NCBI GenBank assembly: GCA_033286805.1
Contig: GCA_033286805.1_4727.1
Source of the DNA: a phage
Direction: 5' to 3' (one strand)
DNA: 64,000 nucleotides
Shown here: positions 1 to 64,000 of the stretch, in pieces
How the letters are laid out: each line of letters begins with the position of its first letter
Position numbering within the stretch: position 1 is the stretch's first letter
Made by a program: the position numbers and the translations under genes
The notes under the pieces: model-generated
Seen by the model: the letters and a program-made list of their open reading frames with translations, nothing else
Told to the model about the DNA's origin: nothing
The model's database searches: none

Positions 1-1334
1 CAAGACGTAACACCCTGCTTATCGGGGTTCAGTCTGTAATTCACATCCACCTTCAGGCTTTTCGTAACCTGCGTAATCGCACTATGCACTTTGGTCACCG
101 TTTTGCCTTTCTTATCCTTTTCTGTTTCGAAAAGAACGTCGGTGATTTCGGTTACAACCAGACGCGGTGTGGATTCGCGGTTAGCATCAAGCCATTCATC
201 CAGTAACGTCTTTAAGAAGTTCAAGGAATCAATCGCACGCCAAGCAAGGTTAGGTGGATTGCACGCTTCCATTAAAATGGCTGTGTTCGATCCACCTAGC
301 GGAAGATGCACGCTCTTACCGAGGCCCGTCGGACGCATCGTAAGATCGCACTCACCCTCAAGAATATCGCGATGATATTGACGATGATGAAGGTTATCCG
401 TGTATGCGATATACACTGACTCCGTTGTCCCATGCTCTAATACCCGAGATGCATGCGTACGCATAATCTCAACAGCGTCATCCGGCTTACTTAAATAGAT
501 AACACTATACGCACTATCGCTAATCCTTTTCCCTAACTCAAGACGTCCCTTGTTGTCTTTATCGGTGTTACCACCGAAATAGATGTAGCGGCCATCTTTC
601 GCACGCTCTTGCTGCTGGTTGGTGGTAAAGTAGCAGCGTGAGAACGTAAAGAACGGGCTTATTTCCGGTTCGGGGCTCCAATACCCCTTAGCTGGAAGTT
701 CGCGGCGTATTTGGGTTCTTACAGCCCAGTCCTGGTTTTGTGACAGATATGTTCCACGCGTTGCCAGCATATCCGCACGTTCGTTACCAACATTGCCCTC
801 GTGTCCAGGAACATAGCGCAGCGAAATATCGATAGCGTCGCGCTTCGCATCCCTTATCGCGCTATCGAGTTTCCGCCACCGTTCCGCATTCATTAACGGT
901 TTATTGTCGGATTTAACCCAGTTGTTCTCTCGCCAATTAGCAAGATGGTTGGTGGCACCTACAACAACATATTGGCTGTCCGACAACAGCTGGATCCGTT
1001 TTGCCCCCTTTGCTTTTCCAAGTTCAATCGCACGTATTGCAGCATCCAACTCAGCCTGATTGTTCGTTACGTTGAAACCCAAAGCCTCTAACTCGTCCAC
1101 GTATTCCTTGGGTTCGACCAGCACAGCGTCTTTAGGAAAGTCGAGTTTAGGGTCAACATAACCGTATTGCGTTGGTTTGGGCTTCCCACTTTTTGAGGGT
1201 TCCAAGGTGCCTTTTATTTCTTTCACCATATCGTAGGTGTAGCCGTGCACGCCGTAGCCACCATACCCACTCGATGTTGGACGGGATCCTCCATCACAGT
1301 AGAAAACGGCACCGAGCTCAGTATTTCCTGCCAT
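1..1334 (-). CDS. RNase HI-domain protein with long C-terminal extension; partial (3' end beyond window start)
   Basis: Minus-strand ORF from ATG at 1334..1332 (GAGG SD 7 nt upstream) runs open to position 1, so absent from ORF track. N-terminal ~185 aa match E. coli RNase HI block by block: CDGGSR, NNQAELDAAIRAIE, SDSQYVV..NW, VPGHEGNVGNERADMLA. Followed by >250 aa of unknown function. Confidence 0.8.
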   Translation of the reverse strand, partial: MAGNTELGAVFYCDGGSRPTSSGYGGYGVHGYTYDMVKEIKGTLEPSKSGKPKPTQYGYVDPKLDFPKDAVLVEPKEYVDELEALGFNVTNNQAELDAAIRAIELGKAKGAKRIQLLSDSQYVVVGATNHLANWRENNWVKSDNKPLMNAERWRKLDSAIRDAKRDAIDISLRYVPGHEGNVGNERADMLATRGTYLSQNQDWAVRTQIRRELPAKGYWSPEPEISPFFTFSRCYFTTNQQQERAKDGRYIYFGGNTDKDNKGRLELGKRISDSAYSVIYLSKPDDAVEIMRTHASRVLEHGTTESVYIAYTDNLHHRQYHRDILEGECDLTMRPTGLGKSVHLPLGGSNTAILMEACNPPNLAWRAIDSLNFLKTLLDEWLDANRESTPRLVVTEITDVLFETEKDKKGKTVTKVHSAITQVTKSLKVDVNYRLNPDKQGVTS

Positions 1335-1384
1335 TGTAAACCTCATTAATCATTGTCCGTATGATAGCCCAAAGTTGTACGGTA

Positions 1385-1936
1385 TTACCGATTACCGTCG
1401 GTTGACGTTGGTTGATCGCGATCGACTTTCATTGACCGCAGTTTTCCGCCGTTAATTACACATTGATTGCGTTGTTTGGCGGAGGTCAGACTATTACAGA
1501 CGTAATAGGTATCGATAAAACGTTCAACGCGTTCTTGAAACTCCCTCTCGTCAACTTTATCTTTTTCAAAGGTTCGTAACGCTCGATCAACCTCACCCTG
1601 GAGAATCCGGTTCTGTTCAACCATACTGTCGATTAAACGGCCTCTTACTTCGTTCGATGTGTAGAGTTGACGAATCAGTTCTCGGTTGGTGTCTCGTGCA
1701 TAACGCAATGTTGCATTTTCCTGACGTAAACTAGTCACGTCAGCCATCAAGGTAATGATTTTTTCGCCAGCAAATAACGTCACGATACCCAATACGATGA
1801 AAAAGCCCGTAATCAAGAATATCGAGGACTGTCGAGCTCCATCTCGACGATAGCGTGTGGGCGGTCGCTTACTTCGCCGAAACAACTCGCGAAGAAAAGG
1901 GAAAAGCCAGGGCAACGCCTTGAGTGTAGTAAACAT
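1385..1936 (-). CDS. membrane-anchored coiled-coil protein (hypothetical)
   Basis: Start moved to ATG 1936 (AAGGA SD). One N-terminal TM helix (IFLITGFFIVLGIVTLFAG) followed by heptad-like coiled-coil segment. Confidence 0.45.
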   Translation of the reverse strand: MFTTLKALPWLFPFLRELFRRSKRPPTRYRRDGARQSSIFLITGFFIVLGIVTLFAGEKIITLMADVTSLRQENATLRYARDTNRELIRQLYTSNEVRGRLIDSMVEQNRILQGEVDRALRTFEKDKVDEREFQERVERFIDTYYVCNSLTSAKQRNQCVINGGKLRSMKVDRDQPTSTDGNR

Positions 1937-1990
1937 GCGTGTGTCCTTGATAGTATGAAATTTCCAATACAACTTAACCGAGGACGTCGA

Positions 1991-3331
1991 ATGATTAGTA
2001 TTTTTGGTTTTTATACGTACAAAGGGTACGCTAATAACCACCCAAAAACCACGGCGAAATTCGGTGAGTTCAGTCAGCACAGTGCTACGTTCAGTCGCGA
2101 AATCGGCATCTATACCAACACGGCGTACGCACGTACGACCTTATTAGTGTTGAATGCCGAAAACGAAGCTGGTGAAGCACAAACGCTGAATGACGACACC
2201 GCAGGCCGTATTCTTCAGGTTGGTCAATGGTTGCTGGAAAAAGCCGCATCGGGCGAAATCCAAGATGACCGAGACCAAGTTATTGGCTACCTAAAAGACG
2301 ACTTCACAACGTATTTGGATTCTATCGACATCCCGACACCCACCACCGATGGGAACGTCTATCTACCGGCGTGGATCAGTTTCAAGATAACCGCCACGGG
2401 TGATGTTGTCAAGATATGGCTGTCTGATAGCGTATTCCAAAGTCAATATCCAAAATACGAATACGAAGTCGTTCCTCCTGTTCCTAAGGATCAGTTAGAC
2501 ACCTTCTTCGAAGATCTGGCAACGTTGAAGAAACTGGTTGACAGTCGAAGCAGCGAGAAACTGACCGAAGAAATCAACGAGGTGCGCGACCAATTCCCAG
2601 ACACACAATTGTGGACGAAAACCTATAAAGCGTACGATTACACCGACGATTCGAAGTACATTGATACCGATTGGACGGTGATTATCTACGGTGCAGCAGG
2701 TAACAATATTGATAATATCAAGGAGTTCCTGCAAAACTGGATTCTTAGCAATAGCACGCATGGACGCCCAGACTGGGAAATCGTTCTGCCGGATCTTTTT
2801 ATCCCGACAGAACACATCTTCATTCCAATCTGGAACCGCCACAGCGCTCCGGAGATGACCAATCAGGCACGTATCTATAGTCCCATCTTCGATGATTCGT
2901 TGATGGATACCTACCTGAAAAACTTTGCTGATGGTTACGGCGAAACCGCCGAAGTCCGTAAGTCGCTTCAAGCGGTGCCGACGTTGTGGCGCTCGATCGG
3001 TTTCTTAAGTGTTGGTAACTCACGTAACCGTGATGGTAAACTTAAGTTCTACGACCGCTGGCCACAATACGCGCTCATCAGCACAACCAGCATCGACATT
3101 AACCGTATCGACGATGCGACACGTGAATTCATCACCTTCACTTACGAAATGCTGAAACTGGCAGAATCGCTGACCGAAGACGACCCGGTACCGTTGGGTT
3201 ATAGTCGTGTTACGCGTGGTAGCAATAGCTTCTTAGCGAAAAGCCATAACGATGTTCAGTATCTCTTCTTAACAAAAGAAGCGTTCCTGAAGAAAATGCC
3301 GGATGAAGCCGACACGCCTGTTGGAGGTTGA
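1991..3331 (+). CDS. hypothetical protein (446 aa)
   Basis: ATG 1991 with GAGGA SD 6 nt upstream; long ORF; no recognisable motif. Confidence 0.6.
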   Translation: MISIFGFYTYKGYANNHPKTTAKFGEFSQHSATFSREIGIYTNTAYARTTLLVLNAENEAGEAQTLNDDTAGRILQVGQWLLEKAASGEIQDDRDQVIGYLKDDFTTYLDSIDIPTPTTDGNVYLPAWISFKITATGDVVKIWLSDSVFQSQYPKYEYEVVPPVPKDQLDTFFEDLATLKKLVDSRSSEKLTEEINEVRDQFPDTQLWTKTYKAYDYTDDSKYIDTDWTVIIYGAAGNNIDNIKEFLQNWILSNSTHGRPDWEIVLPDLFIPTEHIFIPIWNRHSAPEMTNQARIYSPIFDDSLMDTYLKNFADGYGETAEVRKSLQAVPTLWRSIGFLSVGNSRNRDGKLKFYDRWPQYALISTTSIDINRIDDATREFITFTYEMLKLAESLTEDDPVPLGYSRVTRGSNSFLAKSHNDVQYLFLTKEAFLKKMPDEADTPVGG

Positions 3332-3333
3332 TT

Positions 3334-3960
3334 ATGGCTGTAACACGCATGACGCCAAGTCCCGGTGCGGTCGGGGTATTCACAGTATCAGCGCCGTTTT
3401 CCGTTGGTGCGTCAACGCTATATACCGTTACAGCGTTACGCCGATTCAGCGAAGTCATCGGTAGTGGAATCGATCTATTTACGGAACTGTACGAACCGTT
3501 ATCAATAGACAAATCCACTTTCGAAGCGCATCTCGAAGCGAATGCTTATCTCGTCACGTTGCAACCGGATTATGGTGCGCCCGTACTGGTACCTGATACG
3601 TATATCACGTCGTACCCAAAGAACGATTCCTTGCGGTATCGTCGCATTATTCTGGGTATCGATTTCGGGCCTCTTCCTCCCGGTCTTGACCTTTCGTATT
3701 TAACAACGATATTGAAAGGTAAGGCCAGTGATATTCTTGGTGTCGAACCTGAAGTTAAAACGATGGAAATCACTCTCGATGATACCGTTACTCAGGAACA
3801 ACATCAGATAAACGAAGCCCGTCGTCAGGCTGCGATAAAAGAGCGGGATACCATTTACGCACGCTGTGAAACGCAAGAGAAGCAGATAACGGCTTTACTT
3901 GCAACCCAAAAGCAACTTATCAAATTGCTTCAAGACGCCGGTATCAATCCGACACCTTAA
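3334..3960 (+). CDS. hypothetical protein
   Basis: ATG 3334 preceded by GGAGG; starts 2 nt after upstream stop; ends 7 nt before hairpin at 3967. Confidence 0.55.
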   Translation: MAVTRMTPSPGAVGVFTVSAPFSVGASTLYTVTALRRFSEVIGSGIDLFTELYEPLSIDKSTFEAHLEANAYLVTLQPDYGAPVLVPDTYITSYPKNDSLRYRRIILGIDFGPLPPGLDLSYLTTILKGKASDILGVEPEVKTMEITLDDTVTQEQHQINEARRQAAIKERDTIYARCETQEKQITALLATQKQLIKLLQDAGINPTP

Positions 3961-3966
3961 CATATT

Positions 3967-3998
3967 CCCTCCTCCTTCCCTGTTGGGTTGGAGGAGGG
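3967..3998. terminator. CCTCC/GGAGG palindromic hairpin (H1)
   Basis: ccctcctcc-tt-ccc-tgtt-ggg-tt-ggaggaggg, then TTATGCCGTCA; between convergent genes 3334-3960(+) and 4071-4772(-); A13 tract at 4013-4025. Confidence 0.65.
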
Positions 3999-4070
3999 TT
4001 ATGCCGTCAAGCAAAAAAAAAAAAATGATAGTCACAGGCTCTCCAATGAAGGAGAGCCGTGACCGTCAGT

Positions 4071-4772
4071 TTAAGATGCAGATAATCTCGCGTACTTCTG
4101 GCGAACATGGTTCTTACGGCGAACTTCGTCGTCCTCGTCACGCCATTCGAGGTAAGCAACGAATCGACGTAACTGCGCCGCCGTCATCGTTGACGAGCGG
4201 TCTTCTACGTCTAGAACAACGTAACGAACATCACCAACACCATCGCAATCAACGTAACTGAATACCAAAAGACCATCACCGTATTCAACGATGGTAACTT
4301 CGAATCGTTTATTGAACAAATAAAACAGTTCCGATTCAATGATCATCGGAATGACGCATAAATCAGCACGATTGAGGATTTCCATCATCACCCGTAACGC
4401 GCGAGGAGTATGGCGAGCGAACTGGTCGTTAAAACGTTGTTTCATCGCTTGTTCCACGCCATCTGTTTTTGTTCCAAACCAAGGACGTATTACAGATTTC
4501 GGTGGTGTGAGACGAAAGCGATATGCTTGTATAAACAACAGAATATCAGCGACGTTAGGAAATTCTTCCTGGTCTTCGTATATCTTGCGGATAATATCCG
4601 GAATCGTAACCATCAAGTATTTCTTATCGCCTCCCACTTTCTCGAGATTAGCAATATGTCCTTCTACCATAGGCTGGTAAACGAAATTATACCAATGACG
4701 GTATCTTTCGGTGCGTTGGTAGTTTGGGATAAAATTAAGAATAATACTCACTGCGCGTTTTAATGGGTTCAT
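4071..4772 (-). CDS. hypothetical protein (233 aa)
   Basis: Long ORF on dominant strand, last gene of a minus-strand block, converging on hairpin at 3967-3998. Confidence 0.55.
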   Translation of the reverse strand: MNPLKRAVSIILNFIPNYQRTERYRHWYNFVYQPMVEGHIANLEKVGGDKKYLMVTIPDIIRKIYEDQEEFPNVADILLFIQAYRFRLTPPKSVIRPWFGTKTDGVEQAMKQRFNDQFARHTPRALRVMMEILNRADLCVIPMIIESELFYLFNKRFEVTIVEYGDGLLVFSYVDCDGVGDVRYVVLDVEDRSSTMTAAQLRRFVAYLEWRDEDDEVRRKNHVRQKYARLSAS

Positions 4773-4786
4773 CGGAAGGATCCTTC

Positions 4787-5200
4787 TTATGTTTTAATAT
4801 GCACATCGTCAATCCCCTCGGTAATCCAGCCGATGGGAAGGACAATCGTTGTTATCGTGTTATGGGTGTAATGATTGAGAAAGTGGAAATAGTAATTTTT
4901 GTTAGACTGTTCGATCCGTAGGTCGAGGTGCGCGTCTTCAGGTAACCGTAACCAAGCACCGTACAGTTCATTAAACTTACGCTGAATTTTACCGGGGTTC
5001 ATTGGAACCCCACGACCACGACGATGTAGCTGACGTAATGATTCAATCAAACACTCAGAGATACCCGTTGTCGTTCCGTTATCGCTTGTATCAATAACGA
5101 TGAACTCTCGTGACCCACGACCGAGATAAAAGCCAGCGACAAAAGCTGCAGCAACAAAAATTATCGTACCGATACCAATATACCAATAGTAAGTATCCAT
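4787..5200 (-). CDS. small membrane protein (N-terminal TM helix)
   Basis: ATG 5200 with GTGAGG SD; hydrophobic stretch IGIGTIIFVAAAFVAGFYL. Confidence 0.5.
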   Translation of the reverse strand: MDTYYWYIGIGTIIFVAAAFVAGFYLGRGSREFIVIDTSDNGTTTGISECLIESLRQLHRRGRGVPMNPGKIQRKFNELYGAWLRLPEDAHLDLRIEQSNKNYYFHFLNHYTHNTITTIVLPIGWITEGIDDVHIKT

Positions 5201-5211
5201 AACGACCTCAC

Positions 5212-5739
5212 TTATACCCAATAGTCGGCAAGCGGTTTTACCTTATTAATGGGCAACTGTACTTTACCGATGTTCTCTACATCCGCATCAGCGTAGAGAA
5301 CAATTTTATCATCGTCTCTTTCCCAACGAATAATAAATCGACCAGGAAGAAGATTACTCTGTTCAAGAGACGCAGTAACCTGCTGCGTCAAAACAGACAA
5401 CCAAGCAGGCATCAATGTTGCAATATCTAAGTCATTTGACCACTCAGCACGTTGCTCCACTGGACGTAACATACGTTCGACGGTGCGTTGAACCGTTGCG
5501 GTGATATAGCCTTTATCTTCGTCACTGATTGGATCAGGACGAGACACAAAACGTTCAGCAGGCTTGTGGGTAATATATTCATGCAAATCGATGAGTGGTG
5601 TTGTCATAGTACTCGCTCCATCAGAATGTAATTGGGTAACCCGTAGGGTTGTCTGCATGCTATTCAGAAGCGCAAAAGCGCCATAAACAACAACGATACC
5701 AAGTATAGCCAAAACAGAAATCATTAACGTGTATTGCAT
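5212..5739 (-). CDS. membrane protein (N-terminal TM helix)
   Basis: ATG 5739 with GGGGAG SD at 6 nt; TM segment LMISVLAILGIVVVYGAFALL. Confidence 0.5.
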   Translation of the reverse strand: MQYTLMISVLAILGIVVVYGAFALLNSMQTTLRVTQLHSDGASTMTTPLIDLHEYITHKPAERFVSRPDPISDEDKGYITATVQRTVERMLRPVEQRAEWSNDLDIATLMPAWLSVLTQQVTASLEQSNLLPGRFIIRWERDDDKIVLYADADVENIGKVQLPINKVKPLADYWV

Positions 5740-5840
5740 TGTCATCTCCCCTACATACGCATCTTGAAGATCGGTTAAAAACAACAAAAGAAAAAACGAT
5801 ATAAAGCAAGGTCCTCTGATATCAGAGGACCTTGGATCAA

Positions 5841-6497
5841 TTAGCTTGCAGCTTCTTCATTTGTATCAGGTTTGCTTCCCCCTAACAAACCGTCAAACAG
5901 ACCCGTATGTTTCAGGTAGAAGAGAGCGATAGCGCCCATTGCTGCTGCGCTCGTCGCCGTTAACGCAACCCCAGCACGATACTGCCATTTACGGTCAGGC
6001 TTTTGATCAAGAGCCATACGACGCATGTATTCAGCCTCTGCTTCATTCCGATGAATTTCGGATTCAGCCAAGCGGGCTAAGGTATCGCGGTCAAGGTTAT
6101 CATAACGTACGTTCATGGTGGTTTCCTCTTGTTTGGAAGTTGATTGCTTAGTGGATTCTTGGTCAACAGTCGTTTCAGATGGTTCAAACGGCTGGTTGTT
6201 CATTTTCTGATCTTTATTGGTCATGATAGACTCCTTCGATTTTTGAGATGAAATTGATTTAAACCATCGTGGATGGCGGTATTCAGTTTTACATGTGCAG
6301 TTAAGTTTCTCGTGCAGGAAAGCGTAAAAACGTTTTGCGCCTACACGTAAGGCTTTCAGCATTACCCATCCACGAGCACTCAAACGGTGTAGCTGTTGCG
6401 GTATGTCTAGTTTCCTAGCCAAGCGAAAGTATCTTTCAATCACTTCGATAGGAAACCATTGTTGTTCCACATCGGTGAGACTGAAAGTCTTATCCAT
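5841..6497 (-). CDS. hypothetical protein with C-terminal TM helix
   Basis: First ORF downstream of promoter box at 6522-6545; C-terminal hydrophobic segment GVALTATSAAAMGAIALFYL. Confidence 0.5.
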   Translation of the reverse strand: MDKTFSLTDVEQQWFPIEVIERYFRLARKLDIPQQLHRLSARGWVMLKALRVGAKRFYAFLHEKLNCTCKTEYRHPRWFKSISSQKSKESIMTNKDQKMNNQPFEPSETTVDQESTKQSTSKQEETTMNVRYDNLDRDTLARLAESEIHRNEAEAEYMRRMALDQKPDRKWQYRAGVALTATSAAAMGAIALFYLKHTGLFDGLLGGSKPDTNEEAAS

Positions 6498-6521
6498 GAA
6501 TGAAATCTCGCTGGCTTACTT

Positions 6522-6545
6522 CACTTAAGTAATATAGCCGTGAAA
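6522..6545 (-). promoter_or_regulatory. conserved 24-bp promoter-like box, copy a
   Basis: Plus reading CACTTAAGTAATATAGCCGTGAAA; minus reading TTTCACGGCTATATTACTTAAGTG; 25 nt upstream of ATG of 5841-6497(-). Confidence 0.55.
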
Positions 6546-6647
6546 AATGTTGGAATAAGTTAAATACCGCAACCGCAGCTAATTTTATAGGCTTTTAGCC
6601 TAAACCAATCATCTTCGGAATCATCATCTTTGAAACAGGAATCTATC

Positions 6648-7469
6648 ATGGAAAAAGTATTTGTTTGTAAGCTGTTTACCAACGGCAATAGCCAACCAAT
6701 GTACCTGACCGATCCAGTTCTAGGTAATCGGAACAGCACCGTATTCAAAGAAGCTTTCGAATACGCTAAAAATAAAGCCGTGAGAACACTGACGTCCGAT
6801 GACTGTATCAACGGTATCACGTGGGCGGAGTTATTCGGTGATGCTGTTAGACACTTCGTTCGGGACGCAAGAAAACGGGAAATCTGTCTCACGACTATCG
6901 TTGTGCGTGAAAATGCAGAAATTTTATCAAACGTTTTGGTTGATTTTAATGACGTTTGCGTGTTTAATCCAGAGAACACGTTTGAACAATATCTTACTGC
7001 CCTGAACAACCAGCTCGGTAAAGATATTCATCCCGAATTCGCCAAGTTAACATATCAGTTACTTTTTGACGACGTCGATCCAAATACGAAGATCGATACC
7101 AGCTTATCGCCCCTGGTAAAGAAATACGGATCGGTTCTCGCTACGGCAACACCCACCACCGATGGCGGTTATGATATCGAATTGGATGGTCCATTAAAAG
7201 AACAAGAGCCTACTGGGGTTAGGGCGGTACATCACAACCTCGTCGTTAAATCTGATGGGTGCGATGAACATTACGCTATGATAAACGATGAAAACAATTA
7301 CCGTTTAAGTCAAGCGATTGGTGTTCTACGCTATACCGAACCCACTGTTGTAGACGATTATACATCGACAACAACGCACACCACGTGTTTCATTTTCATC
7401 TATCCCAATGAAAGTGTGTACATTACTGACTGCTACGGCAATACCGTAGATAGCTTACGTCGTTACTAA
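6648..7469 (+). CDS. hypothetical protein
   Basis: ATG 6648 with AGGA SD 7 nt upstream; followed by TTCG-loop terminator at 7476. Confidence 0.55.
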   Translation: MEKVFVCKLFTNGNSQPMYLTDPVLGNRNSTVFKEAFEYAKNKAVRTLTSDDCINGITWAELFGDAVRHFVRDARKREICLTTIVVRENAEILSNVLVDFNDVCVFNPENTFEQYLTALNNQLGKDIHPEFAKLTYQLLFDDVDPNTKIDTSLSPLVKKYGSVLATATPTTDGGYDIELDGPLKEQEPTGVRAVHHNLVVKSDGCDEHYAMINDENNYRLSQAIGVLRYTEPTVVDDYTSTTTHTTCFIFIYPNESVYITDCYGNTVDSLRRY

Positions 7470-7475
7470 TCGTCG

Positions 7476-7508
7476 AGCCTGTCCTTCGGGGCAGGCTTTT
7501 ATGCTGTT
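7476..7508 (+). terminator. intrinsic terminator, TTCG-tetraloop family (T1)
   Basis: agcctgtcc-ttcg-gggcaggct then TTTTATGCTGTTA; directly after stop of 6648-7469. Confidence 0.75.
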
Positions 7509-7577
7509 AAATATCAGGAATAAGAATTAACAAAATAGGAAAATGGTGTGAATATAACACAAAGGAGGGAGATGATC

Positions 7578-7694
7578 ATGTTACTCATTTTAATGGAGAG
7601 AGCATTGCTGGCGGGTATCTGCGCATTCTCTGTTAAACACGCTGTTGCTATCATGGCTGAAGAAAGGCGTAATACGCATAATGTATTACGCTGA
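7578..7694 (+). CDS. small hydrophobic peptide (38 aa; MLLILMERALLAGICAFSVKHAVAIMAEERRNTHNVLR)
   Basis: Not in ORF track (<60 aa). Strong SD AAGGAGGG 8 nt upstream of ATG 7578; hydrophobic N-terminal half. Confidence 0.3.
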   Translation: MLLILMERALLAGICAFSVKHAVAIMAEERRNTHNVLR

Positions 7695-7711
7695 AAACAC
7701 TGTGTGCATTA

Positions 7712-8113
7712 GTGTATGACGAGAAATCGTCGAGGCCCCCGTCTTCACGAGGGCCAACACCTATGCATGATTATTCATCGTCTGTTAAACAAAAGGTTAT
7801 AAACATGAGCAATTTGAACGTTGAATTTACTTCAACAACGCCTGTCATGAATGGTGTTGGCACTGAAACCAAAATCGTATTAGAACCCATTCCAGGGTTA
7901 CGCGATCTCGGTGATTTTTATCCACTGATGCCGCGTATACGGAAGGCCTTAAACAGTATCGATCTTGATTCCAATAAAGATTTCCAACACGATACAGAAA
8001 ATACCGATCATGTATTGCTGCCATCAGGGATCGCAAAATTCACCTACACGCAAACATTGAAAGCCTCCGATGGTGAAATCCGTCGTTTTATCGTTGAAGT
8101 AGAAAGCGCATAA
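7712..8113 (+). CDS. hypothetical protein (start uncertain; alternative ATG at 7805)
   Basis: ORF ending just before hairpin 8119-8148; no motif recognised. Confidence 0.45.
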   Translation: MYDEKSSRPPSSRGPTPMHDYSSSVKQKVINMSNLNVEFTSTTPVMNGVGTETKIVLEPIPGLRDLGDFYPLMPRIRKALNSIDLDSNKDFQHDTENTDHVLLPSGIAKFTYTQTLKASDGEIRRFIVEVESA

Positions 8114-8118
8114 AAACC

Positions 8119-8148
8119 ATCCTCCCAACCCGTAAGGGAAGGGAGGAT
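8119..8148. terminator. CCTCC/GGAGG palindromic hairpin (H2)
   Basis: atcctccc-aa-ccc-gtaa-ggg-aa-gggaggat then AAATATGCCGTTA; convergent junction 7712-8113(+)/8167-8796(-); TTTTTAT on minus side. Confidence 0.7.
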
Positions 8149-8166
8149 GAAATATGCCGTTAAACG

Positions 8167-8796
8167 TTATTCAACAAACCCTGCATTCAACAGATTGTCG
8201 TAAACACGATTAGCGACATCAACAGGAGAATGTGTGTTACTGGTATCTATACGCAGCGTTTTCGCGTCGCCGAGATAGTCCATAAAATCCATGTAACGAT
8301 AACGTCGTTTATTGAATGTCGCTTCATCGATGTTATCAAACATCTGATGTTTAGCGTGACGAACACGGAACCGTCTTAAATACGTAGGATAGTCAATATC
8401 CAGATAAACATAGTAAGACGGCATGATAATCGACGGTAGGTTCGGCAACAACGCGTCAAACAGCTTAACGTTGGCATCATTAACCTGGTAAACATACGTC
8501 GAAGCAATCGAACGATCGCTAAGCACAGTTTTCCCTTCGTTAAGGGCTGGATGAATCACCTTGTTGAAGAGATGATTACGTTGCGACATCATCGCCAACA
8601 GCTCGGTTTCCGGATCGAATCTGTTTGTTGGTGTTTGGTCTTCCAGGATAAGTTTACGAATGGCTTCTCCGTAGAGAGTACCACCGGGTTCACGTACGAC
8701 ACAGACATTGTTTAAACGGCTGTGTAAAGACGAGATAACCGAACTCTTTCCTGAATAATCCAAACCTTCAATAACGATATACTTATTACGAGACAT
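8167..8796 (-). CDS. tmk: thymidylate kinase (dTMP kinase)
   Basis: MSRNKYIVIEGLDYSGKSS (P-loop), VVREPGGT, SDRS..YVYQ align with E. coli Tmk MRSKYIVIEGLEGAGKTT / FTREPGGT / GDRHDLSTQAYQ. ATG 8796 with GGAG SD. Confidence 0.9.
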   Translation of the reverse strand: MSRNKYIVIEGLDYSGKSSVISSLHSRLNNVCVVREPGGTLYGEAIRKLILEDQTPTNRFDPETELLAMMSQRNHLFNKVIHPALNEGKTVLSDRSIASTYVYQVNDANVKLFDALLPNLPSIIMPSYYVYLDIDYPTYLRRFRVRHAKHQMFDNIDEATFNKRRYRYMDFMDYLGDAKTLRIDTSNTHSPVDVANRVYDNLLNAGFVE

Positions 8797-8812
8797 TCCC
8801 CGCTCCAATTAA

Positions 8813-9988
8813 CTACTTCGTTTTTGCTGCCAACGGCTGCGATACTGTAATCTCTACCCGATTCTCATCGGTACGTTTAACGATGATAAGGCTGCGTTCA
8901 TCACCGAATGGTTCTGAGATCTTACAAGCCTCTTTAAGATTTTCGAGAATCGAGCCATGGGGTTCAAACACCGCAAAACCGGAACTAGCGTCGATTCTTA
9001 CTAAATATACACGCACATCGTTTACGGTAATGGTGTCATCCGTCTTGAACCCACAGCAGGAGGGTAGATGGAACTGGCCGGGAATACCGGCTACGTATGC
9101 CTCACCACCGAACATTTCTATTAACGTCACCGGTTTAAATGTTTTCTCTGGGAAAGCATTATTAAGAATATCGTTTCCATTCACAAACCAGATCGTTACT
9201 TTATCTTCAGAATACGCTAGTCGGTATGGTTGAGTTGCGGACGCTTGCGCTTTATGCTGGTTAAATAACTTTGATTTTGTCGCAATCACAGCACGGCCTT
9301 GGGCGTCAAAGTACAGAACTTCATACCCAACACATCCGATAAACACGCGACGGTTATTAAGTTCAGGGATTCTGACTACTAACGCATTACCATCTTCCGT
9401 CGGTGTAATACCCCGCAGGATAATCGATTCGTTATTCAATACTGAGTTGTCCACAACGATGCTTCGCATTACCGCTGGGGTTACTGTTTTATCTGCGGTG
9501 GGTTCAGGTTGCTCAGCAATGCGGTCAAAAGGTTCGATGGATACCATGGGAACGAAGTATTCAACGATATGCTTGTTTTCAGCACCAACGTCCATGACGG
9601 TGATCTGCAAACGCGTAGCATCCGAATTCAATGCTTGTTTCACACGTTCTGCATTAGGAGTATCACGGTCAATATGAATCAAGGCTTTTACCACACCGTC
9701 GTCTTCCAACCATCCCGTTAAAACGCGACCGACGATATCATTCACGTCACGAATCGGGAAGCACAGTTCAGCGCCATCGAGCACCGCTTCGATTTTACTG
9801 CTAATGACGGGCACCTTACCGTCGTTAAGATGCGCCAGCAGACCGGTTACTGCACCTTCACTAACCGGATGTTTTGTCGTCGTACTGACCAACGGTACGA
9901 TAAAACGATCTTCGCTGTATTTCTCGACACCACAGATAACCGGGACTTGAGGGCATTGATCAACCAGCCCCCATTCAACAGTATTCAT
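8813..9988 (-). CDS. hypothetical protein (391 aa)
   Basis: Long ORF in DNA-metabolism block; no motif recognised. Confidence 0.6.
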   Translation of the reverse strand: MNTVEWGLVDQCPQVPVICGVEKYSEDRFIVPLVSTTTKHPVSEGAVTGLLAHLNDGKVPVISSKIEAVLDGAELCFPIRDVNDIVGRVLTGWLEDDGVVKALIHIDRDTPNAERVKQALNSDATRLQITVMDVGAENKHIVEYFVPMVSIEPFDRIAEQPEPTADKTVTPAVMRSIVVDNSVLNNESIILRGITPTEDGNALVVRIPELNNRRVFIGCVGYEVLYFDAQGRAVIATKSKLFNQHKAQASATQPYRLAYSEDKVTIWFVNGNDILNNAFPEKTFKPVTLIEMFGGEAYVAGIPGQFHLPSCCGFKTDDTITVNDVRVYLVRIDASSGFAVFEPHGSILENLKEACKISEPFGDERSLIIVKRTDENRVEITVSQPLAAKTK

Positions 9989-10024
9989 AACGTTTTTTTT
10001 CCTTCTTGGGTTTTGTACGAGTTG

Positions 10025-10639
10025 CTAACGGCGTTTTGTACCGACCTTCCCATTTCGATGGTCATCAAGAATACGCCATTCTTCGAACAGGAGTTCAGCG
10101 GCGAAATAACCGACGGCGATGCTGTCTATCGCATGCTCATCAAGATTCGCTAACACAACACCGTTTCTGGGTGTGATGTTCATGAGGTTCAACACTTTCT
10201 GGCGAACATCGTCCTTACCAACACGGGACGTCATAATCCCAACAGCGCGTTTTGCGCTTCGGTTATCAACCCCTAAGAAAGACACCGTAGGGTCAAAATC
10301 GATAACCGTTGTCTGAATCGCTGAAAACAGCTCGCTGAGCGCCATACCGCTTTGCTTGAAACGACCGATGAATGGTGTCTCACAAGCAACCGCTTGCGGC
10401 TGGTACTCTTGCAATAACGTTGTCAGCGAACGACGGTGTTCTTGGATACGTGCGGCACGATTACCGTATCCAAGCGCAATATCACCATCGGGATCATATC
10501 GACGTGAAGCGTGCCATGTCCCTGCATACAGCAGTTCAATATCTTCGACACGCACGTCCAAACGTAGTAACGACGCACCGAGCGTATCGGTGCCAGGGTC
10601 GATTGCCAGAATATCGTAAGCGTATTCTGGTGGGATCAT
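10025..10639 (-). CDS. RuvC-like Holliday junction resolvase
   Basis: ILAIDPGTDTLGASL versus RuvC ILGIDPGSRVTGYGV; AVACETPF (catalytic Glu); DEHAIDSIAVGY versus ADAADALAIAITH. Start ATG 10639 overlaps upstream stop (ATGA). Confidence 0.65.
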   Translation of the reverse strand: MIPPEYAYDILAIDPGTDTLGASLLRLDVRVEDIELLYAGTWHASRRYDPDGDIALGYGNRAARIQEHRRSLTTLLQEYQPQAVACETPFIGRFKQSGMALSELFSAIQTTVIDFDPTVSFLGVDNRSAKRAVGIMTSRVGKDDVRQKVLNLMNITPRNGVVLANLDEHAIDSIAVGYFAAELLFEEWRILDDHRNGKVGTKRR

Positions 10640-11454
10640 GGTGTTACAACAGCCTCTACTGACCATGGGAAGGTTTTCGCAACAACACCTTCCAGGAAGC
10701 GTTCAACTTCCGATTGCTCATACACCGAAAGCTTTTCGAACGGCGTTTGGTCTTCGGTTAAACCTACCGCATGAATAGGACCCAGGTCTTTAACCAGGGT
10801 GACTTCACCTTTAACGCCTTCACGTTTAACGATAACGGCGTGGTCATTAACCTTGGGATCGTACAGCACGCGCATCATGGTTACTGCATCATCCGGTTCA
10901 TAACCGAAATCGATGGCAACACGAGCATTCGTCCCTTCATCATCCAGAAGCTTGCTCAGCGCTTTACAACGGTCTTCAATCCAATCCAACGCGACCACGG
11001 TTTCTTGGCGTAGCTGAACCTCAACCTCTTTTCCTTGTTCGTCGATACGTTTCACGGTAACAAAATCGTGTAATAAACGGTCAGGAAGGAGAGAAGCAAT
11101 AAGCTCAACGTCGGGTTCAGGTTTTTCGTTTTCCAGAATGATGGTCGCTTGTGCGTCCAGATGTTCTTTAAAACGGATGTAGCGTGTTAATCGCAGAACT
11201 TCGTCTTGGGATTTTGCGTCTTCGGGAATAATCTCCGTCATGACGTTATAGATCTTTTCAGCGAACGTCGGAATTACGGTGATTGTAATTCGTGCTGGCG
11301 TGCCACGCTCCTGGTACTCATCGGCTAATTTCTTCGCCATCCCGTTAAAGTAGGTTTGGAGAAACGGTTGCTGCGTTAGAAACATTTTCTCCAGATCGGA
11401 ATAGCGATGCTTGCGTGCATGGCCTAGCTTCTTCATGGGTTTTTTCATCAACAT
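10636..11454 (-). CDS. hypothetical protein (272 aa)
   Basis: ORF immediately downstream of the SbcC-like gene; no phosphoesterase (SbcD) motifs found. Confidence 0.55.
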   Translation of the reverse strand: MLMKKPMKKLGHARKHRYSDLEKMFLTQQPFLQTYFNGMAKKLADEYQERGTPARITITVIPTFAEKIYNVMTEIIPEDAKSQDEVLRLTRYIRFKEHLDAQATIILENEKPEPDVELIASLLPDRLLHDFVTVKRIDEQGKEVEVQLRQETVVALDWIEDRCKALSKLLDDEGTNARVAIDFGYEPDDAVTMMRVLYDPKVNDHAVIVKREGVKGEVTLVKDLGPIHAVGLTEDQTPFEKLSVYEQSEVERFLEGVVAKTFPWSVEAVVTP

Positions 11455-11469
11455 AAATCCTTATTTATC

Positions 11470-13926
11470 TTAAATAATCGTGACGTGTTCGTTATACGTT
11501 TCAGGGAGGATGATGTTCGTTTTATCAAGAACCATACACTCGGCTTTACGGAATGATGCATGGTTGATCACATAGTGACTGATGAACCACACCTGGCTTA
11601 CGCGGTGGCCATCAACCAGACGACGAACAAAATCCATGGCATTAGATTGGTGTTGCGGATCAAATGTTGATGCGAATTCATCTAACATCAACGGATAATC
11701 CGTAAACCCTTTGTAATGCATCATCGCGATGATAAACGCGATATTGATAATTTCCTTTTGCCCCTTACTCCCATAAACAATATCTTTTCGCGGTGTCGGA
11801 TACTTCTCAGTTAAAAGCGGAAAACGATAGTTCAATCCTTGCGCGTCGATAGCACACGGGAGTATCTGAAGTTGGTATTCCCAAATACTCGCAATGATGC
11901 CGTTCATGTACTCAACGAACGCGTTGATGGGACCCGCAATTGTTTCGGCAATCAGTCCGTTGGATGGACTCAACTCATCCAGAACAAGTTGTGCGTAACT
12001 GAGCTGTTCTTCCACCTCTTTTTGTGTCGTTTCCAACTGAGCCAGAAGCTGCTGGTCGGTTTTAGCTTCCTGTAACTGCTGTTCGACATGGCTTATTCGG
12101 CGAACCGTATCAGACATCGCAGCACGTAACGATTTCGTGTAGAGGTGTTGCAGATACTCTAACCACAGTTGCGTTAACGCTTTATCGCTGTTATCAGAAC
12201 GCACCTGATCTTCCATAATCGCCGTAATGGTTTCCAATCTACCTTCCGTAGCTGTGATGGCTTGTGTTAACCGCTCAACGGTTGTTAACAACTCTGTCCT
12301 GTTCTTATAAAGCAATTCTCGACGTTGCTGTAACGGTTCAACATCAACCGCTTGTACCCGTTCGAGCATGCCTTGAAGATGCTTCCGTTCCTGTTCGGCT
12401 TGTGTGTAACGCGCAAGTTTCTCAAACGCAAGCAACCAATCGTTAATGATTCCAATGCTGCGGAATCCTAAACCGTTTTTACGTCCTTCTTCCAGCAGAT
12501 TGTCCCACATGGGTTTAATGGCGTAATAATCCTTCGTCCAACGTGTTAACTGACGATGCTGTTCCATCCAGAGCGTATAGCGCTGAACCTTCTCACTAAG
12601 CTCAGCTAACGATTTCTCTTGTTCTTCAACCCAAGCACGACCCTTCTGAATACGTTGTTCAATACCCGCTTTGCTGGTCTTTTCTGTTTCACCAACGTGA
12701 AAGCGATAATTGCATTTTGGACAGCTGGTCTGGGGTTGGTGGTTAAGGTGGTCGAGGTGCGCTTCTAAATCGGCTAACGCATGTTTCGCGTTACGCAAAC
12801 GCATTCTTGCCGCCTCTTCCTCCTTGATGTAAGCTTCAGCATCGTAAACATGATAGGTGTTGTCGGTATCAATCCATTCTTGCAATAGTTCTGTTAACGG
12901 AGCCTGAACTTGCGTGAGCTGTTGTAAACAAACCGCGGCGTCCAGATTCATTGTTAAAAGCTCACCTGGATGATCTTGCTGAAGTTGTTCGTCCAAACAG
13001 GCAAGGCGGGCTTTAATTTGATCAATATCACCTTCTCCAGACTGTTTCAACTGGTCAAGGATATTATCGATACCCAACAGCTCGTCAACCTGACTTTCGA
13101 GTTTCGCATTCGCATTCGCGAGTTGCTCTCTTAGTTCAGCCAGATTCCGCTGTTCTTGTTGCGATGTTCCTCCTTGGTAACGAACAACAGCACGAAGAAG
13201 CTCACGATTAAAATGATGGGCGCGTTGTGCGGATTCCAGAAGCTGTCGTTGATCAACATCGCTATCGAATAACGGCAATCCCATCATCGCTTCGAGCGCT
13301 GAGCGTTGCTGTTTTAACTCTGCTTCCAATCCCTGATGGTCGGTGCCGGTGTATTTCGCTTCAATGCGTTGTGATGTTTCAACCAACTTATTCAGCGTAT
13401 GCTCATTCACCGCTTTCAGTGAACGTACTTGTTGCTTAACCACCTGAAACAACTCAAGCGCATAATCGACGTTAACCGGACATATCTGCGTTAATCGTTC
13501 GCGACGTTTCATCGGTCCCATTTCGGTGAACTGATAAGCCGTTTCGTAACCTAACAACAAACGAATAGTGTCATCATTAAGTTCGAAATGTTCTTCAATC
13601 AGTTTCCACTGAGCGGGTTGTGTACCACCACCATTCAGGTTCTCGCTGTCGTTAACGTAGAACTCATGCTTAAACCCTTTTTCTAAACGACTGATAAGAC
13701 GGTATTGCTTATTACGGTGTTCGCAGCGGTACTCGTAATACCCGTCTTTATCAAAATCGGCACGCTCAGGAACGGTTGGATACAGCAAAGGCAATAGACT
13801 ACTCTTACCCGAACCGTTGCTGCCTAAAATGAGTTGTACGGGATTATCTGGCCGGATGACCAGCTCCCGAATCATCCCGGTATCAAAACGATTGAATCCA
13901 CGTAAGTGGAGATAGGTGCATCGCAT
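11470..13926 (-). CDS. sbcC: SbcC/Rad50-like recombination ATPase
   Basis: N-terminal Walker A LILGSNGSGKSSLL; central coiled coil with CxxC zinc hook (SCPKCNY); C-terminal signature-like GSKGQKE and Walker B LMLDEF. Start set at ATG 13926 (MRCTYLHLRGFNRF). Confidence 0.8.
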   Translation of the reverse strand: MRCTYLHLRGFNRFDTGMIRELVIRPDNPVQLILGSNGSGKSSLLPLLYPTVPERADFDKDGYYEYRCEHRNKQYRLISRLEKGFKHEFYVNDSENLNGGGTQPAQWKLIEEHFELNDDTIRLLLGYETAYQFTEMGPMKRRERLTQICPVNVDYALELFQVVKQQVRSLKAVNEHTLNKLVETSQRIEAKYTGTDHQGLEAELKQQRSALEAMMGLPLFDSDVDQRQLLESAQRAHHFNRELLRAVVRYQGGTSQQEQRNLAELREQLANANAKLESQVDELLGIDNILDQLKQSGEGDIDQIKARLACLDEQLQQDHPGELLTMNLDAAVCLQQLTQVQAPLTELLQEWIDTDNTYHVYDAEAYIKEEEAARMRLRNAKHALADLEAHLDHLNHQPQTSCPKCNYRFHVGETEKTSKAGIEQRIQKGRAWVEEQEKSLAELSEKVQRYTLWMEQHRQLTRWTKDYYAIKPMWDNLLEEGRKNGLGFRSIGIINDWLLAFEKLARYTQAEQERKHLQGMLERVQAVDVEPLQQRRELLYKNRTELLTTVERLTQAITATEGRLETITAIMEDQVRSDNSDKALTQLWLEYLQHLYTKSLRAAMSDTVRRISHVEQQLQEAKTDQQLLAQLETTQKEVEEQLSYAQLVLDELSPSNGLIAETIAGPINAFVEYMNGIIASIWEYQLQILPCAIDAQGLNYRFPLLTEKYPTPRKDIVYGSKGQKEIINIAFIIAMMHYKGFTDYPLMLDEFASTFDPQHQSNAMDFVRRLVDGHRVSQVWFISHYVINHASFRKAECMVLDKTNIILPETYNEHVTII

Positions 13927-14040
13927 GCTATGATAATCCTTCTTCGATACCTTCTGAACCCGTGGTTCAGAATGCGAAGCTGAAGCCATACTTCAGCGTT
14001 ATTTTCTATATCGTTATTTAAATCAGTAGGAGATTACAGC

Positions 14041-15129
14041 ATGAGCGACCTGGCAACAGACAATCGCACAAAAGGGAGTCAGCTAGCTCCAGACAACAAC
14101 GTAAGCGTTTTCCGTATCTTTGCCTTGGGTACTGTTGCTGCCGACTTTTCCAATAAAAGTCTGGAGGAAGATCCTAACCAAACGCTGGAGGTCTTTCTTG
14201 ATGAGATGATGTCAGGCGCTGATGGGAAAGTTGAAGCGGCGGGAAGCGTTAAAGAAGTCAGTGCAACAGACGCTCAAGGAAACAGCTATACGGCGAAAGC
14301 GGCAACAACAACCAGCGTACAGTGTTACTGGTTACCCTTCGGCAGTAACCGGATGACAGCACCTAACTTGAGGAAAGGTCAGCGTGTGGTGGTTTGGCGT
14401 ACCGCCGATGAAGAACAGCTCTACTGGCAACCCAAAGGAGGGGATAGCGAGCTGATGACCATGGAATCGGTTATCCTCACCGTCAGCGCACGTCCTAGCG
14501 CTAAGAAGGACCGTAAATCGATTTCAACGGAAGACTGCTATTACCTAATGGTTGATACCTTCCTCAAGAAGGCGGTTATCGGCACCAGCGCACAGCTTGG
14601 TGAAGTTACCCAAGTTTACATGGAACTTAATCTGGACGAGGGTTACCTACAGGTTGCGGACAGCGTCCATCAAAATCTGCTGTTACTCCATTTCGTTGAA
14701 CATATGCTGCGTTATCAAAACCAGGATGACAGCATCATCGACGTGACAAAAAAGAACATCACATTCCAGTGCGAGGATACGCTCAAAGCAATCGCTAAGA
14801 ACGATATCCGAATGAAAGCAAAAAACATTTATACCGAATGTGAGAACTTCGAGCGTACCAGCAAAACAGAAAGCGTTACGAGTCAGAATGTTTCTTTGAA
14901 GTGTGATCGTTACACCGCGCAAGTATCAGGACAGACCATGTTTAAATGTCCGAATACGGTATTCACTGGGGCTGTAAGCTTCACAGGTGAAGACGGAAAC
15001 ACGATGACGTTGAATGGGAACTTCATACACGTCGCAGGCTCTTGGCGTTCACCAACCGGAACAAACGTATACACCCACGATCACGGCGGTGTAGACCGTG
15101 GCAGCGGTCGTACAGATCCGTTCCAATAA
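14041..15129 (+). CDS. hypothetical protein (362 aa)
   Basis: ATG 14041 with AGGAG SD 8 nt upstream; followed by A-tract and hairpin 15150-15183. Confidence 0.6.
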   Translation: MSDLATDNRTKGSQLAPDNNVSVFRIFALGTVAADFSNKSLEEDPNQTLEVFLDEMMSGADGKVEAAGSVKEVSATDAQGNSYTAKAATTTSVQCYWLPFGSNRMTAPNLRKGQRVVVWRTADEEQLYWQPKGGDSELMTMESVILTVSARPSAKKDRKSISTEDCYYLMVDTFLKKAVIGTSAQLGEVTQVYMELNLDEGYLQVADSVHQNLLLLHFVEHMLRYQNQDDSIIDVTKKNITFQCEDTLKAIAKNDIRMKAKNIYTECENFERTSKTESVTSQNVSLKCDRYTAQVSGQTMFKCPNTVFTGAVSFTGEDGNTMTLNGNFIHVAGSWRSPTGTNVYTHDHGGVDRGSGRTDPFQ

Positions 15130-15149
15130 AAAAAAGAAATGCTATACAA

Positions 15150-15183
15150 CCTCCTTCCCTAGCCGTCAAGGCCGGGGAAGGAG
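15150..15183. terminator. CCTCC/GGAGG palindromic hairpin (H3, variant loop)
   Basis: cctccttccc ... gggaaggagg 10-bp stem with inner gcc/ggc stem; A8 tract upstream, T-rich downstream; convergent junction 14041-15129(+)/15200-15589(-). Confidence 0.7.
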
Positions 15184-15199
15184 GATTATAGTTTATTTA

Positions 15200-15589
15200 T
15201 TAACGCGTTGCATTCTGGATGATTTCTTTTCCGATCTTAACCAAAGCGGGTATCTGTACAGCGGTTGCGCCTCGATGACGAAACGCGGTCGTTAACGCGG
15301 TATCGATACTCACCGCACGTCCGTGAAGACGATCGAAATAGACTTGAGTGATTGCGGTAGCGTAATCCTTTCGCTGTTTCTTGGTTTGGCTCAACAGCGC
15401 CGCACTATGACTAACGATGAAGTAAGCGATTAAGAAGAACGCCGCTGACCGCGAACCAGGTAGAAAACCTTGTCGCTTAGGGAGCATCTCACAATCGCGA
15501 ACACTATTATCGTTCGCCAGCTCTTCCATATCAACACAGCATAATTTTGCATAGGTGTGGAGATAGTGGGTAAAAGTTGAATTTAACAT
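15200..15589 (-). CDS. hypothetical protein
   Basis: ATG 15589 with GAGGAAAG SD; last ORF of minus block ending at hairpin 15150-15183. Confidence 0.45.
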   Translation of the reverse strand: MLNSTFTHYLHTYAKLCCVDMEELANDNSVRDCEMLPKRQGFLPGSRSAAFFLIAYFIVSHSAALLSQTKKQRKDYATAITQVYFDRLHGRAVSIDTALTTAFRHRGATAVQIPALVKIGKEIIQNATR

Positions 15590-15695
15590 TTTTCTTTCCT
15601 CGATTACAATGAGTTCAATGTATAGCTTAAACGTCACAGAACGACGTATAACGGTTTGTTTTAATTTCTAATGGGTTTCCTTATCTAAGATTGAA

Positions 15696-16058
15696 TTAAA
15701 GCGCTCTGAAGAGTTCTGTAGCGTTCTCGTCACGTAAACAGGCTTCGTTCAACAATTCAGCTAACAGCTTCGACCGAACTTCAACAAATGTCCTGAGGCG
15801 ATGCTCCCATTCTAAACGGATAGTGTACGTATTATCCAGGTTTTTGTAATCAACGACAGATACCGAGCAGCGGGGTTCACGTTTGTTCACAGCACTCCAA
15901 ACATCACGGATAACCGTCACGCCTTTCTTGGTGCATGTAAACGTTAAAATACAGCGGTTATTCGCAGCTTCTTCACGGACGCCAACAAATTCACTTCGTA
16001 ACGATGAGACTTTGATCAGTCGGTCAATGGCGAGCGATAAACCGATACGTTGTTGCAT
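15696..16058 (-). CDS. small protein, tandem paralog family member
   Basis: Shares motif NRCILTFTCTKKG with next gene (MRCVRLTFVCTTLGK); AGAGGGGA SD before ATG. Confidence 0.5.
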   Translation of the reverse strand: MQQRIGLSLAIDRLIKVSSLRSEFVGVREEAANNRCILTFTCTKKGVTVIRDVWSAVNKREPRCSVSVVDYKNLDNTYTIRLEWEHRLRTFVEVRSKLLAELLNEACLRDENATELFRAL

Positions 16059-16059
16059 A

Positions 16060-16488
16060 TCAAATCCCCTCTTTCAGAATCTCATTGAGGCTATTAGCAA
16101 CCGCATCTAACTTCGTGCTGATTACTTTTGGTGTCAATCCGTATATTTTCCAAACTATCTGTGGTTGACGTATTCCATTTGTCTGACAATACATCTCGAT
16201 CGACAACACCATATCGTCGGTGAACGTCGTGCTTTCGCAACAACGAAGATAGGCAGCCTCAAGCAACGTCTTTCCTAACGTGGTACACACAAAAGTCAAT
16301 CGAACGCAACGCATAGACAACGTGTTCGCATTCATTGATGCTGAGATCGGCTGAATGTGTTCACGCAGTTTTTCGTCTTCACGTAAAAGTGATAGGGTGC
16401 GATGTAAGCTGGTGTGCTGAGCAACCAGTGAATGATAAAGACCAACGCGCGCTGCAGTTACTGCTGATTCGGGCCATTTAATTTTCAT
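16060..16488 (-). CDS. small protein, tandem paralog family member
   Basis: Motif MRCVRLTFVCTTLGKT shared with 15696-16058. Confidence 0.5.
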   Translation of the reverse strand: MKIKWPESAVTAARVGLYHSLVAQHTSLHRTLSLLREDEKLREHIQPISASMNANTLSMRCVRLTFVCTTLGKTLLEAAYLRCCESTTFTDDMVLSIEMYCQTNGIRQPQIVWKIYGLTPKVISTKLDAVANSLNEILKEGI

Positions 16489-16503
16489 GTTCGATTCCTC
16501 GTA

Positions 16504-16947
16504 TTAACACTGTGTTCCATTCGATAAGCGGGTGGTATCAAAACGATCCAGTTGGTGTACAATGCTATTAGCAACACGATGCAAATAGTGTATTTTGTCC
16601 ATTCGTGAAATCGCAGAAATCGTCCAGCAAGCCTCTGACGTCCAATAGGTGCCGTCTTCACTAAGGCTAACGTTATAAACTAACTTCGTCATCACATTTC
16701 TCGCCTTATGCTCAGCAGACCAGAATATGTTTTCTAACACATCCTTCCCCGTTTGTGAAAACACGAACCCAAGCTTCACGTCGAAGTCGGATGCTTCAAG
16801 ATTAACGCAGTGAAGATGATTCTCTAACGGCGCAAAAGAGGCTAAACGTTCCAGCGCGTTTTGCAGTGTGGGATGATCGAGCTTTTCGAGATCATCCACA
16901 GGTTGTTCAGGTACAATCGCGATCGATTTACAGAATTTAATTTCCAT
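16504..16947 (-). CDS. small protein, possible distant paralog
   Basis: Weaker related motif KLGFVFSQTGKD; preceded by palindromic element 16978-16995. Confidence 0.5.
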   Translation of the reverse strand: MEIKFCKSIAIVPEQPVDDLEKLDHPTLQNALERLASFAPLENHLHCVNLEASDFDVKLGFVFSQTGKDVLENIFWSAEHKARNVMTKLVYNVSLSEDGTYWTSEACWTISAISRMDKIHYLHRVANSIVHQLDRFDTTRLSNGTQC

Positions 16948-16964
16948 GGTAGGTTCCTCTTGAT

Positions 16965-16995
16965 AGATGGTAGTAACGGGGATACCGCGGTATCC
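16965..16995 (-). promoter_or_regulatory. TAGTAA + GGATACC palindrome element, copy 1
   Basis: ggTAGTAAcGGGATACCgcGGTATCCC; 18-bp perfect palindrome at 16978-16995; ~31 nt upstream of ATG of 16504-16947(-). Confidence 0.45.
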
Positions 16996-17004
16996 CCTAA
17001 GTCT

Positions 17005-17475
17005 TTATAACACGCCCCAAGCCATATTGGGTACAGGCTCGTTACGTTCGATGTAATACATCAAGCGTTCTTTAAGTTTGGTTAACGCCTCAGCAACGAT
17101 GTTCTCTATGGCGACGACCTTTTCCATATTGCTCATCGTATCCTTCCACGTGAACCATTCGATCAAATTAACGGTGTGTAAGACCTTGTTATCGTCGGTC
17201 ATAACCTGGGTATTTTCACGACGATCGCGGGTTGTATACAACGGCGTTTGTATATTCGTTTTAATACGTGTCCAAAGCTCTTCCAGGAACTCACTCGATC
17301 GACTATCTGCCGTGACGATAAGCTCACTACGTACTGATTGTTCTCCTCGCTTTTCAATAACAAATAAACCATCGTAATCGATGTTCATCAATTTACGGAG
17401 GTTATCATTGCTATTCCAGTCTTTTACAACGGCAGGAAGTCGGCTATTGTAACCTTCAGGCAATCTCTCAATCAT
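17005..17475 (-). CDS. hypothetical protein
   Basis: ORF on dominant strand; overlaps next gene by 8 nt. Confidence 0.5.
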   Translation of the reverse strand: MIERLPEGYNSRLPAVVKDWNSNDNLRKLMNIDYDGLFVIEKRGEQSVRSELIVTADSRSSEFLEELWTRIKTNIQTPLYTTRDRRENTQVMTDDNKVLHTVNLIEWFTWKDTMSNMEKVVAIENIVAEALTKLKERLMYYIERNEPVPNMAWGVL

Positions 17476-17905
17476 CGGTTTCTGCTCCTATATCACGTTT
17501 AAGGTCGGCCACCAGTTTTTCATAATGGTCTTTTATTACATTGGCAATAACGAATTGCACTTTTCTCACCAGCTGCTCATTGGCATCACTGAACGTAAGA
17601 TGCTCACGCACTTCAACCGGACGTGATACACCGCCGATATCGTAGACTTTGTTCGATGTACGGCGAGCAATCACTGGAAGCGGTTCCACGGCGGCCAGTG
17701 CAGTACAGATTTCCGTAACGAGTTCTTGAATGCTGCTTCTGCCTTCGATAATAACAGAACAGCGATAGACATCTACCTCGTTAAGCTGTTCAACGACATC
17801 AGCCTTGATTTTGAAATTTCCAATAAGCGAGCTCACCAAAGTGCTATGCCAGTTGTTCACCACCCCGACCAACAGCGGATGATTCTCAAGATCTCTTCTA
17901 TTCAT
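17468..17905 (-). CDS. hypothetical protein
   Basis: ORF on dominant strand; preceded by hairpin 17944-17966. Confidence 0.5.
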   Translation of the reverse strand: MNRRDLENHPLLVGVVNNWHSTLVSSLIGNFKIKADVVEQLNEVDVYRCSVIIEGRSSIQELVTEICTALAAVEPLPVIARRTSNKVYDIGGVSRPVEVREHLTFSDANEQLVRKVQFVIANVIKDHYEKLVADLKRDIGAETDD

Positions 17906-17943
17906 CAGTTAGCTCCTAAATAGATCTACAACGAACTTTCGAT

Positions 17944-17966
17944 GGAAGGGAGTATGTTTCCCTTCC
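17944..17966 (-). terminator. GGAAGGGA/TCCCTTCC hairpin (H4)
   Basis: Perfect 8-bp stem, 7-nt loop; between minus genes 18081-18371 and 17468-17905. Confidence 0.5.
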
Positions 17967-18080
17967 TTGGGTTCGTTTATTGCGTTACGAAGCTTTACAG
18001 CTTGCGTAAACCACAACGGTTCCATTGTTGATTACCTCAACATCATCCTGGTCCGTTTGATCGCAAGTTTGGTGTCCGCA

Positions 18081-18371
18081 TTAACTCCCTCTGTGGTGCG
18101 AAAACAAAACATCTAACTGTTCCCGTTGTTCTTTTAAGCATGCAGGAAGCTGGTCTTCCCGTACCGTTCCGATTTCCAACGTGATGTACCAACGTTGTTC
18201 TGAGGCCTGCCATTGAAAACTGCTCTGTAACCGCAGGATGTTAGGATCACGTACCTTGTTTGCACTGTAACGGTTGAACCAATCCAGGTATTCTGCTTTC
18301 CCTTCCTCGTCGGCAACGTAACGCTGCACGCTGTTCTTCCCTTTGTTCTCGTATCCCGTTGCACGTATCAT
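18081..18371 (-). CDS. hypothetical protein
   Basis: Start set at ATG 18371 overlapping upstream stop (ATGA coupling). Confidence 0.45.
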   Translation of the reverse strand: MIRATGYENKGKNSVQRYVADEEGKAEYLDWFNRYSANKVRDPNILRLQSSFQWQASEQRWYITLEIGTVREDQLPACLKEQREQLDVLFSHHRGS

Positions 18372-19150
18372 GCGAACGTTTCTCCTGTAATGTGTTGTGG
18401 GCGTTGTAGCATGGTAACATCCCATTGTACGATCCGGCTCCGGCTTACCAGCATCATGACGGATTCATCATCAAGCCCTGGTTGCGCAACCGGCAACCAA
18501 CGTTCGTTAAGCACCTTCGCTTCAACGCGTTTCTTGCGGGGATTGTAACGCACCTCGCTGACCCAAGCGAATCCAAGCGGATGCACAACCCGTGGATAAT
18601 ACATGCGAAGCAATTGATGCATTTGATCCATTGCCTCCAAGCTCGCATCCGCCAGGTAAGGTTTCACCATGGCAAGCTTTTTGGTGTAATACGTTCCAAC
18701 GGTATGGTTCGCCCACCCAGGAAGCGCGTGATGGAATCCTACCTGTAATTGTGTATTGCCGTTCACCTTCAGCCAACCGTATTGTCCCGCCGCACGTCCC
18801 TCGTCAGTATCGATCCATGTAAGTATATCGATGAACGCACGATCGGCGATCTCGATGCGTTCCACCCGTTCATCCAACGCACCACGTACCACGAATCCGC
18901 TCGCGCTCAGCCGTGCAGGATGCTGGCTACGATGTGCGTACCAATTCTTGTTGCCGGTAAGCAGGTAAGGATACAAGTGCGCACCACGCCAAACAACCTT
19001 TCCGTTCGTCCCGTCGACGCAACGTACACGCATCCCAGCCTGACCGCTGCTGTAGCATGCTACCCTCACGCATTCGTTTTGAACATCGCTCGGTAACGCC
19101 AGGTATTCATCTCCAGTAAACATGGTATCAAAAATCAATGCTTCTTTCAT
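18368..19150 (-). CDS. hypothetical protein (260 aa)
   Basis: First ORF downstream of promoter box 19234-19257. Confidence 0.55.
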   Translation of the reverse strand: MKEALIFDTMFTGDEYLALPSDVQNECVRVACYSSGQAGMRVRCVDGTNGKVVWRGAHLYPYLLTGNKNWYAHRSQHPARLSASGFVVRGALDERVERIEIADRAFIDILTWIDTDEGRAAGQYGWLKVNGNTQLQVGFHHALPGWANHTVGTYYTKKLAMVKPYLADASLEAMDQMHQLLRMYYPRVVHPLGFAWVSEVRYNPRKKRVEAKVLNERWLPVAQPGLDDESVMMLVSRSRIVQWDVTMLQRPQHITGETFA

Positions 19151-19233
19151 CTAAAAAGATCCTCTGTTTTTCACGTTAATTAAACAACGTATTGATTTCT
19201 ATTTGACACAATACGAACATTGTACGTATCTAT

Positions 19234-19257
19234 CACTTAGGTAATATAGTCGTGAAA
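19234..19257 (-). promoter_or_regulatory. conserved 24-bp promoter-like box, copy b
   Basis: CACTTAGGTAATATAGTCGTGAAA; 84 nt upstream of ATG of 18368-19150(-). Confidence 0.55.
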
Positions 19258-19370
19258 GGATTTGCATTAAAGCAAGGGTTTTGTTTTTTAAGAAGGGATG
19301 GATTTAGAAGAGGTGTTTCAAGGAAGGTAAACGAGGATAGGTATTTTGATTTAAGTAAGTAAGTAAGATG

Positions 19371-19516
19371 TTATCTGTATTTGTTAAAAGTGTATTGTCT
19401 AAGTTATCTTGTTTATCTTAGGTTATGTCTTATTGTTTAATCGTTTTATCTTTGTATGTTTAAGTTGTTTTATTTATCTTGTTTGTTTATTTAAAAGTAA
19501 GTTAATAAGCTTATCT
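19371..19516. repeat. six dispersed TTATCT(T) copies in AT-rich non-coding region, plus (AAGT)4 microsatellite at 19353-19368
   Basis: TTATCT at 19371, 19404, 19414, 19446, 19484, 19511. Confidence 0.6.
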
Positions 19517-19531
19517 TCAAAACAATGGATA

Positions 19532-19564
19532 ACATGTGTTTACCACCTTAACGGTAACACATGT
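19532..19564. repeat. inverted repeat ACATGTGTT / AACACATGT (9-bp stem, 15-nt spacer)
   Basis: Perfect reverse complements read directly. Confidence 0.6.
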
Positions 19565-19612
19565 CATCTGTGCATTACACTCCGCTATCACTTCGTTACA
19601 TGCTTATATGTT

Positions 19613-19800
19613 GGATAACTCAAAAAACATTTGTGATACTCTTCTTCACGTTGTTCATCAGAGTATCTCGTCTATACTCATTGCATTCGTATACGACATA
19701 ACCGTTATACGCTAACGCTACGCTTATAGCTTGATAACTCTAAGGATAAAAACATAAACTCGCTTCGCTCGTTTAGTTTTTCTTTTTCTTAGAGTTATCC
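19613..19800. repeat. GGATAACTC boxes: direct at 19613-19621 and 19732-19740, inverted at 19792-19800; 13-bp inverted repeat GATAACTCTAAGG / CTTAGAGTTATCC
   Basis: Exact 13-bp inverted repeat at 19733-19745 and 19788-19800; third box 120 bp upstream. Confidence 0.6.
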
Positions 19801-19963
19801 TGTTGCTCGTCTCTAAAGGACTTCGCTCCTCCCCCGTCCCCCGAAGGGGCCGAGGTCGTGGAAATTTTACTTTCCAAATACATTTACAACATCTGTAAAC
19901 TTTTACTCCAGGTACTTAATCTTATCATTAGAAATTATAAAAGAGAATAAACACAAACATAAA

Positions 19964-19995
19964 CCTTCCTCCAACCCAACAGGGAAGGAGGAAGG
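19964..19995 (-). terminator. CCTCC/GGAGG palindromic hairpin (H5)
   Basis: ccttcctcc-aa-ccc-aaca-ggg-aa-ggaggaagg, 17 nt downstream of stop of 20012-20905 gene. Confidence 0.7.
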
Positions 19996-20011
19996 GAGAG
20001 ATTAATTAAAA

Positions 20012-20905
20012 TTAATCAGCGACGTTATAACCGAATACTGCTTTACCGTAGGTGTGAGTACCGTTAGCTAACGACAGCACCAGCACATGGTTGTACGTAG
20101 CGTTAACGCCCTTGTCAGTAGACTCGGTGGTAGCACCGTTATAGACAAAGGTAGCCGTTTGCAGATTGGCTTTCAGTTCATTGATGATATCATCACTTAC
20201 GCCGGTCTGCTCTTTGATCAGGGTGGTCAGGTTACCTGCTAAGCTTGCATCGATATTTACTTCGTTGCCAGTAATAGCTTGTAAACCTGGAGCGTAAGTA
20301 CTGAAGTCTAACGGATAGGTTAACAGACGTGCTGACGTTTTGGTACCATCGCCTTCATCAACGTAGGTTAAGTTACCCAGGTTGGTAACCTTGATGATGT
20401 TAGCCAGATCCAGCGTGGTGTTATAAACTTTAACTTGAACAGAGCCATACCACGCCAACGAATCTTCTTTGGCTTCCAGGGTGATCGTCTGGATACCTGA
20501 CTGATCAAAGGTAACCTGAGTAGCTAACGTTTCGGCTTTGATGTCTTTCGTTTTATCCAGGAACTTCTCACCGGAAGGCGTGATCATACCGTAGCGTTGA
20601 GCTACAAGGTCAACCACATCACCGATGGTGGTGTTCGCCTCAACGTTAACACGTACAGCGATCTTCTGGAACCACTTAGCCAGATCCAGACGATGGTAGG
20701 TGACATCGCGGTTATTGAAGTAAGGGGTACCTTCACCAGGACTAAGTGTTAAAGTTGCTTCTGGAGCAGAAGGATTCTTTTCTTTAAGGACGTATTTAAG
20801 GTCGGTGTATTTAAAGTTGGCACCAGTGTCGGCGTTGAGCTGGTTAATCTCATCAACGATAAGTTGCCAAGGTGTTTTTAAAGTAAGCGATACTTGAGCT
20901 GTCAT
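20012..20905 (-). CDS. abundant virion protein, paralog family member A
   Basis: Strong codon bias; shares YxNRxDL / LAWYGSV-type blocks with 21048, 31966, 33788, 34650 genes; followed by hairpin 19964-19995. Confidence 0.7.
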   Translation of the reverse strand: MTAQVSLTLKTPWQLIVDEINQLNADTGANFKYTDLKYVLKEKNPSAPEATLTLSPGEGTPYFNNRDVTYHRLDLAKWFQKIAVRVNVEANTTIGDVVDLVAQRYGMITPSGEKFLDKTKDIKAETLATQVTFDQSGIQTITLEAKEDSLAWYGSVQVKVYNTTLDLANIIKVTNLGNLTYVDEGDGTKTSARLLTYPLDFSTYAPGLQAITGNEVNIDASLAGNLTTLIKEQTGVSDDIINELKANLQTATFVYNGATTESTDKGVNATYNHVLVLSLANGTHTYGKAVFGYNVAD

Positions 20906-21047
20906 TTTCTACCTCTATGGTTGTTACATCACTCTCAAAAGATGTAAGTGTTTACAGAAATAAGTATATTTTATATTAAATGTGAATAATATGGAGAACG
21001 ACTCCGAATCTCCTTTTCGACCATCAAAAATCAGAGGACACACAATC

Positions 21048-21590
21048 ATGGCCTTAGACTTTAACAAAGCAGCGAAATCCCTTCTGCTTGATCTTATCAA
21101 CACCAAAGCAACCCGTGCACTGGCCGAACAAGAACTGCAGTTCGGTACCCCGGGGGCATCTTCCGAACATGAAAAGAACACCGTTATTCAGCTGGACGCT
21201 GCGCCTGAAGCAGAAAACCTGCAGGGTAGTCAGCAGTTCTACTACGATCGTCTGGCTCTGTCCGAAGTTTTCGCTGATGTAACCGGCGACGTTACTTTCG
21301 AACTGCCGCACGGTACCGACAGCATCCAGGCTTCTGAACTGGTAAGCAAGCTGGTCACCAAATTCGGCCTGGCTTCCCTGAACGGTGAAATCAAAGAAGA
21401 AACCTTCCAGCTGTCTGCTGGTACTGTTGGTCAGGTAACTCTGAGTGCGATCGATAATGGTCTGGTATATACCGGCACTCTGCAGGTTGCTCTGACCTAT
21501 GCAGCAGCACCGAAAGACCAACTGGCAACTGTTCTGGCGGATAACGTAGCTGATGGCTTCGTGAAACCGACCGTTAGCGTTGTTGGCTAA
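21048..21590 (+). CDS. abundant virion protein, paralog family member B
   Basis: ATG 21048 with GAGGA SD; strong codon bias; blocks QQFYYDRLAL ... LVYTGTLQV. Confidence 0.7.
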   Translation: MALDFNKAAKSLLLDLINTKATRALAEQELQFGTPGASSEHEKNTVIQLDAAPEAENLQGSQQFYYDRLALSEVFADVTGDVTFELPHGTDSIQASELVSKLVTKFGLASLNGEIKEETFQLSAGTVGQVTLSAIDNGLVYTGTLQVALTYAAAPKDQLATVLADNVADGFVKPTVSVVG

Positions 21591-21602
21591 TACCAATAGC
21601 TT

Positions 21603-21643
21603 AGAGCAATAGTATGGGTTTTGTACAGCTCGGCTATTGCTCT
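21603..21643 (+). terminator. hairpin with 10-bp perfect stem and 21-nt loop
   Basis: agagcaatag ... ctattgctct; 13 nt after stop of 21048-21590. Confidence 0.35.
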
Positions 21644-21792
21644 TCTACAATTTGGTTGTAACAATCTGCGTGGTTGCACGCTTATCTTTCTCATTGAGCG
21701 CTTCGTGTGAAGCGTGGTGTTGAAAGGGTTGTGGATCTCCTCAAGCGGCCAGGGACCCAGACCAACCTGAATAAACACGAACACCTGTTAAG

Positions 21793-21825
21793 CCCCTCCT
21801 CATCCGTTATTGGGTGAGGAGGGGT
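21793..21825. terminator. CCTCC/GGAGG-type hairpin (H6, divergent)
   Basis: cccctcctca-tcc-gttat-tgg-gtgaggagggg; between 21048-21590(+) and endolysin 21888-22523(-). Confidence 0.55.
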
Positions 21826-21887
21826 CTTATACGTCTTTATGCGTTCCGTTCGTTCTGGAGCGTTTTAGGACGGTTTACTGCAAGGTT

Positions 21888-22523
21888 TTATTCAACACTG
21901 AAACCGTTCAAACAGATAGCTTCGTAACGCTTACGTTCACGACGTTTACGCGCCTGCCAACCGTAAATGAACTTCTCGTCTTTCTCACGACGTTCAGCTA
22001 ATTCGATGTAATAGGTGCTCTGCATGTCCAGCATCGCATCGATGAGATAATCCTTACCAGTTGCGCCACGCTTAGCGATGTAGGCATCAAGAGCTGCCAG
22101 TGATTTGGGACCCATTGCACCATCAGCATCAATATCTTTCCAGTAAGTTTGACGGTTGTTCATGACGTTCAGGTAACGCTGAAGGTTCTTAACCGCAACC
22201 GTTTTACCTGCATTGATACCCAGGTCAAAGAGACGGTCAGCCAAGAACACAGAACGTTTCATGACTTCGTCAAGCTTCATCTTATCCCAGAAGTGGGTCT
22301 TGTAGATAAAGAACGCCATTTCCGTGGTAAGGTTACGCATGTTACCGTCCCACCCGAATTTCGTTTTCAGCGTGGTTTTGTACTGATCCGCAAGCGCTTT
22401 CGTAATGCCGTGGTTTGTACATTTTCCGCTGTCGTCTGGGTCATCAACATACCCGCCTTCAACATCGGTTTTGTCGCGAATGATGAATTCGCAGGTAAAA
22501 TCTTTTTCAGTAATCTTAGCCAT
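21888..22523 (-). CDS. endolysin, GH108 N-acetylmuramidase-like with C-terminal peptidoglycan-binding region
   Basis: N-terminal motif EGGYVDDPDDSGKCTNHGIT matches GH108 signature EGGYvndp.DpGG.TkyGIT; GAGGAG SD 6 nt before ATG 22523. Confidence 0.8.
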   Translation of the reverse strand: MAKITEKDFTCEFIIRDKTDVEGGYVDDPDDSGKCTNHGITKALADQYKTTLKTKFGWDGNMRNLTTEMAFFIYKTHFWDKMKLDEVMKRSVFLADRLFDLGINAGKTVAVKNLQRYLNVMNNRQTYWKDIDADGAMGPKSLAALDAYIAKRGATGKDYLIDAMLDMQSTYYIELAERREKDEKFIYGWQARKRRERKRYEAICLNGFSVE

Positions 22524-22649
22524 TAGAACTCCTCGTTGGAATAACGATTTAGAGGAACAGGGAAGCCCTAGAACACGATAAACGATTTAATCCAGGCAAA
22601 CCCCAGACTAAACTTTTCTAAGCGTTAGAACGCGTTCTAGAGCGCAATA

Positions 22650-24698
22650 TCAAATACCTTTGGTTCCCTTCACGTGATGTGCGATTTCTTCAACCATTGC
22701 ACGCAGGGCACGAAGCTGTTGGTCGTGTTCGTACCAACCGCCTAACAGAACCCCGCTATACACCATGGTGTCAAGACTTAACAGTCCTTTATCTGATACG
22801 TTGATCATTTCAGGGAACTGTTCTTGAACACGCTGTGCGATAACACCGATCTTCTCGACATCAGGATCGTAGTTGTGACGGAAACGGGCAAGCCCGCTGC
22901 GCGCCATTTCACGTAAACGTTCACTGAGAGATTCCGGATGATCTTTCAGATAACGAATGTCGTGTTTACTGCGTTCATCCGAGCGGATGTATGCGTTAGG
23001 AACATCGATGTTACTGTTGAAGTACAGCGCACTACCACCACCTGCAGAGTTCCCCCAATAGAAGCGTGTGATCTCACCGCCGCCATTCTCCGTGATGATG
23101 ACATGTTTACCTAAACGCGTACCACCATTACCATCAACGAAGACCAGTTTGTTTCCGCTGTAAGAACCCCAGAACAAGCGTGTATCGATGATGTGTGTTG
23201 CGGCGAGACGGGCGTTACGTGGTGTAGAATACACGGTGTTAACATCTTGCTGTGCATGCGCATCGGAAGCGATCCCGTAGTTCTGTACGTTACCCAACCC
23301 TACCTGCGCTTTTGTAACAGCATGAGGGTTATCCCGACGGTTGGCGTGAGCGTTAACCAGATCACCCGCTAATTTCTGAATTGCCCAGTTGGTAGACTGT
23401 GGTGTCATGTAACGGTTCGTTGCAGAACCACCTTGCGCTTCAGCTTGGTTAGCGGTTGGGTAGTTCTCAACACTTCCTAACCCTACTTGTGCTTTAGACA
23501 CTTGGTGTGGGTTATTCTTATCGGCGATGTGTGCATTAAGCGGAACTAACGCAAAGGTCTCAATGGACGCTTTGGTTGTGTTCGGTGCCATTAATCGGTT
23601 AGCTGCAACACCAGCACGCGCTTCTTCTTCAGAAGCCATTGGGTAGTCTTGCACATTCCCTAACCCAACCTGTGCTTTGGTCACCCTGTGTGGGTTGTTA
23701 TAATCGGCTTTATGCGCATTAAGCGGAATCAATGCGAACTGTTCAATCGATGCAACGGTACGTAGCGGCGTCATGAAACGGTTGTTCGCTGTTCCGGCTT
23801 TCGCCTCATCATCCGAAGCGGTCGGGAAGTTATCAACGTTCCCAAGGTTAACCTGTGCTTTGGTGACACTGTGTGGGTTATCCCGACGGTTAGCATGCGC
23901 GTCGACTAGATCGCCCGCCAGTTTAGCAATCGCCCAGCCAACCGTTTGTGCGGTCATGTAACGGTCAGGTGCGGTACCGGCTTCTGCCTCCGCCTTGTTT
24001 GCGGTAGGATAGTTCTGTACGTTACCTAGTCCGACTTGGGCTTTTGTTACTTCGTGTGGGTTATCGGTACGGTTAGCGTGAGCGTAATGCAGATCGGTTA
24101 GATCTTTATCCGCCGCTTGCATGTCTTTGCGTAGCTGATCGATTGCCGCCCAGAGACGGTTATCGGACGCAGCATCACCGATGAGTATTGCGGCTTTTAA
24201 CGAATAGATCGCTAAGCAAAGATGTTCGGTACCGTAAATAGCACTAACGTGGTGGATGTGTGGTTCAGGCGGATAGAGTTCCGGTTTGTTCTTGATGTCA
24301 TCCCAGTTGATCGGACGATCGTCAAGTTTGAGTTCTTCGATAGCCTGATATAACGCGTCAATAAGACTTACGTAAACACCACCGATGATACGATAGTCGT
24401 TAATTAACGTCCCCTCGATATCATCGTTGATAATGGCGATGGCTGCACAGATTTCTTTACCCGCGTAAAGCGTAGCGTCCTGATACAAGAAGATAGGTTT
24501 GTAGTCCACGCCTCGCACCAGTGTCTTACCGGTAAGCTTTTCAGTGATGACCAGACTTTCGGTGAAGAACGGTCCGCCATCAAGGGCGTAACATTTATTC
24601 TCGGTTCGTGGAACGGTATGTTCTTCGCCAACGATGTGGTTGCTGGCGAGTGTACCGGTCCAGTCCTCGGGGTACTTCAGGGTAATTGGTGTCGACAT
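22650..24698 (-). CDS. tail fibre with C-terminal S74-type intramolecular chaperone domain
   Basis: Five ~57-aa repeats (H.ANRRDNPH.VTKAQVGLGNV.NY...EA..G...NRYMTP); C-terminal SDERSKHDI motif (SDxRxK) typical of autoproteolytic fibre chaperone domains. Confidence 0.85.
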   Translation of the reverse strand: MSTPITLKYPEDWTGTLASNHIVGEEHTVPRTENKCYALDGGPFFTESLVITEKLTGKTLVRGVDYKPIFLYQDATLYAGKEICAAIAIINDDIEGTLINDYRIIGGVYVSLIDALYQAIEELKLDDRPINWDDIKNKPELYPPEPHIHHVSAIYGTEHLCLAIYSLKAAILIGDAASDNRLWAAIDQLRKDMQAADKDLTDLHYAHANRTDNPHEVTKAQVGLGNVQNYPTANKAEAEAGTAPDRYMTAQTVGWAIAKLAGDLVDAHANRRDNPHSVTKAQVNLGNVDNFPTASDDEAKAGTANNRFMTPLRTVASIEQFALIPLNAHKADYNNPHRVTKAQVGLGNVQDYPMASEEEARAGVAANRLMAPNTTKASIETFALVPLNAHIADKNNPHQVSKAQVGLGSVENYPTANQAEAQGGSATNRYMTPQSTNWAIQKLAGDLVNAHANRRDNPHAVTKAQVGLGNVQNYGIASDAHAQQDVNTVYSTPRNARLAATHIIDTRLFWGSYSGNKLVFVDGNGGTRLGKHVIITENGGGEITRFYWGNSAGGGSALYFNSNIDVPNAYIRSDERSKHDIRYLKDHPESLSERLREMARSGLARFRHNYDPDVEKIGVIAQRVQEQFPEMINVSDKGLLSLDTMVYSGVLLGGWYEHDQQLRALRAMVEEIAHHVKGTKGI
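23214..24086 (-). repeat. coding tandem repeats (5 x ~57 aa, NPH-VTKAQVGLGNV core) in fibre gene
   Basis: Repeat units read from translation of 22650-24698. Confidence 0.8.
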
Positions 24699-24711
24699 AA
24701 CCTGGAGGTCC

Positions 24712-27306
24712 TTATAACGTGACTGTACCTAATTTGGTTGTCTTATTGAGATTAATGACAGAGATCTGGGTATCGCTGGTCGTAATCGTTCCGATATTAA
24801 CGCGCTGTCCTTTATCATCTTCTTGCTTGTAGATGGTTAACTCCAGCTCTAACTGGTCGCCATTAGGAACAACGGAAACGTACCATGTTTTATTACCTGG
24901 TGAACTATTATAGTCTTTTAGGTTATAATGGCCTTTAGGTAAGGTCATGACCTTACCGGCAAACAAGCAAGTGATGTCTTCGTTGATGTAGATATCGTAA
25001 CCGGAAGCAGCAACGACCGTAGAAACCATGTAGACATGTTTGACGGTACCTGCGAGGTATTCGGCTACGCTTGGTCCGTATGCTCTGAATACCTGTCCAC
25101 CATTGGATAAACGGTACGCTTCCCCAAGGTCGACGTACCCCAGACCCCATACCGGATGGACGTTGTAACGACGTCCGCTGCTGGCCAAATACTCATAAAG
25201 GTCATCTACCGATAACCCAACCCACGCACCACTGGCGTTCTTAGCACCACGGAATTGAAAATCGTTTGCGTTTCCTGGAGTAGCAACGCGCACGGACATC
25301 GCCCCGGCGATTAACCAACCATCAGCGCATTTACGATACCCTAATGGTCCCCACGCCCCCAGAGTGTTGTCAATGTTATTGATTTGGTCCCGAAGCGTGT
25401 AAGTTACCGTTGTGACGACCCCCGTTACGGTAATGTTCCCTTCCCGAGCGCTGGTCGTCACTTCAGACGTCATGATAGCCGCCTTCCTGGAGACAGGATC
25501 GTACACCGATATGAACATCAAGCAGGGGGCCCCTGTGGACGCCGGAGGAACCACGATAGAGCCGCGTATAACGGAGTATCTCTCAAGCTTCGGCGACGTG
25601 TAGGTATCCCAACAAAGTTTGGCCGCTCTGTCGAGTTCTGCCTGCGTGATGCTTATCGATGCCCCCTTTAAGGCTAACGTATCAGGGTCGACCTCAACCC
25701 TGCTGCTTAATCTCCCTTCCTGTAGCCAACTGCCAGTCACTATCGTCTGGTCGTCGCTCATGTGAATTGTCGCGAAACGTTCGCTCACTGAACCGCCTAC
25801 GTGGACGCGACTGGTTGGCGGGAATCCCATCACATCGACCACGCTGTTCTTATAGCGATAACTCAAATCCCAATCAGCGGTTATTAACCGCTTTTCGAAA
25901 TTGCTCTGACCCCCTGGGATGCGGGATAAGACATAGACCTTGTTCTTCGCCGTGAAGCCAACGAAGCCGTGTGGGCCACAGGACCCAACAACGCGGTCCT
26001 TGATGTTAATCCAGTTCCCCACCTCGTACGCGGATATTGGGGTGAGTTTTGCAAGTTCGTCGAAGACATTACCAGCGTAGTCACCAATGCGATACGATCG
26101 AACCATCGGCGAGGCCAGGTTATCATTCACACAGCTGGTAACCAGACCGTCCTCGCGAATGACCATGTTCCCGGTAAGGTTGGCCCCACCCCATGCCCAG
26201 AATCCGTCTTTATAATCACGGTCACGAGTTGACATCGTACAAGGGCCACGAAAGGACACCGAACCATCGGAGTTCACTTGTAATGACGGCGTTCCAGCAT
26301 TGGGACTTAATGTCCATTGCTTCGTATCCAGGTTCAAATCGACGTACCAGATCGTTGTCCCCTGGTCGGCGATATTCACGGTACTGTTAGTGTACCATGC
26401 CGTCGTGCAGTAGATTCGCGCAATGTTACCTTTTACAACAGCGTAATTTCTAATACCCGCACGAATAGGGACAAGCGTCGTTAATTGACTAGGATACGCT
26501 GTATGGTTTAACACTTCCCAGAAAAGAATATGGTCGAGGTTGGTTTTCGTCGTTCCCTCAAAAATCTTTCCACTAAACCCGGTTTCTTTGGTGAACTGTA
26601 CAGCCGCACCATTTTTAATGTCCGATAACATACAGGTATGTACATCGAGCCCGTTTTTCCCTTCATACGCCCACCAGACTAACAGGTACACTTTGTTTTT
26701 GTAGACGAACGTACTACAGCGCGCCATGCTGTCGGTAATACCCTCTACCGACCCGGTACACATGGCGGCGACATGCTTCTCTACGTTGAATGTGCCGTTA
26801 GTCAGAACGATGTAGGGCTGTGTGTTCTCGTCGTTTGCGTCCATCGCGACACCCATCATCACGCCGTGGTTATGACACCAGACCGATTGTGGGATTTTAG
26901 GTAGTGCTGTAGGCCTATACTGGCGACTGGTACCTATGGCGGTATCGAGCAGCCCTTCACCATTGTTTTTACAGATAGCGTAATACACCCCGTTTTTCAT
27001 GCTGTTGGATGCCGAGCGAAGGATGGAAACACTCCCGTCTGCTTCCTGACAGATTCCGTAGGTACGACGTTCGGTCATGGCTATCGCGCCATCAGCTGAC
27101 CCTTCGATGGCGAGAGGGAAGTAACTTTGATCGCCAATTTGTTCGATATCGGTTACGTCAATATCAATGTACTTTTCCATCTCGGTGTTGAACTCTGCGG
27201 TGCTGTACGCGCCGAGATCGCCAGCCTTTAACCCTGTTGGATTGCTTCGACTAGCGATACGCTCAGTAACGCTGGTCACCAGTTCGCTAAATTTTTTCAT
27301 TGCCAT
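24712..27306 (-). CDS. putative receptor-binding protein / tail fibre or spike (864 aa)
   Basis: Inside fibre cassette; N-terminus MAMKKFSEL...ASRSNP shares anchor motif with the two small downstream proteins. Confidence 0.6.
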   Translation of the reverse strand: MAMKKFSELVTSVTERIASRSNPTGLKAGDLGAYSTAEFNTEMEKYIDIDVTDIEQIGDQSYFPLAIEGSADGAIAMTERRTYGICQEADGSVSILRSASNSMKNGVYYAICKNNGEGLLDTAIGTSRQYRPTALPKIPQSVWCHNHGVMMGVAMDANDENTQPYIVLTNGTFNVEKHVAAMCTGSVEGITDSMARCSTFVYKNKVYLLVWWAYEGKNGLDVHTCMLSDIKNGAAVQFTKETGFSGKIFEGTTKTNLDHILFWEVLNHTAYPSQLTTLVPIRAGIRNYAVVKGNIARIYCTTAWYTNSTVNIADQGTTIWYVDLNLDTKQWTLSPNAGTPSLQVNSDGSVSFRGPCTMSTRDRDYKDGFWAWGGANLTGNMVIREDGLVTSCVNDNLASPMVRSYRIGDYAGNVFDELAKLTPISAYEVGNWINIKDRVVGSCGPHGFVGFTAKNKVYVLSRIPGGQSNFEKRLITADWDLSYRYKNSVVDVMGFPPTSRVHVGGSVSERFATIHMSDDQTIVTGSWLQEGRLSSRVEVDPDTLALKGASISITQAELDRAAKLCWDTYTSPKLERYSVIRGSIVVPPASTGAPCLMFISVYDPVSRKAAIMTSEVTTSAREGNITVTGVVTTVTYTLRDQINNIDNTLGAWGPLGYRKCADGWLIAGAMSVRVATPGNANDFQFRGAKNASGAWVGLSVDDLYEYLASSGRRYNVHPVWGLGYVDLGEAYRLSNGGQVFRAYGPSVAEYLAGTVKHVYMVSTVVAASGYDIYINEDITCLFAGKVMTLPKGHYNLKDYNSSPGNKTWYVSVVPNGDQLELELTIYKQEDDKGQRVNIGTITTSDTQISVINLNKTTKLGTVTL

Positions 27307-27318
27307 TATTCACCTCAG

Positions 27319-27804
27319 TTAAATCGGCGAATCAGGTAATTGGCCATCGACAATCTCGGTAGTGGCCACTTTACGTGTCGCAGCAAGATGTGCTGTGCCC
27401 TGAACTTTGTTCCAGGTACCGATACGCATCACGTTTTTATAGCTGCTGTTACTGTCGCTCAATGTGTAAACAAAACCGTTATCCGTGACAGCAAGATAGA
27501 TCCAACCGGTTGATGCGCTAACACCAGAAACATCCAACGTGGTCGCGGGCACCGTTCCTGTTATCGTGTTGTATTCCGCTTCACCTTGGCCGATGCTGAT
27601 CCTCCCGTTGTTGTAGCTGGCTGCTGGAATTATTTTATTTCGGCTGAAGAAAAGGAACGGAAGATAACGTTGTGTGACAAGAGGTGTAAGTTTAGGAGCC
27701 ACTTCTGTCTTGGCGTACACGTTTGTCTGCGTCGTTGTTACTGAATGAGGATTCTTCTTGGCCAGGTAGGCTCCCCATTCAGAAAGCAATGTCGATAACT
27801 TCAT
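27319..27804 (-). CDS. small tail-fibre-associated protein
   Basis: N-terminus MKLSTLLSEWGAYLAKKNPHSVTTTQ carries a single copy of the fibre repeat core. Confidence 0.5.
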   Translation of the reverse strand: MKLSTLLSEWGAYLAKKNPHSVTTTQTNVYAKTEVAPKLTPLVTQRYLPFLFFSRNKIIPAASYNNGRISIGQGEAEYNTITGTVPATTLDVSGVSASTGWIYLAVTDNGFVYTLSDSNSSYKNVMRIGTWNKVQGTAHLAATRKVATTEIVDGQLPDSPI

Positions 27805-27808
27805 ACGA

Positions 27809-28324
27809 CTACCCCATATAACGTTTTTGGCCGAGGATAAAGACCTTGTTAAGGACCACCGAGGTAATGCCTGACGCGTTGCAACTCACCTGCCCAACAC
27901 GAATCGCTGTTGATGAATCAGCCCCAGCACTACTGTTCCAACTCCAGCCGACCGACCCACCTTTCTGATGAATAAACAGATATCCGGTTTTGTTTGCCCA
28001 ATCGGAAGTAAGATTTTTGATGTCTAACGTTCCTTTCGCCAGAATATAGTCGGTACCAGCGATCATGACGGGGATTTCAGGATACGAGATTACCGTACCG
28101 CTGGCGGTAACGTTGCTGATGCGATCACTACGAATATCAGTACAATCACCGAAATACGCTACGGGGAGTATCCCCTTAGGGAGCTTTTTGCCGATTCTCG
28201 TATCGATAGTGTTTTTATCGGGTGCGTCGATTTGCGCTGCAGTGACTTGGTTAGGGTTATCCTTCCTTGCGTACCATGTCGTCATGCGAGCACCCAATTC
28301 ACTCATTTTTGTGCCCATTTTCAC
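27809..28324 (-). CDS. small tail-fibre-associated protein
   Basis: N-terminus MKMGTKMSELGARMTTWYARKDNPNQVTAAQ resembles fibre repeat core and N-termini of 24712 and 27319 genes. Confidence 0.5.
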   Translation of the reverse strand: MKMGTKMSELGARMTTWYARKDNPNQVTAAQIDAPDKNTIDTRIGKKLPKGILPVAYFGDCTDIRSDRISNVTASGTVISYPEIPVMIAGTDYILAKGTLDIKNLTSDWANKTGYLFIHQKGGSVGWSWNSSAGADSSTAIRVGQVSCNASGITSVVLNKVFILGQKRYMG

Positions 28325-28375
28325 ATCCTATCGAAAAATAAAAAGAAGGAAAGGTGGGTAGAACCCACCCATCCG

Positions 28376-30529
28376 TTATAACGTTTCGAAGTCGGTTGCT
28401 TTGATAACCGCGTTGAAGTTGGCAAGGAATTCCTTAAGCAATGCTTGGAAGACATCACGGAACGCTGTGTTCGTCTGCAAGCTGGTTAAATAATCGTTCT
28501 TAAGGTAATCGCTCAGCTTACCGATCTTCTGCATCTTCTCGCCGTCTTGGTTCTCTCCAGGTTCTTGGCTGTTGATGTTAACCCATTTGATCCCTTCGAG
28601 ATCACCATCGGCAAGGAAGTTGGCGGGTGTCTCATCGTCGTTCAGGATTTTAATCGTATCACTGGATTCAATGCCACCGTAAGCTTCCAGAAGCTGGTTG
28701 ACTGTTAGCGTGTTGGTGTTGATTGAACCATTGACACCATCAATACCGATGCCTGCACCTGTGATGGATGTCGCCGAAAGATCGATCGGTCCGGTTAACT
28801 TACCACCGTTGATCGGTAACGCACCAACTTGCTCGGCGGTGTGTGTATGGTTAGCTAACGCCGCAAACGCCACGATAGACTTATACGTCGAATACGGCGT
28901 CATATACGCTGATTGGTTGGTGTTGTCAGCCGCTTCAGTATCGGTAGCGACATTAAAGTTCTGCACGTTGCTGAGACCGACCTGCGCCTTCGTTACTTCA
29001 TGCGGATTGCTCTTATTGACAACGTGTGCTGCAAAACCATCACCAGCTAAAGCAGTGATTGCCGCTTTTGTCGCAGCCGGTGTCATATAGCGGTTGGTTG
29101 CTTCACCCGTTTGCGCCTCTTCGTCGGAAGCAACAGGATAGTTCTCAACGCTCCCCAAACCAACCTGAGATTTTGTTACTTGGTGTGGGTTTTCGGTATT
29201 CGCGATGTGACTACTGAACCCTTGACCAGCCAGTTGCTCGATTGCGTAACGAACAAGTATTGGCGTCATGTACTTGTTGTTAACTTGACCATCGATAGCT
29301 TCTTGGGTGGTGGCAACCCCGAAGTTTTGCACGCTCCCCAACCCAACCTGCGCTTTCGTAACAGCGTGGGGGTTATTGGTGTTACCGATGTGATCGGTAA
29401 CCGTTGGGGTGATTAATCCTGCGATAGCGGCTGCCGTGGTCGCAGGGGTCATGTATTTATCGTTAGCAACACCCGCAGCAGCTTCTACGTTAGATGCTAC
29501 ACCGTAGTTCAATACATTTCCTAACCCAACTTGAGCTTTGGTTACCCCGTGGGGGTTGTTCTTGTCTCCGGTATGGGTTGTCAACGTAGCGTTAACGTTA
29601 TCGATACGCGTGCTTAAGCCATCGGTGATTGCTTTGATTGCGGCTCGTACACCCACTGGTGTCGTGTACAGATTGGTGGCCGTACCGGTAATGGTTGCAT
29701 TACTATCGGCTGTACCGTAGTTCTCAACGTTTCCGAGTCCCACCTGGGCTTTCGTTACCTTGTGTGGGTTGTTATAGTTGCTGATGTGTGCAGCAGCACT
29801 ATCACCACTCAGGTTAGCGATCATCTTACGCGTCATCGCCAACGTCATGTACAGATTTTCACCGATGGTTTCCAGATCGCTCTCGGTCGCCGTTGTGAAG
29901 TTCTGAACATTCCCCAATCCAACTTGAGCCTTGGTTACCCCATGGGGGTTATCGCGACGATTCTCGTGCTGCAGCAATGCGGTCATTGCTTTATTGAACC
30001 CTTCTTCAAGCGGTTCTTTCAATGATTCGATTGCGGCCACCACATCGTCCCACGTCATTGTGTCGGTTTCGACATTATGTTGGTGGTTGATTGGTGGGAA
30101 TACGGAAGGAACGTCGGCAACCTTTTCCCAGAACGTAACGCGGGGATCGTAAAGGTTGTTGGCTAAAACGTTAAGAATTTGTTGTTGATCAAGTGTAAAC
30201 TCACCCCCCAGTGAATAGTAGTTCAGTTGCAACTGTCCACTGAATGCGGTGTCCAACAGCATGATGGAACCGTATAATTCCAGGCCGGTCAGCGCAGCCA
30301 TGGCACGGAAGGGGTGAGTGCATAAAAAGTCAACGCCTTCTTCCAGATACGCGTTTGTTTCAGGGTTGTAGATCTTTAACCCATTACGAAAATATGGCGC
30401 GTATTTAGGAACGAGAAAGTTAAATCCGGTCCCCGTGGAAGGACGGACAGTGACGAGTTCTTCTGGAACCCATGCGCCATCCAAATTCCCCTGCGGGTTA
30501 TACGGAAGGCGTTTAATTTCATCTGTCAT
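28376..30529 (-). CDS. tail fibre (717 aa) with six NPH-VTKAQVGLGNV repeats
   Basis: N-terminal domain paralogous to that of 22650-24698 (L.YP, GVD[YF], PP..H.H); six ~57-aa repeats; C-terminal ALPINGGKLTGP fibre-tip-like motif. Confidence 0.8.
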   Translation of the reverse strand: MTDEIKRLPYNPQGNLDGAWVPEELVTVRPSTGTGFNFLVPKYAPYFRNGLKIYNPETNAYLEEGVDFLCTHPFRAMAALTGLELYGSIMLLDTAFSGQLQLNYYSLGGEFTLDQQQILNVLANNLYDPRVTFWEKVADVPSVFPPINHQHNVETDTMTWDDVVAAIESLKEPLEEGFNKAMTALLQHENRRDNPHGVTKAQVGLGNVQNFTTATESDLETIGENLYMTLAMTRKMIANLSGDSAAAHISNYNNPHKVTKAQVGLGNVENYGTADSNATITGTATNLYTTPVGVRAAIKAITDGLSTRIDNVNATLTTHTGDKNNPHGVTKAQVGLGNVLNYGVASNVEAAAGVANDKYMTPATTAAAIAGLITPTVTDHIGNTNNPHAVTKAQVGLGSVQNFGVATTQEAIDGQVNNKYMTPILVRYAIEQLAGQGFSSHIANTENPHQVTKSQVGLGSVENYPVASDEEAQTGEATNRYMTPAATKAAITALAGDGFAAHVVNKSNPHEVTKAQVGLSNVQNFNVATDTEAADNTNQSAYMTPYSTYKSIVAFAALANHTHTAEQVGALPINGGKLTGPIDLSATSITGAGIGIDGVNGSINTNTLTVNQLLEAYGGIESSDTIKILNDDETPANFLADGDLEGIKWVNINSQEPGENQDGEKMQKIGKLSDYLKNDYLTSLQTNTAFRDVFQALLKEFLANFNAVIKATDFETL
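28834..29971 (-). repeat. coding tandem repeats (6 x ~57 aa, NPH-VTKAQVGLGNV core) in fibre gene
   Basis: Repeat units read from translation of 28376-30529. Confidence 0.8.
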
Positions 30530-30550
30530 GATGCGCCCTTTACAAGTTGT

Positions 30551-30580
30551 TAGTAAGTATGGGATACCCTGGGGTATCCT
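30551..30580 (-). promoter_or_regulatory. TAGTAA + GGATACC palindrome element, copy 2
   Basis: gtTAGTAAgtatGGGATACCctggGGTATCC; ~32 nt upstream of ATG of fibre gene 28376-30529(-). Confidence 0.45.
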
Positions 30581-30633
30581 GTGTTAACAGCGGTAAAATA
30601 TTACTGTAACTATAAAATAAGGGGGCCTCTCCC

Positions 30634-31914
30634 ATGTATACATTGGTAAAAACTTACGGATTACCCGTAGGTTCTGGCACGGCCTGGACAGCGCTTGAGG
30701 CGGGTGAAAGTGTCCTGAGTACGTTGTTCTCAACGTATCAAAAACTCAAGATCCAGGTCCATGAAAGCTATGCTGACCAGCAACAAGTTATTGATCTGTA
30801 CGCGTTCCAATCCGAGCTTCAAAACAGCAGTGATACGCTCAATGCGTGGCTGAAGGCGAAATCGGACGCACATACTAACCTCCGTGGACAGCCAGGCGAG
30901 CTGTCGATTAAAACCCACAAGCTTTATTGTCACGACGTTATTACAGTAGGCTTTCTCCCTAAAGTCGGTAATAGCGGCTATCATCCGAGCAACGCGATCC
31001 CTGAGTCGGAACGCACTGATATCCTGTTGACGAAAGCGAATACGAACTACGAAAATATCGGTAAGCATTGCTTGTTTACCGTAGGTGGTTATGTTCATCC
31101 TCACGTTTACGGTAAAGACGTCGGTGTCTATATCCAGGGCGGGTTCAAGACGGCACAGCGTAGCCAAGAAAACGATATCGGCATGATTGATTTTAGCCGT
31201 ATCGGGAGTTTGGAAATCCATGCCATCACAGAAGAGATGATTGCTGATTCCACGAAGCTCTTGCCGTATAAGGACGAGATGTACTTGCGGTTACCGCGCA
31301 AGGTCGCCGAAGATGAAACCGTCGCGCTGGTGTTCGGGGGATATTTACATCTTCTTGACGATTGTTACACGATCGTTAGTGACACGACAGCAAAAATAAA
31401 CTGCATTAACATGTTTCTTTATGAAAGATACTTCCGTTCCCGCAAATACCTTGATCTAACGTCTCTTGGTATTCTGTTGAACGAAGAAGACCCGCAGTCC
31501 GATATTGTTGCCAATCGTTTATTGTCCGATAAAGCATTAAAAGCGTGGGTGACGCATCCTTGCAGTTTCTGGGTGTATATCAAAGCAACATCGATTCAGG
31601 TTACGCAAGAACCTTTACCACGAAGTGGTGTACCAGGACAATATTTCTTAGGTAAGAAACCGGAAGGACTGATTCGAGCCGATCTTGGTGAGTTACCGGC
31701 TTACGTGCAGACCTATGAAAAACCGTTATGGGTACTTCACTCGCGCTGGGGACTTCGTAAGAACATGTTGTTTGAAAACACATTGTACAAGCACACCCGC
31801 GTTAAGCGGCTTAACGATACGCCTTATCTTCACCAGGTCTGGTTGGAAACGCACGCGACGTTGCAGACAGTACACAAGCTCGAATTGATCGATTCCAGTC
31901 AGAAAAACAAATAA
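30634..31914 (+). CDS. hypothetical protein (426 aa)
   Basis: ATG 30634 with AAGGGGG SD; plus-strand island between fibre cassette and paralog genes; ends before hairpin 31925-31956. Confidence 0.6.
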   Translation: MYTLVKTYGLPVGSGTAWTALEAGESVLSTLFSTYQKLKIQVHESYADQQQVIDLYAFQSELQNSSDTLNAWLKAKSDAHTNLRGQPGELSIKTHKLYCHDVITVGFLPKVGNSGYHPSNAIPESERTDILLTKANTNYENIGKHCLFTVGGYVHPHVYGKDVGVYIQGGFKTAQRSQENDIGMIDFSRIGSLEIHAITEEMIADSTKLLPYKDEMYLRLPRKVAEDETVALVFGGYLHLLDDCYTIVSDTTAKINCINMFLYERYFRSRKYLDLTSLGILLNEEDPQSDIVANRLLSDKALKAWVTHPCSFWVYIKATSIQVTQEPLPRSGVPGQYFLGKKPEGLIRADLGELPAYVQTYEKPLWVLHSRWGLRKNMLFENTLYKHTRVKRLNDTPYLHQVWLETHATLQTVHKLELIDSSQKNK

Positions 31915-31924
31915 CCAAACATAA

Positions 31925-31956
31925 CCCTCCTCCAACCCGTAAGGGAAGGAGGAGGG
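31925..31956. terminator. CCTCC/GGAGG palindromic hairpin (H7)
   Basis: ccctcctcc-aa-ccc-gtaa-ggg-aa-ggaggaggg then AATATGCTGTTA; convergent junction 30634-31914(+)/31966-32871(-). Confidence 0.75.
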
Positions 31957-31965
31957 AATATGCTG

Positions 31966-32871
31966 TTATGCTACATATAAGGTTAGATAACCATCGATGA
32001 GCGTATTCATCACACTGAGTTGGAGTACGACAGCTTTACTAACATCCGTACGTACACCAAACGGTAGTGTTTTGAATTGCTCTGGATCGGCTATTACTTG
32101 CGCATTCTGCAAGTTGAGCGGTCCAGGCATTGCTGACAATACCCAGCGATCGTTGACCATAAGGCCGTCGATCTCTTCAGAGAGGCCCAATTGCAGTGCG
32201 TTCATTTCTGCGATTAGTGCCTCCGATTGCGCATCACCTGAGGTTAACGTATACCCATCGGTAAGTGATGCCAGAACACCAGCAGATACGAACCAGTTGT
32301 ACGAAACAATAGCGCCTGGGAGTTTACTGCTATCTCGATCGATGATATAATTCAACCCAGCCAACATATTGTTGCGAACGAGGTTGTTGAGGTCATTACG
32401 TCCTGAGGTCAACTCAACAAGTAACTGACCAACCCATACTTGGTTACCGGGTTTAGGTGTTATCACAACCTGTATCGGTGACTTGGACTTATCCAGATCC
32501 GCGTCGACAATCTCGGTTTTGTTGAGAAGGATACCGTACGTCGATGCTAAGACAGGTAGGATCTCAGAGACCTTGGTTAATGCATCTAAGGTTTCGATCT
32601 CGATGGGCCAGTGGTGCTGTCCGCCAGACCAAGTACCCAGTTTACCAAGATCGATGCGGTTATAATAGATGTCGACAGAGTTCACCAACCCTGAACCCGG
32701 TTGGGGATGCACGGTTAACTTGCTGTTACGCTTGTACCCTGTGCTTTCAGAAGCCTCACCGATAACCAGTTTATCCAGCGTTACGCCTCGAGCATCGAAA
32801 TCGCTATGCTTTCGAATCAGCCGAAAGAGGATTTCTTTCGATTCTAACCCCAGGATTTCACTGTACTCCAT
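31966..32871 (-). CDS. virion protein, paralog family member C
   Basis: Blocks VDIYYNRIDLGKL ... STYGILL ... QVWVGQLLV shared with other family members. Confidence 0.65.
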   Translation of the reverse strand: MEYSEILGLESKEILFRLIRKHSDFDARGVTLDKLVIGEASESTGYKRNSKLTVHPQPGSGLVNSVDIYYNRIDLGKLGTWSGGQHHWPIEIETLDALTKVSEILPVLASTYGILLNKTEIVDADLDKSKSPIQVVITPKPGNQVWVGQLLVELTSGRNDLNNLVRNNMLAGLNYIIDRDSSKLPGAIVSYNWFVSAGVLASLTDGYTLTSGDAQSEALIAEMNALQLGLSEEIDGLMVNDRWVLSAMPGPLNLQNAQVIADPEQFKTLPFGVRTDVSKAVVLQLSVMNTLIDGYLTLYVA

Positions 32872-32886
32872 TTAACACCCCTTAGG

Positions 32887-33771
32887 TTACGGTAGGATTT
32901 CTGCGCCCGTCGGGCCTGCCTTACGAGCTTCCAACGCACCAAGGTCGTATTTCAGCGTCAGCGTATCGTTGGTGGTATAAAGGTTGTGGTAAGTCGAAAT
33001 CAGATCGGTAACCTGCGCGCCGACGATTTCGTTCATGTCGAAGGCCGAACCTTGACCATCATCGGCACGAACGATTTTATCGCCAGCAGAGACCATCCCA
33101 ATTTCAGAAATAACCGCGTACTCTTCACCACCTTCGGTGAGTTTAGCCACATTGAGATATTCGTTAATATCCCATGGCGTCCAAACCAAAGAGACTTTAC
33201 AGCTGTAGTCGTAGTACTCTCCGGTCGCTACCAGAATTCCGGTTGTTGGGATATCCGGTCGGGTGGGGTTGAGGTTAGCGTCGGTTGGGTGCCATTCGAT
33301 GGTCTGAGCGACGCCGTCGACGTATTTGGTATAACGCATGGAGCGGACAACGTTATCGAAATCGATGCGACGACCGTAATAACAGATATACTTTTTACCG
33401 CTTTCCAATGTCTCAATACGACGTAACCCAAATTTAGCGCGTTCGTCTGTGGTCAAATCGTTACCAACTTCACGCATCACGAACGGCTTGATCTTCCACG
33501 GTGAAAGATCGCTTGCTTCGTGAGCGATCGGCATCGAGGAAGGGATACCGTTAGCGTTGCGGATGAATTCATGACCTTGGTTGCCGATACAGAAGTAACG
33601 TACAGCAGGATTACCCTCGGGGTAAACCTTTGATTGAATCTGAAGCTTTTCATTCAAGGTGCTATGTTCTTCCCATGCGTGAGGAAGACCGAGCGTAAGG
33701 TTAGTTTGTACTTGACCGCCGATAATCGTACGGACGATACGATCGGTAGCACGGATTTGTGTAGAAGCCAT
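32887..33771 (-). CDS. hypothetical structural protein (294 aa)
   Basis: ORF embedded between paralog family genes. Confidence 0.6.
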   Translation of the reverse strand: MASTQIRATDRIVRTIIGGQVQTNLTLGLPHAWEEHSTLNEKLQIQSKVYPEGNPAVRYFCIGNQGHEFIRNANGIPSSMPIAHEASDLSPWKIKPFVMREVGNDLTTDERAKFGLRRIETLESGKKYICYYGRRIDFDNVVRSMRYTKYVDGVAQTIEWHPTDANLNPTRPDIPTTGILVATGEYYDYSCKVSLVWTPWDINEYLNVAKLTEGGEEYAVISEIGMVSAGDKIVRADDGQGSAFDMNEIVGAQVTDLISTYHNLYTTNDTLTLKYDLGALEARKAGPTGAEILP

Positions 33772-33787
33772 GTCTTTTCCTATTTAA

Positions 33788-34639
33788 TCAGTTATATTGC
33801 ATCAACAGGATACCGCCGTAGTTCGTGCAGTAATCTTGGCTAAGCGTAACGATAACAGCGTTAGCGAACGCAGGGTTAACAGGATAACCCTGTGCGATAA
33901 GTTCTGTTGTTTTACCGGTTGCAAGCACGGTGGCTCCGTAAAGGTTGTTTTCGTCTTCACGGCCGTTATAAACCCATGGGGTTGGCGCAACGTTGTTGAA
34001 TAAGCTAACCAATGCGCTTAAATTACCACCAACTTTTAACCCGGCGAGATCGGAACGGATAGCTGTACAGTCTATAGCGTAACTGTAGACCAATGCCTGG
34101 ATACGATTTGCGGTGTAGTACGGGAAATTGAGACCGGTCATCACCGAAGTCTTCATCATCCCCGCAATATCGTGGGCACTATCGAGGAGATAGAACGTAA
34201 CACTTCCCGTCCAAGCCAATCCGGTTGTTTTCAACTCTACGGTGTGAGGGAACGGATATTCATCACCTCGTACAATTGGAGAATCGACGCAGCTATCCTG
34301 ATCGATAACGATTCCGTACGTTGATTGAATCAGAGGGATAAGATCATGCGTTGTTTTAACCCCAGCATCGATAGCAAGCTTCGGTTCCATTCCCAAGAAG
34401 AAGTCTTGAATAGGGATACGATCGTACCACACGTAGCTGCTTTCACGGTATTGTGCTGGCGTTACTGTTGCCGAAGGCGATACTTTCGCGCGCGTGTTCC
34501 GTTTATACGCGTGGTTTCCGTTTTCAGCAACATCCGTGATATCAAGTGCATCGAAGTTAAAGTCGAAGTCTGGATTGGCTGCCTGAATAAGTTCAGCGAC
34601 CAGTACTTTAGGACTTTTGTTTAACAATTTCTGACTCAT
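33788..34639 (-). CDS. virion protein, paralog family member D
   Basis: Blocks SYVWYDRIPIQDF ... STYGIVI ... LAWTGSVTF. Confidence 0.65.
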   Translation of the reverse strand: MSQKLLNKSPKVLVAELIQAANPDFDFNFDALDITDVAENGNHAYKRNTRAKVSPSATVTPAQYRESSYVWYDRIPIQDFFLGMEPKLAIDAGVKTTHDLIPLIQSTYGIVIDQDSCVDSPIVRGDEYPFPHTVELKTTGLAWTGSVTFYLLDSAHDIAGMMKTSVMTGLNFPYYTANRIQALVYSYAIDCTAIRSDLAGLKVGGNLSALVSLFNNVAPTPWVYNGREDENNLYGATVLATGKTTELIAQGYPVNPAFANAVIVTLSQDYCTNYGGILLMQYN

Positions 34640-34649
34640 TGTTTATTCC

Positions 34650-35585
34650 TTAGCCTTGTTCTTCTGGAGAACGACCCTGGAGGCTTGCGGTATGTCCGTC
34701 GACGTTGTAATAGAAAATCAATGGACCGCCGACGGCAGTACAGTAGTTTTCATCCAGACCGATCTCGATACCGTATTGGTAACCCGCTCGTGCTGGAATA
34801 CGTCCGCCTAACTCGCCGTTGAAAGCCACTTTAGCATTATACAGGTTATACGGTGCGGCGTTGTCGTCTAATACCCAACGATCGGTAGTCATTTCAGCCA
34901 GAAGATCGGCAACCACCACATCGCTAATAACGGTACCTGTTACCAGCGAAGCCAGCAGTTCACCGTAATCAGAAGTATCACGACTGTAACTGTAAATCTC
35001 GCCGCTAGCGCGTACGCCTTGACCGAAGAACTTAAGGCCGTCCAGCTCCTTGATCGCGATAATATCGTCAAGATTCGGCACACGCGATTTCATCAAGATA
35101 CGAACGCTCCCCGTCCAAGCCAGGCAGTTAGATGCGACACGAAGCAATTGTCCGTTAACGGTATCCCAGTTAAGTTCGTCGTTGACGATTTCTTCCGCGG
35201 TAAGACCAAGACCGAAACGTTCTTTGATGATAGGCCAGATATCACGCATCTTGGCGGCGTCTGGCGCATCGATAAGAATAGGAGCTACGTTACGCAGATA
35301 CGCACCGATGTTAATACGATCGTAATACAGTGTCGTCGAACCTTCGTAATCGTCTAACTCAGTAAGCTTAGCGGTTGCTGTCGCCGTAATCTGGGTGTCG
35401 CGCTCATAGGCGCTTTGGTTGGTGGTTGGTGTTCCTAAAACCAATAATTCAGGGGTTAGGATATGCTCTCCGTTCTGAGGTGGGTTATCGTGGTTGATAA
35501 GACCATACACGAGATCGGATGAGGGTAAAGAGACGTCGACCGGGTAAAGTTCGGTGTCGTCAATAGTTGTTACCGTATCACTCAC
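34650..35585 (-). CDS. virion protein, paralog family member E
   Basis: Blocks TLYYDRINIGAYL ... ERFGLGL ... LAWTGSVRI. Confidence 0.65.
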   Translation of the reverse strand: MSDTVTTIDDTELYPVDVSLPSSDLVYGLINHDNPPQNGEHILTPELLVLGTPTTNQSAYERDTQITATATAKLTELDDYEGSTTLYYDRINIGAYLRNVAPILIDAPDAAKMRDIWPIIKERFGLGLTAEEIVNDELNWDTVNGQLLRVASNCLAWTGSVRILMKSRVPNLDDIIAIKELDGLKFFGQGVRASGEIYSYSRDTSDYGELLASLVTGTVISDVVVADLLAEMTTDRWVLDDNAAPYNLYNAKVAFNGELGGRIPARAGYQYGIEIGLDENYCTAVGGPLIFYYNVDGHTASLQGRSPEEQG

Positions 35586-35644
35586 GGTGACCTCCTCGCC
35601 AGGAATTAGATAAAAAAGACTTTACGATTTGCTGCGCTATCACG

Positions 35645-38056
35645 TTAAACGTCCTCGATAGGCAAAGGTTTAACAATCAAACGATTGAGCGGATTCGATA
35701 GACGCATACTGATAGGCTTATACGCAACATGATTCGTCTCACTTAGAGCCACTGATCTGAAACGACCGTTCAACTGTTTGTAAATCGGTTCTATCCAGAG
35801 ACCTCGAAGATCGCGTTTACGGAAACGCTGTTCGAACGGTTTGATGGGGTTCGCGGTCAACCCACGCAACGATTCTGACAGCAGACGCTCACTAAGGTCG
35901 CGTGGTGCCCGACCTGGGAACGGTGCAAGCCACAAACCATCGAGCGGATTTTTACGGAAACGCAACGAGACAGGATCGCTAATGACTTGTGCCCAATATT
36001 GCGTACTGAATCGAACGGTTTGGGTGTTCTCGTAACCACTACAATCACACCAGGTTGGTTTCGGAGGCGCTTCCAAACTTTCAACCGCTGATTCACGCCA
36101 GTTCGTCATCGGGTTGTTATCATGCACGAATTTGATAACTTCCGTAGCCTGGTTATCCGTATCATGAACGTTTGCCTGTGCCCAGTCTTCCCACAGTTCT
36201 TCACGACCACTTACTAAACTCGAACCGAGACGAACGGCAATTTTGTTTAGTGGTTTGATTGGATCGCTGTTGATTGTCTGGATAAAATGGATGGTGTAAC
36301 TGCTCAATGTCTTAAGCAGCTGCAGCATTCCGTATTGAATATCCTTAAGACTGGTGACATCTTCCAAATCTTGGCCGGTGGCCTTTGTGAAGATATCGAG
36401 AGCCAGAATTCCCGCCTCTTCTTGACTGATTGCGTCAAGCTCCCAATCCATCGATAAGAACCATTCCTTGTAAAGCTGCCCAATACCGAAGTCGACGCCA
36501 ACATCCATGTAAAAGTTTTCAACGATGGCTTCAGCCATACCTCGAGCTTGATAATGCTCTTGGAGCTGGTACATGAACTGATGACGACGCCAGCCTTGGT
36601 AAATCTCGGTAACGGCGGTCAGAAACTCTTCAGTGCTGACGACCGGACGCAATGTTACTTGCTTATCCAAACACCACCAGATCAGTTTATCGGGAATGAT
36701 AGCAGGATCGGTAATGCTGCGGAGATGGTCGAATGTCGGTAGCGTTAACACCCTGACGTGGTTAGCATGGATCTTAGGTACTTCAATCAGCGTCATGCCC
36801 ATCGAATAGTTCAGCAAATACAAGAACAGCTTGTATGCATCTTTCATCGACATCGTCATGGTATCACCCGTCACCGGGTTGGTTGTCGTTAACCGTGACT
36901 GATACATGCCTATTGCGCTAAGATGAATCCATTCATTCAGCAGGAAATCATACTTAGGATACAGTTCACTGTCTGTAAGGTCTTCGGCTTCACTTTCCAA
37001 CACCTTGGTCGTTAAGGTATTGTTGTCATGCATCGACATCTTCTCTATCGTACGGTTAAGCTCGGTATAATACTCCGCTTCGTTATCCCGCGCTAGAGGG
37101 AACTGTTGCTGCATCACGGTGGTGACCTTACGTCTTACCGTGCCATTACCGACGATCTCTTGAAGGTTAAGCGGTTTACGCTCCATGTAAACAGCAGGTT
37201 TTAACGTCTGGGGTATCTCGGAAGCGTCTTGTTTGATCGAGAACGCACCGATTGGAATCCCACGATCGGTTAATACCTTTTGAATGAGCTTATCGTAGTT
37301 TTCCGTTCTGCCCATGTTTCTTTCAACGTAAGCGATGTTACGATAGAACCAGAGCATTTGGGATTCGGTCATGTATCGCTTGAATCGATCGAGACCTTGA
37401 TGGCTTGCCAGATAACTCCAGATATGGAAGCTATGGGCATAATGGGTATGACAGTTTTCCCAACGAATACCTTTTATCATCTCAGGTATTTGTGTGAATA
37501 GGATGGCGTATAGCGCAGGCCAATGAAGCATATCGACGCTCTCGTATGCTGGATGTTCCCAGCGTCTGAAGTAATCGTCGATTTCTTGCTGTAAACGCGG
37601 AATAAGATTGGCCTCGCGTGACTCAACCTCTTGTGTATCGTACCAGAGAATCTCATGATTGCGTGCCGCAATTGCTTTCTCGATATCGATGGGGTTAAGG
37701 ATACCCAAGATCAACATACGTTGTTCCGGGTACCGCGTAATTAAACGATTGAAATAATCTCCACCATACGCGTATTCCCTTGCCGTCATGCGATGCCGTA
37801 ACATGTTTTCCTTGGTGAACTCGATCTCTTCGAGCGTATCCAGGGAATTTACGGTCATCATTGTCTGACAAGGATGATACTCGCCAGCGAGATTCATGTA
37901 GTATAACCACGTGCGTGGGTCGTCCCCGACGGCCATCTGGTAGACTTCGGAAACCTTGAGGTTTAACCGTTCTGCCGTGATGTCGCTTTTAATAATCAGG
38001 GTGTCCGTTAGACGCTGCACGCTTTCCGAATAAAGCTGATAGTCAGTGTTGGACAC
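35645..38056 (-). CDS. large hypothetical protein (~803 aa)
   Basis: Start set at GTG 38056 preceded by GGAGG at 7 nt (track start 38125 is TTG and would overlap the divergent gene). Confidence 0.6.
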   Translation of the reverse strand: MSNTDYQLYSESVQRLTDTLIIKSDITAERLNLKVSEVYQMAVGDDPRTWLYYMNLAGEYHPCQTMMTVNSLDTLEEIEFTKENMLRHRMTAREYAYGGDYFNRLITRYPEQRMLILGILNPIDIEKAIAARNHEILWYDTQEVESREANLIPRLQQEIDDYFRRWEHPAYESVDMLHWPALYAILFTQIPEMIKGIRWENCHTHYAHSFHIWSYLASHQGLDRFKRYMTESQMLWFYRNIAYVERNMGRTENYDKLIQKVLTDRGIPIGAFSIKQDASEIPQTLKPAVYMERKPLNLQEIVGNGTVRRKVTTVMQQQFPLARDNEAEYYTELNRTIEKMSMHDNNTLTTKVLESEAEDLTDSELYPKYDFLLNEWIHLSAIGMYQSRLTTTNPVTGDTMTMSMKDAYKLFLYLLNYSMGMTLIEVPKIHANHVRVLTLPTFDHLRSITDPAIIPDKLIWWCLDKQVTLRPVVSTEEFLTAVTEIYQGWRRHQFMYQLQEHYQARGMAEAIVENFYMDVGVDFGIGQLYKEWFLSMDWELDAISQEEAGILALDIFTKATGQDLEDVTSLKDIQYGMLQLLKTLSSYTIHFIQTINSDPIKPLNKIAVRLGSSLVSGREELWEDWAQANVHDTDNQATEVIKFVHDNNPMTNWRESAVESLEAPPKPTWCDCSGYENTQTVRFSTQYWAQVISDPVSLRFRKNPLDGLWLAPFPGRAPRDLSERLLSESLRGLTANPIKPFEQRFRKRDLRGLWIEPIYKQLNGRFRSVALSETNHVAYKPISMRLSNPLNRLIVKPLPIEDV

Positions 38057-38083
38057 GATCGGTCCTCCAAGGAGCCAGTGTAA

Positions 38084-40993
38084 ATGAACGATATAAATAA
38101 AGGGCGCGTCGCCCTCGAACGTCAAATGAGCAATAATGACGTTGCGAAGGCACTCATGAACAAATTTGTCGCTCCTGCTCCGCAGTCACGTCTTTATAAT
38201 ACACGTGATGCGGAAGGAGCGAACGGTCGTTTCGGGTTAGTTGTTCCCGACCAAATGACGATGAACACGGTTACGCGTGCGACCGCGACAAACATCGAGG
38301 ATAATAAAAACATCCTCGAGTTGTTCCCTGAACTTAAACGCGTGATGCAGATCTATGTTGCCGCGTTGACGAACCCTAACGATCTTAAGACGGTCGAGAT
38401 GTTTATCGACAGCGAAGATTTCCCCGGCAGAGTCGCAGAAATCGTTCAGCCGATGATCGATACCATCGACACGCATTTTAAGAATATCTATAAAATAAAG
38501 ACGCTTATCCCTCGTATCATCGAAGACGTCTTCTTTATCAAGGGCAGTTATAACTTCGTTGTTCTGCCGGAAAGCACGCTCGACCGCGCCATTAATGGTA
38601 ACGGTCAACTGAAACTTGAAGAATACGGATTTAAAGACAACCATTTTGCAAGCTGGGGACTTTTAGGTAACGACAGTCGCAAACGCCACGAAAATCAACT
38701 ACCCGCGACGGTTTCGATGGAAGATTATTTCTCGGGTGTTAATGAAACCATACCGTACGATCCTGTTGTTCGCATAGACAGCATTAAGTTTACCAATACC
38801 CTGCTTCGCGATAAGGACGGTAAATTCATTGAAGCGAAGATCGATATTCCGGATATGGTTACGGTTGTCGATAACCCAGACATCCTCCGCATGCCTATTC
38901 TGCATCAACGTCGAGCAGCGACAGCAGTGCAGCGTGCGTTACGCGCAAACACGTTAGGAGGTAGTGGTTTGGTAACGCTGTCAGGCGATCCGACCCTAAC
39001 CGCTAACCGACGTGAGCTGTCGCAAGAACAGGTTAACGAGATCTGGAATAAACTCAACATCCAACGTCACACCAAGGTATCTCCCGTTTACGCGCTGGCA
39101 ACCCCAGATACACTCGATCGTCAAAGCGTCGGTCATCCTGGTGTGATGCACGTACCACCTGAGGCATTAGAACCCGTACATGCGCCTGGCGATCCGGAGA
39201 ACCATATCGGGTATTTGGTTCAGTTGGATGAGTTTGGTTATCCGGTGCGTTTGGTTGAAGATGCTGCGTATTACAAGCAGTTGGAAGGGCGGTTGTCGAA
39301 GATCACCGCAGATATCGCAGGTACGTCAAGCAACGGCATGGCGAGCGAGATGATTGGTGCGGCCAAGAACATGATCCAAGGTACGTCATGTAATCAGGTA
39401 GACATGTCGGCCTTCGTATCGTCGTACGAATCGCTGATGCAACGTTACATCGTTGAACGTATTGTCAACGGTTATCTTGGCAGTGCGGTGGAAATCGGCG
39501 CGACATCATCGTTTTACCTATCGATGCTTGCCCGTAGCCTCGCTCATAAGCAGACCCGTGTTTTGTTTATTCCTCGAGAGATGGTGACTTACATCGCTTA
39601 TGAATACAACAAATACGGTATCGGTCGTTCGCTGCTTGAAAGTACGAAGATGATCTCGTCGCAACGAGCCATGCTCATGGTTCAAGAACTGATGGCGAAA
39701 ATCAAAAGTTCGTTGAACTATACGACGCTAAGCGTAATGCTTGAAGACACCGACAGAAACCCGGTCGATACCGTCGAACAAGCGCTGCATAGTTTCGCTC
39801 GTGTCTACCAGTCTGGTTTCCCTCTGGGTGAAACTAACCCGATGGATATCATCAACGCGTACGAACGAAGCTCGATTCGATTGAAGGTTGAGGGGAATAA
39901 CCCACGCTTCCCGAAATTGAATACAGACGTCAGTGTTGAGCAGCGTAACTATCAGTCTCCTGATAATGAGCTGATGGATCGTTACCGCCGTGACCATTTC
40001 ATGGGTTTGGGAGTTTCTCCAGAGATTATCGATACTTCCTACCAATCTGAATTCGCAGCTTCTGTGATTACAGCTAACGCGATGCAAGAGAAACAGTTCA
40101 CGGTTTGTCGTGAGGTGATCACGAATGGGTTATCGGACCACATCAAGAAATACACGGCATACAGTCCCGTGTTGTTGACGTCGTTACGAAACACGGTTCG
40201 TGCGAACATGTCTAAGCTCTCCCAGGCACAATTGAAGCAGCTTTTTGGTAGCGATTTCGAAAACGGTGTTATCCGTAACGTTAACGCCTATCAGGAGATT
40301 GACGACCAATCAGCAACAATGGATCTGGATTACACTAAACCAGAAGTCCAGGAAGTTATTGCCGATGCTTATGTGTCCATGTTCTTAAACAGCCTGCGTG
40401 TGCGTTTACCGGATAGCAATGCTCGTCGCCTTGAAGATCAGGTACGTGAATATAATCAGTACAAGGAAGCGATTACTGCGCAACTTGATGATTATTTAAC
40501 ACCTGATTACGTCATGGGTCTGGGTGGGGTTGATGAAACAACGCTGCAGATGATCCGCGCATGCATTATTGGTACCGCGATGCGTACGTGGGCAAAAGAG
40601 AACAACTTCAATCAGGAGCTGGCTGATCTCTTCAGTCTTGACGATAAGAAGAATGCCGTGCAAGATTGGAAACGTATGTCCATGGAACATATTGAAGTCA
40701 TGGGTAAATGCATGGGTGATTTTGCATTGTATATTCAGAATCTGACGAAGAAGATTGAAGAGAAGATGGGAGCTCAAGCACAGGACGGCAGCGTTTCATC
40801 TGATGGTTCGTGGTCATCCGATTCAAGTAGCGATACCGGTTCTTCTGATGACTTCGGTGGCGATGACGATTTCGGAGATACCGATTTCGATACCGAAACG
40901 ATGGAGGAAACCTCAACAGAAGAAACAACCACATCTGAGGAAACGACTACCGACACAACGTCAGAAGACGACACTTCAGGTGGCGTTGTCTAA
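38084..40993 (+). CDS. large hypothetical protein (969 aa) with acidic S/T/D/E-rich C-terminal tail
   Basis: ATG 38084 with AAGGAG SD; C-terminal 80 aa low-complexity acidic tail; followed by hairpin 41034-41067. Confidence 0.65.
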   Translation: MNDINKGRVALERQMSNNDVAKALMNKFVAPAPQSRLYNTRDAEGANGRFGLVVPDQMTMNTVTRATATNIEDNKNILELFPELKRVMQIYVAALTNPNDLKTVEMFIDSEDFPGRVAEIVQPMIDTIDTHFKNIYKIKTLIPRIIEDVFFIKGSYNFVVLPESTLDRAINGNGQLKLEEYGFKDNHFASWGLLGNDSRKRHENQLPATVSMEDYFSGVNETIPYDPVVRIDSIKFTNTLLRDKDGKFIEAKIDIPDMVTVVDNPDILRMPILHQRRAATAVQRALRANTLGGSGLVTLSGDPTLTANRRELSQEQVNEIWNKLNIQRHTKVSPVYALATPDTLDRQSVGHPGVMHVPPEALEPVHAPGDPENHIGYLVQLDEFGYPVRLVEDAAYYKQLEGRLSKITADIAGTSSNGMASEMIGAAKNMIQGTSCNQVDMSAFVSSYESLMQRYIVERIVNGYLGSAVEIGATSSFYLSMLARSLAHKQTRVLFIPREMVTYIAYEYNKYGIGRSLLESTKMISSQRAMLMVQELMAKIKSSLNYTTLSVMLEDTDRNPVDTVEQALHSFARVYQSGFPLGETNPMDIINAYERSSIRLKVEGNNPRFPKLNTDVSVEQRNYQSPDNELMDRYRRDHFMGLGVSPEIIDTSYQSEFAASVITANAMQEKQFTVCREVITNGLSDHIKKYTAYSPVLLTSLRNTVRANMSKLSQAQLKQLFGSDFENGVIRNVNAYQEIDDQSATMDLDYTKPEVQEVIADAYVSMFLNSLRVRLPDSNARRLEDQVREYNQYKEAITAQLDDYLTPDYVMGLGGVDETTLQMIRACIIGTAMRTWAKENNFNQELADLFSLDDKKNAVQDWKRMSMEHIEVMGKCMGDFALYIQNLTKKIEEKMGAQAQDGSVSSDGSWSSDSSSDTGSSDDFGGDDDFGDTDFDTETMEETSTEETTTSEETTTDTTSEDDTSGGVV

Positions 40994-41033
40994 ACGGATG
41001 TAAAAAAAATAACACATAGTTAACCTTCTCCCC

Positions 41034-41067
41034 AACCCGTAAGGGAAGGGGAGAAGGGCTATGCGCT
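41034..41067. terminator. CCTCC/GGAGG palindromic hairpin (H8)
   Basis: ccttctcccc-aa-ccc-gtaa-ggg-aa-ggggagaagg then GCTATGCGCTAT; A8 tract upstream; convergent junction 38084-40993(+)/41075-41350(-). Confidence 0.7.
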
Positions 41068-41074
41068 ATTTAAC

Positions 41075-41350
41075 TTATCTCGAGGTTAACCACGATTCAA
41101 TTGTGGTGAGGTTGCTTCGCAATACGCGCCAACTAGGGTGTGGTGGGATCACAGCACCTTGGTCGATTACGGTTAGCTGAGCCTGGTACTTCTGTTGCAT
41201 ACGGGCTACCGTAGCGTTTACCGAAAGGAAAAGCTGGTAACGTTCGTACGCCGTCAGTACAGCATCCATTTGGATTGCTTCGGTTGCTAAAACGATTTCG
41301 CGTAAGTCCTTTGCGTCCATCGGGACAGTAATGAGTTTATAATGACTCAT
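41075..41350 (-). CDS. hypothetical protein (91 aa)
   Basis: Small ORF ending at hairpin 41034-41067. Confidence 0.45.
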   Translation of the reverse strand: MSHYKLITVPMDAKDLREIVLATEAIQMDAVLTAYERYQLFLSVNATVARMQQKYQAQLTVIDQGAVIPPHPSWRVLRSNLTTIESWLTSR

Positions 41351-41399
41351 AGGGTTTCCTTATCAACCAGGGTATCGCGTTAACAATACCCATCGTCAA

Positions 41400-43958
41400 T
41401 TACTGTTCGTCGCGTTCCAACAGATACTCGGAAGCGGTAATACCGTTTACCGTACGTACTGCTTTCAGACGAGTATCATCACTCAGAATCACGGTAACAG
41501 ATTGCAGACCTTTTACTTTGGTTTCGAAGGTCTTGAACACCTGATCCAGCATACGAGCAATGCTTGGGTTGGTTGCAGCCGATGCGTGGGTGTAACCGCT
41601 TTGGTTCAGCTTCAGAATCTTGGCGTTGGTCGGTACGCGAACAACAACATGCGGACGCATCGCGAACACGCTATGATTAAACCAGTAAGCATCGTTGCTA
41701 TCTTCGTCGGTAACGATGTCTGGATTAACACGCATATCCTCGACAGCCGCATCCGCCAAACGCCGTTCGATTTCGTCAGCATCCAGAGAGCCATCTTTCT
41801 CCAGTTCTGCACGATACTCACTCATGGCAACCAGATGACGTTCACGATTCGCAGCGGATTTTTCGTGAGCTGCTTTCAGGTAGTCATGCATGTTGTACAG
41901 TTCAGCCATGGAAAGACGAATGTTCCACTGACCTTCGCCATCACGATTGCAGTAGAGGCACTTCAGCATGTTGACCCAGGTATAGTAGCAATTGGAGAAT
42001 TCATCTTCAATGAACTTCTGGTCCATTTTAAGATCGTGAATCAGCCAACCGGACAGTTCTCCGATATCATCAACGAAGCTAGAGATGGTGGTTTCAGAGA
42101 AGTTCTTCGGTACGATACGTTTGATCAGCTTGTTAACGTCTTTGGTCATGCTATCGTTCAGGAAATGCCAGATACGCAGAGGAATGACATCTCGATACTG
42201 TTGCATGATCTGACGATAAGCTTTGATATCGTCGCTACGACCTTTATCAATAGACAACGCATCCAGGAATTCATGGATTGCATCCAGCTCTTTGTCGGTA
42301 TAGGTTCCCAGATAGGAATTGACGGTGGCCAGGAATGCTAATGCGTCGTTTTGGTTGACGTCGGTGTTGGTCTGCTGAATGATCGCTACTGAAGCTTTGG
42401 TTTCAGCATCCTCAACGCTTGACGCTGCGATCGCATCGGTGACGGTAAACAGTTTCATTTCGCGCTGCTCACCGACAACGATTGGCTCACGCTGAACCGG
42501 CTTGTTAAGGCTAACACGAACAACTTCTGCTTGCGCGATACGATCCAGTTTTGCCATTTCCTGCTCTGCCATACGACGAGCGGTTGGATCTGATTCAAGT
42601 TCGATGTATTCCACTTCTTCCTCCGTGAGGGATGTAATGTCAACAATGGTTTCATGAAGAATTCCGTTTTCGTCGATACGTGCTCGACGAGCGAAGTGCC
42701 TGAAGTCATACAACGTCGGCCAACGACTATTAGGTGCAAAGTCTTTGGCTTTCAGACGCATCTGCATAAATTCTTCATGTTGAACAACACGACCGTAACG
42801 CTTAGCATCTTCGGTCGCATCAATTGGATTAACGGTCTTTGTTGCCGTAGCGGAACGAGCCGTACGAACCGGTTCCGGTTTCACCTGCGCAGGTTCAGGT
42901 TGAACGGGTTTCTGCTGCCCAGCCTTAACATGCCATTCTGGCTCTTCGTACTGTTCAGCAAATTGCTCGGCCGCTGCAAAGATATCGTTGATACCACCAA
43001 TATCTCCTTCAGGATTTGTCGAATATACTCGTGGTTGCGGTGCCTCGTAACGCGGCGCTGCGGTAGCAGGCGCGGCATCAACGATAGGATCATCATCACC
43101 AACATCATACAAACGGTTGAACGCACAATCCTTCGAATCAATGTACGATGGTGTTTGTGGTTGGACAACCGTAGGTCGAGGTTGTGTGCCGTATCCTGGT
43201 GTTGTTGGAGCCATACCACGCATAACTGCAGGACTAGGTTGGTATTGCGGTTGTGGGTAGGTTCCACCATACATGGCGTACGCAGGCTGTTGTGGTTGAC
43301 CATACCCGTTGCTAACCATCGCACTTGCTTGCGGCCCACGATAAGTCATCCCCATCTGCATCACCTGCTGCTTCAAACCACGTGACTTCTGAGCGATTTG
43401 CGCTAGGCTTCCGCTTTTATTCAGCTGCGTGTACTTGTTCGCGGCTTCCGGGTTAATGCGTGATAATTCAATCGCGCGATAATATTCCGGGTACTGATTA
43501 GGTTCAAAGAGCCACGTTACAAGATGATACAGCGCAACTGTGCTCACAGCAGCAGAGACGATCTGGTCGTCGGACGCGTTCTGTGGCATCGGGTTGATGT
43601 AAGAGAACACGTTCCAACAACAGTCTTCAACAAGCGATTCCATCATCATATCGTTATTGGTATAACGTGCGACGAACTCGGTTTGTATTTTGTCTTGCTG
43701 AGCGAAGTCTTTCAGGACATTAAAGATGGCTTGACGGATTTTGACGATCGTCGCTTCTTGGGTGATGAAGTTATAGTTCTGCTGATATGAGGGTTGTTGG
43801 TATTGTGGTGGTTGATAGGCGTTATTCGGATATGCACCGTACGGCGATTGCTGATACTGCTGCTGACGAACCTGTTCAGCCGCATAATTAATCGTGCTCG
43901 CATAAGGGTTTTCGCTATAGCCCATTTGCTGATACATGTTGTTACTGCCATTATACAT
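41400..43958 (-). CDS. large protein with Gln/Tyr/Pro-rich low-complexity regions (852 aa)
   Basis: N-terminal ~65 aa and an internal ~70 aa segment are Q/Y/P/G-rich (YQQ, PQYQQPSYQQNY, GYGQPQQPAY). Confidence 0.65.
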   Translation of the reverse strand: MYNGSNNMYQQMGYSENPYASTINYAAEQVRQQQYQQSPYGAYPNNAYQPPQYQQPSYQQNYNFITQEATIVKIRQAIFNVLKDFAQQDKIQTEFVARYTNNDMMMESLVEDCCWNVFSYINPMPQNASDDQIVSAAVSTVALYHLVTWLFEPNQYPEYYRAIELSRINPEAANKYTQLNKSGSLAQIAQKSRGLKQQVMQMGMTYRGPQASAMVSNGYGQPQQPAYAMYGGTYPQPQYQPSPAVMRGMAPTTPGYGTQPRPTVVQPQTPSYIDSKDCAFNRLYDVGDDDPIVDAAPATAAPRYEAPQPRVYSTNPEGDIGGINDIFAAAEQFAEQYEEPEWHVKAGQQKPVQPEPAQVKPEPVRTARSATATKTVNPIDATEDAKRYGRVVQHEEFMQMRLKAKDFAPNSRWPTLYDFRHFARRARIDENGILHETIVDITSLTEEEVEYIELESDPTARRMAEQEMAKLDRIAQAEVVRVSLNKPVQREPIVVGEQREMKLFTVTDAIAASSVEDAETKASVAIIQQTNTDVNQNDALAFLATVNSYLGTYTDKELDAIHEFLDALSIDKGRSDDIKAYRQIMQQYRDVIPLRIWHFLNDSMTKDVNKLIKRIVPKNFSETTISSFVDDIGELSGWLIHDLKMDQKFIEDEFSNCYYTWVNMLKCLYCNRDGEGQWNIRLSMAELYNMHDYLKAAHEKSAANRERHLVAMSEYRAELEKDGSLDADEIERRLADAAVEDMRVNPDIVTDEDSNDAYWFNHSVFAMRPHVVVRVPTNAKILKLNQSGYTHASAATNPSIARMLDQVFKTFETKVKGLQSVTVILSDDTRLKAVRTVNGITASEYLLERDEQ

Positions 43959-43992
43959 TTCTTACGATCCTTTTTATTTATTCGGTTATGTG

Positions 43993-45792
43993 TCAATCGA
44001 TTATGTCACGATCGTTAATTTCTACAATTTCTTCATCGAATCGACCGACGTCTTTCTTCAAGCCTGCATTGGTTGCTGCAACGTCATTTGCAATTTGTGG
44101 GGTAATGATTAACCGACCACGTTCGTCGATAGGTGCGTACATACTGAACTTTTGACGTCCGGTTGGTTCGGAGTGTGGAAGATTCAGATAGCTTGCACAG
44201 AACGGGATGGAACCACTAACCAAACGACTCTCGTCAGCCAATGCAGCACCGCCTGCGTTTTGGCTCTGGAGAACAACATGCGTGCTCACTTTGAACAGCA
44301 TGCAATCACCCGGTGACTGAATCGATGTTGCCACTTTCTCACGTTTATCACGATTGCTCTGGATATTGAGAATCGCTTCCGTTGCAACTTGATTTCGCAA
44401 CGCCTTCTGCACATCGCGATTGGTCATCTCTTTACGGTTGTTCTGTCGTTTGCCACGTTCTGTGGTTTTAAGATGGAACCCCAGTTTAAAGATGCTTTTA
44501 CGCACATCCTCCATGACATATTCCAACACCATCAATTCCTTACCGAACATCGTCGTGGTGTCAACACGACTCATTTCGATAGTAACATTGTCAATCAGAT
44601 ACGCCATAAATTCGTAGAAGTCGTCGCAAGGAATATTTTCCTGTTTGAACTTCTTCTGTTGAATTTCGTCAACGTAAAGATCGAGACTGTCGATGTGGTG
44701 GTTTACATCACGCAACAAACGCGCATCCGCATTGTTGTTATTAAAGATAATCAAACCGAGTAATGTACGCCAATGGTCTGGCGCATTTGCGAACTCCTCA
44801 ACCGGATAGTCTTCCGGAAAACGATCGTAATAACGGTCGATGAGATATAGGAACGCACCGACAAGGCCAAGAACAATACGTTCCGTGCCTCCACGTCTTA
44901 CAGCAATTTGAATATCAGGATGTTTGTAACGTACAGCGCTAGCGCTACGGCTTTTACCGCTTTTGCTGATACTAAAGCCTTTAGGAATAACCCCCATGGT
45001 GCGATAGATTACCCATTGGTCACGCGGAAAATCACGTTCAGCAAGGTTCCGTCCGGTTACGGCTTCGACACCTGCAAAACGTCGGAAACACTCACCCACC
45101 CCGTACTTCGCAAAGAGATAGTGACCCAGTGTGGTTACGCTGGTGTGGTTGATGTTGTCACCGTTCACTTTACTTTGTTTGGTAAGATGATAGATTTGCG
45201 ACCAGGGTAATGACAGGTAATGACGATAATCGATACCGGTCGGTGTATCATTGCTCAGGAACTGATACGGTGTACGTTTAACCGTGATTTTATCACGCGG
45301 AAGCATGATGAACGCCATGTCTTTCGTGTAACTGATTACGGGGTCAGCGAGTACCGCACTGAGAATGAAGTTCGCACCACGTAGACGCATTTTACCACCC
45401 TGACCTACCGCGGGTAATAGGAGAGGATGTCGGATAATGCAGTAGTCCTTTCCGGGTTCACGACGGTCGCCTGATTCCATCGCGCCGTACCAGCGGAATT
45501 CCAGCATCACCATAAACACATCGGAAGGCGCAAGGTCGAAGGTCAGCTTACCGCTATCCTTCCCTTTGGTTTTCTTTCCTCCGCTTAAGTAGTGGAACTG
45601 TTCGCGGGCCATACAGCGACGCAGGCCATGATACACCAGATCCTTAGGTAAACTATCTTTGCTGTTCCGCCAAAGACGATCAACATAGGACTCAACATCT
45701 TGCATCTTATCGACGACGATGTTGCGTGCTATCTTCTCGTTCATCTTCGGTGCAAGCTCAGCGACAGCTTTGCAGAATCTAGGATCCATCAC
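43993..45792 (-). CDS. hypothetical protein (599 aa)
   Basis: Long ORF on dominant strand; no motif recognised. Confidence 0.6.
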   Translation of the reverse strand: MMDPRFCKAVAELAPKMNEKIARNIVVDKMQDVESYVDRLWRNSKDSLPKDLVYHGLRRCMAREQFHYLSGGKKTKGKDSGKLTFDLAPSDVFMVMLEFRWYGAMESGDRREPGKDYCIIRHPLLLPAVGQGGKMRLRGANFILSAVLADPVISYTKDMAFIMLPRDKITVKRTPYQFLSNDTPTGIDYRHYLSLPWSQIYHLTKQSKVNGDNINHTSVTTLGHYLFAKYGVGECFRRFAGVEAVTGRNLAERDFPRDQWVIYRTMGVIPKGFSISKSGKSRSASAVRYKHPDIQIAVRRGGTERIVLGLVGAFLYLIDRYYDRFPEDYPVEEFANAPDHWRTLLGLIIFNNNNADARLLRDVNHHIDSLDLYVDEIQQKKFKQENIPCDDFYEFMAYLIDNVTIEMSRVDTTTMFGKELMVLEYVMEDVRKSIFKLGFHLKTTERGKRQNNRKEMTNRDVQKALRNQVATEAILNIQSNRDKREKVATSIQSPGDCMLFKVSTHVVLQSQNAGGAALADESRLVSGSIPFCASYLNLPHSEPTGRQKFSMYAPIDERGRLIITPQIANDVAATNAGLKKDVGRFDEEIVEINDRDIID

Positions 45793-45828
45793 ACACTCCT
45801 TTCAGAAAGTTGCTTAAGCAGATTAAAG

Positions 45829-47271
45829 TTACTTTTTCGATGACGCTTTCTCAAGAATCTTGAAAAAGGTCATACCTATACCGACAACAGCCGCGGTTAT
45901 GCTTGCAGCGGCTTTCCAAACATCGACGTTACGTTGACGTCGCGCTTCTTCCGCTTCACGTTGTCTTTTTGCCTCTTCATCACGTCGACGTATCTCAGCA
46001 GCAAACTCGTCGTGCTTACGTTTGGATTCTTCGTCTCGACGACGAAGTTCAGCGACGAATTCTTCATGTTTGCGTTTAGCCTCGTCATCACGACGTTTTA
46101 AATCAGCTTGATAATCTTCGTGTATTTGTTTACGTAGATCATCTTGACGCTTCATTTCGGCTTGGTGTTGTTCCATCCTACGTTTTTGTTCGTCTTTAAG
46201 CTGATCGAGTTCGGCTTTATGTTGTTCATCACGCAGCTTTGCGTCGGCGCGATGCGCCTCATGCATCTGTGCGATAACTGCCTTGTGTTCATCCGCCATA
46301 CGTCGCATTTCAGCCATCACCCCTTTAAGGGTTTCTTCTGATGCCTTACGTTCGTAGCTACGTTGGTCGAAATCATTTTTGTAGGCTTCTTTTTGGATGG
46401 GGTCGCGCCAATGTAATGCCGATTCACGTGTCGGAAAAACATTGTACTTCCACATCTCTTTTTCCAAATCTTCGACCGGTACGAAGATGGAGTCATTATT
46501 ACCGAAGGTAACCAACATACCTGGCGCACCTGCTCCATTCGTTGGTTTTATTTCGAACGCTTTCCCCAGCACGTTAACCCATAAGCTATACGGATTATGA
46601 AAGTCGGGTGGCGTCCAATGGATAGTGAGTTGCGTTCCGAGAATCCGGAAACCCTCTGTTTTTCCCGTCAAGCTCCGCGCGCACGTTGCGATGTAGGGGT
46701 GATCAATCCCTTTCGTAACGTGGTCTGCGCTTTTGTATTCTCCTTTAACTTTTACGATTGCCACGTTGATTTGCGCGACATAAGCGGGTTGATTAAAGTT
46801 CAGCGTGTTGAGGTCAATTTGACATATTTCATCCAGCGTATCGTACCAGTCTTGCTGGTCTAATAGACGCGGCATTTTCTCTGTGTTAACAATACGACGG
46901 ATATGCGGTTTCCTTATCGCGTAACCTGTGCCGTTTTTAACACGGAGTATATCCCGACGTCTACCCGCGTAGACGAAGTTTCTGAATGCACCATTCGCAT
47001 TAGATACGTCATGGCTGTCAACTATTACAGGACTACGAAATTTTGAACGTCGTACGATCCTGAATGTATTGCCGTCCTCAACCCTACCAGGAATGTACTG
47101 GAACATATTGTCGGAGGTGATAACCAACACGGTATGGCCAGATTCATTAATACATGCCCATCCTAATTCCAGGTCATATAACGGTTCGGCATAACCGTCA
47201 ATGCGATATGCGTGCGTACCATCCCACGGTTCGAACGCGGTATCACATATTGGCATGGAGGGCATCGTCAA
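45829..47271 (-). CDS. membrane-anchored protein with tandem charged 18-aa repeats and C-terminal TM helix
   Basis: First ORF after promoter box 47416-47439; C-terminal repeats RRRDEE[AS]KRKH[ED]EF[AV]AE[IL] then TM segment ITAAVVGIGMTFF. Confidence 0.6.
   Translation of the reverse strand: MTMPSMPICDTAFEPWDGTHAYRIDGYAEPLYDLELGWACINESGHTVLVITSDNMFQYIPGRVEDGNTFRIVRRSKFRSPVIVDSHDVSNANGAFRNFVYAGRRRDILRVKNGTGYAIRKPHIRRIVNTEKMPRLLDQQDWYDTLDEICQIDLNTLNFNQPAYVAQINVAIVKVKGEYKSADHVTKGIDHPYIATCARSLTGKTEGFRILGTQLTIHWTPPDFHNPYSLWVNVLGKAFEIKPTNGAGAPGMLVTFGNNDSIFVPVEDLEKEMWKYNVFPTRESALHWRDPIQKEAYKNDFDQRSYERKASEETLKGVMAEMRRMADEHKAVIAQMHEAHRADAKLRDEQHKAELDQLKDEQKRRMEQHQAEMKRQDDLRKQIHEDYQADLKRRDDEAKRKHEEFVAELRRRDEESKRKHDEFAAEIRRRDEEAKRQREAEEARRQRNVDVWKAAASITAAVVGIGMTFFKILEKASSKK
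45940..46110 (-). repeat. coding tandem repeat (~54 bp x 3) encoding RRRDEE[AS]KRKH[ED]EF[AV]AE[IL]
   Basis: Repeated DNA units ...cgacgacgaagttcagcgacgaattcttcatgtttgcgttt... within 45829-47271. Confidence 0.6.
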
Positions 47272-47415
47272 CCTCCATCTGATTGAAAACTATCACGCAT
47301 AATACATTTCCCTTTTCTTGTTCTTATCAAGCCGACAGCCGACGGTTTCAGCATCGTTCCTAGCGCGAGAACGACCTTACGTGTTGTCTATGCCTTATTC
47401 ATCGAAGGCGTCTGT

Positions 47416-47439
47416 CACCTAGGTAATGTAAGCGTCAAA
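47416..47439 (-). promoter_or_regulatory. conserved 24-bp promoter-like box, copy c
   Basis: CACCTAGGTAATGTAAGCGTCAAA; between hairpin H9 and start of 45829-47271(-). Confidence 0.55.
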
Positions 47440-47473
47440 TTTTTTCTATTCGCAACGATAAACGGCATAGAAA

Positions 47474-47503
47474 CCTCCCCCAACCCTTACGGGCTGAGGG
47501 AGG
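47474..47503 (-). terminator. CCTCC/GGAGG-type hairpin (H9)
   Basis: cctccccc-aa-ccc-ttac-ggg-ct-gagggagg; ~100 nt downstream of 740-aa gene stop and 35 nt upstream of promoter box 47416-47439. Confidence 0.65.
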
Positions 47504-47602
47504 CTGACTTATGTATCACGGTGCCGGATGAATGTCCGGTGCAATGAAACCATCCGCAACGTTGTCGTCAAGAATATCATCCAACGAAGCAGCTACGGTA
47601 GT

Positions 47603-49825
47603 TCAGTTAGTCTGAACCGGCAGCTTGATGTTTTCAGTGTAGACCTTACGCAGGTTCACAACGTTAATCAGACCCAGCAGCGGGCAGTTGTTAACGAAGC
47701 GGCAGCGCGGCTGAACCATGGTTTCTTTAGAAACCTGACCGTTACGGGTAACCTGAGCAACAGATACCAGTTCCGGTACATACAGGAACATACCGAAGGT
47801 CAGCGGATCCGGAGAACCCTGGATACCACGAGACAGGGTCACGAAGATCTTATCGCGCAGCATGACGTTCGGGTTATCTACAACCACGAAGTTGAAGCTT
47901 ACACCAACGGTACGGAAATCGCCATCGGTCTGCAGGAACTGCGGGATGTAGTTGTCAGTTGCTACTACGCAACGCGGTTTCTCATCAGCGTTGGAAGACA
48001 GCAGCTGCAGAGCTGGCTGATAACCAGACTCAGAGTACATGCGGTATGCCATTTCACGAATCACGTTCATGATCGCAGCAGACACTTCAGCACGACGTTC
48101 TGCGGTGGTGGTACCCTGAACAGATTTCTCCAGGTCCAGGTTGATTTCTTCGAACCACGGACGGATCAGGTAACGACCGAAACCTTCGATCTGGATGTCA
48201 CCGAACTGACGGAAGCGAGAGGTCGCAACCGCTTTCAGTGCGTCTTTGTAGCTGAACAGTTTCTCAACCATCAGGTTGTCGAAACGTGCGTTAGCAGCTT
48301 GGATCAGAACGTCCAGGTCAGCAGCGTTTTCTTCCCAATCCAGCGGACGAGGAATGGAGAACGGAGCCAGCAGGCCGATTGCGTAACGTTCTTGCTTCAT
48401 GTTGAAGTCAAGGTGCTTACCGCGCTCACGACGGTTGCTGTTGTTACGGCGGATACGCAGTTCGTAACCAACCAGTTTGAAGCTCAGGTCTTCAGCCAGT
48501 TGTTTGAACTCTTCGCTCTTACGCGGTTGTTCGATGTTGTCCTGATCAACCAGGCGATACAGTTCAGCGTTAGCGCCGTTAACACGCAGACCCGCTTTCT
48601 CTACGTTGGAAGAACCGTAAACTTCGATCGCCAGCTGAGCAGCAGATTTCGCATCGATGATGTCCTGCAGCGCTTCAGCTTTCGCACCTTTAACGTCTTT
48701 GGTGTTCTCATCAACGAAGATGGAGTGAGTGTCGAACGCCAGGGTCATTTTGCGGAAGTCGCCTTCCAGGGATTTCTGGAAACCGTTGGTGATCAGACCA
48801 GATACGTCGAACGGTACGTAAGAGGTTTTGCTGTGCTTGGTAGATTTGATTTCCACCAGGATTTTGGTCAGCGTGATCTGGGCGTCCAGCGCGTCGGTGT
48901 TGTCGCTGTAACCGTTAGCCAGGATGCTATCGTCTTCAGCGATACCGATCATGTCGATCAGTTTATCAACAGCCAGGTAAGACGTTTTATAAGTTACGCC
49001 TTTAATTTCGATGTCACGCGGAGCAACGATAGTTTTGTCAACGAAGTACTGCGCGTTAGCATCGTCAGCACGATAGATCGGATGCAGATCGGTCACGTCG
49101 TTGGACAGAACGTCGTTGTACATGAACGCATCCAGCAGCGGACGACGTACCCAATCAGCCGGAGTACCGTCAGCGTTACGACGCAGGTGGTTGAACACCA
49201 GCGGACGACGGAAAGATACATCATAACCGATCTGGTTCGGAGCCAGAACGATGGTGTTGTACAGTTCGTTACCCATGCGGCTCAGACGAGAAGCCTTCAC
49301 GTTGAACACAACGGAGTACGGCATCATGTCACGCAGTTCTTTCTGGTCGTAGGACAGCTGAACCAGTTCTTCAGATTCGCAACCGCAGGAATCAGCAGCC
49401 ATCATGACGAAGTTAGAGCTATCGACTTCACGGCCAGACGGAGTGGTGCTGATGTTCATGGAACGTGCTTGTTTAGCATATTCCACCGGGTTGCCATGAG
49501 CCAGCATGATCAGTGCTGCTGCACGAGCCTGCTGTGCGTTCATGGTGAACAGCTGTTCTTCAATACGCTGCTTCTCTTCCGGAGTGGTGGTTTCGAAGCC
49601 CAGCATGGACAGAACCGGTTCTTCGGCTTTACGGATGTCGCTGCTGAAGCTCTTAACATCCATTTCGTTAACCAGTTTGTCCATGGATTTGAAATCAACC
49701 TTAGAAGCAGATTCCATAGACAGGAAGGTGTTCTCCAGACCTTTGTCTGCTGGTTTGCTACCATTAGCGGTCAGGAACTGGCGAGTGGCCGCGACCTGTT
49801 GGCTAAGAAGGGTTTTATCATTCAT
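47603..49825 (-). CDS. major virion structural protein (740 aa); major capsid or tail sheath candidate
   Basis: Strongest codon bias in window (CTG, CCG, CGT, GGT, AAC, TTC preferred); antisense frame stop-free for 766 codons; followed by hairpin 47474-47503. Confidence 0.75.
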   Translation of the reverse strand: MNDKTLLSQQVAATRQFLTANGSKPADKGLENTFLSMESASKVDFKSMDKLVNEMDVKSFSSDIRKAEEPVLSMLGFETTTPEEKQRIEEQLFTMNAQQARAAALIMLAHGNPVEYAKQARSMNISTTPSGREVDSSNFVMMAADSCGCESEELVQLSYDQKELRDMMPYSVVFNVKASRLSRMGNELYNTIVLAPNQIGYDVSFRRPLVFNHLRRNADGTPADWVRRPLLDAFMYNDVLSNDVTDLHPIYRADDANAQYFVDKTIVAPRDIEIKGVTYKTSYLAVDKLIDMIGIAEDDSILANGYSDNTDALDAQITLTKILVEIKSTKHSKTSYVPFDVSGLITNGFQKSLEGDFRKMTLAFDTHSIFVDENTKDVKGAKAEALQDIIDAKSAAQLAIEVYGSSNVEKAGLRVNGANAELYRLVDQDNIEQPRKSEEFKQLAEDLSFKLVGYELRIRRNNSNRRERGKHLDFNMKQERYAIGLLAPFSIPRPLDWEENAADLDVLIQAANARFDNLMVEKLFSYKDALKAVATSRFRQFGDIQIEGFGRYLIRPWFEEINLDLEKSVQGTTTAERRAEVSAAIMNVIREMAYRMYSESGYQPALQLLSSNADEKPRCVVATDNYIPQFLQTDGDFRTVGVSFNFVVVDNPNVMLRDKIFVTLSRGIQGSPDPLTFGMFLYVPELVSVAQVTRNGQVSKETMVQPRCRFVNNCPLLGLINVVNLRKVYTENIKLPVQTN

Positions 49826-49974
49826 TGAAAGTATCCTTTACAGAATTAACTTATATAAGTCGGTCGATAGACCATAGCGTACACGCGTGCATGCGCCACT
49901 ATAGTATCAGTAAACACTTACCGTTGTTTAGGCTGTGATACAACACTAAAAATGCCGCATAACTTTTCCCTACG

Positions 49975-50595
49975 TCATAAACGACGCAGGCGATAATGGA
50001 TGGAACGATTGGTGCAATATGAACGGAACAGCGGCAATTGCGCAACTTCCGCAAGACTCATATTAATTCGCAGGTGTTCAATAACGGCGCTGTAGTTATC
50101 AGCAATACGATCGCTCAATAACTCTTCTGCCAATAAAGGAAGACAATCGACAACAATCGCGATCACATCCTCATTAACATAACGCACCCGAACACTCAAC
50201 GGACGTTTGTCTGGGCTGTAAGTTGGATCCGCCAAACGACGTTCAATATCACGCGGATAGCTCGTCAGTAAATGGTAATAACCATTGTCATAACGATTGA
50301 TGTACTCACACAGCACATCAACATTCTTCTCTGGCGGCAAACCTGTTTCGTCATAGTGATACGCAAACATACCACCAAGCAGGTTGTTAAGATGAACTGC
50401 AGGGTTCGCTTGTTCGTGTTCTTTCGTGATGAAGAAAGGCACGTTTTGAGCTGCGAAATAAAAACCTACATCATTGGGCGATAGTATGCCGAAAAGACTT
50501 TTAGGGTCTAATAACACCTGTAAGTCATCACGCGCATTTCGAATAATCGCGTGTTCTACCCAATTCGGAACGACGAGATATCGGAGTTCCTTCAT
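49975..50595 (-). CDS. hypothetical protein (206 aa)
   Basis: ATG 50595 with AGAGG SD; divergent from 50635 gene. Confidence 0.55.
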   Translation of the reverse strand: MKELRYLVVPNWVEHAIIRNARDDLQVLLDPKSLFGILSPNDVGFYFAAQNVPFFITKEHEQANPAVHLNNLLGGMFAYHYDETGLPPEKNVDVLCEYINRYDNGYYHLLTSYPRDIERRLADPTYSPDKRPLSVRVRYVNEDVIAIVVDCLPLLAEELLSDRIADNYSAVIEHLRINMSLAEVAQLPLFRSYCTNRSIHYRLRRL

Positions 50596-50634
50596 TATGA
50601 TTACCTCTTTGCAAGTATCGAAAGGATTGAGTCG

Positions 50635-52245
50635 ATGGACCCAAAACAGATAGCCATTAAGATTATTACGTTACTGTTTCGTAATGCACAATTGAACCAT
50701 CCCGATCCCAGTACGATCGAACATGTTAAATCCGTCTTAGATAAAGTCGAACCCCCGAAAAACCATCTCGCTACAGACGTAGATAGAGAGGTTTTCAGCA
50801 ACCTGATGAACACCATTCATTGGATGCTGGAACAACCGTTATCGGAACCTTTCGATAAACAACAGTTGTTACAAAGGATACGTTTAGATTGCCTTGAACA
50901 AAGCAATCTTTACGAGATTCTTGCCGACGGACTGTACGATATCGAAGACGACGCTCATATCAGTAAGGTCTGTTCGCTCTATTACAACGAATTACGTAAT
51001 CTGATTACCCGTCGTCGTGTTTTCGAAACCTTTAGAAACACGTACATGGATATCAGTAACGGGCGACTTGGGGATAAAGAATTTTTCGATGCGATGGCGA
51101 ATCTGAAATTATCGCTAGACAGTATCGAAATGGATACCGAAAATCCCGAAGAGATGGCGTGTATGATTGACGGCTTTATCGCTGACAGCGAAGACGATAT
51201 CGAGAAAGTCGAACGTATGTTCGTCAAAGCGATGGAACGTAACAGTCCTGAAGGTGGATTTGTAACCGGCTGGCAAGGCTTTAATAAAATGTTGGGGTCG
51301 GTCGGTGTTTTACGTCGCGGTACCTTAGGACTGATTGGTGCAATGCAGCACCGGAACAAGTCAGGCGTGTTGTTAAAACTGTTCACACATCTGGCATTGT
51401 ACAACAAACCCCATTTCTTTTTCCCGGAGCGAGCAAAGAAAGCATTACTGATTCATTTGTCGACAGAAAACGAAGTGGAAGAAAACACGCTTCAGATATA
51501 CAAGAACATGCGAGAACAGGAAACAGGCGAATATGTCGATATTCGTAAGATTGACCCTCGCGAGGCATCACGTTATGTGTTGAAGGTGTTCAACGATGCG
51601 GGTTTCTCTGTTTGTATGCGTCGTGTTGATGGGATGAGTTACAAACAACTCGCTAATCTCATCGACCATTTCGAACGCATGGGTTATGAGGTCATGGCGT
51701 TGTTCATCGACTATCTGAAAATGTTCTCATCGGAAGGGCTGGATAGAAATGGACCGACCGGCGCATGGCTCCAAGAACTCTTTAACAAAGTCCGTAACCT
51801 CTGCAGCGTTAAACGTATTTTAGGTATGACCGTACACCAGCTGTCATCCGATGCGAAGATGCGTGCACGTGATGGCAACGATGAAGAGTTCGTTGACCAA
51901 GTCGCAGGTTTAAGTTACTGGGATGGTTGTAAAGGGATTGACCGTGAGATTGACCTCGAAGTGATTGTTGATATCGTTAAGGAACCGGGCAAACGTCAAA
52001 GCTGGCAGGTCTTTGCGTTAGGGAAAGACCGTCAACCGGATAACGGTTCAACGAAACCTGAAGACAAACATTTCGCGATGCCATTCCAAACCATCGGGAT
52101 GCTTCCTGATGATTACGGTAAGAAAGCAGTATATTGCCGCAAGGTTGGCGGACAACCTGTCTCCGAGGGAGGTAAAGGTCCGTGGAACAAGTTCGATGAA
52201 AACGCAGCACCGAGTAATGAATTACAATTTGATTTAGAATTTTAA
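50635..52245 (+). CDS. hypothetical protein (536 aa)
   Basis: ATG 50635 with AAGGA SD at 8 nt; followed by A9 tract and hairpin 52271-52302. Confidence 0.6.
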   Translation: MDPKQIAIKIITLLFRNAQLNHPDPSTIEHVKSVLDKVEPPKNHLATDVDREVFSNLMNTIHWMLEQPLSEPFDKQQLLQRIRLDCLEQSNLYEILADGLYDIEDDAHISKVCSLYYNELRNLITRRRVFETFRNTYMDISNGRLGDKEFFDAMANLKLSLDSIEMDTENPEEMACMIDGFIADSEDDIEKVERMFVKAMERNSPEGGFVTGWQGFNKMLGSVGVLRRGTLGLIGAMQHRNKSGVLLKLFTHLALYNKPHFFFPERAKKALLIHLSTENEVEENTLQIYKNMREQETGEYVDIRKIDPREASRYVLKVFNDAGFSVCMRRVDGMSYKQLANLIDHFERMGYEVMALFIDYLKMFSSEGLDRNGPTGAWLQELFNKVRNLCSVKRILGMTVHQLSSDAKMRARDGNDEEFVDQVAGLSYWDGCKGIDREIDLEVIVDIVKEPGKRQSWQVFALGKDRQPDNGSTKPEDKHFAMPFQTIGMLPDDYGKKAVYCRKVGGQPVSEGGKGPWNKFDENAAPSNELQFDLEF

Positions 52246-52270
52246 ACGCAAAAAAAAAGATTGTGCGGTT

Positions 52271-52302
52271 CCCTCCTCCAACCCGTAAGGGAAGGAGGAG
52301 GG
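52271..52302. terminator. CCTCC/GGAGG palindromic hairpin (H10)
   Basis: ccctcctcc-aa-ccc-gtaa-ggg-aa-ggaggaggg then GTTATGACCG; A9 tract upstream; convergent junction 50635-52245(+)/52319-52645(-). Confidence 0.75.
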
Positions 52303-52318
52303 GTTATGACCGCTTTGA

Positions 52319-52645
52319 TTAACTTATTGTCATGAATTCATTAGGTGAAAATTTCCAGCCGTTCTCAGTGAGAAGCGTGTTGAGTTTCGCTGCAACGATA
52401 AGCCACGCATGCATGGCTGTTACATCGTATTGGCGATTCACTCGACGTTGGTTTTCGATATTGATTTGCTCCTGTTCAGTGATGTTTGGATAAAGTGCGA
52501 TAGCGCTAGGTTTACCCAGCGCGCTAGTCATCACCGCCGTACATTCACTGATAATGTTGTTTAAGTGGTAGTTATACACCGTTCCACGCATGACGCGATG
52601 ACGGCATTCGATAATAGCGTCGTAAATGATTTCTCGAGTAATCAT
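52319..52645 (-). CDS. hypothetical protein (108 aa)
   Basis: ORF ending at hairpin 52271-52302. Confidence 0.45.
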   Translation of the reverse strand: MITREIIYDAIIECRHRVMRGTVYNYHLNNIISECTAVMTSALGKPSAIALYPNITEQEQINIENQRRVNRQYDVTAMHAWLIVAAKLNTLLTENGWKFSPNEFMTIS

Positions 52646-52651
52646 GATAAT

Positions 52652-53053
52652 TTAAAACATACGGTCGTTTTTAGCACGGGCGTTCATTACCAGATCGTAG
52701 ATGCCTGCGGTTCGTAAGCACTCTTCGTAGTAACGATGTGCGCCTTCATCAGCCATCCACGATAACCCACGGCTATCCGCAACAATAACCAGTTTGTTAT
52801 TGTTGAACGCACACACCACACGGTAGGTCGCGTTGTTATTCGGGTCGCGAGTGATAAGTTCGTAGACGCCGTTAACAGGTTTACTGAATTCGCCATTTAA
52901 CGGAACGAGTTCGGTAGTACCTTCAGCAAACGTTACGTTGATCGGTGATGGATCTTTAGCGATAACAGTATATTCCACATTGTGTTCTTTACTGGTCATA
53001 ATACCGAAGTAAGAACTGACAGGGGAACGTGGTACACTAAGAATATTAAACAT
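52652..53053 (-). CDS. hypothetical protein (133 aa)
   Basis: ORF on dominant strand. Confidence 0.5.
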   Translation of the reverse strand: MFNILSVPRSPVSSYFGIMTSKEHNVEYTVIAKDPSPINVTFAEGTTELVPLNGEFSKPVNGVYELITRDPNNNATYRVVCAFNNNKLVIVADSRGLSWMADEGAHRYYEECLRTAGIYDLVMNARAKNDRMF

Positions 53054-53123
53054 AGATGTTGTCCTCTTAATTGGATTTAGATTGTTGGGTGTGTAATTGA
53101 GAAATGAAAACGTTGTTTCGGTT

Positions 53124-53693
53124 TTAGACGATGAGTGACCAGGTGGTAAGCACCCCGCTTGCGAATTCGAGCTTAAGACGTTTACCGATAAGTTGTTGTT
53201 GGATCATCTTCTCAGTGATACGTCGATCTTGCTGAACCGCTTTATCAAACGCTTCTTTTGCTTCAGCTTGGTAGAAGTTCGTTTCTTCGTTTTCGTCGAT
53301 CTCTTCGAGAGCATCCTCGTCGATGTCAGCAAGTTTCACTCGACCGTTTTCATCAGGTTGTTCTGCAGGTTCATTGTCATACGGCGTGTCTTTTGTTGGT
53401 GCGACACGATGTTGCAACTCGACCTGTGTTAACATGATCTCCATCTCACCATCGATAGGAATGATTTCATCGGCGCTGCCGTTTTCGGTCAGCTCTCGAC
53501 TTTCCAGTAATGTCGTCGTAACAGAGAACACCTCTTCAACAGGAACCTCATCATCGTCGATGGTGTTAACCGTGTTGCTGGTAACTTCGGCAACAACCAT
53601 CAAATCAAATGCGTGAGGGTCACCTGGCATTTTGATGCCTGGAAGTTTGTTGAGGTACCAAGGATCAAGAATCATGATTTCTGGATTAAACAT
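53124..53693 (-). CDS. acidic hypothetical protein (189 aa)
   Basis: D/E-rich; first substantial ORF downstream of promoter box 53897-53920. Confidence 0.5.
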   Translation of the reverse strand: MFNPEIMILDPWYLNKLPGIKMPGDPHAFDLMVVAEVTSNTVNTIDDDEVPVEEVFSVTTTLLESRELTENGSADEIIPIDGEMEIMLTQVELQHRVAPTKDTPYDNEPAEQPDENGRVKLADIDEDALEEIDENEETNFYQAEAKEAFDKAVQQDRRITEKMIQQQLIGKRLKLEFASGVLTTWSLIV

Positions 53694-53896
53694 CGTATTT
53701 TACCTTTCTATGTTAGGTGGATTGCGGATAGAAGAATCAATGCATAGATTGATCGTTCTATGTTAGAAATTATTGCCGAACTGGTTATGGTTATAACGCG
53801 TGTTTTCGTATGCTGACGGGTCGCGTATTAATAAGGTCATGACTGTATCCTCGATTATTAAGAGAAATTTACAACGATAACAGTAACCGCTGTTAT

Positions 53897-53920
53897 CACC
53901 TAGGTAATGTAGTCGCGAAA
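53897..53920 (-). promoter_or_regulatory. conserved 24-bp promoter-like box, copy d
   Basis: CACCTAGGTAATGTAGTCGCGAAA; between hairpin H11 and minus block starting at 53693. Confidence 0.55.
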
Positions 53921-53954
53921 TAAACTGGAGTAATGCGAAATAAGACAGCATAGA

Positions 53955-53987
53955 ACCCTCTCCCAACCCAGCAGGGAAGGGAGAGGG
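53955..53987 (-). terminator. CCTCC/GGAGG-type hairpin (H11)
   Basis: ccctctccc-aa-ccc-agca-ggg-aa-gggagaggg; just downstream of 53994-54626 gene and 35 nt upstream of promoter box 53897-53920. Confidence 0.65.
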
Positions 53988-53993
53988 AATATA

Positions 53994-54626
53994 TCACCAA
54001 TGATCGAAGGAACCAGGAGTGTTACGAACGATCTCAACTTGGAAGGTTATTGGTACTGATGGCAATGAAACATATTCGCGTTGCGATAGCAGGACGTTGT
54101 CTTCTCGCTCATCGATGCGAGTAGAACCCGTCAGAAATTGGAACATAGCGACTTGAAGCTCATCGGTGAAACGGAGGTACTCACCGATGTGTGGTGTTGC
54201 ATCATATCGAATAAGTACGTTGCCAAACCGTCGTGCGATATTTGGAGTATCTGTGAACGAAACAGGGAAATCCAAAGTCATTCCCATCGTTTCACCTGGC
54301 TTCATTTTCCGAATCGACGCAATTGGCGCGTCGAAGATATTCCATTCTTCTTTCATCGTGTCTGGAAACACACCGCGATACAAGATGGTCTTTTGATGAC
54401 GATGAACGGGTTGTAAACGGTCAACCAATATTTTCAAAGGTTTAAGTTCTTCAGCCAATTCATAATCTGCTTGGATGTTCCACTTTGCCGCAAGTTCCAT
54501 TAGGTTGGGATACGCGCTATATTTATTGACGATAGCCCAGTTAACATTACGCAAATCGATAGGAAGGAATTTGATAATTTCCTTGTTGAATATCCATTGG
54601 TTTAATTTCTTAATCTTCGAAAGCAT
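53994..54626 (-). CDS. hypothetical protein (210 aa); weak R-S-ExE ADP-ribosyltransferase-like pattern
   Basis: Start set at ATG 54626 (track start would overlap upstream gene). Motifs ILYRGV, VSFTDT, DEREDN in ART-like order; assignment speculative. Confidence 0.45.
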   Translation of the reverse strand: MLSKIKKLNQWIFNKEIIKFLPIDLRNVNWAIVNKYSAYPNLMELAAKWNIQADYELAEELKPLKILVDRLQPVHRHQKTILYRGVFPDTMKEEWNIFDAPIASIRKMKPGETMGMTLDFPVSFTDTPNIARRFGNVLIRYDATPHIGEYLRFTDELQVAMFQFLTGSTRIDEREDNVLLSQREYVSLPSVPITFQVEIVRNTPGSFDHW

Positions 54627-54642
54627 GATGTACTCACTACAG

Positions 54643-56010
54643 CTAAACGGTTGGACGAACGGTGTTGTCTTTTTCTGGTGCAAGCCATAACGTGACCGTA
54701 CCATGACATGTCCACTGTGGCTCACGTACAGAAGAACCTGCCATCGTAACAGCACAATCGGTACGCATGATAACCCCGTATGCTTCGCAGAGATTGTTAT
54801 CCTGCATCCACACAACTTTAGCAGGCATGCCGGGATACAACAAATCCATGTTTGCGTATTCCCACACCAACTGCATTGTTCTACCGCGTAATCCAGCAGT
54901 ATTGCTTAATTCACGCCATCGGTTATCGGTTACGCGTCCCATCCCTTTCGCCACCTTCACGTTATCGCTACGTTCTTCAGTTACGTACTCGCTAACGTTT
55001 ACGGTACGACTGATTATCGTATCACCCCCTTTTGATAATGTCATTCCCTGACTCATCTGACTTGCCGAAACAAAACGCCCGCCCGCATTACCTAACAACG
55101 AAGCCGCGTTATTGATGTCGCTTACCGACGCCCCTCTCGTACAGGCAATTTCCACGTATTTGTCACGATTGATCCAGGTCTTGTCCATGCCCGGAAACAT
55201 ATCGGCAGGATAGTTGTAAAAGATAGCCGTGCGCCGACCGTCAGAGAAACGGGTTTCGTCATAGAGAGGATAAATATACAGATACGGAGATTGGTAATAA
55301 CAACCGACATCCGCTGAATAAATACCGACCTGGTTCTGGATTTTGTCTACGAGATCCATTGCGTTGGTACCGTGCGGAAGAATAAGCAACTTGAACAGGT
55401 TGTCGTTATTCGGTGCAACAATATCCACACCCTGCATTTTGAATCCGGTGTCGGCTTCAACCGCAGAAAGTATTTTGCTGAATTCGAGCCGTAACACATC
55501 CAGAACTTTCGACCCGGTATAGTTTTCACCGGTTTCTGATTGCATGAAGCTTTCAAGAACAGGATCGAACAGTTGAAATTGAAGATCGACCATTTGCTCG
55601 TAGTCTTTCTTCGAAGAATCGGTTGCGGTACGTTCGTCGGTAGCAGACATACGACTGTCTACGGTTGTTAAACAAACCGCTCGGTAGACGTAAGCTTGTG
55701 CGGCATCGTCTACGGTTTGGCGTTGTCCGCGCATCAGGCTGTACGCCTGCACGATGATGCGCATTTTAAGTTGTTGTTGGTATGGTAGAATGTATTTTCC
55801 GTAACTGCCCGGTGGGAACTTTACAGAAATATAAAGTTCATCCCCTGCGTTACGTTCATAGTCTCGATACGTGTGGACTTGAGTCACTAAAGGAACAGAC
55901 ACCGTCATTGACGGCGTGATTAATTCCGCGGTGACTTTATACGCAACAGCAACTGCTTCCTGCGCAAATGTACCGATATACCGTCCTAACGGCGTCTGTT
56001 TGTAATCCAT
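54643..56010 (-). CDS. hypothetical structural protein (455 aa)
   Basis: Long ORF in tightly packed minus block. Confidence 0.6.
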   Translation of the reverse strand: MDYKQTPLGRYIGTFAQEAVAVAYKVTAELITPSMTVSVPLVTQVHTYRDYERNAGDELYISVKFPPGSYGKYILPYQQQLKMRIIVQAYSLMRGQRQTVDDAAQAYVYRAVCLTTVDSRMSATDERTATDSSKKDYEQMVDLQFQLFDPVLESFMQSETGENYTGSKVLDVLRLEFSKILSAVEADTGFKMQGVDIVAPNNDNLFKLLILPHGTNAMDLVDKIQNQVGIYSADVGCYYQSPYLYIYPLYDETRFSDGRRTAIFYNYPADMFPGMDKTWINRDKYVEIACTRGASVSDINNAASLLGNAGGRFVSASQMSQGMTLSKGGDTIISRTVNVSEYVTEERSDNVKVAKGMGRVTDNRWRELSNTAGLRGRTMQLVWEYANMDLLYPGMPAKVVWMQDNNLCEAYGVIMRTDCAVTMAGSSVREPQWTCHGTVTLWLAPEKDNTVRPTV

Positions 56011-56012
56011 GT

Positions 56013-56618
56013 TTAACGACCCCGTTGCTGTTGTTGAATGATGAATTCTTCGATCTTCGTACCACGGAATTCGCTGTGACGAACTGCTTGCAGTTGCTCT
56101 TCAACGGTTGGGCCTGCATTGAGACCACCACGACGTGCGCGGTTGATGCCGATTTTACGACGCTGGCCGATTTCACGTAAACGTGAAGATAATCCGCTCA
56201 TTTCGGTTGGGTCTTTAATGCGACCGCGTGCAACGTTCCACAGACCACCCATGAACTCTTCGAGAATACGACTGGCTTCGAGAGACGGTACGCGTGCGTT
56301 AGGATCGTTTTCGAGATTGTATTTAACGTATTCCGTGTGTTCCAGAAGAAGCATGAACATCTTCATGGCGTTCACGTCAGGATTTGCAATACGCATAGGA
56401 ACACCACGAGAATGTTTTTCAGCAGCCTGCGGTACGGTAAGCTGTGCGGGCACCTCTTCGTTCATGGCCATATCGTCGATTTCTGCAACCCCTGAAGAGT
56501 AGACGCCGCTGACCTCATTGGTGTAATTGTCCACCATGAATTTACGGGGAATCCAGAATTCGAATTTACGTTCAAATAGACGTTTGGTTGGGGTATCTTT
56601 AACGTGTTGTAGACTCAT
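56013..56618 (-). CDS. hypothetical protein (201 aa)
   Basis: Overlaps upstream gene by 4 nt. Confidence 0.55.
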   Translation of the reverse strand: MSLQHVKDTPTKRLFERKFEFWIPRKFMVDNYTNEVSGVYSSGVAEIDDMAMNEEVPAQLTVPQAAEKHSRGVPMRIANPDVNAMKMFMLLLEHTEYVKYNLENDPNARVPSLEASRILEEFMGGLWNVARGRIKDPTEMSGLSSRLREIGQRRKIGINRARRGGLNAGPTVEEQLQAVRHSEFRGTKIEEFIIQQQQRGR

Positions 56619-57931
56619 GGTTCAATAGCTCCTGCTCGTAACAGCATAATAACGAACGGTGTGAAATAATAACGATCTAGCGGAGAAAGCAACGGTATTG
56701 CGTCAACCATCTGTTTCAGTGCCGGATGGCTGATCGCTTTCTCATCGACCATATCACGTACCATACTCTCAATAATCGTCATTGGGGCTTGATTGCGGTA
56801 GAAAGCCTCTGTGAAAACATAGTACGGATCGTCCGCTACAGATGGAAACAACGGAACGCCGTCATACTCCATCGATGTAAGGTTGGTCACCAACGGGTTT
56901 GTCGGTGGTGTGTTTTCAGGTACAGCCAACTCTTTACCGACGTCTTCACCGAGCGATGTGGTCGCAGGCCACATACAGAATCGCGCCCCGCTAAAACGAA
57001 TCCCACCTGCAGCCGGGTACTGATAGAAACGCTTTGTTGACAACAGTGTGAATTTCACCGTCAACCGCGCCTCGTCTTCCCGACGTCCGTCCATGACCCA
57101 TTCAAAGACAGAAATCGCGTTCGCTTCCTGGTTATCATCTACGTTAAGGCGTCCGAAGTTCCAAGACGGTTTTCCTTCAAGCGACGACCATAATTTCGTA
57201 AACGCGTTAACACACCAGGGATCGTAGGTTGCAGCATCCTGACCAGGAACAAGCAGTGTGTTGAGTTCACGGCTGTAGAATTCATGGTAATACGCGTGAC
57301 AAAGTCCTAGTGCACGACGGAGATAATCATACTTACGATTGTATTTCTCCGTTGCCATTACGGGATGTTTTCCGTGCTTTAACTGGTCTTGGTCGTATAG
57401 CGTATCCTCAACGATTTTTGCTTCCAGTTCGATAAGCTGTTTTTCGTCAAGAATACGTTGGAAGGAAATGTCGCATTCGTAAGCCGGTGCTAAGCTGATG
57501 TTCTTCGGCGTGATTCGGGTGATTGTGTACACCGCGATACGATGATCGAGACCGGAGATTAACAGCATGTTACCTAAAAGAGGAACCGATACCGCCGGAA
57601 GTATACACGTACCCTCGGATTGAAAACGTGCGGTACCGTTGTCGTACGACGGCGTCAATGACGACATTAACTTGATAGGGTAATGTCTGATGCGACGGTA
57701 CTGCTGTTCAGCGATGTCTCGGTTAGCTTGAAAACTGCTTTGTTCATCATCGCGACCGAGAATCTGTTCGTAATAATCACATTCTACGGAATAACCGGAT
57801 GCGTAATTCACTAACCCGATTTGACTATTGTATTGCTCATCCACCACCGCAGAACGATAAACGTCGTCGCGAGCCTTCGCGGGTTGTTGGGGGTTGATGA
57901 TGGGTTTCGCGGGCTTCTTAGCGAGCGCCAT
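56615..57931 (-). CDS. hypothetical structural protein (438 aa)
   Basis: Long ORF in minus block; no motif recognised. Confidence 0.6.
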   Translation of the reverse strand: MALAKKPAKPIINPQQPAKARDDVYRSAVVDEQYNSQIGLVNYASGYSVECDYYEQILGRDDEQSSFQANRDIAEQQYRRIRHYPIKLMSSLTPSYDNGTARFQSEGTCILPAVSVPLLGNMLLISGLDHRIAVYTITRITPKNISLAPAYECDISFQRILDEKQLIELEAKIVEDTLYDQDQLKHGKHPVMATEKYNRKYDYLRRALGLCHAYYHEFYSRELNTLLVPGQDAATYDPWCVNAFTKLWSSLEGKPSWNFGRLNVDDNQEANAISVFEWVMDGRREDEARLTVKFTLLSTKRFYQYPAAGGIRFSGARFCMWPATTSLGEDVGKELAVPENTPPTNPLVTNLTSMEYDGVPLFPSVADDPYYVFTEAFYRNQAPMTIIESMVRDMVDEKAISHPALKQMVDAIPLLSPLDRYYFTPFVIMLLRAGAIEP

Positions 57932-59510
57932 AGCGTTTCACTCCTACGATGGTACCGACAAGAATTCTCGGTACAAATAAACTACGATGTTTGAACCACG
58001 AAGCGGTTGTTGGGATACGTTTGATGGCTTCGATAAGCCCGATTAGCGTATAGCACCCCCGACTGTTCTTTTTAGGCCAGTACTTTTTATCTAAACCTAA
58101 TACCGCAAACAGTTCATCCACCAGATTGGGATAACAACACAACGCTTCAAGTGTTTCAACCTGTAACTGACTTAAATCTAACAGTATCGCTAGACGAACG
58201 TGGTAATCACTCCGTAAGTCTAACGGATCTTTCGCTTCAAGATCACCAACGTCGGTTAATGTCCACGCGTCTCTTGCGTAGCGGTATTTGCCCTTCCAAA
58301 CCTCAAGGAAAAAAGGAGATTGGTAATGACATTTTGACCATTCTGGGTACTCGCGGAACCACCGAACAAGATCGGGATGGAATTCACCTTCTTCGGCTAA
58401 CGAGTCCAACGTCACCAATAGGTTAGGTTGTTCAGGATCGATAGCGAGCAGCGCGGTGAAAAGCGTGCTTGATGGAAGCTCGGTCTCTACGCTCGATGGA
58501 GGCAGCCATTCATCCAGATCAGGATACCGATACGCTTGAATCGATGCACCCTGTTCCGGCAAGAACGAATCACGAAGAATGTCCTGATACTGCACCACCA
58601 TACCGCCACGACGTGCACGGGATTTATCGCGCACTGAGAGGCTCGGTTTGTAAAGGTACTCTTCGGGGAGTATCTGTTGGTGTACTTGAACCGGATACCG
58701 TGCTACGATGTGTGTTGGCGTGTCGTACGTGTAACGGTAAGAGAAGGTTGCGTTGTACGAAGAACTGTTCTCATTCTTCTCTGGCTTCGGAGCGTCGGTG
58801 AAATCAAATTGACCAGAGATCTCTTCTTGCATTTCCCTGATAACCAATTTAACGCTCTTACCGTCACCTGCAACTGTCGTCATGGTGGTTGCGCGGTTGT
58901 CGAACCCGTCTCTAAGGTATTCGCTGAACTTAACCCCGTAACCCGCTATTGCTTCTCGGTGTGTGTGGATAACTTTTAACAACATGAGAAACTGTGTTGG
59001 GATCGCATAGCTGTATTCAGCGCTAAGGAAGGCAGCGACGTGCTGACTTGTCAGCAAACGTTTCATGTCGTACCACCAACGTTCGGCAGTGACCTGATCT
59101 TCGAACCGTTTGGTGATCTGCATGGTCGCGACCATCGTACTGTAAACAGGTACTAGCGATACGCCAAGGTTACGGTCTTCAAATACGGGAAGACTGTTTC
59201 GTTTGTAAACGGTATCGTACATAGAGGCCTGTTCTTCAGGGACAATATTAAGCTCAATTTGGATAAACCCGTCAGCAGGCCCTTTCACATCCTGATCAAC
59301 AACTTGCGGTGGTTGCTCGTTCGCAGCACTCATTTTAGCGTGAAGAGCTTCCCCTCGAAAAAGAATGTTCTCCCGACTATAATCCCACCCGCAAAGCTCG
59401 CTGATCTGCCGTAACACCGCGATTGCAACCGGACGTGTTACCGTCGCGTATACGTCATTGATTTTTCGATCAAGTTTAGGCATCGATGTCGTCCTCGCTA
59501 ATTTCCTCAC
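57918..59510 (-). CDS. hypothetical structural protein (530 aa)
   Basis: Long ORF in minus block; no motif recognised. Confidence 0.6.
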   Translation of the reverse strand: MRKLARTTSMPKLDRKINDVYATVTRPVAIAVLRQISELCGWDYSRENILFRGEALHAKMSAANEQPPQVVDQDVKGPADGFIQIELNIVPEEQASMYDTVYKRNSLPVFEDRNLGVSLVPVYSTMVATMQITKRFEDQVTAERWWYDMKRLLTSQHVAAFLSAEYSYAIPTQFLMLLKVIHTHREAIAGYGVKFSEYLRDGFDNRATTMTTVAGDGKSVKLVIREMQEEISGQFDFTDAPKPEKNENSSSYNATFSYRYTYDTPTHIVARYPVQVHQQILPEEYLYKPSLSVRDKSRARRGGMVVQYQDILRDSFLPEQGASIQAYRYPDLDEWLPPSSVETELPSSTLFTALLAIDPEQPNLLVTLDSLAEEGEFHPDLVRWFREYPEWSKCHYQSPFFLEVWKGKYRYARDAWTLTDVGDLEAKDPLDLRSDYHVRLAILLDLSQLQVETLEALCCYPNLVDELFAVLGLDKKYWPKKNSRGCYTLIGLIEAIKRIPTTASWFKHRSLFVPRILVGTIVGVKRYGAR

Positions 59511-59859
59511 CTCCTTGTTGTCGATATCCGGTATAATGAATCAGACTGCTCTGTAGAAGCTCTTTAACGAGCCCTAGACGCGTTTTATCTGTTTCATTGG
59601 ACGTTTCCATTAATGTTTCTATTTCGTTGTTTAAAACAGCGTATAGCGCTTCTAACGGCAATCCTTGGATGATTGGTTTGTTGGTACCTTCCGGTAGTGC
59701 CGCAACAGGAATCTGCACGACGGTTTCATGTGAGGTATGTGGGTTGATACGGCAAATATACATACCGGGTACTGAATGTCGCGGGCACGCCGCTACCAAG
59801 CATGTCTGTTGCTGCGCACCGTTAAGTGCGAGTGAAAGAAATTTTGCTTCACGTGTCAT
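59476..59859 (-). CDS. hypothetical protein (127 aa)
   Basis: ORF overlapping downstream gene start by 35 nt; real start may be internal. Confidence 0.4.
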   Translation of the reverse strand: MTREAKFLSLALNGAQQQTCLVAACPRHSVPGMYICRINPHTSHETVVQIPVAALPEGTNKPIIQGLPLEALYAVLNNEIETLMETSNETDKTRLGLVKELLQSSLIHYTGYRQQGGEEISEDDIDA

Positions 59860-59904
59860 CGCAGATTCCTGTTTGAAAGATAAGATATCACATGATGGTC
59901 GACA

Positions 59905-59932
59905 GCATAAAGCCCACCCCGAAGGGCGGGCT
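59905..59932 (-). terminator. intrinsic terminator, TTCG-tetraloop family (T2)
   Basis: Minus strand agcccgccc-ttcg-gggtgggct then TTTATGCTGTCG; 16 nt downstream of stop of 1128-aa gene; homologous to T1. Confidence 0.75.
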
Positions 59933-59947
59933 GTTTATGCGTACGGA

Positions 59948-62900
59948 TTACTTGTAGGCACCGCAATGGGCTTTGATGAGGAAAAGCACCGCTTGCATCG
60001 GTTTATTGAACTGTTGCCATAACGTCAATGCCGGATGGAACAGCCAATCTTCCAGGCCGAGAACAATACCGTAGTTAACGACATTATTAACATCGTTCTC
60101 AACGTTGAGTTCGCTATCCAGGAATTTATCGATTGAACGCAGGGTCTGCATGGCGTTGTCAGCAATAAGCCAAGCTTCATGTGCTTCACGAGCCGCACGC
60201 AGCACTGCCTCCAGTTCGCTGATAGTAGCTACCGGTAATTCCTCACTGGTGAGGTCGTCAGAAACCGTAAACTGGCGATTGATACCGGTGTAGATCCACT
60301 GCATCAGTTTCGCTGCTTCCTCGTTCGGGTTGTTACGCGTTGTCGCATAAGTCGCGCTCACCTTCACGATGTGCGTTTCACCAAGATACGCTTTGGAACC
60401 AACACCTTTACGATCACTGTCTTTCCACGGTTGTACGGTAGCGACCATGAGCTTATCCCATTTCTGAATAGGAATACGCTTCAGACCAACAACCGATCCA
60501 GCGGATGTTTCGGACTGGTTGCTCTTCCGCACGTCACTGAGTTCACGATCGATAGCAACGATTAATTCACGCGTCATGTTACCAAGCATTTTGATTTCAC
60601 CCAACGCAGCGATGAGCTTCTTCACATCGGTAACAGGTTCACCACCGATGGTAAGATGACGGATGAAACGTTTCAGAATAATCCGTTCTGCTGCTGGGTT
60701 ACCGCGACGCGCTTTAGCCAACGCTTGCTGTGTTTCGGCGAACAGCTTATCCCATGGAGCCGTAGCGGCGGTATAGTAACGATGGTTGGTTTCAATCCAG
60801 TTACCGATACGGTTGACCGCGGTCTTAACGGTATCCATGAATCCTTCCATCGCAATTTCGGTAGCTTCGACGTTACCCTGGAAGTTATCAGGACCGATCT
60901 CGCGTGCCGCTACCAGAATACCTTCCACTGCACTCACCGCATGACGACCGATAGCCAGATTTCGCTGCGCTTCTTCAGCACGCTCAACGAATTCCACCAC
61001 CGCAGGATCGTCGACGATTTCCGCCTCGGCAACAGCACGCGTACCCGCATCACCTTCCAGCGTTTCGATGGTGACAACCGGATCGTTTTCACCAGCAACA
61101 TCCTGGTACTCTTCCTGTTTGAGTTCGCCGTTATCGACCGCAGCGACAGCGGTGAGTATACGGACGGTAACATCACCGAGTTCTTTCGCAGCGAATCCGT
61201 AGACGGTACATGCTGTTGTCGCAAAGTTCATCAGTGTGCGTGTGCGTTTAACGATGTAACCAACATCGTAATCGTTGCCGCTCTTATCGATGTCGCGGAT
61301 TAACCGTTCAGCTGTCTCCTGAAGCTGTGTAGCTGCTTTCAGAAGGTCCTCATCAAACAGTTTCGTTGACGCATCGATCAGCATATCAACACTAACGTTA
61401 GACGGCACAGCATCATCCTGCTGTTTCATGGCGCTAAGTTCGTCGCGGAACTTACGAATACCGTCTAAAGCGGCGTCGGCGCTATGTCCGAACGCGGCCA
61501 CGCCAGACATTGTTGTTGCTGTCAGCATGTCCGTATCAGCGTTTGGACTTTCGCCTTCTTTAAGATCCTTCAGCTGGTCGAAGAACTTACGGGATGCTTC
61601 AGCGATACGTTTGCTGTCTTTTACCGCGTTTACGATTTTATCGACGGATTTAGCGTCGTTTGCAAGCAGCGTATCGAGTTTGTTCCATTCGACATCGACT
61701 TTCGTCGCATCCTTAGTATCGCTTGGCGGAGGAAGCAGTTTCATCACTGGGGTTGTGCGTTGTTCTTTGGTCAGCTTGTTGGCCTTCCCTTCGATTTTTT
61801 TCTTATTAACACCAAAGAGATTTTTCAAACGCGCCACGATGGCTTTTAAGAACTTCACAACCGCTTCGTAAACCGATTTCAGAATCTGTTTAAAGCGACC
61901 CGGCTGCTTTTCCCCGTCTTCCAGATTAAGATCGCTGTTCAGTGCGACATCAAGCTGTTTGTACGATTCCATGATGTATTCGTCTTTGATTTCAGGACGA
62001 ATCTCGAAGCTTTCCATCGGACCTTCAGCCGGACGGAATTCCATTTTCAGTTCGCCTTGCAGAGTAGGGTCGACAATGGCGATCGCTTCACCCTGACCAT
62101 CAGCGTTAAAGCGTTCAGCGTAACGAGTACGGCGAACAATAACACTCTTATCCCCATCAAGACGACGTACCACCATGGTGCCAGGAATGTACGGTTGTTC
62201 TGTTTCAATGACGGTTACATCTGTCTCACCTTCACCGAGAATAACAGAAGCGCGCTGTTCAACAACAGGAACATCTAATACGCCACGGGCTTCCAGCTCT
62301 TGATGAATTTCGAACGACTCTTGTTTCAGATCTTCATCTTCTTCGTTTTCGTCGTCTTCATCATCGTCACCTTTGGTGTTTTCATCACCCTTGGTGGTTG
62401 TGTCGTCGGTGGCACCAGCGTCAGCGTCGGTGTTAGCAGGTTCTTCGGACGCAGGTTCGGTGGTGTTGTCCTCCGTGGACGACCCGTCAGTGTTATCGAC
62501 CTCAACATCGCCTTGCAGTTCTGTTTCCTGAGCAACTGCTTCGGCTTTCTGCTCACCGGTATTACCATCATTAGCGTCGACAACAGGTTGTTCGTCAGCG
62601 ACGGTATCTTCAACCTTTTCTACTTTCTCTACGACACGTTTAATCACGGTGACTTTGATGGGTTCTTCCGTTGTTTTGGTTTCTGGCGTCACCTCGGCTG
62701 CCGCAGCCACTGTTTCAGCAACAGGTTCTGCTTTTTCCGGTTCGACGACATTACCTTTAACCCCTTGGGTGGTTTCTGCAGGTTGTGCTGCCTGTTCGAT
62801 TTGCGCCGGATTGGTTGGATCGATGGCGTTAGCCGCATCCTGAATCTTGTTCTTCAGGTTGTCGCGGTCAGCGTTAACGGTCGGGTCGTTGGTCACTTTC

Positions 62901-63334
62901 GGTGCCGGTGTTTCGGTCGGTGCGTTTGCCGGATACGGGTTCTTCGGCTCTTCGCCAGGTGCGGTCGGTACCGCGATCAGAACGAACGGTTGAACATCGT
63001 TACCGTCTTCCATGGTTACGCCACCGTTGCTCGGTGTGAAACGAATTCGTAAACTGCCATCAATAGGACGGGTCACAATAACAGCACGTACGACATCCTC
63101 GCCGTTCTCATCCGTGCTACGAATCACACGAACAGCGTCATCAACGGTAGCCCCTTCCTCGAGCGTATCTGATTCGATCGTCGCTTCGATGCTGTCTGGC
63201 CGTGCCGCTGTAGGTAATGCGATCACTTGCTCTTCTTTATCAGTAGAAAGCGTTGCTTTGACTTCGATAGGTGTATCGCCGCTTTCCAGGTTAAGATGCG
63301 ACTTACGCATCAGATCAGCTAACGATTTTTTCAT
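59948..63334 (-). CDS. very large virion-type protein (1128 aa) with acidic low-complexity segment
   Basis: Longest ORF in window; ~90-aa D/E/T-rich segment (DDDEDDENEEDED); followed by TTCG-loop terminator 59905-59932. Confidence 0.7.
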   Translation of the reverse strand: MKKSLADLMRKSHLNLESGDTPIEVKATLSTDKEEQVIALPTAARPDSIEATIESDTLEEGATVDDAVRVIRSTDENGEDVVRAVIVTRPIDGSLRIRFTPSNGGVTMEDGNDVQPFVLIAVPTAPGEEPKNPYPANAPTETPAPKVTNDPTVNADRDNLKNKIQDAANAIDPTNPAQIEQAAQPAETTQGVKGNVVEPEKAEPVAETVAAAAEVTPETKTTEEPIKVTVIKRVVEKVEKVEDTVADEQPVVDANDGNTGEQKAEAVAQETELQGDVEVDNTDGSSTEDNTTEPASEEPANTDADAGATDDTTTKGDENTKGDDDEDDENEEDEDLKQESFEIHQELEARGVLDVPVVEQRASVILGEGETDVTVIETEQPYIPGTMVVRRLDGDKSVIVRRTRYAERFNADGQGEAIAIVDPTLQGELKMEFRPAEGPMESFEIRPEIKDEYIMESYKQLDVALNSDLNLEDGEKQPGRFKQILKSVYEAVVKFLKAIVARLKNLFGVNKKKIEGKANKLTKEQRTTPVMKLLPPPSDTKDATKVDVEWNKLDTLLANDAKSVDKIVNAVKDSKRIAEASRKFFDQLKDLKEGESPNADTDMLTATTMSGVAAFGHSADAALDGIRKFRDELSAMKQQDDAVPSNVSVDMLIDASTKLFDEDLLKAATQLQETAERLIRDIDKSGNDYDVGYIVKRTRTLMNFATTACTVYGFAAKELGDVTVRILTAVAAVDNGELKQEEYQDVAGENDPVVTIETLEGDAGTRAVAEAEIVDDPAVVEFVERAEEAQRNLAIGRHAVSAVEGILVAAREIGPDNFQGNVEATEIAMEGFMDTVKTAVNRIGNWIETNHRYYTAATAPWDKLFAETQQALAKARRGNPAAERIILKRFIRHLTIGGEPVTDVKKLIAALGEIKMLGNMTRELIVAIDRELSDVRKSNQSETSAGSVVGLKRIPIQKWDKLMVATVQPWKDSDRKGVGSKAYLGETHIVKVSATYATTRNNPNEEAAKLMQWIYTGINRQFTVSDDLTSEELPVATISELEAVLRAAREAHEAWLIADNAMQTLRSIDKFLDSELNVENDVNNVVNYGIVLGLEDWLFHPALTLWQQFNKPMQAVLFLIKAHCGAYK

Positions 63335-63349
63335 AAAGCGTTATTCCTC

Positions 63350-63999
63350 TTAAAAGTAATATTTCAGCGCCTCGCGAGAGACATCAAGCATAGCCGCTGT
63401 TGAATTCGTAAAGAACTCGGCATAGCCCACAAGCGGCACCTTGATCCACGCGGTATACGCTGTAAGGTATCGAGAAAGGGCTACCATAGCATCATCAGAA
63501 GCAGTAGTAACTGACAACTGACCTTGTTGACGATAAACGTCGTTAAGTTTTGCTTGTAGATTCCCTGCGATTTCGAGTAACTCGTTGGCGTACTTTTTAC
63601 GATGGTAACTAACCAGTAAATCAACACCCGTATTTACCGACTCGAGTAGCACACCAACTTGTTCTAATGTTGGCATTGTAACCACCATATCCCGTTCAAC
63701 TGACGGTACATCCTGGACTTCAAACCGTGCGGATTGAATGGTGAGGGACTGTTGAATTGAACCAGAACCTGAGGCGGTAACCTGATCGAGTCGTAGCGTA
63801 CGGTTACCCAGTAACGTTACATTGACGAGTCTCGATTCGTTCAGCGTACTGTAGACTTTGTGCAATAACGTATACGCGTCACGGTTAATCACATCGATTA
63901 ATGCGGTATCCGTCTGTTTTAAGATAATGTCGAGCGCTCTATCTAACGTATTAGCGAACTGCTTGAAATCATCACGGAACGACGAAGACAAGAGATATT
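63350..63999 (-). CDS. hypothetical protein, partial (5' end beyond window end)
   Basis: Reading frame stays open to window edge; track start is a TTG. Confidence 0.45.
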   Translation of the reverse strand, partial: YLLSSSFRDDFKQFANTLDRALDIILKQTDTALIDVINRDAYTLLHKVYSTLNESRLVNVTLLGNRTLRLDQVTASGSGSIQQSLTIQSARFEVQDVPSVERDMVVTMPTLEQVGVLLESVNTGVDLLVSYHRKKYANELLEIAGNLQAKLNDVYRQQGQLSVTTASDDAMVALSRYLTAYTAWIKVPLVGYAEFFTNSTAAMLDVSREALKYYF

Positions 64000-64000
64000 C

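Follow-up and report, generated by a model that had tools for sequence, protein, structure and literature searches.

A Chimalliviridae core protein of Goslar-like phages with a repeat-built charged stalk and a candidate C-terminal membrane anchor

Results

We analysed a phage DNA stretch of 64,000 nucleotides (hereafter the window, meaning the whole stretch) and found that, judged by homology and gene order, a 478-aa open reading frame within it is the Goslar-clade form of the Chimalliviridae core protein cg35. The protein has a lollipop anatomy: a β-rich head, a long charged helix built largely of 18-residue units, and a hydrophobic helix close to the C-terminal end (Table 1). Of this identity and anatomy, taken alone, we are nearly certain. 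The fuller reading, in which identity, anatomy, and an early operon together point to an early, membrane-anchored, stalked tether, is tentative, and we give it slightly less than an even chance of being correct.

Table 1. Positions of cg35, its parts, and its flanking elements in the window
Feature	Position	Strand	Basis or remark
CDS, 478 aa + stop	45829..47265	-	Goslar gp040 / PhiKZ gp122 / RAY gp001 orthologue, Chimalliviridae core gene cg35
Shine-Dalgarno GGAGG	47272..47276	-	6 nt upstream of ATG 47265, read from sequence
N-terminal β-rich head, aa 1-288	46402..47265	-	AlphaFold, low to moderate confidence
Charged α-helical stalk, aa 289-448	45922..46401	-	AlphaFold helix and composition
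Six 18-aa units in register, aa 336-443	45937..46260	-	lag-18 identity
Hydrophobic helix W449-F468 (WKAAASITAAVVGIGMTFF), candidate membrane anchor	45862..45921	-	Kyte-Doolittle, conservation
Basic C-terminal end KILEKASSKK	45832..45861	-	sequence, relatives aligned
Promoter box TTTGACGCTTACATTACCTAGGTGA = TTTGACGCT-TACATTAC-CTAGGTGA	47415..47439	-	jumbo-phage TATATTAC-type promoter
Capsid-gene terminator: hairpin 47472-47505, TATG 47466-47469 directly after	47466..47505	-	folding, alignment
nvRNAP β subunit (PhiKZ gp123 homologue), same operon	43993..45789	-	downstream gene
PhiKZ-type major capsid protein (MCP)	47603..49825	-	upstream gene; PF25620, E 5e-218

Gene identity and family membership

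The window is 98.8% identical in nucleotide sequence to Goslar, which places it with the Goslar-like Escherichia coli jumbo phages, and the product of the 478-aa ORF is 99.4% identical in amino acid sequence to the annotated Goslar gp040. An earlier reading made from the sequence alone (the sequence-only reading) had proposed an ORF at 45829-47271. This ORF is real, but its 5′ end probably lies elsewhere: TTG 47271 is an unlikely start, and we place the beginning of the CDS at ATG 47265 because GGAGG precedes this codon by 6 nt and because it is the start annotated in Goslar.

Goslar gp040, PhiKZ gp122, and RAY gp001 are listed together as cg35, with an asterisk that denotes occurrence in chimallin-encoding phages only, as one of ~21 such genes (Prichard et al. 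2023, Table S3). The family spans PHROGs 15024, 7727, 7286, and 27450 and also includes 201phi2-1 gp202; cross-matches among PHROGs link phrog_7727, 7286, and 15024. When the head domains only were compared by hhalign with the other syntenic N-terminal domains, they matched with a Prob of 95.5% (E = 1.5e-8). In a Foldseek search of BFVD the best 33 matches were all uncharacterised chimallivirus proteins, including Eowyn gp144 and 201phi2-1 gp202, the orthologues scoring E values of 1e-9 to 1e-12.

An exhaustive phmmer search of 1.84 billion representatives returned three proteins only: P0001, a near-identical Goslar-like protein, and two distant homologues (31% identity), both of which sit in chimallivirus-type contexts with MCP, DnaB, and a gp123 homologue. 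A word-indexed search with mixed alignment retrieved Goslar-like and PDCC-1-like proteins only, a scan of IMG/VR found near-identical Goslar-like contigs only, and FLC6 gp124 used as a query recovered its own family alone. For the 478-aa protein, a Pfam scan gave no family at E ≤ 0.1, no PDB sequence profile matched below E 0.1, and a search of PHROGs gave only a weak charged-helix match to phrog_1893.

Our literature search found no paper on Goslar gp40, and the main text of the preprint on cryoEM and MS of the Goslar virion does not mention it. The name gp122 in the Churi/PhiPA3 and SPN3US papers refers to different, unrelated genes, and gp136 of Enustun et al. is a PhiPA3 capsid protein, numbered otherwise. 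No function is assigned to the family, so membership names the protein without explaining it.

An early-type operon beside the capsid gene

The order MCP, cg35, gp123 homologue, all on the same strand, was observed in 11 of the 11 lineages inspected (the genomes being the window, Goslar, L002-L005, PhiKZ, Eowyn, PCH45, 201phi2-1, FLC6, RTH11, PDCC-1, FBKp24, and PS1). Judged from the sequence, cg35 is the first gene of an operon with the nvRNAP β subunit (gp39 in Goslar), the gene for which begins 39 nt past the cg35 stop with no intervening terminator. Another operon partner, gp38 (the PhiKZ gp124 homologue), has no informative family match. An extra overlapping upstream ORF is found in PhiKZ and 201phi2-1 (gp121 and gp201, respectively).

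That the gene is the first after a promoter box, as the sequence-only reading had it, is borne out: the box lies behind the terminator of the capsid gene, a hairpin of -30 kcal/mol (z = -5.5). The hairpin and its TATG are present in nine lineages, and in L002 and L005 the hairpin is formed by different sequences. The core TACATTACCTA..TGA of the promoter box is invariant in both 31%-identity relatives; the window has three further copies of the box (at 53911, 19248, and 6536), and a TATATTAC-like motif occupies the equivalent position in PhiKZ, Eowyn, FBKp24, PDCC-1, and PCH45. Family-wide the box can be written TAYATTAC, a motif that in PhiKZ is of the early, virion-RNAP type, and by analogy we infer that the cg35 promoter of Goslar belongs to the early class. 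The box also agrees with the published consensus (PMC7058600). A second candidate motif near the start, ATGTATTATG, is not enriched. Scans for sigma-70 promoters and simple terminators were uninformative, the terminator having been found by alignment and folding. The phage relies on its own promoter type.

The adjacent capsid gene raises the question of a role in head assembly. In T4, gp40 is a small inner-membrane protein that helps portal assembly at the prohead start site, with an N-terminal anchor and a gene near the head genes, and by analogy cg35 could be a membrane-bound initiator or scaffold for procapsids. The inner membrane is where chimallivirus capsids assemble, cg35 adjoins the genes for MCP and a PhiKZ gp119-like head protein in all lineages, and the literature searched describes no phage-encoded membrane protein for this step. 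However, a strong conserved terminator divides cg35 from MCP, and cg35 has its own early-type promoter and is co-transcribed with an RNA polymerase subunit instead; moreover, T4 gp40 has the opposite topology and no similarity to cg35.

Published phenotypes of the PhiKZ orthologue also bear on this question. [quoted passage not shown] A change in transcription at 30 min, within a single round of infection, is unexpected for a pure head-assembly factor, and the PFU effect is weak compared with the +++ recorded for MCP knock-down. We therefore consider an initiator or scaffold of procapsid assembly distinctly improbable. By TnSeq, 19 of 20 chimallivirus-unique core genes of PhiKZ are essential or strongly fitness-conferring, orf122 not being singled out in the text (PMC12676376). 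The essential gene gp123 lies next door, starting 10 nt past the gp122 stop, and both the antisense and the TnSeq phenotypes of PhiKZ122 could reflect polarity on it or an effect at the level of the operon.

Head and charged stalk

The three-part architecture first proposed from the sequence (a globular N-terminal part of ~300 aa, a charged helix, and a C-terminal helix) is preserved in both 31%-identity homologues, and a looser form of it is found in the syntenic orthologues of every chimallivirus lineage inspected. The globular part corresponds to a β-rich head that is homologous across chimalliviruses. It has no match in Pfam, among PDB sequences, or among PDB folds, its relatives lying only within the chimalliviruses, and since the AlphaFold model of the head is poor (pLDDT 55), no function is assigned to it on the basis of its fold.

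For aa 289-474 AlphaFold predicts one unbroken helix, most of the stalk being modelled at pLDDT 70-87; the stalk would be ~24 nm long if it is a single straight helix. The K/R/E/D-rich helix had been described as ~130 aa long; its charged character stands, but its length is nearer 160 aa. Charged single α-helix (SAH) domains of the ER/K type are found in myosin VI/X, caldesmon, and the Kelch-motif SAHs, and the cg35 stalk resembles them in many respects: D/E/K/R make up more than half of it (54%), the net charge is neutral (0), like charges alternate in blocks of three to four, and the single long predicted helix contains no Pro and only one Gly. As in SAH domains, residues of opposite charge stand at i/i+3 (z = 6.2) and at i/i+4 (z = 4.8) more often than expected; such pairs are depleted at i+1. 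In contrast to SAH proteins, to which it is not homologous, the stalk has a strict 18-residue repeat and a straight seam at unit positions 14 and 18.

The repeat is strongly supported. Protein identity at lag 18 across aa 318-443 is 0.41, compared with 0.11±0.03 in shuffles (z = 10), and none of 5000 shuffles equalled 0.41 at any lag; aa 318-407 alone, leaving out aa 408-443, still give z = 6.5. Ahead of the six-unit array lies a seventh, degenerate unit (aa 318-335), and the best-kept units are those of aa 390-443 (45937-46098). The sequence-only reading had counted three tandem copies of an 18-aa motif, of which two fit well, KRRDDEAKRKHEEFVAEL (aa 390-407) and RRRDEESKRKHDEFAAEI (aa 408-425), while the third (aa 426-443) matches in its first half alone; the repeats are thus real, but the array is one of six to seven units. 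TRF recovers the corresponding 54-bp DNA repeats at 45967-46095 (period 54 nt, 2.4 copies, 69% matches).

In helical terms 18 residues make 5.0 turns and correspond to one heptad and one hendecad together. Each unit carries the charge blocks +++---x+++; hydrophobicity along the stalk has a period of 17.85-18. Residues of the set LIVMFYW account for 16% of the stalk, with recurrent hydrophobics at unit position 14, a conserved His or aromatic, and position 18, a Leu, Met, or Ile. At 18/5 = 3.6 residues per turn these two positions align on one face of the helix. Because of this weak hydrophobic straight seam the modelled stalk might dimerise or weakly self-associate, and could be a dimer rather than a single α-helix.

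Stalk length changes by whole units

The cg35 proteins of PhiKZ and other lineages resemble the Goslar-type protein in their position between MCP and nvRNAP β, their homologous head, and their charged helix followed by a hydrophobic or amphipathic C-terminal helix. They differ in the stalk, which comprises 142-189 aa of 18-aa units in the Goslar clade and ~40-90 aa in other lineages. The Goslar-clade helix has grown to ~160 residues by duplication of the 18-residue unit. Natural stalks of 3, 6, 7, and 8 units occur in P0015, P0004, the 478-aa protein, and P0003.

Among close relatives the protein measures 460, 478, 489, or 507 aa, the stalk varying by whole 18-aa units through 54-nt indels in repeat register. 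Variation in repeat number by slippage or recombination had been suggested from the sequence; variation between relatives is indeed found. Present-day slippage is unlikely, the longest exact direct repeat within the stalk DNA being 9 nt. The series of lengths, and the GAACAACAnnnAGCCGAA direct repeats that flank the 54-nt deletion of the 460-aa variants, would be in keeping with a contingency locus, in which frequent slippage produces phase-like variation within populations. However, neighbouring units are 48-63% identical in DNA, and the best pair uses the same codon at only 3 of 12 identical residues, synonymous sites between units being saturated. Length is constant at 478 aa in Goslar and three IMG/VR contigs. 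The unit-number variants are otherwise ~15% diverged in DNA, or mosaic, so changes in unit number are better understood as rare evolutionary events and recombination. The short exact repeats and saturated synonymous sites lead us to reject slippage, and a contingency locus seems to us very improbable.

The C-terminal helix

The only hydrophobic segment in the protein is at its C-terminal end, in agreement with the single C-terminal helix originally noted. This sole Kyte-Doolittle peak spans aa 449-471, with a 19-aa maximum of 1.76 at aa 453 (threshold 1.6), and the best 17-aa window stops 10 residues before the C-terminal end. The protein has no signal peptide, no other TM segment, and no N-terminal hydrophobic segment; a holin or i-spanin was rejected on the last of these grounds, and on the location of the gene in an RNA-polymerase operon rather than a lysis cassette. 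The layout of the tail is W-K-(17 apolar residues)-K-ILEKASSKK, the 17-residue uncharged run AAASITAAVVGIGMTFF lying between K450 and K469, and W449 and FF467-468, 19 residues apart, resemble interface aromatics. Aligned Goslar-like variants show two single substitutions in an otherwise invariant tail, which is retained at 31% identity, and the K-(13-17 apolar)-K design is kept in P0015, P0016, Eowyn, PCH45, FLC6, and RTH11.

Insertion of this tail into a membrane is plausible from these features. Several properties count against it. The apolar run is short, at 17 residues in the Goslar-like protein and 13-16 elsewhere in the family. Biological hydrophobicity, summed over the tails, comes to +1.5 to +5 kcal/mol, the Hessa-scale sum for the segment studied here being +2.8 kcal/mol, a value marginal for membrane spanning. 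A C-terminal end that is basic (+3) disfavours translocation.

The tail might instead serve as a docking helix onto a phage protein assembly (candidate partners are the chimallin shell, nvRNAP, and an import or export complex) or bind lipid peripherally, with the stalk spacing the head. The tails of PhiKZ gp122, to which the Goslar-clade tail compares as the more hydrophobic, and of 201phi2-1 gp202 and the PDCC-1, PS1, and FBKp24 orthologues are amphipathic and interrupted by charges, with no uncharged run of more than 6-9 residues and insertion energy sums of +7.7 to +10 kcal/mol. In view of these tails, the segment may originally have served to bind a membrane peripherally or to dock onto a protein. 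Lineages with hydrophobic tails likewise have just 13-17 apolar residues between two conserved lysines, and the PhiKZ122 knock-down phenotype groups with those of nuclear and transcription factors. Within the FLC6 family no stretch of the protein is better conserved, down to 40% identity, than the tail (KFIPTVxMGAGAAIVALKSLF), and its invariant small residues, which form a GAGAA packing motif, fit specific helix-helix packing; small-xxx-small motifs are, however, equally typical of packing between TM helices. Against docking, the segments of the Goslar clade, Eowyn, PCH45, FLC6, and RTH11 pass the Kyte-Doolittle threshold, with values of 1.6-2.2, and are bordered by aromatics or lysines, as is typical of membrane interfaces; nor does docking have a known partner. 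On balance we regard docking or peripheral lipid binding as unlikely.

Discussion

Under the tether reading, which we tentatively prefer, the cg35 product would be made early, on cytoplasmic ribosomes, and its tail would insert post-translationally into either the inner membrane or that of the early-infection (EPI) vesicle. Being stiff, the stalk would then keep the head 10-28 nm off the membrane, as a tether or spacer, and the tether would act in the early phase leading from compartment to nucleus and in gene expression that depends on nvRNAP.

Long-helix membrane tethers with a tail anchor are exemplified by the eukaryotic golgins (giantin, golgin-84, and CASP) and by bacterial ElaB/YqjD/YgaM (DUF883). 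With these cg35 shares a lone hydrophobic helix at the C-terminus, followed by a very short (basic) end, the lack of a signal peptide, and a long α-helical spacer that would project the N-terminal part into the cytoplasm. It differs from them in its unrelated sequence, its phage-specific β-rich head, and its marginally hydrophobic anchor, and its spacer resembles a charged single helix rather than a heptad coiled coil. The Goslar-like protein matches no Pfam family at E ≤ 0.1, and the Pfam hits of its orthologues include no DUF883 match.

A more specific proposal, which we consider improbable, is that cg35 is the missing phage-encoded membrane factor of the chimallivirus early phase: an early tail-anchored tether sited in the EPI vesicle or in the inner membrane next to it, the head of which would capture a component of the nuclear shell, the import machinery, or nvRNAP. 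In this way the membrane-bound compartment of early infection would be linked to the nascent, protein-bound nucleus, with the gap between them set by stalk steps of 18 residues (five turns).

If the tail does not bind membranes, what is left of the finding is a known hypothetical protein whose repeats have expanded in an unusual way. The literature searched describes neither the head-stalk-anchor design of cg35 nor a phage-encoded membrane protein for the EPI vesicle stage. Among the ~21 genes unique to nucleus-forming phages, chimallin and a few others have a known role, and cg35 belongs to those that are uncharacterised. Stalk lengths in a single clade already form a natural series of 13-28 nm, ready-made material for a 'molecular ruler' test.

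Identity and conservation of the gene

Over positions 45600-47500, the window is 98.8% identical in DNA sequence to Escherichia phage vB_EcoM_Goslar, a nucleus-forming jumbo phage of the Chimalliviridae, and the ORF studied is Goslar gp040, annotated there as "hypothetical protein." A sequence-only reading had placed its start at TTG 47271; the ORF exists, but the true start is almost certainly ATG 47265, since GGAGG lies 6 nt before this ATG and the same start is annotated in Goslar.

An exhaustive phmmer search with the head domain (residues 1-288) over 1.84 billion representatives returned only two further proteins (P0015 and P0016), both 31% identical. They share the head and the tail design of the window protein (W/L-K, 17 apolar residues, K, and a short basic end), and their charged helix is shorter (~3-4 units). 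Their gene order (DnaB helicase, gp42-like, major capsid protein [MCP], X, gp123-like, gp124-like) is also that of the window. Among the other chimalliviruses inspected, a gene of 311-382 aa always lies between the MCP gene and the gp123 homologue (see table), and in every one of these syntenic orthologues the extreme C-terminus is a hydrophobic or amphipathic helix that comes after a charged helix. Xanthomonas phage RTH11 fits on both counts; its orthologue, annotated at only 207 aa after a 780-nt unannotated gap past the capsid gene, probably reflects a mis-called start or a frameshift in the record.

Homology of the head across chimalliviruses is supported by hhalign of the heads alone (Prob 95.5%, E 1.5e-8, 233 columns), by PHROG chains (P0016 to phrog_7727, P0015 to phrog_7286, and Eowyn and FLC6 to 7727, 7286, and the PhiKZ gp122 family 15024), and by Foldseek against BFVD, whose 33 best matches are without exception uncharacterised proteins of chimalliviruses, Eowyn gp144 and 201phi2-1 gp202 among them. 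This assignment agrees with the listing of cg35 (Goslar gp040 = PhiKZ gp122 = RAY gp001*) as "hypothetical," with the asterisk denoting a gene unique to chimallin-encoding phages (Prichard et al. 2023). PhiKZ and 201phi2-1 carry an additional ORF (gp121 and gp201, respectively) that shares ~40 nt with the beginning of the gp122 orthologue; at this position the Goslar clade lacks any ORF and has just a ~160-nt leader with a 4-codon uORF (ATGTATTATGCGTGA).

Features of the gp040 locus and related loci
Feature	Position	Strand	Remarks
PhiKZ-type MCP gene	upstream of gp040 orthologue	same strand	PF25620, E 5e-218
gp040 orthologue	45829-47265	-	478 aa
Non-virion RNA polymerase (nvRNAP) β subunit gene, PhiKZ gp123 homologue	downstream, 39 nt past gp040-orthologue stop		phrog_2943; tblastn to PHIKZ123
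54-nt period (TRF)	45967-46095		2.4 copies, 69% matches
4-codon uORF	47293-47307
Post-capsid layout	47415-47505
Extended promoter box cACGrC-TAYATTAC-CTArGTGA, further copies	53911-53960, 19248, 6536	-	intergenic
ORF behind the 6536 box	5841-6497	-	218 aa
Second ORF	5212-5787	-
Third ORF	4787-5221	-
PhiKZ gp121	L006 (PhiKZ locus) 3500-3952
201phi2-1 gp201	L009 (201phi2-1 locus) 2970-3488
Region of the RTH11 orthologue	L011 (RTH11 locus) 3080-3862
Syntenic orthologues			311-382 aa; PhiKZ gp122, 201phi2-1 gp202, Eowyn gp144, PCH45, FLC6 gp124, PDCC-1 gp072, FBKp24_371, PS1_0117

A conserved terminator and promoter

The 337-nt spacer past the capsid gene contains three elements: a hairpin (-30 kcal/mol, z -5.5), an invariant TATG directly 3′ of it, and, ~30 nt beyond the TATG, the box TTTGACGCT-TACATTAC-CTAGGTGA, so that the gene is indeed, as had been proposed, the first after a promoter box. 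In the two distant relatives (L002 and L005), the hairpin is replaced by different, equally paired sequences. Three further copies of the box lie in the window, each intergenic and on the coding strand (see table), and TATATTAC-like motifs are found at the same place in PhiKZ, Eowyn, FBKp24, PDCC-1, and PCH45. This is the motif of early, virion-RNAP promoters in PhiKZ. The box agrees with a published promoter consensus that covers PhiKZ, 201phi2-1, EL, OBP, and N1M2 (PMC7058600). The gp040 orthologue thus leads an operon that also contains gp39 (nvRNAP β) and probably gp38. As for the TATG, it may belong to the terminator signal or mark a second start site of late type.

The whole layout (GC-rich hairpin, TATG just 3′ of the stem, ~30-nt AT-rich spacer, TATATTAC-type box) was found in nine chimallivirus lineages, comprising the window and the intergenic regions of L006, L009, L007, L010, L012, L013, L002, and L005. 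The copy of the box at 53911 is also preceded by TTCTATGCTGT, as at the studied box. Right behind the 6536 copy, the first ORF encodes a single hydrophobic helix (VALTATSAAAMGAIALF) that lies 25 residues short of the C-terminus, and the next two have N-terminal TM-like helices (Kyte-Doolittle 2.4-2.8); the three may form an early membrane-protein cluster.

The charged stalk and its 18-residue units

The sequence-only reading described three tandem 18-aa copies in the stalk. The periodicity is real, being detected by TRF at the DNA level and by a lag-18 identity of 0.41 over residues 318-443, compared with 0.11±0.03 in shuffles (z=10), but the array is far longer. When the sequence is wrapped at 18 residues per row, six units fall into a single register over residues 336-443, with a seventh, degenerate unit at residues 318-335; the lag-18 signal persists (z=6.5) over residues 318-407, a span that excludes the final two (408-443) of the three obvious units.

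AlphaFold predicts one uninterrupted helix over residues 289-474, with pLDDT of 70-87 across most of the stalk. Residues 300-446 carry a net charge of 0 and are 54% D/E/K/R and 16% large hydrophobics, with a single Gly and no Pro. Opposite-charge pairs are over-represented at i/i+3 (z=6.2) and at i/i+4 (z=4.8) and under-represented between direct neighbours (i/i+1, z=-4.1), a spacing characteristic of ER/K-type charged single α-helices. Each unit follows the pattern +++---x+++x--ΦxaxΦ, and the dominant hydrophobicity period of the stalk is 17.85-18. Since 18 residues make exactly five turns at 3.6 residues per turn (heptad + hendecad), position 14 (His/aromatic) and position 18 (Leu/Met/Ile) form a straight, sparse seam. 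Such a charge pattern and seam would fit either a single α-helix, which would be ~24 nm long, or a weakly self-associating, non-supercoiled bundle.

Among Goslar-like relatives drawn from Logan assemblies and from Salmonella and E. coli isolate assemblies, the protein has 460, 478, 489, or 507 residues. Heads and tails are nearly identical and every length difference falls within the stalk: 18-aa indels at two different places and one 11-aa insertion. The 54-nt deletion in the 460-aa form has the imperfect direct repeat GAACAACAnnnAGCCGAA on its flanks. The 507-aa form is a mosaic, with a head 96.6% identical to the window, a proximal stalk unrelated in sequence, and a distal stalk resembling the 460-aa lineage. 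Copy number thus varies as anticipated, and of the two routes that had been offered, recombination fits these indels and the mosaic, whereas present-day slippage is unlikely: the best unit pair (67% protein identity) uses the same codon at only three of 12 identical residues, and exact repeats in the stalk DNA reach 9 nt at most. By these measures the units are old, and copy number changes through rare unequal recombination and exchange. We therefore rejected a slippage-prone tract; that the repeats are a contingency locus, despite their variable number, is highly improbable.

By simple arithmetic, an indel of 18 residues (5.0 turns) or of 11 (3.06 turns) preserves the angular phase between head and tail, which may have been selected. 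Variants P0004, P0007, P0012, and P0013 lie on contigs up to ~244 kb in assemblies labelled Salmonella enterica or E. coli O157, so Goslar-like phages accompany sequenced isolates of both hosts.

The C-terminal tail as a candidate membrane anchor

As first read, the protein has a single hydrophobic segment (Kyte-Doolittle 19-residue maximum 1.76), at its extreme C-terminus: 17 uncharged residues, AAASITAAVVGIGMTFF, between K450 and K469. Several features favor an anchor. Besides being the sole such segment, the tail is bordered by lysines and by W449 and F467-F468, 19 residues apart; it is near-invariant among close relatives, and its design is kept at 31% identity. No other stretch of the FLC6-family proteins is as well conserved, down to 40% identity, as their tail, KFIPTVxMGAGAAIVALKSLF, which contains a small-residue motif of a kind common where helices pack in membranes. 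Against an anchor, however, the apolar runs span just 13-17 residues, Hessa energies sum to +1.5 to +5 kcal/mol, the protein has a basic C-terminal end, and the tails of PhiKZ, 201phi2-1, PDCC-1, PS1, and FBKp24 are amphipathic and charge-interrupted. The short runs and the amphipathic tails would also suit a tail that docks onto a protein instead of membrane, which we consider unlikely. We judge true membrane anchoring slightly more probable than not in the Goslar clade, and surface attachment of some kind via the tail much more so.

Possible function

Antisense knock-down of PhiKZ122 in PhiKZ scored as a hit that weakly affected PFU/CFU and ChmA level, and it was one of seven knock-downs with a strong impact on phage transcription 30 min after infection, the others being ChmA, nvRNAP 055, sigma 068, PicA, 124, and 151 (PMC12571901). 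By TnSeq, 19 of 20 chimallivirus-unique core genes are essential or strongly fitness-conferring in PhiKZ (PMC12676376). Both results could reflect polarity on gp123. The Goslar virion preprint (cryoEM/MS) does not mention gp40 in its main text.

We propose that the gp040 orthologue would be expressed early, anchored post-translationally through its tail, and might act as a tether or spacer in the early compartment, nucleus, or transcription phase. Reviews place capsid assembly at the inner membrane and the onset of infection in a membrane vesicle, and name no phage membrane protein. A role in procapsid assembly at the membrane would accord with the former, but the early-type box and the transcription phenotype point elsewhere; we regard this role as quite improbable. 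The architecture is real, conserved, and unusual, in a gene already catalogued but uncharacterised, and one chimallivirus-specific core gene thereby becomes a testable membrane-tether candidate.

Follow-up and report, generated by a model that had tools for sequence, protein, structure and literature searches.

The systems most closely related to the phage studied here are Goslar, a jumbo phage of E. coli (Goslarvirus, Chimalliviridae), and the more distant Pseudomonas phage PhiKZ. Cryo-EM of Goslar has revealed a capsid of HK97 fold on a T=27 lattice in which gp41 is present in 1,615 copies per virion, and label-free quantification mass spectrometry of the virion detected gp41 and used it as a high-copy calibrant (bioRxiv 10.64898/2026.04.21.720040). 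In the same study the maps were found to lack density for gp41 residues 1-157, for which PhiKZ-like processing was suggested, the tail sheath was assigned to a separate gene (gp218), gp42 was placed in a vertex-binding complex and equated with PhiKZ gp119, and DUF7941 proteins were reported among the most abundant virion proteins (bioRxiv 10.64898/2026.04.21.720040). The capsid protein of PhiKZ, gp120 (PDB 8Y6V), is the founder of Pfam family PF25620 and likewise has a T=27 shell and an HK97 fold into which an I domain is inserted, but shares only ~26% sequence identity with the protein described below and belongs to a phage of a different host. Its N-terminal segment is removed by cleavage at Glu163|Asn164. 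The late promoter of PhiKZ is TATG, with the G as +1, and one or more promoters of the capsid gene's own have been reported in both PhiKZ and phage 201phi2-1. Transcription termination in PhiKZ has been mapped at 61 terminators with the motif 5'-BCCYCCCCHWWDGGGRRGGBYTTATKYYGT-3' (PMC10914365), and a similar motif has been described in 201phi2-1 (PMC11512511). For Goslar-like phages, our literature search turned up no map of transcript ends.

The 64-kb stretch of DNA analysed here, which we refer to as the window, is ~97.8% identical to Goslar in DNA, and the phage is an isolate distinct from Goslar. It carries a capsid gene at the following position.

47603..49825, minus strand: gene for the major capsid protein, made as a 740-aa precursor (open reading frame with ATG start and TGA stop; ortholog of Goslar gp41 and PhiKZ gp120)

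The product has a single Pfam match, to PF25620 (PhiKZ_MCP; E=5e-218, 725.7 bits against a cut-off of 27), which spans model positions 2-635 of 635 and capsid residues 98-731, and it also matches PHROG 3231, major head protein (E=2.3e-164). Compared with Goslar gp41 (NC_048170, HOV27_gp041 'major head protein', YP_009820726.1), the protein is equal in length (740 aa) and 99.6% identical, with 3 amino-acid differences, and the genes differ at 25 of 2,223 nucleotides, with 22 synonymous differences. All of its PDB matches (11bt, 11fg, 11mk, 11ml and 36za) are capsid proteins, and 11bt and other near-identical chains align over 740 aa with 1640 bits. Near-identity to these solved chains assigns the HK97 fold to the protein, with its N-arm, P and A domains, the inserted I domain, and both hexons and pentons. 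Judged by sequence, the gene encodes a major capsid protein of the PhiKZ type, with HK97 fold, and belongs to a Goslar-like jumbo phage; the product is a capsid rather than a sheath protein. None of the observations speaks against this identity. It was already known, as RefSeq lists the Goslar gene under the name major head protein and the cryo-EM structure of a 99.6% identical protein has been published. The 740-aa precursor assembles into a T=27 shell of HK97 fold that is built of hexamers and pentamers and, as counted in Goslar, contains 1,615 copies per virion. From codon bias and length, the initial annotation had read the product as a major structural protein that a jumbo phage makes in very large amounts and had left the choice between capsid and sheath undecided; the first reading is borne out, and the Pfam and PHROG matches, the near-identity to Goslar gp41 and the solved structure settle the choice in favour of the capsid. 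Low abundance in virions, which was named at that time as the observation that would count against it, is not what is seen in Goslar, given the use of gp41 as a high-copy mass-spectrometry calibrant. In our view the best explanation of the locus as a whole is the capsid gene of a Goslar-like E. coli phage whose codons are tuned to the host and whose open antisense frame is a by-product of this tuning, and we put the probability of this reading at about 96%.

The codon usage of the capsid gene is the most biased in the window, as had been claimed from inspection of the sequence. Its ENC of 30.1 is the lowest, the next of the 56 ORFs standing at 42.0, and its CAI, calculated against a reference of 29 E. 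coli ribosomal-protein and EF genes, is 0.805, whereas the other ORFs of the window average 0.376 (sd 0.081) and do not exceed 0.647. On the same reference fusA and tufA of E. coli reach 0.792 and 0.836, values to which that of the capsid gene is comparable. The preferred codons are common to the capsid gene and the E. coli ribosomal-protein and EF genes in 17 of 18 cases, and the 18 codons that the capsid gene never uses, which include TTA, CTA and TCA, are all non-preferred in E. coli. These results suggest that the bias arose through translational selection. The capsid protein would be needed in the largest amount, driving its synonymous codons to the E. coli high-expression set, and it would be translated on host ribosomes with host tRNAs; no tRNA or tmRNA genes were found within the 64-kb window. 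Because the host of PhiKZ is a different one, this E. coli-type codon optimisation appears to be specific to the Goslar-like lineage. The gene offers a clean quantitative case of a phage capsid gene that matches host-optimal codons (CAI 0.80) within an otherwise weakly biased genome. The next most biased genes of the window encode DUF7941 proteins, which are also plentiful in the Goslar virion.

The strand opposite the capsid gene contains a second, even longer open reading frame.

47528..49828, plus strand: antisense ORF of 766 codons in the codon-aligned frame (-1), taken from the ORF listing; not a gene

The stop-free stretch itself begins at 47498 and comprises 776 codons. Because each codon of this frame is the reverse complement of a sense codon, antisense stops can only arise from sense TTA, CTA or TCA, and none of these is present among the 739 codons of the capsid gene. 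A codon choice that excludes these three triplets therefore leaves the codon-aligned antisense frame open along the whole gene; the remaining two antisense frames are interrupted by 27 and 44 stops. At the average codon usage of the phage, 21.9 occurrences of TTA, CTA and TCA would be expected in the capsid gene (P(0)=2e-11), whereas at the average rate of E. coli ribosomal-protein genes the probability of finding none in 740 codons is an unremarkable 0.055; the 394 codons of tufA contain none of them, and the 704 of fusA contain two. Long frame -1 ORFs in highly expressed genes have been ascribed to codon usage (Merino et al. 1994 and Silke 1997, as cited in PMC3454372). The cause is the same, namely preferred codons that do not include TTA, CTA or TCA. 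Compared with these known examples the 766 codons found here are unusually long, which reflects the length of the capsid gene together with the great strength of its bias. As a passive by-product of codon bias, the antisense frame has no biological signal of its own. Of the earlier remark on a stop-free 766-codon antisense frame, the existence of the frame is upheld, but its value as a signal is not, given the 18 avoided codons, the likeness to tufA, and the Goslar stop and pattern of variation discussed below. There is a warning for annotation here as well, as the longest ORF at the capsid locus (766 aa) lies on the wrong strand.

Other explanations of the capsid gene and its codons have to be weighed against this one. 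The one argument for regarding the 740-aa protein as a jumbo-phage tail sheath is size, as jumbo-phage sheaths are similar in length and likewise abundant. However, its only Pfam match is PhiKZ_MCP, at full length, it falls into the major head protein PHROG, every PDB match is a capsid protein, no sheath families are found among its Pfam and PHROG matches, and the sheath of Goslar is another gene (gp218), which leaves the sheath with practically no chance. Host-like codons could also stem from recent horizontal acquisition of the gene or from local base composition, and both the GC3 of the capsid gene (0.594) and the GC content of the 48-50 kb bin (0.504) are in fact the highest of the window. 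Against acquisition, the homologs of the protein beyond Goslar-like phages are all jumbo-phage capsid proteins, with at most 34% identity, which points to no host source. Base composition does not have the power to explain the bias, because the ENC expected from this GC3 by Wright's formula is ~58.6, far above the observed value. The preferred codons also include codons that end in T or A (GCT, GGT, CGT, GTT, TCT, GAA and AAA), which fit the E. coli high-expression set, in keeping with the 17 of 18 agreement given above. Furthermore, the commonest synonymous changes in a comparison of four genomes (TCT/TCC, CGT/CGC, GGT/GGC and ACC/ACT) are swaps among codons that are already frequent in the capsid gene, which argues against acquisition and composition alike, and we consider either of them very improbable as the origin of the bias.

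A further proposal would be that the antisense ORF of 766 codons is a genuine gene overlapping the capsid gene, and that part of the codon choice of the capsid gene is kept so that the antisense frame stays open. The 776 open codons, the fact that the frame is open in three of the four genomes compared (including L004 and L005), and the probability of only 0.055 for an open frame at average ribosomal-protein codon usage would be in line with this, and there are reports of bacterial genes that overlap others in antisense and are translated (for instance PMC8850804 and PMC9927249). In reference Goslar (L001/L003), however, a synonymous change from TCT to TCA at sense codon 130 introduces a stop that closes the frame. 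Taken alone, this single stop shows that the antisense frame is dispensable, not that it is functionless, but the pattern of variation speaks against an overlapping gene more broadly: of the 81 codons that vary among the four genomes, 70 are silent and 11 amino-acid-changing in the sense frame, while in the antisense frame just 9 are silent and 72 alter the protein, the reverse of what purifying selection would produce. TTA, CTA and TCA are also just three of the 18 avoided codons, all of which are non-preferred in E. coli, and the antisense frame of tufA is likewise open. A Pfam search with the antisense translation returned no family, and no Shine-Dalgarno sequence is present 5-12 nt from the antisense ATG at 47528; a GGGAGG located 24-30 nt before this ATG is beyond Shine-Dalgarno range. 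Finally, the neighbour genes on both sides lie on the strand opposite to the antisense ORF. We therefore judge an overlapping gene to be exceedingly unlikely.

Returning to the capsid protein of a Goslar-like phage, its N-terminal part can be compared with the processed segments of its relatives.

49355..49825, minus strand: codons 1-157 of the capsid gene, an N-terminal segment missing from the mature shell and presumed to be a propeptide (the chain in PDB 36za begins at residue 158)

Maturation of the head would entail the loss of roughly the first 157 residues, presumably through removal of the propeptide by the prohead protease, with cleavage predicted after Glu150 or Glu153. In the capsid sequence Glu150, Glu152 and Glu153 sit shortly before residue 158. 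A search of the PDB with residues 1-201 alone did not reach PhiKZ gp120 and gave no residue-by-residue mapping of the PhiKZ cleavage site.

Upstream of the capsid gene, two further features are found.

49826..49974, minus strand: 149-nt spacer before the capsid gene, with the Shine-Dalgarno sequence AAGGA at 49834-49838 and two TATG motifs whose G lies at 49958 and 49873

49975..50595, minus strand: gene for a 206-aa capsid inner-surface protein of the vertex-binding complex, Goslar gp42 (PDB 11fg_E)

The 206-aa gene, which the initial annotation had placed in a short operon with the capsid gene, is indeed present beside it. Its product had no Pfam or PHROG match, but matches 11fg_E, 'PVC Protein gp42', over its full length (E=2.4e-139). 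A vertex-complex gene thus lies directly upstream of the capsid gene on the same strand, the neighbourhood conserved in both reference phages (gp119 before gp120 in PhiKZ, gp42 before gp41 in Goslar), and the order of neighbours is identical to that of Goslar, with gp42 upstream and gp40 and gp39 downstream. A short operon formed by the two genes is plausible, if putative. The 100 nt of the spacer closest to the capsid gene are invariant in four genomes, whereas ~10% of third codon positions vary in the capsid gene, and by analogy with the late promoter of PhiKZ the two conserved TATG motifs are candidate late transcription starts. Because such motifs occur in the spacer and none was found in the 165 nt that precede the 206-aa gene, the capsid gene may have one or more promoters of its own. 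The RNA fold of the 149-nt spacer was not significant (z=-1.6).

Downstream of the capsid gene lies a hairpin with an adjoining tail.

47473..47504, minus strand: 14-bp GC-rich hairpin with a GUAA loop, a putative PhiKZ-type intrinsic terminator, ~100 nt (99) after the capsid stop codon

47462..47472, minus strand: putative terminator tail, UUC-UAUGCCGU, which contains TATG and fits the TTATKYYGT tail of the PhiKZ motif

The sequence of the element is CCUCCCUCAGCCC-GUAA-GGGUUGGGGGAGG-UUUC-UAUGCCGU. It has a local fold of -36.2 kcal/mol (z=-5.5), a stability equalled by none of 200 shuffles, and it is unchanged in four genomes, Goslar included. A sliding-window scan with ViennaRNA showed that it is one of at least 10 intergenic hairpins that form a family, in which compensatory changes are found at 10 of 13 pairs. 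For the tail, TATGCYGT is present 10 times in the window against 3.7 expected, and 7 of these copies directly follow hairpins. An inverted-repeat search at the DNA level missed this family, whose stems contain G·U pairs and UU internal loops that are not complementary as DNA. A scan of positions 47000-51000 with consensus promoter and terminator patterns found no terminator and two sigma-70-like sites against 5.2 expected, but such a scan is uninformative here, since transcription in these phages relies on RNA polymerases of their own and the U-tract of the capsid hairpin, which is short and interrupted, is probably in part absorbed into the stem. Rfam gave 0 matches for the whole window at the gathering threshold.

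The hairpin shares with the mapped PhiKZ terminators a pyrimidine-rich 5' arm, a purine-rich 3' arm, a short loop, a T-rich spacer and TATG-YY-GT. It differs from them in that the stems of the window are longer, at 13-14 bp, and often contain a 2x2 UU internal loop, and the distance from stem to TATG varies by 0-5 nt among the window hairpins, that of the capsid hairpin being 1-2 nt off the PhiKZ consensus. Both the pattern (CCYCCCC...GGGRRGG followed by the tail TTATKYYGT and located after a gene) and the covarying family support the assignment to the PhiKZ-type intrinsic terminators, and the idea that the gene has a terminator of its own, put forward before these comparisons, gains support in the same way. 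Transcription of the capsid gene most likely ends at this hairpin, ~100 nt beyond the stop codon. The hairpin shows that the terminator design known from PhiKZ is also present in an E. coli chimallivirus, which could aid transcription maps of Goslar and engineering tools for it.

A bolder and in our estimation rather doubtful possibility is that the PhiKZ-type hairpins of the window, that of the capsid gene included, are coupled terminator-promoter modules. The tail, a T-run followed by TATG-YY-GT, holds the TATG core needed by the non-virion RNA polymerase of PhiKZ for late initiation, with the G as +1, so that one element would both terminate transcription of the capsid gene and start it anew for gp40, the gene that follows. 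Convergent gene pairs would be served on both strands by hairpins flanked by CATA on one side and TATG on the other. That the design is conserved between phages of Pseudomonas and one of E. coli would suggest recognition by the phage polymerase and not by host factors.

Database matches identify the 740-aa protein as an object already known, namely the major capsid protein of a Goslar-like chimallivirus. The gene and the features around it are as follows.

47603..49825, (-): capsid gene, ORF of 740 aa
47528..49828, (+): antisense ORF of 766 aa, codon-aligned with the capsid gene
49975..50595, (-): upstream neighbour, 206 aa
45829-47271, (-): downstream neighbour (gp40-like), 480 aa
47473-47504: hairpin stem (14 bp, GC-rich) closed by a GUAA loop, about 100 nt beyond the capsid-gene stop codon

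The ORF listing agrees with the initial annotation in the length and coordinates of the capsid gene. The protein covers the whole model of Pfam PF25620 (PhiKZ major capsid protein gp120, E=5.3e-218), matches PHROG 3231 “major head protein”, and is 99.6% identical to gp41 of the jumbo phage Escherichia phage vB_EcoM_Goslar, which RefSeq also labels “major head protein”; the remaining relatives, none above 34% identity, are all capsid proteins of jumbo phages. The same capsid protein is found in PDB entries 11bt, 11fg, 11mk and 11ml (chains of 740 aa) and 36za (a chain of 583 aa beginning at residue 158), and further PDB matches are PhiKZ gp120 (8Y6V) and PhiKp24 (8BFL). In a 2026 preprint, Goslar gp41 was reported to adopt the canonical HK97 fold, comprising N-arm, P and A domains and an inserted I domain, to be present at 1,615 copies per virion in a T=27 shell, and to have served, as a high-copy protein, to calibrate virion mass spectrometry (bioRxiv 10.64898/2026.04.21.720040). 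The initial annotation had proposed a major structural protein, which was essentially right given these family matches and published data, and had left capsid and tail sheath open; the Pfam, PHROG, PDB, Goslar gp41 and preprint evidence answers this as capsid, and the matches rule out a sheath. Residues 1-157 gave no density in the Goslar maps, and the preprint suggests processing as in PhiKZ, where cleavage of the capsid protein occurs at Glu163|Asn164 (PMC11297242). In our protein Glu150, Glu152 and Glu153 sit just before the first ordered residue, and it is therefore a reasonable inference that one of them is the candidate cleavage site.

The 18 kb around the capsid gene (window 40000-58000) are 97.8% identical to Goslar DNA. 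In the capsid gene, the window differs by 30 nt from IMGVR_UViG_3300045988_173921 (L004) and by 62 nt from IMGVR_UViG_3300011560_000001 (L005), two metagenomic Goslar-like contigs. None of the four available sequences matches the window exactly, which makes it a further isolate of this species.

The capsid gene had been described as having the most biased codon usage in the window, and this held in our proxy gene set, for which we took 56 ORFs that do not overlap and are 90 aa or longer: its effective number of codons (ENC) is 30.1, and the next lowest is 42.0. Base composition does not explain this bias, because Wright's formula predicts an ENC of about 58.6 from its GC3 of 0.594. Measured against 29 ribosomal-protein and elongation-factor genes of E. 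coli K-12, which average 0.68, the CAI of the capsid gene is 0.805 (fusA 0.792, tufA 0.836), compared with 0.376±0.081 and a maximum of 0.647 for the other phage ORFs. Of 18 degenerate amino acids, 17 share their top codon with the E. coli reference; Leu is encoded by CTG in 96% of cases, Phe by TTC throughout, Arg exclusively by CGT or CGC and Gly by GGT or GGC, and the gene lacks 18 sense codons altogether. No tRNA genes were found in the window. This pattern most probably reflects translational selection acting on the protein produced in the greatest amount. DUF7941 proteins hold CAI ranks 2 and 4 and a GH108 endolysin rank 3.

20012-20905 (-), 20982-21590 (+), 21888-22523 (-): two DUF7941 paralogs (CAI 0.53, 0.65) and a GH108 + PG_binding_3 endolysin (CAI 0.58)

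As DUF7941 proteins are among the most abundant (high-copy) proteins of Goslar virions (bioRxiv 10.64898/2026.04.21.720040), codon adaptation appears to follow protein abundance in this phage.

The open antisense frame noted initially is real as a frame, as the 766-aa ORF lies inside a stop-free stretch of 776 codons starting from 47498, but it is a by-product fully explained by codon bias. In a codon-aligned antisense frame, only the sense codons TTA, CTA and TCA yield stops, and these are among the 18 non-preferred codons that the capsid gene avoids. Other phage genes use them at about 30 per 1,000 codons, which gives 21.9 expected in the capsid gene (P(0)=2e-11), whereas the highly expressed E. 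coli reference uses 3.9 per 1,000 (P(0 in 740)=0.055), with none in the 394 codons of tufA and 2 in the 704 of fusA. The ORF fits the established origin of long frame -1 ORFs, attributed to codon usage (Merino 1994, Silke 1997, as cited in PMC3454372). The alternative, that it is a gene, was rejected. Of the 25 nucleotide differences between the window and Goslar, 22 leave the sense protein unchanged and 23 alter the antisense protein, and the frame is not conserved in Goslar, the closest relative, where TCT→TCA at sense codon 130 introduces a stop. Across four genomes (window, Goslar, L004 and L005), the 81 variable codons comprise 70 silent and 11 amino-acid-changing in the sense frame, against 9 silent and 72 amino-acid-changing in the antisense frame. 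This evolutionary test is decisive. The antisense product also had no match in Pfam, no Shine-Dalgarno sequence lies at a usable distance from its ATG, and the genes on both sides are on the opposite strand. Because the ORF exceeds the real capsid gene in length, it is a trap for annotation.

The 206-aa upstream gene corresponds to Goslar gp42 (PDB 11fg_E, E=2.4e-139), which the preprint places in the vertex-binding complex of the capsid and equates with PhiKZ gp119. The pairing is thus functionally coherent, and the gene order is that of genes 119 and 120 in PhiKZ. The non-virion RNA polymerase of PhiKZ has the late promoter P119L as its standard template, and PhiKZ late promoters require TATG with G as +1 (PMC4666361); the capsid genes of PhiKZ and 201phi2-1 are each reported to have three promoters upstream (PMC11512511). 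The 149-nt spacer upstream of our capsid gene contains two TATG motifs (G at 49958 and 49873); the 165 nt upstream of the gp42-like gene contain none. Just before the capsid ATG, the 100 nt at 49826-49925, with the TATG whose G is at 49873 and with the Shine-Dalgarno AAGGA, do not vary among the four Goslar-like genomes, compared with about 10% variable third codon positions in the capsid gene, and are probably a promoter/5'-UTR element. Given these motifs and the invariant segment, the capsid gene may have its own promoter(s), with the TATG sites as candidates; the short operon with the 206-aa gene proposed in the initial annotation would be plausible. The divergent DnaB-like helicase ORF, given a mechanical start at GTG 50551, would share 45 nt with the gp42-like gene; with the start at 50635, to which the Goslar annotation maps, only 39 nt separate the two divergent genes, and these contain no TATG. 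Downstream, the gp40-like protein has highly charged repeats (RRRDEE[A/S]KRKH[E/D]EF[V/A]AE[L/I]) and a hydrophobic C-terminal segment, and gave no match in Pfam or PHROG.

The hairpin after the capsid gene has a local fold of -36.2 kcal/mol (z=-5.5) and is followed by UUUCUAUGCCGU; a simple terminator scan did not pick it up. Folding the whole window in sliding windows with ViennaRNA placed it in a family of 10 or more intergenic hairpins.

3961-4004, 8109-8152, 15145-15188, 19953-19996, 21789-21832: family hairpins
31917-31960, 41017-41060, 47465-47508, 52261-52304, 53945-53988: family hairpins
7461-7504, 59901-59944: hairpins with different stems

In this family, the 5' arm is rich in pyrimidines (CCCUCCUCC-UU-CCC) and the 3' arm in purines (GGG-UU-GGAGGAGGG); the tail, T(1-5)ATG[C/T], includes the TATG late-promoter core. 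Among ten aligned copies, compensatory double changes occur at 10 of 13 stem pairs. Many copies are flanked by convergent gene pairs and read as CATA...hairpin...TATG on both strands, and TATGCYGT occurs 10 times in the window against 3.7 expected, 7 of these directly after hairpins. This is the design of the conserved PhiKZ motif 5'-BCCYCCCCHWWDGGGRRGGBYTTATKYYGT-3', shared by 61 experimentally mapped intrinsic terminators (PMC10914365), and 201phi2-1 has a similar motif (PMC11512511). By this analogy, the earlier proposal that the capsid gene has its own terminator is well supported. The covarying family of putative PhiKZ-type terminators in an E. coli phage is a mildly new observation.

Between convergent genes at 3961-4068, two strong hairpins, each of about -28 kcal/mol, stand in tandem with 13 consecutive A between them (13 T on the opposite strand) and look like a double, bidirectional terminator. 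Three long stretches hold no ORF of at least 90 aa, each with one or more stable hairpins.

376-1954: hairpin at 601-700
19151-20011: hairpins at 19525-19568, 19821-19864 and 19953-19996
53694-54137: hairpin at 53945-53988

An Rfam search gave no match in these stretches, which may hold small genes or non-coding RNAs.

Follow-up and report, generated by a model that had tools for sequence, protein, structure and literature searches.

One open reading frame of the window, by which we mean the whole stretch of 64,000 nucleotides of phage DNA analysed here, very likely encodes a small single-domain NAD+-dependent mono-ADP-ribosyltransferase (ART) of the R-S-E (cholera-toxin-like) clade, which would be a remote homolog of ModA and ModB of phage T4. 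This assignment is based on sequence profiles and on a predicted structure. Three sequence features of the R-S-E clade are present in the protein, namely an aromatic-Arg motif on predicted strand beta1, a Ser-Thr-Ser-type motif on predicted strand beta2, and a (Q/E)-x-E motif at the start of a predicted strand. The window DNA is 97% identical to that of the nucleus-forming jumbo phage Escherichia phage vB_EcoM_Goslar (hereafter Goslar). The features discussed below are listed with their coordinates in Table 1.

The product of the reading frame has 210 residues, a molecular mass of 24.6 kDa, a pI of 6.9 and no cysteine. The initial annotation placed this frame at exactly the right coordinates and with the right length, but its strand has to be corrected to minus; the plus-strand frame over the same positions is riddled with stop codons. 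An alternative reading from a TTG start codon would give 273 residues and overlaps the upstream gene. The product of 210 residues is preferred because the orthologs share its start Met (MLSKIK/MLADIK) and because the ATG lies 16 nt past the upstream stop codon, with a weak Shine-Dalgarno-like GTGAG in this spacer. The first 20 residues (54567-54626, minus strand) are predicted with low confidence (pLDDT 42-54) as an N-terminal amphipathic helix, MLSKIKKLNQWIFNKEIIKF. This helix is found in the Goslar-like clade, and other members of the protein family have different extensions or none. It could serve for targeting or interaction.

Table 1 Features of the ART gene and its surroundings (positions in the window)
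Feature	Coordinates	Strand	Description
ART-fold protein CDS	53994..54626	-	ATG at 54626, TGA at 53994-53996; supported by the same start Met in orthologs and by dN/dS
gp048 homolog	54643..56010	-	455 aa, 99.6% identical to Goslar gp048; closes the conserved part of the late structural operon
One-gene cassette, about 652 bp	53993..54644		From the window/Goslar alignment; Goslar lacks the cassette
GC-rich hairpin CCCTCTCCC-N14-GGGAGAGGG	53955..53986	-	Begins 8 nt past the ART stop codon
Motif I, L82-Y83-R84-G85	54375..54386	-	Predicted strand beta1 (81-86); proposed NAD-binding Arg
Motif II, S123-F124-T125-D126	54249..54260	-	S-x-[ST]-T, STS equivalent; predicted short strand 123-125
Motif III, S181-Q182-R183-E184-Y-V-S-L-P189	54060..54086	-	Q-x-E opening predicted strand 184-187; proposed catalytic E184
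D172-E-R-E-D-N177	54096..54113	-	Loop before the ARTT turn; lowest pLDDT (block 171-180, mean 68)

Exhaustive phmmer searches place the protein in a family of 23 clusters at 50% identity with E values up to 1e-3, and 25 non-redundant members, with 22-33% identity to the query, were used to count conservation. Members were found by tblastn in the jumbo phages pEa_SNUABM_54, SXP01, KpYy_2_45, Eowyn and RP12/RP31. The retrieved public records give them as hypothetical proteins or, for SXP01, without annotation, bar one 98% homolog mislabelled as TusA; the KpYy_2_45 record carries no annotation, and RP31 lay outside the record check. The SXP01 member (locus L003, 4001-4495; PV593634.1, 257136-257630) is not called as a gene in GenBank. 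It sits in a 680-bp gap after four genes named 'putative virion structural protein', and the family HMM matches it at an E value of 6e-52. The same HMM found no paralogs in the window or in any of the fetched loci, giving one copy per genome.

The initial annotation had read an R-S-ExE motif order from three short strings, ILYRGV (residues 81-86), VSFTDT (residues 122-127) and DEREDN (residues 172-177), all of which are present in the protein. In its loose form, that is, an aromatic-Arg pair, [ST]x[ST] and ExE in this order, the pattern matches 12 of the 50 window ORFs of at least 150 residues (24%) and 7.4% of shuffles of the 210-residue protein. As first written, the three-motif pattern is no better than chance. 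Such a frequency among long window ORFs would agree with a coincidental motif match in a fast-evolving phage ORFan without enzymatic function. However, the family, with at least 23 clusters at 50% identity, has conserved motifs and is under purifying selection, the protein has an ART fold in structure prediction, and its profile matches that of ModA/ModB far above shuffled controls, which together leave a chance resemblance only a remote prospect.

Because they are conserved in the family, two of the three motifs, LYRG and SFT, are credible. In motif I (LYRGF in the family), R84 and G85 are invariant in all 25 members, and position 83 is always an aromatic residue (Y, F or W). In motif II (PxSFTT), S123 is found in 24 members and position 125 is T or S in all 25, so that the sequence is S-F-T instead of S-T-S. 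Motif II is followed by a conserved IAxxFG segment, with A131 in 24 of the 25 members and G135 in every one, and further downstream E156 (TDEL) is present in 23. The third string fared differently. DEREDN is ruled out as the catalytic ExE by its variable family columns (R174 in 7/25 members and N177 in 1/25); it adjoins a clade-specific insertion that is missing from most members, and a conserved Q182-x-E184 lies 10 residues downstream. The true third motif is this Q182-x-E184, in which E184 is invariant (25/25) and is followed by P189 in 24 members, within the family sequence TQxE[VWI]IxLP. Position 182 is occupied by Q in 18 members, by E in two, and by L, S, Y or M in the remaining five. 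The catalytic E-x-E of arginine-specific enzymes is thus not found in the window protein. In place of the aromatic phi residue seen in the ARTT loop of the toxins, it has L179.

The AlphaFold2 model built on the family alignment (pLDDT 84.5, pTM 0.81) starts with an N-terminal helical region and contains the split beta-sheet core that characterises the ART fold superfamily. R84, S123 and E184 are located on the predicted strands 81-86, 123-125 and 184-187, respectively, which is the canonical R-S-E ART order, and the topology of the model suggests that the three residues cluster around one pocket. Foldseek searches of the PDB return almost only R-S-E toxins, namely CDTa, C3bot, Plx2A, Certhrax, ExoS, C3larvin, iota and Vis, as weak matches (E of 0.03 or above, TM 0.2-0.33). 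In BFVD, the best matches are members of the same family, such as RP12 ORF127 (E 5.5e-14, TM 0.73), and a T4-like "ADP-ribosylase" and several annotated viral ARTs follow at lower ranks. Comparison of a predicted structure with ART folds, which the initial annotation had named as a check, thus gave an ART fold both in the AlphaFold2 model and in the Foldseek matches.

Searches of Pfam, PHROGs and PDB sequences with the single protein gave no ART match, the PHROGs match being to a family of unknown function, and profile libraries gave no ART family assignment at threshold. Below threshold, Pfam DRAT was matched by 16 of 28 family members (11-17 bits against a cut-off of 25) and ADPrib_exo_Tox by two of the 28. 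When the family profile was searched against the PDB, the top two matches were the mART region of SidE (5zq2) and 2kxi, both aligned on YRG...STT. 2KXI is probably the Neisseria meningitidis ART NarE, an identity that is given no weight in the assignment.

Moderate fold-search scores and no threshold-level family assignment would also suit a catalytically dead ART fold with a structural or binding role, perhaps as a minor component of the virion, whose motifs are conserved for fold stability; the location of the gene, which closes a virion structural operon, points the same way. However, the catalytic R, S and E are kept in all or nearly all members, at 22-33% identity, whereas most other positions vary, Goslar builds virions without the gene, and members in other phages are encoded outside structural modules. 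A dead enzyme is therefore very unlikely, and an active transferase is the preferred reading.

A TusA-family sulfurtransferase has been suggested by the NCBI name 'sulfurtransferase TusA family protein' given to a 98% homolog (P0001; Salmonella Anatum, 243,635-bp contig). The window protein itself matches Pfam TusA with 15.4 bits (E 0.017, residues 105-144) and PDB 1jdq with an E value of 0.18. A persulfide-relay protein requires cysteine, and the protein has none, so that this identity is refuted. Furthermore, the Pfam score is below the threshold of 28.6 bits, the match covers only profile positions 21-60, which are non-catalytic, and no TusA-like fold was matched. There is hardly any chance that the protein is a sulfurtransferase, and the NCBI label is a mis-annotation that arose from a sub-threshold partial match.

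The relationship to the T4 enzymes emerges from profile-profile alignment. When the family profile was aligned with a small ModA/ModB profile by hhalign, a probability of 93.1% and an E value of 3.1e-7 were obtained. Local runs with other settings gave probabilities of 75-91%, the E values over all settings ranged from 3e-7 to 3e-5, and relaxed or global runs aligned the profiles from end to end, the relaxed settings with an E value of about 1e-6. Control alignments with a reversed and 30 column-shuffled Mod profiles did not exceed a probability of 0.4%. This match supports the ART interpretation of the initial annotation, and its remark that the protein is comparable in size to phage-encoded host-modifying ARTs also holds, ModA having 200 and ModB 207 residues compared with 210. 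With T4 ModB alone, the E value is 5.7e-4, and the alignment pairs W49 with W41, LYRG with LYRG, PGETMGM with VGEVFS, and VSFTDT with DSFTTS. Motif I is thereby aligned with L71-Y72-R73-G74 of ModB and motif II with D-S99-F-T-T, and R84 is aligned with R73. The R73A substitution inactivates ModB, abolishing both ADP-ribosylation and RNAylation (PMC10468400). The relaxed alignment pairs IDEREDNVLLSQREYVSLP of the window protein with DSERTDNLMMIVREQEWMIP of ModB, so that DEREDN corresponds to SERTDN of ModB in the loop before the catalytic turn. In this low-confidence part of the alignment, QRE is shifted by one residue against the EQE of ModB.

The family profile did not match T4 ModA or ModB in HMMER at E values up to 10, and PF26816, which is precomputed for ModB homologs, is on record for no member of the family. 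Because HMMER gives no link and PF26816 is recorded for none of the members, the family is best filed in the R-S-E clade beside Mod, as a remotely homologous sister family and not as a member of it, as far as sequence comparison goes. The Pfam set searched here leaves T4 ModA and ModB themselves unrecognised, and so its silence on the 210-residue protein says little about Mod membership.

If the protein is an active transferase, R84 on beta1 and S123 on beta2 would hold NAD+, as suggested by the biochemistry of the R-S-E class, and E184, which opens the strand that follows the ARTT loop, would stabilise the oxocarbenium intermediate, as in other enzymes of the family. The ADP-ribose moiety would then be passed to a host macromolecule or possibly to a phage one. 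The residue at position 6 of the ARTT loop (E or Q) sets the acceptor specificity: Glu directs the reaction to arginine, as in iota Ia, and Gln directs it to asparagine, as in C3, or to the N2 of guanine, as in ScARP (PMC7827354). Because the family is mostly Q-x-E, unlike T4 Alt, ModA and ModB with their E-x-E, its acceptor is probably different from the canonical arginine of the T4 enzymes, a call that has to be made with caution because it is weakened by the variable position 182 and the missing phi residue.

The Q-x-E enzyme might ADP-ribosylate guanine bases in nucleic acid, like pierisin, ScARP and Scabin, and the Gln at position 6 of the ARTT loop contacts guanine in ScARP (PMC7827354). 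An enzyme that is injected or made in the cytoplasm would then poison the exposed host chromosome or host RNA, and the phage genome would be shielded within the proteinaceous nucleus, so that no immunity protein would be needed. We consider guanine modification a long shot.

It is also conceivable, but unlikely, that the ART fold acts mainly as an NAD+ glycohydrolase or on another NAD-derived substrate, for example by depleting or rerouting NAD+ or by attaching NAD-capped RNA to proteins (RNAylation). NADase activity also requires the catalytic Glu and the NAD-binding Arg and Ser, and the variable position 182 suggests a weak constraint on acceptor positioning. Furthermore, ModB, the closest characterised relative, accepts NAD-RNA (PMC10468400). 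However, the characterised Mod, Alt and C3-like enzymes are all primarily transferases, in line with the preferred assignment as a mono-ADP-ribosyltransferase.

The gene of the putative transferase is preceded on the same strand by genes whose products are 99-100% identical to Goslar gp048-gp051. The upstream genes encode a head-tail joining protein (PF24214/PF24215, E 1e-48 to 1e-68) and homologs of Goslar 'virion structural' proteins, in agreement with the earlier description of the locus as the end of a structural block. The cassette begins with the final base of the gp048-homolog stop codon, takes in the 16-nt spacer and runs to the ART stop codon; no flanking repeats were seen at it. The eight neighbouring proteins contain no immunity protein, macro domain or ADP-ribosylhydrolase partner detectable by Pfam, which recognises only the head-tail joining domains among them.

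The hairpin downstream of the gene has a free energy of -27.7 kcal/mol (z -4.55), and none of 200 shuffled sequences was as stable. It consists of a 9-bp outer stem, CCCTCTCCC/GGGAGAGGG, and an inner 3-bp stem, and it overlaps the start region of a small gp047-like ORF. The hairpin is kept in Goslar, where changes are confined to the loop. A simple terminator scan did not call it because it has no T-run; similar 'putative transcriptional terminators' are annotated elsewhere in Goslar. It probably terminates transcription of the structural operon or stabilises the end of its RNA. A sigma-70 scan, which by design excludes chimallivirus promoters, detected no promoter of its own for the ART gene. 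Given this result and the slot between the last structural gene and the terminal hairpin, the gene would most likely be transcribed late, together with the virion genes.

The ART protein may enter the virion and be injected as T4 Alt is, or it may have a late role in infection. Genes for phage ARTs are frequently neighbours of head-morphogenesis genes (PMC9503650), and in the SXP01-like lineage the gene for the homolog P0009 comes immediately after that for Peptidase_S80, a prohead protease of the phiKZ type. Packaging of the protein into the virion would fit such gene positions and is a speculation. When the sequence was inspected by eye for a prohead-protease or capsid-targeting signal, the only [SAG]-x-E found was A58-E-E60; because it lies in the middle of a confidently modelled helix, it gives no support for processing. 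Packaging as a family-wide trait was rejected, as gene contexts differ between lineages: other members are encoded beside endolysin, RNase H, and thymidylate synthase or other nucleotide-metabolism genes.

The region between the gp048 homolog and a DnaB-like helicase gene is a variable accessory island (window 52319-54644; L001 6320-7976; L009 6001-10431; L008 6001-7694). In the window, it contains the ART gene and genes for proteins of 67, 189, 133 and 108 residues, and Goslar has the same set minus the ART gene. The island of L009 carries the ART gene with genes for 134, 254, 277, 168, 133 and 108 residues, and that of L008 carries it with a gene for 286 residues. The four small proteins of the window island have no match in Pfam. 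In pEa_SNUABM_54 (L002 4989-7241), the family member is convergent with a gene for a DnaB-like helicase that is 32% identical to that of the window. The ART and helicase genes have the same relative arrangement in the window (50551-54626), with four small genes between them, which amounts to a loose synteny across distant jumbo phages.

In the diverged Goslar-like contigs L008, L009 and L010, too, the ART gene comes immediately after the gene for the 455-aa gp048 homolog, and the encoded proteins are 82% (L008) and 90% (L009 and L010) identical to that of the window. Judged by the dS of gp048, the window, Goslar and L009 form a group (0.10-0.14), with L008 as an outlier (about 0.85-0.89). Because of this grouping, and because L008 carries the gene, the absence of the gene from Goslar would most simply be explained by a secondary loss. 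Comparison with the orthologs gives a dN/dS of 0.09-0.13 for the ART gene, which indicates purifying selection; this is about five times more relaxed than for gp048 (0.02). The gene is an accessory one, missing in Goslar and kept in many Goslar-like genomes.

Between the window and L009 (53997-54626 versus 6079-6708), the ART gene has a dS of 0.44, three times that of the adjacent gp048 (0.14). Between the window and L008, the dS values of the two genes are similar (0.96 for the ART gene and 0.85 for gp048). Such dS values hint at an exchange of the cassette by recombination among Goslar-like phages.

An E. coli assembly encodes a protein identical to that of the window (ELT9794084.1) on a contig of 235,087 bp, and the cluster at 90% identity comprises 158 members, whose contigs of about 234-243 kb come from assemblies of E. 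coli, Salmonella and Shigella isolates. Genomes of Goslar-like jumbo phages apparently occur as whole contigs in many enterobacterial surveillance assemblies. Such whole phage contigs could reflect a carrier state or contamination.

Nucleus-forming jumbo phages (Chimalliviridae) have their own RNA polymerases and keep their DNA hidden, and little is known of the ways in which they manipulate the cytoplasm of the host. T4 ModA and ModB reprogram host transcription and translation via ADP-ribosylation and RNAylation. The ART gene of the window is a candidate host-takeover or counter-defence factor, for which Goslar provides a natural knockout, with near-identical relatives that carry the gene. 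The Q-x-E motif predicts an acceptor chemistry unlike that of the T4 enzymes, and the family spans Goslar-like, RP12, Eowyn, pEa_SNUABM_54 and SXP01-like jumbo phages. The finding corrects a database mis-annotation and is otherwise an incremental result. ARTs are found in more than 40% of jumbo phages (PMC9503650), and one of the most common ART families in viruses is the 'Mod family of the RSE clade' (PMC9503650, PMC7824862). The protein is a divergent unannotated member, or belongs to a sister family, of a known kind of enzyme, and nothing in it departs from the known class.

Among known systems, DraT (PF07357) is the Pfam ART family that was matched repeatedly, over the segment from YRG to SFTT..FG (profile positions about 160-223). 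However, none of these matches reaches the threshold of 25 bits (maximum about 17), the window protein is not among the matched members, and the biology of DraT is unrelated. The C3-like exoenzymes and other minimal R-S-E toxins (C3bot, C3stau, C3larvin, Plx2A and Vis) are among the closest known systems. T4 Alt, which is made late, packaged into the head and injected (PMC5694885, PMC9503650), is likewise a phage R-S-E ART, and the co-orientation of the window gene with late structural genes would fit the logic of Alt. However, Alt is much larger, its mature form being about 68 kDa (PMC5694885), belongs to the Alt/VIP2 family, and has a capsid-targeting propeptide that is cut by the prohead protease.

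The window protein resembles ModA and ModB in being a phage-encoded and dispensable single-domain protein of similar size. It shares with ModB a helical segment at the N terminus that contains a conserved Trp (W49, paired with W41 of ModB), the LYRG motif, xSFTT compared with DSFTT, and a C-terminal (E/Q)-x-E-[WV]-hydrophobic...Pro segment. The third motif of ModB is R-E171-Q-E173-W-M-I-P177, in which the spacing from Glu to Pro differs by one residue from that in this family. Both Glu residues, E171 and E173, are fully conserved in the alignment of ModA and ModB, whereas the window protein has Q182-R-E184. The genes also differ in their setting. T4 modA and modB are early genes and lie among srd, mrh and srh, whereas the window gene ends a late structural operon. 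T4 depends on the RNA polymerase of its host, whereas the window phage is a nucleus-forming jumbo phage with RNA polymerases of its own.
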